A stretch of DNA of 24,000 nucleotides from an uncultured Pseudohongiella sp. Lineage in GTDB: Bacteria > Pseudomonadota > Gammaproteobacteria > Pseudomonadales > Pseudohongiellaceae. Where the stretch lies: the NCBI GenBank assembly GCA_965227685.1, contig CBDDGA010000002.1, positions 1,732,393-1,756,392 of the forward strand, in the 5' to 3' direction. The notes below the pieces were generated by a model. That model had not been told where the DNA came from, did not search any database, and saw only the letters and a list, made by a program, of their open reading frames with translations. The translations under genes and the position numbers were made by a program. Below, piece after piece: positions 1 through 24,000 of the stretch. Positions within the stretch are counted from its first letter, which is position 1, and every line of letters starts with the position of its first letter.

Positions 1-1090
1 CTCACCATTCTCAACCAGCTGTTGCCGAAATTCAGAGTATGCATCCATGAAACCGTTGGCTGCGGCATAGTCTGCCTGACCAACATTTCCGAGGACGCCA
101 GCAATCGATGAAAAACAGGCAAAGAAATCAAGAGAAATGTCGCTGGTAGCTTCATCAAGATTAACTAATCCGGATATTTTCGGATTAAGAACACTATTGA
201 AATCTTTCAGAGTCTTGTGAGTAATGTAGCTGTCGCGAATAATTCCAGCAGCATGAATAACACCATTTATTCTGCCATGTTCAGCGACTGTCTGGCTGAC
301 CAAAAATTCTACAGACTGTTTATCTGCTACATCGATTTGCAGGTACTTAACAGTTGCCCCTAAATCTCGAAGAAGGTCTAATGAAGCTTCTTGCTCAGTT
401 CCGAGCGTTGACCTTCCAACCAGTATCAACTTGCAATGAGAGCAATTTTCAGCAATTGCTCTGGAAACAATCAGCCCTAATCCACCGGCACCTCCGGTAA
501 TCAGATAAACACCCTCGTTAGACCATGGGCTATTACCCCTATCTCTACTTACATCACAGTCAGCAGATGGAACCCAGGACCGTATTTTTCGCAACTCACC
601 ATCATGGCGTATATGTAAATTACTTCCATGATGGGATTCCCTCTCCAAAAGCTCGAGAACTTCAGATAAATTTAACTGGGAACCCACTTCTATTAACTGG
701 CCGCGAAAATTCGGATTTTCCTTCCTGGCAGTCAGCAGTAGTGGATACAAGGCTTCTAGCAACAGGCCGGAAGCATTCAGAGGAATTACGATTTGCAGCA
801 AGGATGGCGTCTGATTGGACTTTAGCGACTCCTGCACCAGTAAGAAAACGTGTTCAGCAACCTCAAGGACACGGGTCGGGAGGTCTTCTGAATCTGGTAC
901 AAACAGGGAGAACTGGTTTGCACCCTTCTCGCGCGCTGCCTGCGATAAATACCCATCATGATCGAATTCCCCTGCTGAACTATCAGCCTGTACATCACAC
1001 AGAAGTACTTTTCCAGGAATCGCAGAGTCGTTATCAGCAGGCGAAGAAATCTCCTGAGGATGCCATTGTGGCACCAATAAATTTACTGCC
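1..1090 (-). other. PKS domain KR (structural plus catalytic subdomains, truncated by the window edge)
   Basis: LLVPQWHP... and LLLTARKENPNFRGQLIEV form the structural half. GVYLITGGAGGLGLIV is the Rossmann motif (TGGAGGLG at 475-498). Also INGVIHAAGIIRDS and FFACFSSIAGVLGNVGQADYAAANGFMDAY. Confidence 0.8.
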
Positions 1091-4000
1091 TTATTATCAT
1101 TCCCAACCGTGGAATCTTTGAAGTGAGAGCCAGGTGAACCTCCTGAATCCAAATCGGCTTGTTTATTCGCTTGAGATAATTCTGATGAAGCAATTGATTC
1201 ACTGGCAGATTGCGAGTCAGAATTATCGACCCAGTATCGAGTATTAGCGAAAGGATATGTAGGAAGCGGTATGCGGTAAGCAGAGCCGACATAGAACAGG
1301 TCGGCATAGTCAAGAACGGCTCCCTGAACATACAGTTGAGAAACAGCAGCTAGTAGTTCCTGTTTTTCTGCATAGCTCGTACTCTTCTGGTATTTGTAGA
1401 TGTAATTGTCATCCGGATTACCAGAACTGGAGCCCTGACCTTTAATATCGCTTGATAGACGTCCTGCTTGTAAATCTTGTGAACGCTCATTGCGTAACCA
1501 GCCGGAAAGCCTGGTCTTGAGCTGCTCAACATTGTCGACAACTAACGCAATGCGATATTCAAAGTGCTTTCTACCAGTCAATAATGTGAAGCTGATGTCA
1601 GCCAGATTCGCTGACGGGTTGCGCTCGCAAAAGGAAACAAGTGCACTGGCCTGATCCTGCAATTGCTCTTCATTCATAGCAGATAGCGCAATAAGCGACG
1701 GGCTATCAGTCAATTCAACTCTTTCTTCGGAAGGCCCCTCCTCTACAACTATATGGGCATTGGTTCCACTAAACCCAAATGAGCTTACGGTGGCAACGCG
1801 CTTACCAGATGGCGTCACGTCCCAATTTTTTAGCTCGGTGTTTACATAAAGCGGACTGTTTTCAAAATCTATTGCAGGATTACCTGTTCCGAAATTCAGC
1901 GACGGAGGTATTTTTTTGTTTTTAATAGACAGAAGCACTTTTATAAGGCCCGCTACACCTGCGGCAGCCATGGTATGCCCCACATTTGTCTTTATGGAGC
2001 CTAATGCGCAGTGCCTATTACTTTCAGATTCACTCGTTAGCGCGCTGGCTAATGCCTTGAACTCTATCGGGTCTCCAAGTTTGGTGCCGGTACCATGAGA
2101 TTCGGCCATCTGAATCTGGCTTGCTGATATACCACACTGCTTATGCACACTTCGTATAAGTTGTTCCTGGGAAATGCCGTTCGGTGCAGTTATTCCATTC
2201 GTTTCGCCATCGTGGTTAATTCCGGATCCTTTAATCAAACCATATATGTGATCCTTATCTCTCAGCGCGTCTTCCACGCGCTTAAGCATTACTAGAGCAA
2301 CCCCTTCGCCAGGAACGAAGCCATCGGCCCTTTCATCAAATGCGTAACACTTCCCCGTTGGCGAAAGCATATTGGCATCATTCGCCTGAACAAATATCGA
2401 AGGAGTGCAAAGCAGAGTAACGCCGCCAGAGATTGCCATGTCAATCTCTCCAGATCTCAGCGATTGGCAAGCAGCATGTAAGGCCACCAGCGAACTGGAA
2501 CAAGCCGTATCTATTGTTACCGCCGGCCCTTCAAGGTCAAAATGGTAAGCAATACGACCTGCAACTACGGATGTTGCATTTCCCCAAAATGCCTGTGGAG
2601 GTGGGCTGGAAAATAGATTGCTATAGTCAGAGCCACAACAACCTACATAGACTCCACAACGGCGTCCTGCCATCGTTCCTGCATAGCCAGCATCTTCGGT
2701 GACTTTCCAGGCATTACTCAACAGTAACCGCTGTTGCGGATCCATATACTTGCATTCCAATGGAGACAAGCGAAAGAAGTCTGAATCAAATTCGTCAATT
2801 CCTTTGACAAATCCCCCATCTGTACATGTCTGTTCGGATTGGCTGGATAGTCCGTTTTTGTGAACATCTGCGCCCCAACGTAAAGCTGGCTCAATCAGTT
2901 CTTTCCCGTTCTCCAGATTTTTCCAAAGCGTATCTACATCCGGACTACCGGCAAATTGGCAACTAATTCCAATGACGGCAATCGCATCATTTTGAGAGCT
3001 TTCAATCCCTTCTTCGGCTTCTGGTATTAGAGACACATCTTTTATTTGCACAGTCGAAGTTCTTTTGAGCCCCAACACACCTGGATTACCAGTTTCACTA
3101 GTGGACGAAGGAGTTTTAGCCTTAGCGTCTAACGAATGAACTCCTTTATGTTCCGCAATGAATCTCGCAAATTTTTCTATCGTAGAGTTGTTATAAATGT
3201 CAGAAGCAGAGATATCTATCTCGAGCTTCTGATTGATCATTCCCACCCATTCAACTCCATTTATCGAGTCAAGCCCCAGTTCAATAAACGGAATATCTGA
3301 CTCGATATCAGAGCTATTCAGGTGCAGCATCTCACCAAGACTACGTTGTAGAAACTGCGTGAGCTCAACACCATCGATTAAAATTTCCTGATCCTGAGAC
3401 CCGACAATCGTGGTTGGATCACCTTCCGGTGAGACCTCCGAATGTGCAACCACATCATTGATTCGATGATTCAACGAACGATCTTCGGAAGCGGGAGCGG
3501 GAGCGGCAGTGACAGAAGTGAGCACAGTCGGTGACTCACCTGCGATAGCAAACCTCCCCCTGGAGATATCTGGAAGAGGTGAATGCTCAAATGATTCAAT
3601 CAGGTACTCTTTGAATTTCTCAAGTGTTGGGTAGTTATATATTTCGGAAGCCTCGACAGACCCACCAGTCTCTGAGTTAATCGTTTTCATCCATTCCACG
3701 GAAGAAATCGAATCTAGCCCAAGCTCACTGAATGGAAGGTCATCCTCAATATCATCCTCACTGATACATAACAGACTGGATAGCGTGGACCTTAGTAAAT
3801 GGTTTAGCCAATCAGCAGTTTGTGAGGCTACCGCATTTTCATCGGCATGAAGTTCGTTTTTAAACCCTGGATTGTTCGCACCAGTTAACTCTGCGTGAGT
3901 TTTAACCACCTCATCATTGAATGAAGTTTGCTGATCACCCTGATAGGGGATCTCAGTCGCAAGTTTCCAAAACGAGTAATCGAGGAAAGGATAAGTAGGC

Positions 4001-7000
4001 AAGCTAATTCTCGATGGAACGCCGCCTTCGAGATAAAGTGCATTCCAATCAACATCAAAGCCTTTGCACCATGCCTGAAGCAGTCTGGGCCAATCCCGTT
4101 GTTTCAGCCAGGAGCTACTCAATTCTTGTAGTTTCGCCTCTCCACCGAATTGTTGAAGCAATTCCGGGAGTGACTTTTTATTGTCGAAATTCAACTCTGT
4201 ATGATCTGGCCCTGCATGCAGAAAACCTCGTAGTTTTTCCTTCAACTGCAATACTGAACTGGCAGTAACCGCGAAGCGGTAATTCATCGCTTCTCTGCCA
4301 ACCTGCAGCGTATACGCCAGGCTAACCAGATCCTGATACGCATAATCCTGATGTTCAATAAATGAAAGCAAGTTAGCCGCGGCTTTCTTTAGCTGCGACT
4401 CTCCCTTAGCCGACAAAACGACTGCCACCGGGGAACCATCATTGCTGCCTTCGTTAGCAGAGTGTGAAACGGGAGAAATATATTCCTCCAGCACAAGGTG
4501 GGCATTAGTACCACTGAACCCGAATGAGTTAATGGCACAACGACGTACATCCTGCTCTCCCAACTCCCAGTCCACTAGCGAGGAATTGATATAAAAGGGA
4601 GATCCCTCAATTTCAATATGTTCATTCAGATTTTCAAAGCCAACAACCGGGGGAATCTTCTTGTTTTGTATGGCTAGCAAGCCCTTGATCACACTCGCCA
4701 CACCAGCAGCAGCTAGCGAATGTCCAATACAGCTTTTGGCTGAACCAAGCGCACAACTGGCTTCTTTTCTATTCGTCGAGTCAAATGCATTAATCAATGC
4801 CTCAACCTCAATCGGATCTCCAAGTTTGGTGCCAGTTCCATGCGCTTCCAATAAACTTATCGAGTCCGGATCTATGCCGAATTTTTCATGTACCTGCTTT
4901 TCTAGCGAAATTTGAGACTGGCAGCTTGGGGCAGTAATTCCATTTGTCCTTCCATCCTGATTAACACCCCAGGCACGAATTACACCTTTTATTGGATCAC
5001 CGTCTCTTTGTGCGTCCGCCAGCGGTTTTAGAAGGACTGCTCCCACACCTTCACTGGGAACAAATCCATTGGCCTTGTCGTCGAATGCAAAACATCGACC
5101 ATCTTCAGATAACATTCCTCCGCGACCTGCCATGACATGCAAACTCGGGTCAGGCAATACAGAAACGCCTCCAGCCAGAGCCAGATCACAGTTTCCCAGA
5201 ATGAGGTTATTGCATGCCTCTGCTATAGCGACGAGAGATGATGAACAGGCTGTATCAATTGTTAAACAAGGACCATTGAGGTTCAGATAAAAGGCAATCC
5301 TGGCCGCCAATATCGATACCGAATTTCCGATTAGTGCCTGCGCAGTCCATGAATCGGGATTACTGTTTATCCCATAGTTATTGCGTAATGACCCAACGAA
5401 AACACCACAGCTTTTTCCTGACAGGTTCTTGGGATTAATTCCAGCGTCTTCTATGCACTGCCAACTGGATTGGAGAAACAGCCTTTGTTGAGGATCGATG
5501 ACTTCAGCTTCGGCAGGAGACAATTCGAAGAAACGTGGATCAAACTTGTCCGCATTTTCCAAAACTCCCATCTTTTGACAGGAAAGGAGACTTGTATCTG
5601 TTAGTCCCCAGCGTTCCAGTGGAACATCAGATACACAGTTAACACCTTCGGAAAGGTTCTTCCAGTATTCTTCCAAATTGGAGGATTCAGGAAACTGTCC
5701 GGATACTCCGATTATCGCAATCGCACGGCTATCGACTTCCTCATTTACTTTTTCCGGCTGCAACGATAGATCATGGTCAAACTTAGCGTAACCCTTTTCA
5801 ATCTGTTCATCTCTGGTTGGAGCGGGTATCGAGACTGAGGGTTCATTGGCTACATTTTCTGAGACTGAGGGATTTTCTGAGACTGTGCGCTCAGCACCGA
5901 GCCCAACCAGGTGCATCGCCAAATCGGCAATCGTGGGGAAATCGTATAACGTCGACACCGTGATCGAAGATGAAAATTCATTTTTCAGAAAGCGGGTCCA
6001 TTCAGCCCCTATGATAGAATCTATCCCCAACTCTACGAATGAAACGTCAGATGCAATCTCGTCTGCCTCTACATAGAGCACTTCCGCGAGACTTTTTGTG
6101 AGCATCTCGATAGTTGCATCACGCAAACTCCCGGATGATGCAGATGATGCTCCACTGGCTGTCTCCAATGCCGGTGGAGATAGTGAATGATCCACTACAG
6201 TTGCAGAGCCGCAATCAATGCTGGTGACCCTGGCTTCATTCAGAATTAGTGGCATCAGATAGTTTGATAACTGCTGAACACTAGGGTGGTCGTAGAGCAC
6301 AGATACTGATTGCTGCAATCCAAACCGACTATTTATCCAGCGAATCCATTCTGCACTCAGAATGGAATCGAGCCCTAATTCAATGAATACCGCATCTAAT
6401 TCAACATCGGAAACGTCAACATAGAAAATTTCGGACAGGCTGGATAGTAAGCAACTTTGCAATTCCTGAATCGTGCAAGGCCTCTGGTTATTCCCGTCTT
6501 CCACCTCGCCGAGAGTGAAAGATTTCTGGCTTTCAGATGCTGACGCAGGAACTACGGACGCAGGAGAATCAGGGATTTCCTTTGTACTATCGTCGTCTAT
6601 AGTTGTTGACAGTTGTGACGCCAGATGCCCTGCAAGATTTCTGACCGTTGAATGATCATATAGAATCGAAACCGTTAGTTTTCTGCCGAATTCATTTTCA
6701 ATCCAGCGCAGCCATTCAACAGAGATGATTGAATCCAATCCCAATTCGACGAAGCTGCTGTCCTCATCAAGAGAGTCTTCGTCAATAAACATAAGCTCGG
6801 CGAGGCTGGCACGTAACCTGGCTTCAATATCTCTTCTGGTATCAACTACTGATGAAGCTACCTGGGCAGAGTGCGGAGAAGTAACTGAGTCTAACGGTAT
6901 GTTCTCGATTTCGGATGGTTCATCTGATTGGTTACTGTCAGAGGTACTGGAGAAATCGACCGGAGAAAGTAATCGTTTTTTGGACGAACTGTCGTGATTC

Positions 7001-8991
7001 TTTTCAGCCTCATTCCTGACTTGCAGTTCTTTTGGTGAAATATCTGTATTCTTTTCAATGCCGGTTGAGTCCTGATGATTGCCGAAGACAAACTTACTTC
7101 CGACAGGTCTTGGATTAACATTCTTGCAATGCCCTATCCAGAATGAACTTCTGGCAAATGGATACGTGGGCAGATTTAGTCGCGCAGGAAGTGAGCCACC
7201 ATTGTAAAGCTCTCGCCAATCTACATTTTCTCCACCTAACCATAATTGCAGAAGTTTATTTAGCTCGGGCTCTTCGAAGTCATTGTCAATTCTTGATAAT
7301 GAACCGTGTACAGGATCTGAGGTAGTAGTTCCTGATTTCGACGGCTCAACACAACGAGCCATTGCTGCACTATTGGTGGACAATCTGCTTAGCTCATCCA
7401 GCAATGAGGTCATGGAAGACACAACCATACCCCAGCGGTACTTCATTGGTTTGCGCCCCACCTGCAGGGTATAGGCAATATTGGATAGCCTGTCGTCAGA
7501 ATAATTTTGCGTCTTGATATGCTGTACGAGTCGACGCGCGATTGCGGCTAATTGATCATTAGTTCTGGCTGACAGAATGATCAATTCAGGATTAGGTCTC
7601 TGAGATGATGAATCTACACTCTGTTGCTTTGGTGGCTCGACGTATTCTTCAATGAGAATATGAGAATTCACCCCACCAAATCCGAATGAACTGACGCCCG
7701 CTCGCCTGGGTTCTCCATCAGGATGGGCTTCCCAAGCCTCAAATTCTGTAACTACACGAAATGGGCTTCCCTCCAGCTTTATGTTTGAATTCAGGCTCTC
7801 GAAATTCAGACTTGCCGGTATAGCTTTATGCTTTAACGACATCAGAACTTTTACGATTCCAGCAATCCCCGCTGCGGCTTCCAGATGTCCAATATTGGTT
7901 TTGACACTGCCAACCCCGCAACTTTGAGCAGATAGATCGATGCCTTCCGACTCTGCCATCGCCTGATATGCCTTCACCAGTGCATTGAACTCTGCAGGAT
8001 CACCTTTCTGAGTTCCAGATCCATGCGCCTCTACATAGCTGATCTTGTCCGGTGACAGTCCTGATTTTCTGAATACATCAACGAGCATTTGATATTGCGC
8101 GTCCAGGCTCGGAGATGTGACTGTCGATACCTTGCCGCCGTGATTTACTACTGAGCCTGCTACCAGTCCGTAGACATGATCTCCATCAGCCAAGGCTTTA
8201 TCCAAAGGCTTCAATAGAACTAATGCCGCTCCCTCACCTCGCACATAGCCATCGGCGTTTTCGTCAAAGCTTCTACATTTTCCGGTTGGAGAGAGCATGC
8301 CGGCTTTTGAAAAAGCCACATGATAGGTAGGTGTGCATATCAGACTGACGCCGCCCGCTAACGCTGTAGAACACTCACCATTCTTGAGCGCGGTTACCGC
8401 CTGATGTAGTGCAACTAGTGAACTTGAACATGCCGTATCGATTTGCAAGCTTGTTGATTTGAAATCAAATTCATAAGAAATTCGATTTGGAATTAATGAG
8501 GAGAATGTTCCTGTTGCAGCATGTCCTTCGATGGCACTTTCTGGACCTACAAGTAATTCCTTGTAGTCGTTGCTGGCGGAACCAATAAAGACCCCGGTGT
8601 CTGACCCTCTGAAGTCCTGGGGCGAATACCCAGCGTCTTCGATGCAGCTCCATGCAAGTTCAAGCATGAGCCTCTGCTGAGGATCCATATACACAGCTTC
8701 ACGTGAGGAGATATTGAAAAACTTGGCATCGAAAGCGTCCACATTCTCCAGAAACCCTCCCCATCTACTCACAGTGGAGTTAGGCCTGGTTGCATCTGAC
8801 GAATAGTAGTCGTCTACGTACCAACGGTCTTTTGGCACTTCCTTAATAGAGCTCTTTGAACTGGCAAGGTTATTCCAGTAAGCATGATAGTCCTCAGCAT
8901 CTGGAAACTTGCAGCTGATACCAACTATTGCAATCTTGGCCTCATTTCCGTCCTCGGACTTCCTGGCTTTGTATTGAATAACTTTGGGCAT
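1..8991 (-). CDS. Modular trans-AT-type polyketide synthase, N-terminal 2997 aa. The C-terminus lies beyond the left edge. Domain order: KS-ACP-ACP-ACP-KS-ACP-ACP-KS-KR.
   Basis: Hand translation of the minus strand. ATG at 8991-8989 has GGGAG 9 nt upstream. The frame contains no stop codon down to base 1, so an ORF caller that needs a stop would not list it. There are three complete KS motif sets (DTACSSS; HGSGT or HGTGT; NIGH, CIGH or NVGH), five carrier-protein G(L/I)DS motifs, and a KR Rossmann TGGAGGLG plus SSIAGVLGNVGQADYAAAN. No acyltransferase region lies between any KS and ACP. Each KS is followed by a roughly 160-aa flanking region ending in LPTYPF..(F/Y)W, as in AT-less PKSs. Confidence 0.9.
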   Translation of the reverse strand, partial: MPKVIQYKARKSEDGNEAKIAIVGISCKFPDAEDYHAYWNNLASSKSSIKEVPKDRWYVDDYYSSDATRPNSTVSRWGGFLENVDAFDAKFFNISSREAVYMDPQQRLMLELAWSCIEDAGYSPQDFRGSDTGVFIGSASNDYKELLVGPESAIEGHAATGTFSSLIPNRISYEFDFKSTSLQIDTACSSSLVALHQAVTALKNGECSTALAGGVSLICTPTYHVAFSKAGMLSPTGKCRSFDENADGYVRGEGAALVLLKPLDKALADGDHVYGLVAGSVVNHGGKVSTVTSPSLDAQYQMLVDVFRKSGLSPDKISYVEAHGSGTQKGDPAEFNALVKAYQAMAESEGIDLSAQSCGVGSVKTNIGHLEAAAGIAGIVKVLMSLKHKAIPASLNFESLNSNIKLEGSPFRVVTEFEAWEAHPDGEPRRAGVSSFGFGGVNSHILIEEYVEPPKQQSVDSSSQRPNPELIILSARTNDQLAAIARRLVQHIKTQNYSDDRLSNIAYTLQVGRKPMKYRWGMVVSSMTSLLDELSRLSTNSAAMARCVEPSKSGTTTSDPVHGSLSRIDNDFEEPELNKLLQLWLGGENVDWRELYNGGSLPARLNLPTYPFARSSFWIGHCKNVNPRPVGSKFVFGNHQDSTGIEKNTDISPKELQVRNEAEKNHDSSSKKRLLSPVDFSSTSDSNQSDEPSEIENIPLDSVTSPHSAQVASSVVDTRRDIEARLRASLAELMFIDEDSLDEDSSFVELGLDSIISVEWLRWIENEFGRKLTVSILYDHSTVRNLAGHLASQLSTTIDDDSTKEIPDSPASVVPASASESQKSFTLGEVEDGNNQRPCTIQELQSCLLSSLSEIFYVDVSDVELDAVFIELGLDSILSAEWIRWINSRFGLQQSVSVLYDHPSVQQLSNYLMPLILNEARVTSIDCGSATVVDHSLSPPALETASGASSASSGSLRDATIEMLTKSLAEVLYVEADEIASDVSFVELGIDSIIGAEWTRFLKNEFSSSITVSTLYDFPTIADLAMHLVGLGAERTVSENPSVSENVANEPSVSIPAPTRDEQIEKGYAKFDHDLSLQPEKVNEEVDSRAIAIIGVSGQFPESSNLEEYWKNLSEGVNCVSDVPLERWGLTDTSLLSCQKMGVLENADKFDPRFFELSPAEAEVIDPQQRLFLQSSWQCIEDAGINPKNLSGKSCGVFVGSLRNNYGINSNPDSWTAQALIGNSVSILAARIAFYLNLNGPCLTIDTACSSSLVAIAEACNNLILGNCDLALAGGVSVLPDPSLHVMAGRGGMLSEDGRCFAFDDKANGFVPSEGVGAVLLKPLADAQRDGDPIKGVIRAWGVNQDGRTNGITAPSCQSQISLEKQVHEKFGIDPDSISLLEAHGTGTKLGDPIEVEALINAFDSTNRKEASCALGSAKSCIGHSLAAAGVASVIKGLLAIQNKKIPPVVGFENLNEHIEIEGSPFYINSSLVDWELGEQDVRRCAINSFGFSGTNAHLVLEEYISPVSHSANEGSNDGSPVAVVLSAKGESQLKKAAANLLSFIEHQDYAYQDLVSLAYTLQVGREAMNYRFAVTASSVLQLKEKLRGFLHAGPDHTELNFDNKKSLPELLQQFGGEAKLQELSSSWLKQRDWPRLLQAWCKGFDVDWNALYLEGGVPSRISLPTYPFLDYSFWKLATEIPYQGDQQTSFNDEVVKTHAELTGANNPGFKNELHADENAVASQTADWLNHLLRSTLSSLLCISEDDIEDDLPFSELGLDSISSVEWMKTINSETGGSVEASEIYNYPTLEKFKEYLIESFEHSPLPDISRGRFAIAGESPTVLTSVTAAPAPASEDRSLNHRINDVVAHSEVSPEGDPTTIVGSQDQEILIDGVELTQFLQRSLGEMLHLNSSDIESDIPFIELGLDSINGVEWVGMINQKLEIDISASDIYNNSTIEKFARFIAEHKGVHSLDAKAKTPSSTSETGNPGVLGLKRTSTVQIKDVSLIPEAEEGIESSQNDAIAVIGISCQFAGSPDVDTLWKNLENGKELIEPALRWGADVHKNGLSSQSEQTCTDGGFVKGIDEFDSDFFRLSPLECKYMDPQQRLLLSNAWKVTEDAGYAGTMAGRRCGVYVGCCGSDYSNLFSSPPPQAFWGNATSVVAGRIAYHFDLEGPAVTIDTACSSSLVALHAACQSLRSGEIDMAISGGVTLLCTPSIFVQANDANMLSPTGKCYAFDERADGFVPGEGVALVMLKRVEDALRDKDHIYGLIKGSGINHDGETNGITAPNGISQEQLIRSVHKQCGISASQIQMAESHGTGTKLGDPIEFKALASALTSESESNRHCALGSIKTNVGHTMAAAGVAGLIKVLLSIKNKKIPPSLNFGTGNPAIDFENSPLYVNTELKNWDVTPSGKRVATVSSFGFSGTNAHIVVEEGPSEERVELTDSPSLIALSAMNEEQLQDQASALVSFCERNPSANLADISFTLLTGRKHFEYRIALVVDNVEQLKTRLSGWLRNERSQDLQAGRLSSDIKGQGSSSGNPDDNYIYKYQKSTSYAEKQELLAAVSQLYVQGAVLDYADLFYVGSAYRIPLPTYPFANTRYWVDNSDSQSASESIASSELSQANKQADLDSGGSPGSHFKDSTVGNDNKAVNLLVPQWHPQEISSPADNDSAIPGKVLLCDVQADSSAGEFDHDGYLSQAAREKGANQFSLFVPDSEDLPTRVLEVAEHVFLLVQESLKSNQTPSLLQIVIPLNASGLLLEALYPLLLTARKENPNFRGQLIEVGSQLNLSEVLELLERESHHGSNLHIRHDGELRKIRSWVPSADCDVSRDRGNSPWSNEGVYLITGGAGGLGLIVSRAIAENCSHCKLILVGRSTLGTEQEASLDLLRDLGATVKYLQIDVADKQSVEFLVSQTVAEHGRINGVIHAAGIIRDSYITHKTLKDFNSVLNPKISGLVNLDEATSDISLDFFACFSSIAGVLGNVGQADYAAANGFMDAYSEFRQQLVENGE
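1741..2990 (-). other. PKS domain KS3 (catalytic triad intact)
   Basis: IAVIGISCQFA start. IDTACSSSLVAL (Cys codon 2500-2502). ESHGTGTKLGD. KTNVGHTMAAAG. Ends at GTNAHIVVEE. Confidence 0.85.
3165..3385 (-). other. PKS domain ACP5
   Basis: FIELGLDSINGVEWVGMI. Ser codon 3265-3267. Trp at Ser+6. Confidence 0.8.
3610..3830 (-). other. PKS domain ACP4
   Basis: FSELGLDSISSVEWMKTI. Ser codon 3709-3711. Trp at Ser+6. Confidence 0.8.
4485..5740 (-). other. PKS domain KS2 (catalytic triad intact)
   Basis: IAIIGVSGQFP start. IDTACSSSLVAI (Cys codon 5245-5247). EAHGTGTKLGD. KSCIGHSLAAAG. Ends at GTNAHLVLEE. Confidence 0.85.
5915..6130 (-). other. PKS domain ACP3
   Basis: FVELGIDSIIGAEWTRFL. Ser codon 6016-6018. 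Trp at Ser+6. Confidence 0.8.
6255..6480 (-). other. PKS domain ACP2
   Basis: FIELGLDSILSAEWIRWI. Ser codon 6364-6366. Trp at Ser+6. Confidence 0.8.
6620..6850 (-). other. PKS domain ACP1
   Basis: FVELGLDSIISVEWLRWI. Phosphopantetheine Ser codon 6730-6732. Trp at Ser+6 (codon 6712-6714). Confidence 0.8.
7645..8943 (-). other. PKS domain KS1 (ketosynthase, catalytic triad intact)
   Basis: IAIVGISCKFP start. Active-site Cys in IDTACSSSL (codon 8428-8430). EAHGSGTQKGD (His codon 8023-8025). KTNIGHLEAAAG. Ends at GVNSHILIEE. Confidence 0.85.
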
Positions 8992-9199
8992 TTAGAAGCG
9001 CTCCCACATTTCAGCATTCAGTCGTTAACATTAATTCTTCAACGCTCGTTCTAATCAAAGCATCTAAGACTTGTAAATCCGAACTCACAAAAACAATGAT
9101 TGGACGTACTTTGAATTTGTGTTACCGGAATATCGTATTTAAATATTTTGATACACGGTCTGCGTACGCTGGGTTGGCACATGACAGCCACGTATGTTT

Positions 9200-9247
9200 G
9201 CAGGAACGCTTTCCTGCTAATCCACAACGGCTAATCTAAAGTAGCCG
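9200..9247 (-). terminator. Two adjacent hairpins between the 138-aa ORF stop and the PKS start; possible terminator, attenuator or operator
   Basis: GCAGGAA-cgct-TTCCTGC (9200-9217, 7-bp stem) and CGGCTA-N8-TAGCCG (9228-9247). Neither is followed by a clear U-tract on the minus strand. Confidence 0.25.
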
Positions 9248-9251
9248 TATC

Positions 9252-9668
9252 TCAGTAAATTCCAGAAGCAGAAAGCAATAAGTCTTCTGGTTCGAATTCT
9301 TCATAAACCAGAGATGCATTTGGCTCTATCTCAGAAACCACATCCATTACCTGGCTACCGATACATATTCTGTAATGCTTGCAATGATCACTTTGAATCC
9401 CAGGCAGTGCATCCAGAGAGTCCAGCCACTCTGAAGCTCCGGATACTGAGAGAGGCTGGGAAGAACATTTTGCCAGCGCCCCATTGGTCCTTGATTCCTC
9501 GATTGAATATCGATAATGAAGAGGGAAAGGTTCGAACTTGATCTCAAGCTTGCTGCTCTCTTTGAAGTCACCCGATATGTAGATGCTCAACGAAGATGCA
9601 TTTGTATCAAAACGAAGTCCGTCGTAGTCATAATCCACTTCACTTAACTTTTCGAAAGTATTCACCAA
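9252..9668 (-). CDS. Hypothetical protein, about 138 aa, no family recognised
   Basis: The track ORF 9252-9713 opens with GTG at 9713 and has no SD. A strong AAGAGGAGG lies inside it, 6 nt before an in-frame TTG (9668) and 9 nt before GTG (9665), so I prefer the shorter start. I see no recognisable motifs. It sits directly upstream of the PKS gene on the same strand. Confidence 0.5.
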   Translation of the reverse strand: MVNTFEKLSEVDYDYDGLRFDTNASSLSIYISGDFKESSKLEIKFEPFPLHYRYSIEESRTNGALAKCSSQPLSVSGASEWLDSLDALPGIQSDHCKHYRICIGSQVMDVVSEIEPNASLVYEEFEPEDLLLSASGIY

Positions 9669-9783
9669 TGCATACCTCCTCTTAACTCGGTAGGTTTGAG
9701 CGATTCCGCTCACTTATGGAGACTTACTATTGGTTACTGCCAACTAGGACTTTCTACTGCAAACACGAAATTTGCGGATTGCT

Positions 9784-9795
9784 ACTGACGTCAGT
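9784..9795. promoter_or_regulatory. Perfect 12-bp palindrome ACTGACGTCAGT upstream of the 138-aa ORF
   Basis: Read directly. It is self-complementary over all 12 positions and lies about 115 nt upstream of the preferred start at 9668. Confidence 0.3.
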
Positions 9796-10043
9796 CAATT
9801 AAACTTTGTGTGTATAATTCCTTTTAACTCAATAGCCACTAGTCGGCATGTAACGACTATACAAATGAGTCTCACACAAAGTTATTTTGGTGCGTACTAC
9901 CACTTCTTCTAGGTGGCTCGCACTCAATGAGAGAAATTCAAGAATTGGGTTTTGAAGGTTGGAGATTTACCCACACGGTAGCTATAGAAGTGCGAGCAAG
10001 AAGTGGATCGAATTCTTCCAGGTGTCTATTACTGCAGCTTGAG

Positions 10044-10820
10044 TTAATAATTTCCGATTACGTTCCTGCTCCTGGCGACAGCTTCCAGGTACTTGTAAAT
10101 CAATAACCCAGCCACGAAGAAGACAGCCGAGTTAAGAACAACAATAATCAAATGCATTACTTCAAGTTGAGAATTCTGCAATATGACATTCTTGGTCATT
10201 CCGATTGCAGGGTAATACGGAAACAGATTCATCAGACTGTTGTCACCTATGTCCAGAATCGGAACAGTCAATACCAGCAATATCGTTCCCATAATTACGT
10301 TTGTCGCATAAACATAAGCCTTCCCCATCTGTAATCTCAGCCCGCATATTACAAATCCAATTCCAAGAATGGATGGAACTGACAACAACAGAACAAGAAG
10401 CAATGTAAGATAGTCCAGGCTTGGCCAGCGGCCTAATAACTGAATTGCAACCACAGCTAACATAACGGTAAATACAATTGTGTGGAAGGTATAGGCCAAC
10501 ACTCTGGTTGTTATAATCAGCGGCAAGGAATTGCGAGAAATTAACAGCTGCTGAATGAACCCATCAGCACCCATTACTTCGATTGTATTTACGGCAGAGT
10601 AATAAATCAGAGTCCCGTAAACCCAAAGAATATACCCGACCAAAAGCTCGTCCGCCAAAGCAAAAGGTTCTTTTACGGGCACAGACCCTATCAGCCAATA
10701 ACAGATTACAACTAGCACAAGAGTACGAAAAACGGCAAATGAAACGATATCAAACCAATAACGCCTGACATCCAGCAACATATTTGCATTTTCATTCACT
10801 AACAGGGGAAGCAATCTCAT
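10044..10820 (-). CDS. Integral membrane protein, ABC-2-type transporter permease-like (about 6 TM helices)
   Basis: 258 aa and almost entirely hydrophobic, with about six predicted helices (for example FDIVSFAVFRTLVLVVICYWLIG, LTLLLVLLLSVPSILGIGFVICGL, LIIVVLNSAVFFVAGLLIY). Its size and its position downstream of an ABC NBD-like gene fit an ABC-2 permease. No diagnostic motif can be verified by eye. Confidence 0.55.
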   Translation of the reverse strand: MRLLPLLVNENANMLLDVRRYWFDIVSFAVFRTLVLVVICYWLIGSVPVKEPFALADELLVGYILWVYGTLIYYSAVNTIEVMGADGFIQQLLISRNSLPLIITTRVLAYTFHTIVFTVMLAVVAIQLLGRWPSLDYLTLLLVLLLSVPSILGIGFVICGLRLQMGKAYVYATNVIMGTILLVLTVPILDIGDNSLMNLFPYYPAIGMTKNVILQNSQLEVMHLIIVVLNSAVFFVAGLLIYKYLEAVARSRNVIGNY

Positions 10821-11068
10821 ACGTAACCACCATTAATTCTTTGTCTTCTCGCAGTTCAAAATATATCAAAGCTTCAACTAAGAATCGGAAGGCCAGTGAT
10901 ATTGTTTAGCTATTCTGAGACTGTCATAAAATGATCTGATTTAACATCAATTTTCATCTTAATATGCCTCAAACTGATCGCCCCAAATATTAAATCAATG
11001 TTTAAGAATTAACTTCAAAATTCAAAAATGATCTGTGATATCAATCAATTTGTCCTCATAACGCTGTT

Positions 11069-11746
11069 TTACTGAATCAAACCATCAAATCCCTCGACGT
11101 TTCCGTCGTAGCTTACGCATCCTTCTTCAATCAGAAGAACACGATCACATAGACCTTTTAAATATCCAGCGTCATCGGTTGCTATCAACAAGCACTGAGA
11201 TTCGTCATCAATTGACTGGTCCAGAATTTCCTGCAAATAAGGGAGAGATAAAGTAGAAAGCGACTCCTCAGGGGTATCGATAATTATCAGCCGAGGATTG
11301 TGAATAATCGCACATATAATCGCTGCCCGCTGCCTATATCTTAAAGATAATGTCCCTATTTCTTCATCTCGAGATTCTTCCAGCCCAAATCTATGAAGCA
11401 GTTTCTCCAGCTCCTTCGAACAATCCTGCCTACTCATTCCTCTTAAAACACCAAGGTACAGCGCATTTTCAACCACGCTCATTCTGTGATTCAAATTGCC
11501 GTCGCCCTCAAGAATAATACCAATCTCATCGCCACAATTAACTTGTTTTAACAGCGACTTTCCTTGCAAACATATTTGACCGGAATCCCAGCTCGTTAGC
11601 TTACATATAGATCGTATTAAAGAGGATCTGGTCACATCTTCTCCTCCCAGTATTGCAAGCCGTTCACCAACATTTGCGGTAAAACTTATTCCATCAAGTA
11701 CTTTTCGTCCTTTGAGTGACTTTACAAGATCCTTTACTTCTAACAT
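11069..11746 (-). CDS. ABC-transporter nucleotide-binding-domain homologue with degenerate catalytic motifs (225 aa)
   Basis: The overall NBD layout is clear: MLEVKDLVKSLKGRKVLDGISFTANVGERLAILG..., ...LSLRYRQRAAIICAIIHNPRLIIIDTPEESL..., ...LCDRVLLIEEGCV. I take the start at ATG 11746, the typical NBD N-terminus, 16 nt after the luxR stop. The track start at 11797 would overlap luxR by 35 nt. Confidence 0.75.
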   Translation of the reverse strand: MLEVKDLVKSLKGRKVLDGISFTANVGERLAILGGEDVTRSSLIRSICKLTSWDSGQICLQGKSLLKQVNCGDEIGIILEGDGNLNHRMSVVENALYLGVLRGMSRQDCSKELEKLLHRFGLEESRDEEIGTLSLRYRQRAAIICAIIHNPRLIIIDTPEESLSTLSLPYLQEILDQSIDDESQCLLIATDDAGYLKGLCDRVLLIEEGCVSYDGNVEGFDGLIQ

Positions 11747-11762
11747 TCTCAATTCCCATCTT

Positions 11763-12551
11763 TCATTGAACAGGTAAGTCCGGTTTAACAATTCCATACA
11801 TCAGCGCTTTGGCAACTGCGTGCTGACGATTGCTGGCGCTCAGCTTTTCCATGCTATTCTTCAGATGAAAATTTGCTGTACTTACTGATACTTCTATAAT
11901 TTTGGATATTTCCCACGCTGTTTTCCCTTCGCATGCCCAAAAAAGACATTGCTTTTCTCTTTTAGTCAGCTTGAAGTCGTTGTCGCCATCGGGCTGCTGC
12001 GTCTTCATTGTTTCCGACTGACCAAGAATGCAAGTGCGCAGCCAGGGAACCAGAACCAGTGCTTTCTTGAGTTCTTTATCCGTTTGTTCACTCGTTCTGT
12101 TTGAAGAGAAACTCAATAGAACATAGTCTCCCGCAGGTGATTTGAATGAAAATGAGACACCGCTTAATTGCCCATTCGCATTAATCAACTTGAAGAAGTC
12201 CTGATAATGCTCCTTCTTATATAGATCCAGCTCAATCAGCTCATCCCATCGTATCGGGGTGGAATTTGAAATTGCGTAGTGAAGCATTGGATCCACAAGG
12301 TACAACTTATTTTTTTTGTACTTAGTGGCCCATTCATCTGCTTGCGTTGTATTCACCAGCACGTTGAAGCACGTGAGTGATGTTGGACTACATACGCACA
12401 TGAAGTAGTTATCAAATCCCAGAACATCAGTAATCATCGGCAATCTAAGCTCAGGGCTTTCAACGTTGATTATTTGCTCCAACTGTTGAATGGTCTCTTC
12501 GTAGCCCGACCCGATTGAATCCACATTAATCTCTTTAGATGCGAAGCTCAT
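11763..12551 (-). CDS. LuxR-family quorum-sensing transcriptional regulator (autoinducer-binding domain plus C-terminal LuxR HTH)
   Basis: The N-terminal domain has W-x3-Y-x8-DP-x13-W (WATKYKKNKLYLVDPMLHYAISNSTPIRW) with the same spacing as TraR W57/Y61/D70/P71/W85 and LasR W60/Y64/D73/P74/W88, followed by GQLSGVS (the G113 region). The C-terminus LTKREKQCLFWACEGKTAWEISKIIEVSVSTANFHLKNSMEKL is a canonical LuxR/GerE HTH. AGGAG lies 9 nt upstream of the ATG. The start overlaps the upstream gene by 17 nt. Confidence 0.85.
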   Translation of the reverse strand: MSFASKEINVDSIGSGYEETIQQLEQIINVESPELRLPMITDVLGFDNYFMCVCSPTSLTCFNVLVNTTQADEWATKYKKNKLYLVDPMLHYAISNSTPIRWDELIELDLYKKEHYQDFFKLINANGQLSGVSFSFKSPAGDYVLLSFSSNRTSEQTDKELKKALVLVPWLRTCILGQSETMKTQQPDGDNDFKLTKREKQCLFWACEGKTAWEISKIIEVSVSTANFHLKNSMEKLSASNRQHAVAKALMYGIVKPDLPVQ

Positions 12552-13479
12552 TTGATTCCGCTCCTATATAGATGCTGTTTTCTTTAAGGATACTTTTGTA
12601 TTGCTTGCAAGATTCGCGAACCATTCTGCTACTCGACATAAGCCCTTCATCGAGGATCTTTAATGAACTGTCGTGCTCTTTACAATTTGACGCTCGCGCT
12701 TTTATAGCTTCAAATCTCAGCCGTTCATTAGAATGCTTAGAGGAGATATCTTTTAGGATTTGTTCACTGCCCTCTGGCTCGAGCATCGCTGCGGAGTAGA
12801 TTAGTGCCTGCAGCCTGTTCTCACCCAATATCGATTTGATTTTTGATGATCTGATATCAAACTCGTACTGGTTCTTGTATGCAGTGTTTCTGTTTATTTC
12901 TACCAGGTTTAGAGAGATCGACATACTTTCTGGAGGGTGTTGTACGTGTACGTCCTTGTGAGCCCTATATAGCATCACATCTCCTGCTCTGAGGTACTCC
13001 TCTCCGCAGTATTTTAGGTCTACTACTTCGCCCACAAACCCCGCGACTGAATCATGGTCATACTCATACAAGTCAGTTCTATATCCAGGCCCAAGATATC
13101 CAACAGTCAAAAAGTTGAAATTGTGGTCATGGCCCAGCCCATATGAAAATGCACTTGCCCCGCTGCTTCCATAAACGAAGTCGTTTTCAGAAGGCCAGAA
13201 GTTAGCCCGGATCATGTATTGCTTTTTCTGATCCAGACTTAACAGTATTACTTGAGGAACATAGTTATTCTCAAGCCCGATATTGGACAGGTCTTCCTCA
13301 AGCTCCCTCATTACATAGTCTGCGAGGAAAGACTTATTGTTGGAAAGCGCTTTCAGCAAAGGAGCTACTTCTCTGTATGATTGCTGGTCTGCAGGATCAA
13401 AATTTGCCTGCTCAAGTTGTTCAATAAATTCATCCAGAGCTAAAGATCCACATTCATCGACATTTATCTTGATTGACAT
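12535..13479 (-). CDS. Cupin-like protein with an H-x-H...H (thiol-dioxygenase-like) motif and a C-terminal helical HEAT-like tail (314 aa). Paralogue B.
   Basis: GGAGG lies 8 nt upstream of ATG 13479, so the track's MRREDLI extension is unlikely. The core YMIRANFW...GLGHDHNFNFLTVGYLGPGYRTDLYEY (HDH codons 13123-13131) resembles cupin motif 1 of cysteine dioxygenase as I recall it (..[32 protein letters not shown]). A later AHKDVHVQHPPE supplies candidate third-His residues. The C-terminus is alpha-helical and repeat-like. Confidence 0.6.
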   Translation of the reverse strand: MSIKINVDECGSLALDEFIEQLEQANFDPADQQSYREVAPLLKALSNNKSFLADYVMRELEEDLSNIGLENNYVPQVILLSLDQKKQYMIRANFWPSENDFVYGSSGASAFSYGLGHDHNFNFLTVGYLGPGYRTDLYEYDHDSVAGFVGEVVDLKYCGEEYLRAGDVMLYRAHKDVHVQHPPESMSISLNLVEINRNTAYKNQYEFDIRSSKIKSILGENRLQALIYSAAMLEPEGSEQILKDISSKHSNERLRFEAIKARASNCKEHDSSLKILDEGLMSSSRMVRESCKQYKSILKENSIYIGAESNELRI

Positions 13480-13492
13480 AATTAAGTCCTCC

Positions 13493-14416
13493 CTACGCAA
13501 AACTACAGTTAATTAGTTGCCATGTTTCTTCTGCGGCATTTCTGACTAGATCACTTGGATCCAGAGAAGCCATTTTTTCCAGTGCAGTTAATGACTCGTT
13601 AGTATCGAGCGCGATCAGCTCCCGCATGATGTGCCATCTGACCTGGGCATCAGGATGCGAAAGATATTTCTGAAGCAGGCTGAACGAATCAGCTCTTCCC
13701 AAGAGTCTTAGCAGAGTCGAATACATCAAGACTCTTGATGAATTTAGTGACCCATGGCACTGCTCTATCAAAGTGCAACTGCTTTTATCGTATTCCCGGA
13801 CTAAAGCGTTTTCGTCTGGTAGAACAACTGCCTGAATAACTACTATAGAATTCGAAGCCGATTCGAAGGCGAAGGTCTCAATGTTCCCGTCCTGCACCAG
13901 AATCTGGCCATCATGCACTTTCAGTGATCCGGCATCTTGACAATGCTGAGCACCAGCTTCGGAACATCGCCACATTCCTATTTTGCAATCCCCGGACTTT
14001 ATAAATTTCGTAATTATTGTCTGACCAGGGAATACCAGGATTGCATCTTGTTCATTTTCAAGAAGGTTGGCGTCAAAACAGTTTAGAGTTATCTGAAGCT
14101 TTTTATGGTTAAACAGCGTCAGACTTGAAACAGCACCCTTCTGATACCCTCTACAAGGAGGAAGGTAGCTTGTGTCTTCCCTGACTGCTTCCAGCCAGGG
14201 AATCACAAACTCTTTTCTGTCAGTCAGGTAATCAACCAGGCTGTAGGCAAGTTCAATAATTTCATCTGTATCTACCGAACTGCACTTAAGAGCTTCATTC
14301 AGAATTGAGAAATCACTTTCCAGATCGAAGCTTCCCGGGTGGTAGTTTTCTACACTCGCCACACTTCCTTTGAACTTCTCTTTGCATTCATTCAATATAA
14401 GGTTACAGTTGCTCAT
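13493..14416 (-). CDS. Paralogue A of the downstream cupin/HEAT-like protein. It lacks the His ligands and has a C-terminal HEAT-like repeat (307 aa).
   Basis: By-eye alignment to the 314-aa neighbour: YLTDRKEFV with ALSNNKSFL; SLTLFNHKKLQITLNCF with LLSLDQKKQYMIRANFW; ESASNSIVVIQAV with ESMSISLNLVEIN; REYDKSS with YEFDIRSS. VFPGQ occupies the HDH position. The C-terminus HPDAQVRWHIMRELIALD...LDPSDLVRNAAEE looks like HEAT / PBS-lyase-type repeats. GAGG lies 9 nt upstream of the ATG. Confidence 0.6.
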   Translation of the reverse strand: MSNCNLILNECKEKFKGSVASVENYHPGSFDLESDFSILNEALKCSSVDTDEIIELAYSLVDYLTDRKEFVIPWLEAVREDTSYLPPCRGYQKGAVSSLTLFNHKKLQITLNCFDANLLENEQDAILVFPGQTIITKFIKSGDCKIGMWRCSEAGAQHCQDAGSLKVHDGQILVQDGNIETFAFESASNSIVVIQAVVLPDENALVREYDKSSCTLIEQCHGSLNSSRVLMYSTLLRLLGRADSFSLLQKYLSHPDAQVRWHIMRELIALDTNESLTALEKMASLDPSDLVRNAAEETWQLINCSFA

Positions 14417-14463
14417 TATTCTTTGCCTCAGCTCTTCTAGTTAATTTTCAGACTCAGAAGGTG

Positions 14464-14610
14464 TTACCAACTAACAGGTACTGGTGAATCAATAACGCAT
14501 TGAATCCCACCTACGAAGTTGAGATGATGGCTTCTGGCCATAGCTGTTTTAATTTCAAGTTCGGGCAATGCCATGATGTTGAAGTTTGGGTTATTTTCCG
14601 AGGCTCTCAT
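14464..14610 (-). CDS. Small ORF, 48 aa: MRASENNPNFNIMALPELEIKTAMARSHHLNFVGGIQCVIDSPVPVSW. Candidate precursor or signal peptide.
   Basis: It is not in the track because it is below the 60-aa cutoff. AAGGAG lies 6 nt upstream of ATG 14610 and the stop is TAA at 14464-14466. It sits 47 nt upstream of, and co-directional with, the paralogue pair. There is no independent coding evidence. Confidence 0.5.
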   Translation of the reverse strand: MRASENNPNFNIMALPELEIKTAMARSHHLNFVGGIQCVIDSPVPVSW

Positions 14611-14633
14611 TTCGTGCTCCTTAAGTTTCAATT

Positions 14634-14662
14634 AAAAAGAAATTTCGTCGTCTATCACGACG
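14634..14662 (-). promoter_or_regulatory. Dyad CGTCGT-N5-ACGACG followed on the minus strand by AAATTTCTTTTT. Either a terminator/attenuator-like hairpin or an operator, just upstream of the small ORF's SD.
   Basis: Plus-strand arms are at 14646-14651 and 14657-14662. The minus-strand transcript would read CGUCGU-GAUAG-ACGACG-AAAUUUCUUUUU. The dyad lies 36-52 nt upstream of ATG 14610. Confidence 0.35.
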
Positions 14663-14669
14663 TTTAAAT

Positions 14670-14695
14670 TGAAGATTTGTTTTTTTTAATCTTCA
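14670..14695. promoter_or_regulatory. Inverted repeat of 8 bp, TGAAGATT-N10(T-rich)-AATCTTCA
   Basis: Perfect arms at 14670-14677 and 14688-14695 flank a TGTTTTTTTT loop, immediately upstream of the dyad above. Function unknown. Confidence 0.3.
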
Positions 14696-14724
14696 GTAAG
14701 GAGTATATGTATCCGTACCACGAA

Positions 14725-15050
14725 ATATCCGGCTATATGACTAATGGTGATATTCGAGGATGAGCGGTATATAGGCGCGGATGTGCGTATTTGCCGGATA
14801 GAGAAAATCACCTGCTTTCGCCTGAAAGGCTGATTCCTGCTGGCATTGCGGGACTATGCTGAGCAGATATTTCCTGTTGAACGGAGTGCCAAATTGGAGG
14901 CATTTGTAGGGTATGGCGGGGCTTGTGCCGTTGTGAAATACGGCATATAGATTCAGGCCGGACTAGCTAAAAAGGTCCGGTCTGGGCATCTAGGTCATGT
15001 GCTTTTAGATGATGTAAGGAAAGTAGGCTTTATCCGAATAACCTACAAAA
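14725..15050. repeat. GC-richer intergenic island with several short CCGGA/TCCGG-centred palindromic units (REP-like)
   Basis: TATCCGGC (14727-14734) pairs with GCCGGATA (14802-14809). Hairpins TGCCGT-N8-ACGGCA (about 14926-14945) and CCGGAC-N11-GTCCGG (about 14957-14979). GGCTTTATCCGAATAACCTACAAAAT (about 15026-15051) recalls the enterobacterial REP half-site GCCTTATCCGGCCTACAAAAT. Confidence 0.25.
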
Positions 15051-15122
15051 TTTGACAGGAGCCTTGACGGAATGAATTCCATATTAAGACTTCATGCGGG
15101 AAACAATGATTAAAAATTAAAC

Positions 15123-15860
15123 TCACAGTTTAAGCACATTTTTCATTTGTGCACTTTGTCTTCTTGAAACTGAAACCTCTTCCCCACTGCTCATGACTAA
15201 TACATAATTTCCGTTTTCAGTAGATTCCACTTTTTTGACTTTACTTAAGTTCACTATCGTGCCTCTGTTAGCACGAAAGAATAACTCCCTACTGAGTCTG
15301 TTTTCGATATAACTCATTGTATGTTGAGCTACTATATTTAGGTCCTTTCCCTTAATTTTGACGTAATTACCAATCGATACAATTGTCTCTATTTGTTTAG
15401 GAGTGAATAATTGCGATTTCCCACCATCGTTTATCAATATGGGTTTTTCCATATTTACAAGATTTGAGCTACTCCGATCACTGGCTCCCCCAGCCCGAGA
15501 TCTATATTTGTCCAATGCCTGACCTAACCGGTTTAATTCTACTGGCTTGTGTAGGTAATCAATAGCGTTTACGTCAAAAGCTTCTAATGCATGACTAGGA
15601 TCAGCCGTGCAAAAAATAATCATGCAATTTTCCTTGGCAATTAACCCAGCCAGGTGGAGCCCTGTGATTTCAGGCAGACCAATATCTAAAAATAGTAAAT
15701 CAGGCTTAATTTCCCGTATCTTGCCTATTGCATCCTTCGCGTTGTCTGCCTCGAATTCAATCTGAATATCATCAAACATCCCAAGCAATCGTCTCATCTC
15801 ACTCCGCGCTAATGGCTCATCATCCACTATAGCGACTCTTATAATATCTGCTGATGTCAC
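15123..15860 (-). CDS. Two-component response regulator, REC plus LytTR DNA-binding domain (AlgR/LytT family)
   Basis: The N-terminus VAIVDDEPLARSEMRRLL...PDLLFLDIGLPEITGL is a receiver domain. The C-terminus ...IVSIGNYVKIKGKDL...FFRANRGTIVNLSKVKKV is LytTR-like. GTG start at 15860 with GAGGAA 7 nt upstream, overlapping the kinase stop. Confidence 0.85.
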   Translation of the reverse strand: MTSADIIRVAIVDDEPLARSEMRRLLGMFDDIQIEFEADNAKDAIGKIREIKPDLLFLDIGLPEITGLHLAGLIAKENCMIIFCTADPSHALEAFDVNAIDYLHKPVELNRLGQALDKYRSRAGGASDRSSSNLVNMEKPILINDGGKSQLFTPKQIETIVSIGNYVKIKGKDLNIVAQHTMSYIENRLSRELFFRANRGTIVNLSKVKKVESTENGNYVLVMSSGEEVSVSRRQSAQMKNVLKL

Positions 15861-15871
15861 GGCTAGATTCC

Positions 15872-16993
15872 TCAGTGATCCACAGGTATAAATAATTCTG
15901 TATGAACGAATTTGTCGTTTTGATAGATTTTTAGTTTTGCGCTACTACCATAGAGAAGCCTGAGTCGTTCTTTGCAATTATCAAGCCCTATCCCAAGCCC
16001 TTTACTTTCTTTATCCAGTCGTCCTTCATTTACTATGTCGATCTGAACTCCGTCCTCGTGCATTGTGCTTCCGAGCTGCAGTAGCCCTCCCTCAATCCTC
16101 TTGCTAATTCCATGCTTCACTGCATTTTCCACAAGTGTTTGTAAAAACATCGGAGGGATCTTGATATCTAATGATTCAGCACTCCAGTCCCTTTCAATTT
16201 TCAATCTGTTCTCAAGCCTGACTTTTTCGAGGTCAAGAAAACTGTCAACTATTTCCAATTCATCTTTTAGTAGAATTAACTCATGTTGCTGCTCTAACGT
16301 ATTGCGCAGAATTACTGAAAGTGCCGAGATCATTTCCGATGCCCGGTCCTTATCTACATAGATCAATGATCGAATATTGTTCAGTGAGTTGAACAGAAAA
16401 TGAGGATTGAGTTGTTGGTTCAGAAGCTTCAACTCTGCAATCTTCTGTTGCATCCTGAGAGCTTCATTTCGATATCCCATTTCCCTATTCCTGTTCCAGG
16501 TTTTCAACCCCCAATAAATGCCTCCCCAGCTTAGATAGATTACCCACATAAAAAGACTGCTGCGAAACACTCTGAATGGAAGAGCAGATGCGACTGGCCC
16601 AAGTTCCTGAAATGCATTCAATAAGGCCTCTGGCGGAGGAAGGACAGTGTCAACGAGTGCCAGAATGGGAATCTCAATCAGGCTGGCACCAAGTGCAACT
16701 ATAAAGGTTGCAGCAATAGCTCGCTTCCAGAATTCGGGAATACTCAACTCTATCCACTTCTGGCTTTTAAACCATAAACGCAATAAATGGCTTCCTGTAA
16801 ATCCCAACAGCGCTATATAAACCCCAACTATCAGCAGGCGGTCTGCTGACTCTATTCCTTGTGCATTTAGGCGGTTACTGGGGAGAACAAATAGAATATA
16901 GATAGCCAGAAAACCCAGCCACCCCACTGCCTGACACCACCAGTAGTACCTGGTAAGCGACAAGTCGAACTCAGATTTATCTGGATCAAGCAT
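15872..16993 (-). CDS. Sensor histidine kinase, LytS/AlgZ (His_kinase PF06580-type) family, membrane-bound
   Basis: The N-terminal half is hydrophobic (about 4-5 TM helices). LNPHFLFNSLNNI is the signature phospho-acceptor box of this family. The HATPase region has ENAVKHG and GLGIGLDNCKERL. Confidence 0.85.
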   Translation of the reverse strand: MLDPDKSEFDLSLTRYYWWCQAVGWLGFLAIYILFVLPSNRLNAQGIESADRLLIVGVYIALLGFTGSHLLRLWFKSQKWIELSIPEFWKRAIAATFIVALGASLIEIPILALVDTVLPPPEALLNAFQELGPVASALPFRVFRSSLFMWVIYLSWGGIYWGLKTWNRNREMGYRNEALRMQQKIAELKLLNQQLNPHFLFNSLNNIRSLIYVDKDRASEMISALSVILRNTLEQQHELILLKDELEIVDSFLDLEKVRLENRLKIERDWSAESLDIKIPPMFLQTLVENAVKHGISKRIEGGLLQLGSTMHEDGVQIDIVNEGRLDKESKGLGIGLDNCKERLRLLYGSSAKLKIYQNDKFVHTELFIPVDH

Positions 16994-17542
16994 ATACAGT
17001 AAGATTTAAACCGATCTGAAGCTTTCAGGGTTCTATGATATTAGTGGGCTACAGAGAAATCTACTCAATTGGTCCTATGATCCAGACACTACTTCCTATT
17101 GCGCTAATCCCTCCACTTCCTGGAGATAAGGGCTGACCTTATTGGATTATCCAATTGCCAGAGCTCGAGCCAGGACCTTTTCCGTCTTGCTAATCAGGTT
17201 TGCAGTTAAACCAACCATCACTCCTCATAAACCTGTATGAACAACTAAAGCCGAGCAATTAGGCACTTTGAACTCAAATAATTATCTTAGCGAGATGCAC
17301 AAGAAAGCGACTTACGCTGCCGGGACCCCCAGTTGGATATAGCCTCTTTGGAAACCCACATCGGATTCGAAGTAATCAAGGCGGACCTCCGGTTCAACCG
17401 AACTGGAATTCTGTAGATTGCCACATTAACGAGGGTAAATTCTGCCGAAAACTGGACAACCCGCCCATAGTGGCGCACAGTCTGAATAAGCCATCACAGC
17501 CATACCCATGAACAAAAACAAACTAATTCACGGGAGTAAACA

Positions 17543-19006
17543 ATGGACAGACTCGACAAAGACGGTACTCGACTACCCATCAAGATCGACAGCACTTCCA
17601 ACGGCGAATATGAACCTATTCCAATTGACGAAGTAAATGAACTCGGTAACAAATCAGCCATGGAACAGGCAACTGAGAATGCTAAACGTAAAGGTCAGTC
17701 TCGCCGGGAATTTCTGGTATCCAGTTGTGGTGCTGCCAGCACTCTATTGGCCATGAATCAGGCCAATGCCTATCACGGTCGCACCGGTGGCTTTTTCGAT
17801 CTGCGCGATGAAAGTGCACTGGATGATGATTCCGCCCTGGCTCAGGTTGGTGGAGGTGAGTTCATCTTCGACGTACAGGGACACTACGTAAACCCGGAAG
17901 GAGACTGGCTAAGCAGAATTCCACCAAGTGCTCGTCCCTACGCCGGTATGCAGAAGGCTTCCTGTGAAGTAGCAAATACCGGAGGCGATCGCGGATACCT
18001 GGGTTGTCTCGGCCAAAGTGAATTCATCAAGGACATATTTCTGGATAGCGACACCGATATCATGGTGTTGTCATTTGTGCCCTCCACCCGGGAAACGGAG
18101 CCAGTCACTATAGAAGATGCAGACGAAACCCGCCGTATTGTTTCTGAGCTAGAGGGCAGTAAACGTCTGATGATCCATGGCCGGGTAAATCCAAACCAGG
18201 AGGGTGACCTTGAAGCGATGGACGAACTGGCAGAAAACTGGGATATCTCGGCATTCAAGACCTACACACAATACGGTCCGGGTGGAATCGGTTTCTTCCT
18301 CAGCGATGATGTAGGAAGAGAGATGATTGAACGGGCTCGCAGTCTTGGGGTGCGCAATATCTGCGTCCACAAGGGTCTGCCTTTTGGCCCCCGTTCCTAT
18401 GAACACAGTCAGTGTTCAGACATAGGAGTTGTTGCTAAAGACTATCCTGATATGAATTTCCTGATCTATCACTCAGGGTTCGTTGCCGGCAATCAGGAAG
18501 AGCCTTTTGTTGACGGTACCGGCCGCGATGGCGTGGATACACTCATCCAGTCACTGGTAGACAACGAAATAGCTCCAAACTCCAATGTCTATGCGGAACT
18601 TGGTAGCACCTGGCGTTACCTGATGCGCGATCCCGACAACGCAGCGCATGCTCTGGGCAAGATGTTCCGCTACTGCGGAGAAAACAATGTGCTATGGGGC
18701 ACCGATTCCATCTGGTATGGCTCGCCACAGGATCAGATTCAGGCATTCCGCACTTTCCAGATATCGGAGCAATTCCAGGAACAGTACGGTTATCCGGAAA
18801 TTACGCCTGAGCTGCGGGCTAAGGTGTTTGGTTTGAACGCAGTAGGTCCGTATGGCATAGATGAAGCTGAAGTCCGGGCACTCACTTCAACCGATATGGT
18901 TGCCACAGAGAAACTGGCTTATCTGGAAGACCCCCAGCCAAACTTTTTGACCTACGGACCAAAGAATCGCAGAGAATTTCTAAATTTTCTCAAGTGGGGA
19001 GGTTAA
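17543..19006 (+). CDS. Amidohydrolase-2 (TIM-barrel metal-dependent hydrolase) family protein with a twin-arginine signal motif
   Basis: GGGAG lies 6 nt upstream of ATG 17543. SRREFLVSSCGAASTLLAMNQANA (Tat motif codons from 17699). The C-terminal half has NICVHKGL, LIYHSG and NVLWGTDSIWYG, resembling the Amidohydro_2 metal-ligand strands. Confidence 0.7.
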   Translation: MDRLDKDGTRLPIKIDSTSNGEYEPIPIDEVNELGNKSAMEQATENAKRKGQSRREFLVSSCGAASTLLAMNQANAYHGRTGGFFDLRDESALDDDSALAQVGGGEFIFDVQGHYVNPEGDWLSRIPPSARPYAGMQKASCEVANTGGDRGYLGCLGQSEFIKDIFLDSDTDIMVLSFVPSTRETEPVTIEDADETRRIVSELEGSKRLMIHGRVNPNQEGDLEAMDELAENWDISAFKTYTQYGPGGIGFFLSDDVGREMIERARSLGVRNICVHKGLPFGPRSYEHSQCSDIGVVAKDYPDMNFLIYHSGFVAGNQEEPFVDGTGRDGVDTLIQSLVDNEIAPNSNVYAELGSTWRYLMRDPDNAAHALGKMFRYCGENNVLWGTDSIWYGSPQDQIQAFRTFQISEQFQEQYGYPEITPELRAKVFGLNAVGPYGIDEAEVRALTSTDMVATEKLAYLEDPQPNFLTYGPKNRREFLNFLKWGG

Positions 19007-19017
19007 TCGACCCCGGA

Positions 19018-19063
19018 GGAAAAGGGTCACCGCTTCAGGATTCGCGGAGACCCATTTTCCGCG
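19018..19063. terminator. Hairpin-forming region between convergent genes; putative bidirectional terminator
   Basis: GGAAAAGGGTC (19018-19028) pairs with GACCCATTTTCC (19049-19060) with one bulge. The alternative is CGCGGA (19043-19048) with TCCGCG (19058-19063). It lies between the amidohydrolase stop (19006) and the putA stop (19089). A T-run at 19075-19080 follows on the plus strand. Confidence 0.4.
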
Positions 19064-19088
19064 CAACCGTCTTAGCTGTTACGATTTT

Positions 19089-22000
19089 TTAGTCTGCGTC
19101 ATCAATGGTAAACAGCTGGGTATTGCCTCCTTTGGCAACGATGTTGTCGGTTCGCGTTTTTTCCGCAGCAAAGCGCAGTAAATAATTCGGCCCGCCCGCT
19201 TTGGGCCCCGTTCCCGACAGCCCAAGCCCGCCAAAGGGGTTGACCCCGACTACCGCACCCACCATGTTTCGATTGATATAAGTGTTTCCCACCCTGGTGG
19301 ATTCGAATATTTCCCGGGCAAAGCCATCGATGCGACTGTGAATGCCAAGTGTTAATCCGAATCCCGATGCATTGATATCATTAACGACTTTGGGGAGTTC
19401 ACTTATCTTAAAGCGGATGACATGCAACACAGGTCCGAAGACTTCCTTCTCCAGCTGAGAAAGTTCTTCTATTTCCCATACCTGGGGCGCGACGAAGTGC
19501 CCGTCAAGATGTTCATCACCCAGGGTGCAACTAGCCAATAACCTGGCTTCGCGCGTCATTCGATCGGCGTGACGCTCAAGCATATGCTTTGCTTCCTGAT
19601 CAATCACCGGTCCTATGTCTGTGTGTAATGAAGATGGATCTCCGATATTCAGTTCCCTCATGGCCCCCATCAGCATATCGATGACGACATCGGCAACATC
19701 TTCCTGCAGATACAGTACACGCAAAGCACTGCAACGCTGCCCCGCGCTTTGAAATGCAGAAGTTATTACATCATCTACTACCTGCTCGGGTAGTGCTGTT
19801 CCATCTACCAACATGACATTGAGCCCGCCGGTCTCAGCGATAAATGGCACGATAGGACCATCTCGCATAGCTAACTGCTGGTTAATTAGTCGCGCTGTTT
19901 CGGTGCTTCCGGTAAACGCAACCCCGGATATTCGCTGATCTGAAACCAAGGCACCACCTACAGCCGCACCGTCGCCCGGTAACAGATGAAGTACATCACC
20001 GGGCACCCCGGCCTTCAGGAAGAGTTCTACTGCGCGGGCTGCAATCAAAGGAGTCTGTTCGGCCGGTTTGGCGATTACCGAGTTACCGGCTACTAATGCA
20101 GCCGCTACCTGACCTACAAAAATAGCCAGAGGAAAATTCCAGGGGCTGATGCAGAGAAACACACCTCTACCTATATAGCTGAGCTGATTTTCCTCTCCAG
20201 TGGGACCAGGTAGTAGAACGGGAGTAGCAAATTGCACTCTTCCCTGTTGGGCATAGTAGCGACAAAAATCTACAGCTTCCCTTACTTCGGCAACCCCATC
20301 ATCGATGGTGCGCCCCGCTTCAGCCACCAACAGACTCACAAGTTCAGGAAGTTTAGTTTCCATCAAATTGGCTGCACGCTCCAAACTGGCGGCGCGGCTA
20401 TCGGCGCCAAGGCTGTTCCATTCGAAGTACGCTTTCGCGGCCAGCTCCAGTGCTGTTTCGATATGCACCGTGGTTGACTCGACCACATGGCCGACGACCA
20501 GCTTATTCTTTGCAGGGTTATGAATCTGCCTAGAATCTCCGGAATTAACCTGACCTCCGATCATCGGTGACGAAGCGAACTCTCCATGCTTAAAACTCTG
20601 TACAGCCTCAAGCAGACGATCCACATCGATAGAATTAGAAAGATCGATTCCGAGCGAATTGATCCAGGGGCGGTCTTCGTTATCATAAATATTTCGCGGT
20701 AATGGAATTCCGCCATGACGCAACGAATTGACGGAGGCGATTTCGAGTTGCGGATCTTGCACCAGTTCATCTGGGGACACCTGGGCATCGAGAAATCGAT
20801 TTACAAATGAACTATTGGCTCCATTTTCCAGCAGCCGTCGCACCAGATAGGGTAAAAGGTCCTTATGATTGCCTACAGGAGCATATACTCGAACAGCTAT
20901 ATCCGATCGATCCAGAGTGACTTGCTCGTAGAGCAACTGCCCCATTCCATGAAGCCGTTGAAACTCGAATGACTGCCCTTTTTTGAGTAACGCCTGAATC
21001 AATGCCACTGTGTGAGCGTTATGGGTAGCAAATTGAGGATAGATTTCACGAGGATTTGCCAACAGCTTTTGCGCACAAATCTGATAGGAAAGATCAGTAT
21101 TCGCTTTTCGGGTAAACACTGGATAGTCGCGCAGTCCCAGTTCCTGTGCATGTTTTATCTCACCATCCCAATAGGCGCCCTTTACCAGTCGAACCATCAA
21201 TCGCCTGCCTGAATCCTTTGCCAGCTGTACCAACCAATCAGCGATAGAAGTTGCTGACTTAAGGTAGGCCTGCAAAACAAACCCCAAGCCATCCCAATCA
21301 GTTAACTCAGGATCACGCGCAAGCGCTTCAAACACATCTAAAGATATATCCAGGCGGTCCGCTTCTTCTGCATCGATACTAAAACTAATGTCCCCTTTTT
21401 TCGCCATCAATGCCAGTTGCTTTAGTCTGGGAAACAGCTCACTCAAGACCCGGTTCTTTTGACGATATTCATAGCGGGGATGCAGGGCGGATAGTTTGAC
21501 GGATATACCGTTGTTTGTTTTCAGACCATCGGAACCTGGCTTCTCGCAGATCGCATCTATGGCCTGAGCATAGGAATCAAAATAACGCTTCGAGTCTTCT
21601 CCAGTACGAGCACCTTCTCCCAGCATGTCGAAGGAAAAGCATGCGCCCAACGACTCATCCTCTCTACTCTTCCGTATTGCCTCATCGATCGTGCGACCAA
21701 GTACGAACTGCCCACCCATAATGCGCATGGCCTGTAACACGGCATGGCGCACGACAGGTTCTCCAAGCACATTGACTACTTTCTTTAACCAGGAACTGGT
21801 ATCACTTACGGTGTCTTCATCAAGGCTCACAATCTTACCGGTGAGCATCAACCCCCAGACAGAAGCGTTCACGAAGCTTGAATCCGAACGACCCTGATGA
21901 GAAGCCCAATCGCCAGATGCGATTTTTTCTGCGATCAGTCTGTCTGCCGTTTCTTCGTCAGGCACCCGCAGCAAGGACTCCGCCAGACACATGAGCGCAA

Positions 22001-22235
22001 TTCCTTCCTTGTTGGAGAGTCCGAATTCCTGAAGAAAAGAGTCCAGAGTTCCTGCTCTGTGCCTCTGCTGCCGACAGCGTTCCACAAGACTCACGGCAGC
22101 AATGCGGATGCCCTCTCTCTGGGATTCATTTAAACGGGATGCTGCAACGAGGTTCTGAACGACATCCGTTTCATCAGCGCGCAAAAGTTCGGAAATTTGC
22201 ACTCTTAATTTATTTTCAAATAGATTCGATGTCAT
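19089..22235 (-). CDS. putA: Bifunctional proline dehydrogenase / L-glutamate-gamma-semialdehyde (P5C) dehydrogenase
   Basis: 1048 aa. The PRODH half has FSFDMLGEGARTGEDSKRYFDSY and ISVKLSALHPRYE. The ALDH half has FTGSTETARLINQQLA and ETGGLNVMLVDGTALPEQVVDDVITSAFQSAGQRCSALRVLYLQED (catalytic Cys). There is no N-terminal ribbon-helix-helix domain. Confidence 0.9.
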   Translation of the reverse strand: MTSNLFENKLRVQISELLRADETDVVQNLVAASRLNESQREGIRIAAVSLVERCRQQRHRAGTLDSFLQEFGLSNKEGIALMCLAESLLRVPDEETADRLIAEKIASGDWASHQGRSDSSFVNASVWGLMLTGKIVSLDEDTVSDTSSWLKKVVNVLGEPVVRHAVLQAMRIMGGQFVLGRTIDEAIRKSREDESLGACFSFDMLGEGARTGEDSKRYFDSYAQAIDAICEKPGSDGLKTNNGISVKLSALHPRYEYRQKNRVLSELFPRLKQLALMAKKGDISFSIDAEEADRLDISLDVFEALARDPELTDWDGLGFVLQAYLKSATSIADWLVQLAKDSGRRLMVRLVKGAYWDGEIKHAQELGLRDYPVFTRKANTDLSYQICAQKLLANPREIYPQFATHNAHTVALIQALLKKGQSFEFQRLHGMGQLLYEQVTLDRSDIAVRVYAPVGNHKDLLPYLVRRLLENGANSSFVNRFLDAQVSPDELVQDPQLEIASVNSLRHGGIPLPRNIYDNEDRPWINSLGIDLSNSIDVDRLLEAVQSFKHGEFASSPMIGGQVNSGDSRQIHNPAKNKLVVGHVVESTTVHIETALELAAKAYFEWNSLGADSRAASLERAANLMETKLPELVSLLVAEAGRTIDDGVAEVREAVDFCRYYAQQGRVQFATPVLLPGPTGEENQLSYIGRGVFLCISPWNFPLAIFVGQVAAALVAGNSVIAKPAEQTPLIAARAVELFLKAGVPGDVLHLLPGDGAAVGGALVSDQRISGVAFTGSTETARLINQQLAMRDGPIVPFIAETGGLNVMLVDGTALPEQVVDDVITSAFQSAGQRCSALRVLYLQEDVADVVIDMLMGAMRELNIGDPSSLHTDIGPVIDQEAKHMLERHADRMTREARLLASCTLGDEHLDGHFVAPQVWEIEELSQLEKEVFGPVLHVIRFKISELPKVVNDINASGFGLTLGIHSRIDGFAREIFESTRVGNTYINRNMVGAVVGVNPFGGLGLSGTGPKAGGPNYLLRFAAEKTRTDNIVAKGGNTQLFTIDDAD

Positions 22236-22407
22236 TATCGGCTCACAAAAATTCGGAGAGTCGAGCCGTAGCGCATTTAAAGTTGCCAGGCTGATTAATG
22301 GACCAGGACATAAGCCATATTTAAGAAAATGCCAGGCAAGTAGTCTTTCATTGGCTTGAATCGACAGCCTACTTTGCCCCTGTCTATTAAGTTGATACTT
22401 CTGGAGC

Positions 22408-23241
22408 TCAGGAACCGAACTTATTTCTTAATCGGGTCATTTTCCATTCAATTATGAATAGCCCTAATCCCAAAATCATAAAAAAGATGCCTACGATCAT
22501 AATTAGCCGATTTACAGAATTTGGGATGGTCTGGGAATCTATGAATGTAAACATCCGGGTTCCCATGCTTCCTCCCGCTACACTATTTCCATAGATATCA
22601 GTTGTATCACTGGGTATCGAGTCCTCTTCTATATAAAAAGTTCCCCGAAAAGTAGCACTCACGATTTCGATGAACTCCCGGCGGGATCCCAATTCCAGTT
22701 CTTTCTCGCTACGAACTTCGCCGAGCATGCGGTCATACTGGGTTTTAGCAGCTTGTGTTTGCCCGCCAACTCTCGCTCTTGCCATGTCACCAATTATGCT
22801 TCGCCTGTCTTCAAACAGGTTCTGCGGTTCTTCAGGGTAGACCAACCCTTCCGATTGATAGACATAGAATTCTTCATTGATTACACGCATGTCGCCTGCG
22901 AACGCCAGAGCAACACCCAACGCAAGACTGATAGCCGCCACTAACAACCAGTTTCTGGCATCATTGACAATTTGGAATTTCTTCTCCTGCAACATCCCAC
23001 GTACTTCCGGCAAGGATGCAAGGCTATTGCGCACATATACAGGGTCCAGTTCCTGTAGCAACTCGTCCAGCGATAGCTCAAATGTCTCAGCGATACTATT
23101 TAGCAAATCGCTGGAAGGAACACTCTTGTCATTCTCTATTTTGGACAACCAGGACTGCTCTATCCCCAGACGTTCAGCCAGATCTGGCTGAGTCCAATCT
23201 CGCTCCTGTCGTAGCTGTTTTACCTTCTCTCCGAATAACAT
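22408..23241 (-). CDS. Membrane-anchored XRE (Cro/C1-type HTH) family transcriptional regulator
   Basis: The N-terminal HTH is KVKQLRQERDWTQPDLAERLGIEQSWLSKIENDKSVPSSDLLNSIAETFELSLDELL. Two hydrophobic helices (WLLVAAISLALGVALAFAG and LIMIVGIFFMILGLGLFII) bracket a soluble segment of about 130 aa. Confidence 0.75.
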   Translation of the reverse strand: MLFGEKVKQLRQERDWTQPDLAERLGIEQSWLSKIENDKSVPSSDLLNSIAETFELSLDELLQELDPVYVRNSLASLPEVRGMLQEKKFQIVNDARNWLLVAAISLALGVALAFAGDMRVINEEFYVYQSEGLVYPEEPQNLFEDRRSIIGDMARARVGGQTQAAKTQYDRMLGEVRSEKELELGSRREFIEIVSATFRGTFYIEEDSIPSDTTDIYGNSVAGGSMGTRMFTFIDSQTIPNSVNRLIMIVGIFFMILGLGLFIIEWKMTRLRNKFGS

Positions 23242-23495
23242 AGTTGCGCTCTCCTGTAGTTAAGCTAGCGCCATTACCGGTTATTCTTCAAGGAATAAAT
23301 AGCGAAATATCAGCAAATATTGGGGAATTTATGGGGAGGCCAACCAGGAGAATGCAAACCAGGTACTGGGCAATCTTTGAAAACGAAGAAGGATATCAGG
23401 AAAACAGGAAGAGAGAAGATAATCAGATTGCATACAAAAGGAGCAGCAACCCTCGCATTGAAGCGATGGTCCTGCCCCTTCTGGGCTCTCAGAAT

Positions 23496-24000
23496 TTAGA
23501 ATCCGAAGCGGACACTCAGCTCGTAGGATCTTGGATCCCCAAAGATCCATTGATTTGGCACATAAGGTGCCAGAACATAGTCATCTTCGTCTGACAGGTT
23601 GCGGCCTCGCAAGGTAACTGTCACGTCGTCCGAAACCAGCCAGTTAACACTGGCATCGAATACAGTGTAGGCAGGTAATTCTTCGGTATTGCCGTCGTTC
23701 GCAAACCTTGAATCCACGTAACGGAAGCCACCACCAATCTGAACATTGGGCATCACTGACCAGTTCAACCACAAATTACTGGTTTGTTCAGGAACATTCC
23801 GAGGAGCATTTCCGGCCAGAGAGACACCACCGGAATAGAACTCATCGAACTCAGCATTGATAAATGAAGAATTGAAATCCACACTGACGTTGTCTGTCGG
23901 ATTTAGCCGCAACGTCACTTCGAAACCATCCGAACTCTGTTGCCCTATTTGCTCGGTAATTGCCGAGGCCGGTCTGCGAGTTAAGATATCTTCTTTCTCT
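23496..24000 (-). CDS. TonB-dependent outer-membrane receptor, C-terminal part only. The gene continues beyond the right edge.
   Basis: The frame stays open from the TAA at 23496 to the window end; the track's 23918 start is an internal GTG. It has a beta-barrel-like alternating pattern and the typical C-terminal ...RSYELSVRFGF with a terminal Phe. Confidence 0.75.
   Translation of the reverse strand, partial: EKEDILTRRPASAITEQIGQQSSDGFEVTLRLNPTDNVSVDFNSSFINAEFDEFYSGGVSLAGNAPRNVPEQTSNLWLNWSVMPNVQIGGGFRYVDSRFANDGNTEELPAYTVFDASVNWLVSDDVTVTLRGRNLSDEDDYVLAPYVPNQWIFGDPRSYELSVRFGF

Follow-up and report, generated by a model that had tools for sequence, protein, structure and literature searches.

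To our knowledge, the thiol dioxygenases described so far act on free thiols or on an N-terminal Cys, never on an internal one. In cysteine dioxygenase (CDO), the metal ligands are His86, His88 and His140 (PMC10989515). A CDO-type cupin, SbzM, has been found in a natural-product pathway, the biosynthesis of altemicidin/SB-203208, and its chemistry goes beyond simple Cys dioxygenation (PMC6331615, PMC10989515). The oxidation of peptide Cys was ascribed in a 2024 review to MNIOs (multinuclear non-heme iron oxidases) and radical-SAM enzymes (PMC10989515). In MbnBC and TglHI, a catalytic metalloenzyme is combined with a non-catalytic, leader-binding partner, and both systems act on peptide Cys (PMC10989515). 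An ECF sigma factor gene is also present in methanobactin operons (PMC10989515, PMC3621798).

The stretch of DNA analysed here, hereafter the window, comprises 24,000 nucleotides from an uncultured Pseudohongiella sp. It carries a gene for a 48-aa peptide, followed by two genes for proteins of 307 and 314 residues. The peptide and the two proteins are probably an undescribed peptide-modifying system. With moderate confidence, the genes are read as a three-gene cassette for a RiPP-like (ribosomally synthesised, post-translationally modified peptide) maturation complex lying beside sensor and regulator genes. The features concerned are given below.

15872-16993, minus strand: histidine kinase (PF06580), upstream of the cassette (Pfam)
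15123-15860, minus strand: LytTR response regulator, directly upstream of the cassette (Pfam)
14646-14767, minus strand: presumed control region of the peptide operon (repeats, TATACT, palindrome, hairpin)
14464-14610, minus strand: gene of the precursor-like peptide, 48 aa (ORF and RBS)
13493-14416, minus strand: gene of the 307-aa metal-free paralogue, or pseudo-cupin (ORF)
12535-13479, minus strand: gene of the 314-aa catalytic-type cupin (ORF from ATG)
13123-13131, minus strand: codons of H117-D118-H119, cupin motif 1 H-x-H (invariant in 79/79 homologues)
12940-12960, minus strand: codons of H174-K-D176-V-H178-V-Q180, cupin motif 2 strand (D176, H178 and Q180 invariant in 79/79)
11763-12551, minus strand: LuxR-type regulator, directly downstream of the pair (Pfam/NCBIfam)
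11069-11797, minus strand: ABC ATPase, downstream of the LuxR-type gene (Pfam/NCBIfam)
10044-10820, minus strand: 258-aa membrane protein, downstream of the ABC ATPase (Pfam/NCBIfam)
1-8991: trans-AT PKS, beyond the membrane protein gene and a 153-aa ORF (Pfam/NCBIfam)

Across the homologous loci, neighbouring genes were assigned by targeted phmmer and HMM searches. For the 314-aa protein, the automatic ORF list reaches up to a TTG at 13500, and homologues begin at the position of the ATG.

The AlphaFold2 model of the 314-aa protein (pLDDT 88.2) consists of three N-terminal helices, a cupin barrel and five HEAT-like C-terminal helices. When it was compared with the PDB by Foldseek, the top 28 matches were all thiol dioxygenases (E=1.4e-8 to 7e-6). 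They include 4tlf (E=1.4e-8), 8vni and the rat and human CDO, with target-normalised TM-scores of 0.58-0.69 over about 220 aligned columns. The 307-aa protein (pLDDT 89.0) is likewise predicted to have three N-terminal helices, a cupin-like beta core and five C-terminal helices. Its best match is the CDO of B. subtilis (3eqe/4qm9, E about 1e-6), followed by ergothioneine dioxygenase and 3-mercaptopropionate dioxygenase. Both models show a cupin barrel with the CDO-type N-terminal helical region. At the C-terminus, Pfam HEAT_2 (PF13646) matches residues 236-297 of the 307-aa protein with 37.5 bits (cut-off 27.7), and the match recurs in 38 of the 40 family members; the region is also weakly similar to NblB. 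The 314-aa tail stays below the HEAT_2 threshold, with weak matches in 5/36 members (best E=0.022). A cupin-like core with a HEAT-like tail had been proposed for both proteins in a first-pass annotation, and the predicted structures, the HEAT_2 match and an hhalign comparison of the tails bear this out.

Sequence-based searches gave a different picture of the cores. No Pfam CDO_I, PCO_ADO, Cupin or NCBIfam model matched the cupin cores of 36 and 40 members of the two families at E<=10, which is counted against the preferred reading. The supposition that such a cupin-to-HEAT fusion had no described family agrees with this result. A PDB sequence profile search and an hhalign run against rat CDO (an approximate query sequence) found no match either.

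The sequence motifs quoted earlier for both ORFs are present at their coordinates. The 314-aa protein contains GLGHDHNFNFLTVGYLG, in which H117-D118-H119 are encoded, and AHKDVHVQHP, which supplies H174, H178 and H181. H117, D118, H119, D176, H178 and Q180 are invariant in 79/79 homologues. H174 is kept in 75 and replaced by N, L, C or R in the other 4, and H181 is not conserved. Since H174 can be replaced and neither H178 nor D176 ever is, the third metal ligand is more probably H178. The residue at the position of the Glu ligand of classical cupins is an invariant leucine (L124), as is expected for a 3-His site. Furthermore, the invariant residues of the family are spaced i, i+2, i+4 on four predicted strands, including R91/N93/W95, D176/H178/Q180, which alternate along predicted strand 176-180, and S187/S189/N191. 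Such a spacing is expected for residues lining the cavity of a barrel. The 314-aa protein appears to keep an invariant 3-His-type metal site, formed by H117, H119 and, most likely, H178, with D176 and Q180 on either side of the last. A motif of the Ser-His-Tyr type is not apparent. On the strand that follows motif 2, and which is the presumed equivalent of the Ser-His-Tyr strand, the pattern is S-x-S-x-N (S187, S189, N191), with no invariant His or Tyr; this is counted against the preferred reading.

An H-x-H...H site also occurs in many cupins that have no oxygenase activity. The metal at the His site could be Zn, Ni or Mn, and the pair could be a hydrolase, an isomerase or a chaperone that binds the small protein as a peptide. 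The Foldseek matches do include auxin-binding protein, KdgF and sugar isomerases, and intact sites coexist with peptides devoid of Cys. Nevertheless, thiol dioxygenases outrank every other cupin for both models, and the Glu of most non-TDO 3His-1Glu cupins is replaced by the invariant L124, so that a non-redox function is judged improbable.

The 307-aa protein carries VFPGQTIITKFIKSG. Among 294 representatives of its family, the core has no invariant His and no i/i+2/i+4 metal-site pattern. As far as the sequences tell, it is without metal ligands, and the His metal motif belongs solely to the downstream copy, as the first-pass annotation had it. The same annotation regarded the proteins as a tandem duplication alignable over their whole length. 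This alignment does not hold: the best BLASTP segment covers 44 residues with 30% identity and is not significant (E=0.18), and in a profile-profile comparison of the families only the C-terminal helices align (314-aa residues 203-299 with 307-aa residues 206-304, probability 48%, E=1.8e-4). The secondary-structure elements of the two AlphaFold2 models are colinear, and the kinship appears to be visible only at the level of the predicted fold. The two genes are very old paralogues kept together as a fixed two-gene unit, and not the outcome of a recent tandem duplication.

More than 400 homologues of the 314-aa protein were found, and 512 related loci occur in GTDB species representatives. In 82/82 loci with upstream sequence, the gene immediately preceding the 314-like gene is a co-oriented 307-like gene, and the start and stop codons of the paired genes often overlap. 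The pairing is far beyond chance and obligate. Some NCBI records (P0035, P0061, P0093, P0106) name the protein a transposase. There is hardly any probability in that name: domain searches of the proteins detected neither a transposase or integrase domain nor an HTH, the predicted fold is a cupin, and the locus has fixed synteny and normally one copy. Fold and synteny rule this identity out.

Most loci belong to Sphingomonadales. The arrangement of a peptide gene followed by the pair is found in more than 70 genomes, and scans of metagenomes yielded no further relatives of the window clade. A very large trans-AT PKS is located some 3.5 kb from the pair in the window and in the related loci L002/L003, and it had been considered that the two proteins might be tailoring oxygenases of the polyketide. 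In the window, however, LuxR and ABC genes stand between the cassette and the PKS, and in about 80 loci of Sphingomonadales the peptide gene, the pair and the regulators are present without a PKS in the vicinity. A tailoring role is rejected because the cassette occurs there without a PKS, and we give it very little probability. Across the loci surveyed, the pair mostly occurs with the peptide gene and without a PKS.

The link to the adjacent small ORF, suspected from the outset, gained most from this comparison. In 72/84 loci, the 307-like gene is immediately preceded by a homologous peptide gene in the same orientation, and 7 further loci carry a Cys-less variant there. The leader is conserved (I/L-P-E-L-x-T ... 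E-V-G-G) and the tail of 9-20 aa is variable, which is the pattern of RiPP precursors. A Cys stands exactly three residues after the GG in 68 of 69 distinct peptides. Its distance from the Pro of LPEL is fixed at 22 residues, and so is the spacing between LPEL and GG. The 48-aa peptide of the window, MRASENNPNFNIMALPELEIKTAMARSHHLNFVGGIQCVIDSPVPVSW, fits this pattern exactly (family HMM, E=2e-14): it has LPEL at residues 15-18, G34-G35 and a sole Cys, C38 (codon 14497-14499), and ends in a tail of 10 residues after the Cys. Its gene is preceded by a strong RBS, AAGGAG, at 14622-14617. The locus thus has the short, co-oriented precursor with conserved leader and variable core that characterises RiPP cassettes.

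The closest folds are dioxygenases of free thiols, and the 314-aa protein might itself oxidise cysteine, 3-mercaptopropionate or a similar small thiol, with the 307-aa protein as a structural subunit and the peptide unrelated or regulatory. The invariant R91 stands 26 residues before H117, the spacing also found from R60 to H86 in rat CDO, where R60 binds the substrate carboxylate. This reading leaves unexplained the near-universal upstream peptide with its Cys at a fixed distance from the leader, the HEAT-like tails and the co-divergence of peptide and partner. No sulfur-metabolism genes were found among the cassette neighbours. A small-molecule dioxygenase is considered improbable, to about the same degree as a non-redox cupin.

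The co-divergence concerns the metal-free partner. With the divergence of the 314-like proteins controlled, peptide divergence correlates with that of the 307-like proteins (partial r=0.57, permutation p=0.0005), a value that shared phylogeny and faster evolution of the partner can inflate. The reverse comparison, controlled for the 307-like proteins, gives 0.11 (p=0.06) for the 314-like proteins. Moreover, between loci with Cys-containing and Cys-less peptides the identity of the partner falls to 23%, and that of the cupin holds at 46%. The 307-aa protein is accordingly the proposed peptide-docking subunit.

In the proposed mechanism, the metal-free paralogue, probably together with the helical tails, would dock the conserved leader. 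Docking would place the residue 22 positions after the Pro, C38 in the window, into the predicted iron centre of the cupin, which would oxidise it with O2. S-oxygenation of Cys to the sulfinate would be the simplest case, and a more complex Cys-centred oxidation is an alternative outcome. The thiol dioxygenation of a peptide Cys, which we infer here, is weakened because 8 loci have related Cys-less peptides, with Asp or Glu near the Cys position, and their cupins retain every active-site residue. This is counted against the preferred reading: either some peptides are modified at a residue other than Cys, or the enzyme is not restricted to thiols. Searches of the pair and its conserved neighbours found no leader peptidase and no RRE/PqqD-like element, by which RiPP leaders are usually recognised, and most loci lack an exporter, which is also counted against it. 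So is the preference of the known thiol dioxygenases for free thiols or an N-terminal Cys.

The genes around the cassette differ between clades. The histidine kinase and LytTR genes, which resemble AlgZ/AlgR, are also present upstream in the related loci L001 and L002/L003, and the order LuxR, ABC ATPase, membrane protein and PKS is repeated in L002/L003. LuxR, ABC ATPase and membrane protein genes are absent beside the cassette in Sphingomonadales, and the latter two adjoin it only in the window clade. In Sphingomonadales, the neighbours are an ECF sigma factor and a 4-TM protein. A membrane sensor and a regulator thus always adjoin the cassette, and a protease, exporter or immunity gene is usually missing. 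The product, short and hydrophobic, probably serves as a signal, for the cell envelope or for regulation, and less likely as an antibiotic. That the product is a ligand of the adjacent LuxR-type regulator was considered and set aside; the regulator keeps the canonical AHL-binding residues and is not conserved beside the Sphingomonadales cassette.

In the presumed control region of the peptide operon, a pair of 9-mers stands at 14767-14759 and 14747-14739, with a distance of 20 nt. It is followed by TATACT (14707-14702), by the palindrome GAAGATT-N10-AATCTTC (14694-14671) and by a hairpin with a T-run (14662-14646). TATACT and the AGATT..AATCT palindrome are kept in L001 and L002. The 9-mer resembles the AlgR consensus; it is not enriched within the window and is kept as a lead only.

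The same neighbourhood could also be read as that of a sensor. The small protein would then be a membrane-associated partner or pseudo-substrate whose Cys (or Asp, where the Cys is missing) binds the cupin metal, and the pair would report O2, metal or redox state to the ECF sigma/4-TM or kinase/LytTR proteins, with no diffusible product. The cysteine oxidases with which plants sense oxygen would be a parallel to such a device. The constant sensor and regulator pair, the absence of a protease or exporter at most loci, and the Cys-less peptides with Asp or Glu near the site and an unchanged cupin are in line with it. So are the tails of the sphingomonad peptides, which are strongly hydrophobic (mean Kyte-Doolittle hydropathy 2-3 over 9-20 residues), but most tails are too short for a transmembrane helix and that of the window clade, CVIDSPVPVSW, is not hydrophobic (0.79). 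A conserved leader with a variable tail points to a RiPP instead, and a sensor of this kind is without known precedent. We regard it as unlikely, yet less so than the rivals discussed above.

Returning to the RiPP-like cassette, its most far-reaching form would be a new RiPP class. In it, a mononuclear cupin of the thiol-dioxygenase type would, for the first time, oxidise an internal peptide Cys, as a heterodimer with a metal-free paralogue that reads the leader. The short hydrophobic product, sulfino- or otherwise Cys-oxidised, would signal at the envelope to the adjacent ECF sigma/4-TM or kinase/LytTR proteins and would gate the trans-AT polyketide cluster in the window organism. This complete scenario is put forward tentatively.

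Confirmation would add a mononuclear iron cupin of the CDO type to the known enzymes that modify ribosomal peptides, and the pair would exemplify how a duplicated enzyme loses its metal site and becomes a substrate-recognition subunit. The cassette could also reveal a peptide signal that is linked in Sphingomonadales to ECF sigma factors and in the window to a polyketide cluster. As the related loci have no Pfam or NCBIfam model and are sometimes labelled 'transposase', defining the family would correct many annotations. Full-text searches of a library with few subscription-journal papers found no description of a CDO-like cupin acting on a ribosomal peptide or of such a system.

The pair shares features with several known systems. 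In HEAT_2-type proteins, such as NblB and the CpcE/F lyases, the repeats make up the whole protein; the 307-aa protein scores above the Pfam threshold for HEAT_2 in its C-terminal region, but the repeats here are a short tail on a cupin. SbzM acts on free L-cysteine and has no peptide substrate, pseudo-enzyme partner or HEAT tail. In predicted structure, both proteins come closest to the thiol dioxygenases (CDO, 3-mercaptopropionate dioxygenase, mercaptosuccinate dioxygenase and ADO/PCO), with which they share N-terminal helices and a cupin barrel. By sequence pattern, the 314-aa protein also has the H-D-H of these enzymes and another His on a strand further on, and like them it lacks a Glu ligand. 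In contrast, the pair has no detectable sequence similarity to CDO_I, PCO_ADO or PDB sequences. It has an extra five-helix HEAT-like tail and an obligate metal-free paralogue as partner, and its presumed substrate is the internal Cys of a ribosomal peptide instead of a free thiol or an N-terminal Cys. The MNIO-partner systems (MbnBC, TglHI and ChrHI) resemble the cassette in its proposed logic, with a precursor, an iron enzyme, a non-catalytic leader-binding partner and O2-dependent chemistry on a Cys thiolate at iron. The fold, however, is entirely different: MNIOs adopt the TIM barrel of DUF692 and contain two or three irons. Here the enzyme is predicted to be a mononuclear cupin, and its partner is a paralogue of the enzyme itself.

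Judged by the best structural matches of their models, the 314-aa protein (the cupin) and the 307-aa protein (its partner) are both predicted to be cysteine dioxygenase (CDO)-like cupins with a helical tail. AlphaFold2, run on the two family alignments, gave confident models of both, with a pLDDT of 88.2 and a pTM of 0.82 for the 314-aa protein, and 89.0 and 0.79 for the 307-aa protein. Secondary structure runs parallel in both models, with three N-terminal helices, about 12 strands, and five C-terminal helices. In Foldseek searches against the PDB, ranks 1-28 of the 314-aa model were thiol dioxygenases, including the 3-mercaptopropionate dioxygenase of P. aeruginosa (4tlf, E=1.4e-8), mercaptosuccinate dioxygenase (8vni), and the CDOs of rat, mouse, and human. 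The top thiol dioxygenases aligned over about 220 columns with target-normalised TM-scores of 0.58-0.69; PCO4/5 and ergothioneine dioxygenase ranked lower. The best PDB matches of the 307-aa model were B. subtilis CDO (3eqe, 4qm9; E about 1e-6), and further matches included ergothioneine dioxygenase, 3-mercaptopropionate dioxygenases, and CDO. By sequence, the pair found no match in the PDB, and no Pfam or NCBIfam model matched either cupin core, even at E<=10. The 307-aa tail passes Pfam HEAT_2 (37.5 bits), which 38 of 40 family members also match, and the 314-aa tail is related to it at the profile level only.

The first-pass annotation had read the two genes as a cupin and a pseudo-cupin, and this reading is well supported by the fold and by a metal motif confined to the 314 family. 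The motif strings and coordinates that it quoted are correct: H117-D118-H119 of the 314-aa protein is encoded by codons 13123-13131, AHKDVHVQHP supplies H174, H178, and H181, and the 307-aa protein contains VFPGQTIITKFIKSG. Among 79 homologues of the 314 family from genome loci, H117, D118, H119, D176, H178, and Q180 are invariant, as are R91, N93, W95, S187, S189, and N191. They fall on every second position of the predicted strands (i, i+2, i+4), the pattern expected of side chains lining the interior of a barrel. Of the histidines proposed, H117, H119, and H178 are thus conserved throughout; H181 is not conserved, and H174 varies. H178 fits better than H174 as the putative motif-2 His because four members that are otherwise normal have N, L, C, or R in place of H174. 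Since L124 lies at the position of the Glu ligand of classical cupins, the site is predicted to be of the 3-His type, as in CDO, whose metal ligands are His86, His88, and His140 (PMC10989515). No invariant core His was found in the 307 family (40 sequences), where G131, R260, W261, L279, D286, and R292 are invariant.

The two proteins had also been described as aligning over their whole length, which sequence comparison did not bear out. BLASTP found at best a 44-residue segment (E=0.18), and a forced global alignment was colinear without added score. Comparison of the family alignments (36 sequences for the 314 family, 40 for the 307 family) by hhalign gave an alignment of the C-terminal part only: residues 203-299 of the 314-aa protein aligned with residues 206-304 of the 307-aa protein (E=1.8e-4, probability 48%), a region that covers the last strands and the helical tail. 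The pair is a fixed module and not a recent duplication: in 82/82 loci with upstream DNA, the 314-like gene is directly preceded by a co-directional 307-like gene, often with overlapping stop and start codons.

The 314 family comprises more than 400 clusters at 90% identity and the 307 family 294 representatives at 50% identity. Among GTDB species representatives, 512 loci of the 314 family were found, and the best 80 of the 512 are almost all from Sphingomonadales. A rare side branch of only three members comprises the window, a Logan contig (L001), and a MAG labelled Blastopirellula NORP48 (L002-L004); within it, the cupins share 58-66% identity and the partners 43-54%. Two metagenome scans revealed no more members of this clade. 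In Sphingomonas gei, the pair occurs twice in tandem (locus L067, 1656-6918): the first copy comprises a 307-like gene at 2022-3074 and a 314-like gene at 3062-3988, and the second a 307-like gene at 4915-5976 and a 314-like gene at 6001-6918, whose product has Cys at position 174. A recognisable peptide was found before the first copy only. Four proteins of the 314 family (P0035, P0061, P0093, and P0106 (WP_162806461.1)) are named "transposase" in NCBI/UniRef. This identity is contradicted by fold and synteny, and the four proteins showed neither a transposase domain nor signs of mobility or repeats; the label looks like a propagating annotation error.

The relevant genes of the window all lie on the minus strand and are given here in transcription order.

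15872-16993, minus strand: histidine kinase (PF06580)
15123-15860, minus strand: LytTR response regulator
512 bp between the LytTR gene and the 48-codon ORF: intergenic region
14464-14610, minus strand: 48-codon ORF (peptide gene)
13493-14416, minus strand: 307-aa gene
12535-13479, minus strand: 314-aa gene
11763-12551, minus strand: LuxR-type regulator with autoinducer-binding domain
11069-11797, minus strand: ABC ATPase
10044-10820, minus strand: 258-aa membrane protein
9252-9713, minus strand: 153-aa ORF
1-8991, minus strand: trans-AT-type polyketide synthase (PKS), starting near 8991 and running off the window end

Only two neighbours are conserved in Sphingomonadales: the gene for an ECF sigma factor (Sigma70_r2 and r4_2) and one for a protein of 200 aa predicted to have four membrane helices. 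The two genes sit immediately ahead of the peptide gene in 46-60 loci, for instance in Sphingosinicella terrae (L053, 3607-4775). The four-helix protein belongs to no Pfam family and may be an unrecognised anti-sigma factor. The other flanking genes are variable and ordinary (TPR protein, malate synthase, superoxide dismutase, adenylate cyclase). In the window clade, the kinase and LytTR pair takes the place of the sigma factor and the four-helix protein, and only there are the partner and cupin genes followed by LuxR and ABC genes and a PKS. What accompanies the 307/314 pair from locus to locus is thus the peptide and a sensor-regulator rather than the PKS. Tailoring of the polyketide, the alternative role put forward for the pair when only the window had been read, is therefore ruled out.

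The PKS ORF spans at least 2997 aa in the window, with three KS, five ACP, and one KR domain; an AT domain is absent from the in-window portion. It carries RhiE-like linkers, and its homologue in L002/L003 has about 5400 aa. The 153-aa and 258-aa ORFs matched no Pfam or NCBIfam family, and ORFs of 135 aa and 258-260 aa occupy equivalent places in L002/L003. The LuxR-type regulator, with SdiA as its top NCBIfam match, retains the W-x3-Y-x8-D-P-x13-W of AHL-binding receptors. As no LuxI-type synthase occurs within the window, it looks like a LuxR solo bordering the PKS cluster.

Upstream of the peptide gene, a TATACT hexamer (14707-14702, minus strand) precedes a perfect palindrome, GAAGATT-N10-AATCTTC (14694-14671, minus strand), possibly an operator or a stem in the 5'UTR. 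L001 and L002 both retain the hexamer and an AGATT..AATCT palindrome. A terminator-like hairpin, CGTCGTGATAGACGACG, followed by a T-run (14646-14662, minus strand) is located downstream of the presumed promoter and ahead of the peptide gene's RBS and may act as an attenuator or a stabilising stem; L001 and L002 do not conserve it. Two 9-mers, CCGCTCATC and CCATTAGTC, 20 nt apart (14739-14767, minus strand), have partly conserved counterparts in L001 and L002 and resemble the AlgR/LytTR-type consensus, CCGTTCGTC. With up to two mismatches allowed, the 9-mer occurs 51 times in the window against 43 expected, which is no enrichment.

The link between the small ORF and the pair, proposed from the window, is well supported across loci. 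In Sphingosinicella terrae, a 52-aa ORF just before the pair has LPEL and a single Cys in common with the window 48-mer, whose only Cys is indeed C38. An HMM built from ten such upstream peptides matched in 72/84 loci, in each case co-directional with the 307-like gene and immediately ahead of it. The consensus is M-K-K-I-D-I-x-x-[LI]-P-E-L-x-T-x-V-G-x-H-G-S-x-K-Q-x-E-V-G-G-x-x-C, followed by 9-20 mostly hydrophobic residues (median 12). The Pro-to-Cys distance is fixed at 22 residues, and Cys is present in 68/69 distinct peptides. The window peptide shows exactly this spacing (P16 to C38), and its gene carries a strong RBS (AAGGAG). The tail of the window peptide, CVIDSPVPVSW, has a much lower hydrophobicity than Sphingomonad tails.

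Eight loci from Erythrobacter, Sphingorhabdus, Blastomonas, and S. cavernae encode a related peptide lacking Cys (L012, L044, L054, L058, L062, L073, L082, and L083), upstream of the 307-like gene at about 4700-5070 of the loci. Seven are among the twelve without an HMM match; the eighth, L058 (S. cavernae), has a match with Val for Cys. Near the place usually taken by Cys, these peptides carry Asp/Glu, and their tail is rich in Y/F, e.g., MPKIDLANIPGLETAQALFGAVKAQAATYDDSIVEIMVFVYDTAPPPPPPPGLF. All invariant cupin residues are kept in these loci, and the partner is much more divergent. This coexistence of Cys-less peptides with intact cupin active sites speaks more strongly than any other observation against a chemistry limited strictly to thiols.

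Pairwise comparison across 74 loci gave mean identities of 55% (cupin), 40% (partner), and 43% (peptide). With cupin distance controlled, distances between peptides are correlated with those between partners (partial r=0.57, permutation p=0.0005), a co-divergence that may be inflated by shared ancestry and unequal evolutionary rates; the reverse partial correlation, peptide against cupin with the partner controlled, is 0.11 (p=0.06). Between Cys-type and Cys-less loci, identity is 23% for the partner and 46% for the cupin. Because peptide divergence tracks the partner and partner identity drops at Cys-less loci, the data fit, and lend support to, a role of the metal-free partner as the putative recognition subunit.

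Beyond fold, motif, synteny, and co-divergence, we infer a mechanism in which a 307/314 heterocomplex would dock the peptide leader and present the residue 22 positions after Pro (C38 in the window) to a mononuclear 3-His iron site. An O2-dependent oxidation of this residue would follow, with a sulfinate as the simplest outcome. Protease, exporter, and immunity genes are usually absent beside the cassette, and a membrane sensor and a regulator are always there; together, these two observations suggest that the product acts in signalling or in the cell envelope.

Pair and peptide would combine a thiol-dioxygenase-like cupin with a cassette resembling those of ribosomally synthesised, post-translationally modified peptides (RiPPs). 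No CDO-type cupin acting on a ribosomal peptide is described in the full-text literature searched, a scope outside which most subscription-journal articles fall. A 2024 review of Cys-modifying metalloenzymes attributes RiPP Cys oxidation only to multinuclear non-heme iron oxidases (MNIOs) and radical-SAM enzymes (PMC10989515). CDO-like cupins are capable of more complex Cys chemistry, as SbzM illustrates (PMC6331615). MbnBC and TglHI, in which an iron enzyme and a leader-binding partner act on an iron-bound peptide Cys (PMC10989515), offer an analogy for the proposed action of the 307/314 pair on the Cys of its peptide.

Follow-up and report, generated by a model that had tools for sequence, protein, structure and literature searches.

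MNIO enzymes and their partner proteins, as known from the methanobactin (MbnB/MbnC), TglH/TglI and bufferin (BufB/BufC) systems, are among the closest described counterparts of the locus analysed here. In these systems, the precursor is small, has a conserved leader and carries Cys in its core; it is acted upon by an O2-dependent non-haem metal enzyme together with a non-catalytic leader-binding partner, and the minimal cassette consists of the peptide and these two proteins. Bufferin operons have reportedly also been linked to ECF sigma/anti-sigma pairs. In the methanobactin system, MbnC binds the leader of MbnA (PMC10989515). The 24,000-nucleotide stretch of DNA that was analysed (referred to as the window) contains a cassette of the same outline on its minus strand, in which a short gene resembling a peptide precursor precedes the genes for two proteins, A and B, with B proposed to be the metal enzyme and A its leader-binding partner.

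The precursor-like peptide gene extends over positions 14464..14610 (minus strand; 48 aa and a stop). Read from 14610 to 14464, it translates to MRASENNPNFNIMALPELEIKTAMARSHHLNFVGGIQCVIDSPVPVSW, followed by a TAA stop, and a Shine-Dalgarno sequence AAGGAG (14617..14622, minus strand) was read 6 nt 5′ of its ATG. This corresponds to the AAGGAG-N6-ATG start (AAGGAG at 14622-14617, ATG at 14610) that had been assigned to the 48-codon ORF in an earlier note on this DNA, and places it on the minus strand. Translation likewise confirmed the Gly-Gly at residues 34-35, the lone Cys (residue 38) and the C-terminal Trp described there. The N-terminal leader (residues 1-35, positions 14610-14506, minus strand) is acidic and helical-looking and ends in V-G-G, and the core that follows (residues 36-48, positions 14505-14467, minus strand) reads IQCVIDSPVPVSW and includes Cys38. 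The spacing of the downstream genes given in the same note also agrees with the coordinates, with 47 nt between the peptide gene and A (ATG at 14416) and a 17-nt overlap between B and luxR. The reported distances of 13 nt from A to B and of 16 nt from luxR to the gene of an ABC transporter ATP-binding subunit (NBD) hold if B starts at ATG 13479 (chosen here as the start that matches the homologue alignment) and the NBD at ATG 11746.

Homologues of the peptide were searched for with an HMM derived from 7 seed peptides. A homologous small ORF was found directly 5′ of the same gene pair in both other loci of the window clade, and one small ORF immediately precedes the A homologue, and shares its strand, in L001, L003 and approximately 70 of 80 independent (Sphingomonadales) loci, with E-values from 1e-6 to 1e-25; besides L001 and L003, a peptide homologue at this position is also listed for L002. 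Comparison of the peptide genes of the window, L001 and L003 yielded pS values of 0.75-0.91 (saturated) and pN values of 0.30-0.36, and the two alternative frames over the gene are closed in all three. Judged from these sequence comparisons, the peptide ORF is under purifying selection and the 48 codons constitute a real conserved gene rather than a chance ORF. The earlier caveat that an ORF of 48 aa can arise by chance is not upheld by this synteny, the pS and pN values and the closed frames, and the proposed check of whether a short ORF precedes the paralogue pair elsewhere turned out positive, the pair being present in hundreds of genomes with the small ORF in the same frame and position.

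The C-terminal tail, which had been put forward as the part expected to be conserved, proved to be variable, and it is the leader, the Gly-Gly and the Cys that are conserved instead. More specifically, the leader follows the pattern [I/L]-P-E-L ... V-G-G, with the V-G-G at the leader/core junction kept in 71-73 of 74 peptides and a Cys three residues past the Gly-Gly in 72 of 74 (as determined by column conservation). The mean pairwise identity amounts to 56% in the leader and 34% in the core, and the cores comprise 12-23 residues after the Gly-Gly and are variable and mostly hydrophobic. Such a conserved leader with a variable hydrophobic tail corresponds to a conserved-leader/variable-core pattern, and with short peptides located beside candidate modifying enzymes at more than 70 loci the generic criterion for a RiPP precursor is met. 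At one locus (L006), two precursor genes lie in tandem and differ in their cores. The core Cys has a fixed register in the window clade and the main Sphingomonadales clade; several other clades (Erythrobacter-type loci and L087) have Cys-less cores and nevertheless retain the metal site of B, indicating that this Cys is not a universal target. The Sphingomonadales cores resemble half a transmembrane helix, as could equally be expected of a small membrane protein that is not processed.

Two further ideas on the peptide were rejected. A GlyGly-CTERM or PEP-CTERM sorting signal could be discarded from the sequences, which have neither a basic C-terminal cluster nor an upstream mature domain. A Cys-to-aromatic cross-link (C38 and W48 of the window peptide are 10 residues apart, and Cys and Tyr are likewise placed in some Sphingomonadales cores) lacks conservation, with Tyr present in the column equivalent to W48 in only 22 of 74 peptides and Leu at this position in L001.

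Protein A (307 aa; 13493..14416, minus strand) consists of N-terminal helices, a cupin-like beta-sandwich without a His triad, and C-terminal HEAT repeats (Pfam HEAT_2 match at residues 236-297), and protein B (314 aa; 12535..13479, minus strand) of N-terminal helices, a cupin barrel and a helical-repeat domain that takes up about 100 residues at the C-terminus and is HEAT-like as in A. Foldseek comparison of the AlphaFold model of A (pLDDT 78.6) retrieved the CDO family as best PDB fold matches (4qm9 at 9e-7). For the model of B (pLDDT 87.7), the top PDB matches were thiol dioxygenases (4tlf at 4e-8, 8vni, rat and human CDO, ergothioneine dioxygenase and PCO4/5; 3-mercaptopropionate dioxygenase is among the enzymes matched best), with target-normalised TM values of 0.58-0.68 against the CDO entries. 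The metal of rat CDO is held by a three-His triad (H86, H88 and H140). Among 88 sequences of the B family, H117, D118, H119, D176, H178 and Q180 are invariant, and H117, H119 and H178 stand at cupin-motif spacing, although no residue-by-residue match to CDO was obtained. No conserved His was found in the barrel of A by homologue comparison.

At the sequence level, no match to B was found with Pfam or NCBIfam models at E <= 0.1 (the CDO_I and PCO_ADO models included) or in a sequence-profile search of the PDB, and rat CDO (2b5h_A), when aligned with the B profile by hhalign, gave a probability of only 0.2%. B is a sequence family separate from the thiol dioxygenases, with the likeness residing at the level of the fold only. 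Membership of a well-characterised small-molecule enzyme family, which had been named beforehand as a refutation of the peptide hypothesis, is touched upon by B in so far as its fold resembles that of small-molecule thiol dioxygenases, but its family is separate and the superfamily includes the peptide-acting PCO and ADO. The designation of A and B as paralogues could also be upheld only in part. Fold and architecture are shared, but sequence paralogy is undetectable (BLASTP E of 0.18; hhalign probability of 38%, from the C-terminal helices only), and A, with the fold and C-terminal HEAT-like domain of B but without its His triad, is a paralogue of B in fold only.

A profile-derived scan of genome contigs located B in 508 species-level genomes, mostly of Sphingomonadales, and the family divides into 902 clusters at 50% identity, a considerable size for a family without a Pfam or NCBIfam entry. 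An exact-word scan of genome contigs for A gave no match. Some B homologues are labelled "transposase" in public records, and one B homologue (P0152) occurs as a fusion with TPR-S and a cyclase domain of the adenylate/guanylate type.

Wherever upstream DNA is available, A lies directly upstream of B, and the peptide gene directly upstream of A; in the loci inspected, the genes for A and B lie end to end or overlap. Since peptide-A-B stands alone amid unrelated housekeeping genes in many genomes, the three genes appear to form a functional unit. Moreover, leader identity tracked A when controlling for B (partial rho of 0.415), and did not track B when controlling for A (0.062), so that the leader co-varies with A and not with B, with the reservation that this statistic rests on non-independent pairs. 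The pairing of A and B has no family in Pfam, NCBIfam or PADLOC, and no description of the complete module was found in the literature searched, in line with the earlier remark that this enzyme pairing was not recognisable from any described RiPP class. The peptide and the two thiol-dioxygenase-like cupin-HEAT proteins are a widespread three-gene module for which no description was found, and which has the look of a ribosomal-peptide modification route of a new kind.

The genes accompanying the module differ between branches. In Sphingomonadales, HMM searches located an ECF sigma factor gene and a gene for a membrane protein of about 200 aa (anti-sigma) directly upstream in 44 of 73 loci, and most loci of this order are without an exporter and without a protease. 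Elsewhere, the module is accompanied by ABC exporters, by a small multidrug exporter and a GerE regulator (L093), or by a haem-oxygenase-like oxidase (L091). No leader peptidase gene was present in any locus inspected. The recurrence of ECF sigma/anti-sigma pairs and of two-component systems beside the module, together with the cyclase fusion, suggests a role in signalling or envelope stress, beyond antibiosis.

In the window, B is followed by a LuxR-family regulator gene (11763..12551, minus strand), the product of which has the domain layout of an AHL receptor, with an N-terminal autoinducer-binding domain and a C-terminal GerE helix-turn-helix (Pfam Autoind_bind at 8.6e-20 and GerE at 8.3e-15); this gene also occurs in L001 and L002, and is absent in L003. 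No AHL-synthase gene was found among the window proteins scanned, which did not cover every ORF. Next come the 242-aa NBD (Pfam ABC_tran; 11069..11797, minus strand, with its likely start at ATG 11746), of which the best NCBIfam similarities are to ABC-2, DrrA and lantibiotic-protection types (all under cut-off), and a multi-pass hydrophobic protein of 258 aa without Pfam match (10044..10820, minus strand) that we consider a putative ABC permease. An NBD gene also comes after B in L001 and L003 and at two distant loci, L087 and L088, and a 258-aa protein follows the NBD in L001 and L087/L088. In the window, L001, L003 and L087/L088, the module is thus linked to an NBD together with a 258-aa permease; similarity between the window and L087 permeases is weak and confined to the C-terminus, albeit in register (E = 0.001). 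A further gene, located between the permease and the PKS genes (9252..9713, minus strand), encodes a conserved 153-aa protein of unknown function that is 45% identical to the product of L001 12783-13190 and has no Pfam or PADLOC match. No defence system was matched by PADLOC, and no Rfam family was matched anywhere in the window.

Upstream of the peptide, the window carries genes for a LytTR-type response regulator (15123..15860, minus strand; Pfam Response_reg and LytTR) and a LytS-type membrane histidine kinase (15872..16993, minus strand; His_kinase, PF06580). In L001, L002 and L003, a LytTR regulator gene is likewise conserved 5′ of the peptide gene, and a two-component system adjoins the module in all three window-clade loci. 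Alignment of three loci revealed two conserved 10-bp direct repeats, ACCGCTCATC and ACCATTAGTC, with a 20-bp spacing (14739..14768, minus strand), which are unique in each locus and situated 127-131 nt upstream of the peptide ATG. These repeats are a candidate LytTR binding site, of which the function is only inferred, since the search pattern was derived after the alignment had been seen. The same alignment revealed a conserved TATACT (14707-14702, minus strand) as possible -10 element, with a palindrome GAAGATT-N10-AATCTTC located 3′ of it (14694-14671, minus strand). The 5-bp core of this palindrome (AGATT/AATCT) does not vary between the three loci, and at two flanking positions both arms differ. 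The palindrome could act either as an operator or as an RNA hairpin. When the 5′ leader of the three loci was folded, only -4.55 kcal/mol was reached, and we do not claim an RNA element.

Taken together, we consider it probable, with the chemistry undemonstrated, that the peptide is a RiPP-type precursor that is recognised by A and oxidised by B, probably at Cys, and that in the window clade is exported by the ABC transporter under LytTR control. The earlier reading of a short peptide, two enzyme-like proteins, a transporter and regulators as a RiPP or peptide-pheromone locus finds support in the synteny, the leader/core division, the tandem precursors of L006 and the accessory genes. In this model, the peptide would be the substrate of the conserved module, and A and B would be anciently diverged structural paralogues in which a thiol-dioxygenase-like cupin is fused to a HEAT-like helical domain. 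B, with its invariant 3-His-type metal site, would be the catalyst, acting as an O2-dependent mononuclear-metal oxidase on the core and most likely on the Cys thiol, and A, having lost the metal site, would serve as leader-binding partner, presumably within an A-B complex. In the window clade, the product would probably leave the cell via the co-transcribed ABC transporter, and the operon would probably be driven by LytS/LytTR through the direct repeats upstream of the peptide promoter. The A-B complex, the target residue, the chemistry, cleavage at the Gly-Gly, export and regulation are all inferred; the chemistry assigned to B rests on fold similarity of predicted models only, there is no experiment for any step, and neither modification nor cleavage nor export of the peptide has been demonstrated. 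If this reading is true, the RiPP repertoire gains an enzyme family that is unrelated to those known, a mononuclear cupin-HEAT protein with its own pseudo-enzyme paralogue, and B would be the first bacterial thiol-dioxygenase-like enzyme dedicated to a gene-encoded peptide.

A more far-reaching version, possible at present and no more than tentatively held, is that the module defines a new RiPP class, in which a heterodimeric maturase of two thiol-dioxygenase-like cupin-HEAT proteins oxidises an internal Cys of a short hydrophobic core (a sulfinic acid and a thiol-derived cross-link being two conceivable outcomes), and in which the exported product of the window clade is a membrane-active signal that is sensed by the adjacent LytS-type kinase, giving peptide autoinduction beside a giant PKS cluster. 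One maturase subunit would then be catalytic and the other a degenerate leader reader, and the autoinduction loop would operate in a Gram-negative-type bacterium.

Alternatively, the peptide might be an uncleaved, membrane-anchored or membrane-associated small protein that forms a sensory or regulatory device with A and B, an explanation that we find rather unlikely without being able to set it aside. For example, B might oxidise the Cys in an O2- or redox-dependent manner and thereby act on the neighbouring signalling proteins, namely the anti-sigma/ECF sigma pair in Sphingomonadales and LytS/LytTR and LuxR in the window. This would accommodate the sigma factor and membrane protein genes upstream in 44 of 73 Sphingomonadales loci, the two-component system in 3 of 3 window-clade loci, the TPR-S and cyclase fusion in P0152, the hydrophobic peptide C-termini that look like a membrane segment, and the lack of exporter and protease in most loci. 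Moreover, the PCO and ADO thiol dioxygenases are established O2 sensors that act on protein Cys. They oxidise Cys in polypeptides (PMC8503633). For a conserved structural subunit, however, the cores are not long enough, with 12-23 residues past the Gly-Gly, and vary too much, and the tandem peptides of L006, the dedicated exporters in several branches and the extra oxidase of L091 are typical of a biosynthetic cluster. Cluster-situated regulators are, furthermore, common in RiPP clusters too. Because of the Cys-less clades and the frequent lack of a protease or exporter, a non-RiPP regulatory role nevertheless remains open.

There is little to recommend the view that the peptide is an ordinary double-glycine leader peptide (of the class II bacteriocin or ComC kind) served by a peptidase-ABC transporter encoded elsewhere, with A and B as unrelated neighbours. 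The V-G-G at the junction of 71-73 of 74 peptides and the ABC transporter within the operon speak for it, but the leader, which reads ...LPELEIKTAMARSHHLNFVGG, misfits the LSxxELxxIxGG consensus, with E-L at -19/-18 instead of -8/-7, and the earlier observation that the peptide departs from the canonical spacing despite its Gly-Gly therefore stands. The absence of a C39-peptidase transporter, noted before as well, was also confirmed by Pfam for the window proteins scanned, among which no Peptidase_C39 match was obtained and the NBD and permease are separate small proteins. Moreover, the peptide has no match to bacteriocin or leader models in Pfam or NCBIfam, and in hundreds of genomes it accompanies A and B, with a transporter or with none.

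Similarly hard to sustain is the proposal that A and B are a small-molecule thiol dioxygenase and its helper that tailor or detoxify a trans-AT PKS product, with the small ORF as mere passenger. A giant PKS ORF does occupy positions 1-9000 of the window and runs off its start, a giant (trans-AT) PKS gene begins approximately 260 nt downstream of the last gene of the operon in both the window and L001, and most of the solved structures that come nearest to B in fold belong to enzymes with small-thiol substrates. The window ABC transporter and LuxR could serve this PKS and not the peptide, which also counts against the main model. However, the module occurs without a PKS in Sphingomonadales and the other loci examined, and the small ORF is under purifying selection and co-varies with A. 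Finally, the idea that the ORF arose by chance and its ribosome-binding site is fortuitous, for which only the length of 48 codons and the nonexistence of translation data could be invoked, can practically be dismissed, as position, strand, frame and sequence are kept across Planctomycetota-like and Sphingomonadales genomes, with synonymous sites saturated, the protein constrained and the alternative frames closed.

When compared with known systems, the window shares with the LytTR-controlled peptide quorum-sensing circuits (Agr, Com and Pln) a LytTR regulator and membrane kinase beside a peptide gene, an exporter, and paired direct repeats upstream of the peptide promoter. In contrast to these circuits, its kinase is of the LytS/PF06580 type and not HPK10, the repeats are spaced by 20 bp where 21 bp is canonical, the host is Gram-negative-type, and no AgrB or C39 processing enzyme was found by Pfam among the window proteins scanned. 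With double-glycine leaders (class II bacteriocins, ComC and Nif11/NHLP), the peptide has in common the Gly-Gly boundary, an acidic helical-looking N-terminal leader and an ABC transporter in the operon; it differs from them in missing the consensus spacing and in having neither a C39 domain nearby nor an NHLP/Nif11 match (none in NCBIfam for the window peptide at E <= 0.1, nor, at E <= 1, for four further peptides, two of them from Sphingomonadales and two from clade relatives).

The thiol dioxygenases (CDO, 3-mercaptopropionate, mercaptosuccinate and ergothioneine dioxygenase, and PCO/ADO) provide the best structural matches of A and B, and B has an H-x-H ... H arrangement at the spacing of the two cupin motifs. 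However, B has no detectable sequence relationship with these enzymes, carries the extra C-terminal helical-repeat domain, and has a His-less paralogue and a dedicated peptide gene as obligate partners. Their Ser-His-Tyr second-sphere triad appears to be replaced in B by S187-S189-N191, as inferred from a manual alignment, and the target Cys of B would be internal and not N-terminal.

The MNIO systems, to which the module corresponds in its precursor, its proposed division of labour and its minimal cassette, are paralleled further by the Sphingomonadales modules in the ECF sigma/anti-sigma link reported for bufferin operons. No match to DUF692 or to a DUF2063/MbnC-type partner was obtained with Pfam or NCBIfam, and the predicted folds are cupin and helical repeats. 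Where the MNIO enzyme has its multi-iron site in a DUF692 TIM barrel, B would be a mononuclear-type cupin; HEAT-like domains are present on both A and B, the module peptides have no Sec signal, and the partner A is a degenerate paralogue of the enzyme B itself.

The 48-codon ORF opening with AAGGAG-N6-ATG, which the earlier note had put at the head of the accessory operon, was confirmed and lies on the minus strand (14610..14464), where the sequence reads MRASENNPNFNIMALPELEIKTAMARSHHLNFVGGIQCVIDSPVPVSW followed by TAA, with the ribosome-binding site AAGGAG located 6 nt 5′ of the ATG. Domain assignment places a LytS-type histidine kinase (16993-15872) and a LytTR response regulator (15860-15123) first in the gene order of this strand, followed by a gap of ~510 nt, the peptide ORF, and the genes of the two cupin-HEAT proteins A (14416-13493) and B (13479-12535). 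Further along the minus strand lie a LuxR regulator (12551-11763; Autoind_bind and GerE domains), an ABC-transporter ATP-binding domain (NBD; 11797/11746-11069) and a permease of 258 aa (10820-10044). The spacings reported previously were all correct, with 47 nt between peptide and A, 13 nt between A and B (assuming that B starts at ATG 13479, the start that aligns with its homologues), a 17-nt overlap between B and luxR, and 16 nt between luxR and the NBD (assuming an NBD start at ATG 11746). Between the permease and a giant polyketide synthase (PKS) gene, a 153-aa protein is encoded on the same strand (9713-9252) that found no match in Pfam or PADLOC and is 45% identical to its counterpart in the Blastopirellula MAG (locus L001, 12783-13190); an immunity or accessory role is conceivable. 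The minus-strand PKS frame (starting MPKVIQYKARK...) runs stop-free for at least 2997 codons from 8991 to beyond position 1 and is of the trans-AT type (KS plus RhiE-like linker). Because this frame leaves the window and drops out of the ORF listing, positions 1-8991 look ORF-free. The layout recurs in L001, where the PKS measures 5417 aa.

For A, a word-indexed protein search returned no more than two relatives, one in the Blastopirellula MAG and one on an 8999-bp Logan contig from a public sequencing run, and both loci carry a small gene 5′ of A. The corresponding peptides in the window's clade are MKNLQPISNLDIMSLPELKMNTALTRSYELNFVGGIQCVLDAPVPMDL (L001/L002) and MNNYHMLANLDINTVPELEVLTSLTKTDHLNSVEGVQCVIEIIFHMSPDEAD (L003). 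Comparing the peptide genes of the window, L001 and L003 yielded a saturated pS of 0.75-0.91 and a pN of 0.30-0.36, while the other two reading frames were full of stops in all three; that the peptide ORF is a real gene is hardly in doubt.

For B, the word-indexed search returned 426 related proteins, and an exhaustive profile search extended the family to 902 clusters at 50% identity (480 of these at E <= 1e-30). A separate genome scan gave matches in 508 species-representative genomes, nearly all from Sphingomonadales. Sphingosinicella terrae and metagenomic contigs showed a small gene of 44-52 aa and a gene for an A-like HEAT protein preceding B. HMM searches for the peptide (7 seeds), A and B across six-frame ORFs from 80 fetched loci placed A directly 5′ of B wherever a fetched locus had upstream DNA, and a peptide match lay directly 5′ of A in ~70 of the 80 (E = 1e-6 to 1e-25), so that the short ORF proposed to precede the gene pair in other genomes was indeed encountered. 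Most loci lacking an HMM match still have a divergent small ORF in the equivalent position (e.g. MPKIDLANIPGLETAQALFGAVKAQAATYDDSIVEIMVFVYDTAPPPPPPPGLF in Erythrobacter). The trio also persists further out in the B family, namely in L087/L088 (44-aa peptide, A, B, ABC NBD and 258-aa permease), L091 (B, 36-aa peptide, A and a haem-oxygenase-like oxidase) and L093 (GerE regulator, 38-aa peptide MNSLFVEDLDETIAPAGASDSVGGLACGGVFLILLLWC, small multidrug exporter, A and B). The oxidase gene of L091 (PF14518; 3592-4575), which follows A in the order B-peptide-A, could encode an extra tailoring enzyme. Locus L006 carries tandem peptide genes (4323-4532 and 4687-4941) with similar leaders and different cores upstream of one A-B pair. 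Several B homologues are named "transposase" by NCBI (e.g. P0109 = WP_162806461.1, P0038, P0064 and P0096), probably a propagated mis-annotation without support in sequence, fold or context.

Conservation was counted over the 74 peptides matching the HMM, numbered by window residue. P16 (70/74), E17 (68/74) and L18 (73/74) are kept in the leader (residues 1-35), as are V33 (73/74) and G35 (71/74) at its V-G-G end, and C38 is kept in 72 of the 74 peptides. The segment after Gly-Gly (12-23 residues, median 15) is variable and for the most part hydrophobic. The conserved C-terminal tail anticipated in the earlier note was thus not met; it is the leader, the Gly-Gly and the Cys that are conserved, with a mean pairwise identity of 56% for the leader versus 34% for the core. 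A conserved leader joined to a variable core is the signature of a RiPP precursor. Cores without Cys behind a recognisable leader occur in L046, L056, L075, L085, L084, L015 and L060 and at 3999-4133 of L087, in clades that include Erythrobacter, Sphingorhabdus and related genomes (example ...IVEIMVFVYDTAPPPPPPPGLF); in these clades the H-D-H...H site of B is complete and A has diverged strongly.

Neither A nor B matched a catalytic family in Pfam or NCBIfam, the sole match of A being a C-terminal HEAT_2. An AlphaFold model of B based on a 36-sequence alignment (pLDDT 87.7) comprises N-terminal helices, a cupin beta-sandwich and C-terminal helical repeats, and its best PDB fold matches are all thiol dioxygenases: Pseudomonas 3-mercaptopropionate dioxygenase (4tlf, 4e-8) on top, along with mercaptosuccinate dioxygenase (8vni), rat and human CDO, ergothioneine dioxygenase, PCO4 and PCO5. 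No variation was seen among 88 B sequences at H117, D118, H119, D176, H178, Q180, Y171 and R172, and the H-x-H...H spacing fits the two classical cupin motifs. No sequence-level link to characterised thiol dioxygenases was detected (CDO query verified as 2b5h_A), and filing B under the CDO or PCO families would not be warranted. The model of A (pLDDT 78.6) shares the three-part architecture and top fold matches of B, and has no conserved His in its barrel. Since BLASTP revealed no relation between A and B, and hhalign only a weak, in-register match restricted to the C-terminal helices, their earlier designation as paralogues holds at the level of fold and not of sequence. It is plausible that B is the catalyst and A a degenerate partner. 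One B homologue of 901 aa (P0152; L089 1041-3746), present as such in two samples and with an A-like gene directly upstream, carries an entire B domain (1-293) joined to TPR-S and adenylate/guanylate cyclase domains, pointing to a possible signalling output of its B domain.

Over 73 loci, leader identity correlated with that of A when controlling for B (partial Spearman 0.415) and not with that of B when controlling for A (0.062), while core identity leaned slightly to B (0.25 with B given A versus 0.17 with A given B). This co-variation would fit A binding the leader and B handling the core, and is suggestive only because the pairs are non-independent. In the loci inspected, the genes of A and B directly adjoin or overlap each other, suggesting that their translation is coupled and that the proteins form a complex.

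Comparative genomics and structure prediction together supported the proposal of a candidate precursor peptide, and we somewhat favor the peptide being the substrate of the A-B pair. After translation, its LPEL...VGG leader would be bound by A in complex with B, and the core would be oxidised with O2 at the mononuclear metal site of B, most likely at Cys38 because the Cys register is fixed and the fold is thiol-dioxygenase-like. The leader might then be cut off after Gly-Gly by an unidentified protease, and in the window's clade the ABC transporter would export the product, with the two-component system, perhaps together with LuxR, controlling the operon. That the Cys is the target of oxidation remains a tentative assignment, somewhat against the odds. 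The mechanism as a whole is hardest to square with several clades whose cores lack Cys while B keeps its metal site; the chemistry is then either not strictly thiol-directed or clade-dependent.

The main rival explanation is an unprocessed small membrane peptide with a regulatory or sensory role, which draws on the linkage of the module to sigma/anti-sigma and two-component genes, on the B-TPR-cyclase fusion, and on most loci having neither exporters nor proteases. An ECF sigma factor and a ~200-aa membrane protein lie directly upstream in 44/73 Sphingomonadales loci, the remaining ones being bare three-gene modules amid housekeeping genes. In the window's clade, a LytS/LytTR pair is found upstream, and an ABC NBD after B or LuxR, in 3/3 loci. 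Just upstream of the sigma/anti-sigma-peptide-A-B cassette of Sphingosinicella terrae (L004, 567-3431) are genes for an AHL synthase (Autoind_synth), a P450, a PhyH protein and a LuxR receptor; this arrangement echoes the LuxR in the window operon, which may be coincidence.

Aligning the upstream regions of the three clade loci revealed two 10-bp direct repeats, [AG]CCnnTnnTC, 20 bp apart (window 14768-14739, minus strand; L001 7483-7512; L003 5985-6014), located 127-131 nt from the peptide ATG and unique in each locus. The search pattern was taken from the alignment after viewing it, and the repeats are inferred to be a candidate site for the adjacent LytTR regulator. Also conserved is a TATACT followed by the palindrome GAAGATT-N10-AATCTTC (14671-14707, minus strand), whose AGATT/AATCT core is invariant in the three loci, with flanking positions that change on each side. 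Either an operator, perhaps for LuxR, or a weak RNA hairpin might explain it. Closer by, 36 nt 5′ of the peptide ATG, a perfect 6-bp inverted repeat (CGTCGT-GATAG-ACGACG, 14646-14662) precedes a T-rich run and scores as terminator-like on both strands, with only loose conservation in L001 (CAACA-N10-TGTTG). The gap between response regulator and peptide in L001 (6660-7640) is ~1 kb versus ~0.5 kb in the window, and contains short ORFs that look like IS transposase fragments, although this is unverified.

Set against known systems, the peptide module fails membership of the double-glycine/PCAT, NHLP/Nif11, MNIO and Agr-type families. Full-text literature searches of incomplete coverage turned up no account of a RiPP maturase that is cupin/thiol-dioxygenase-like and has a HEAT partner, and an earlier description is not excluded. 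We read the module as a RiPP-type system built on a new enzyme family, its chemistry being unproven. The closest structural relatives are the thiol dioxygenases, of which PCO and ADO act on Cys in polypeptides (PMC8503633). The closest functional analogy is offered by the DUF692-type MNIO enzymes with their partners (MbnBC, TglHI and bufferins), in which an O2-dependent iron enzyme and a leader-binding partner act on Cys (PMC10989515 for the pairing of iron enzyme and leader-binding partner), although their folds are unrelated to those of A and B.
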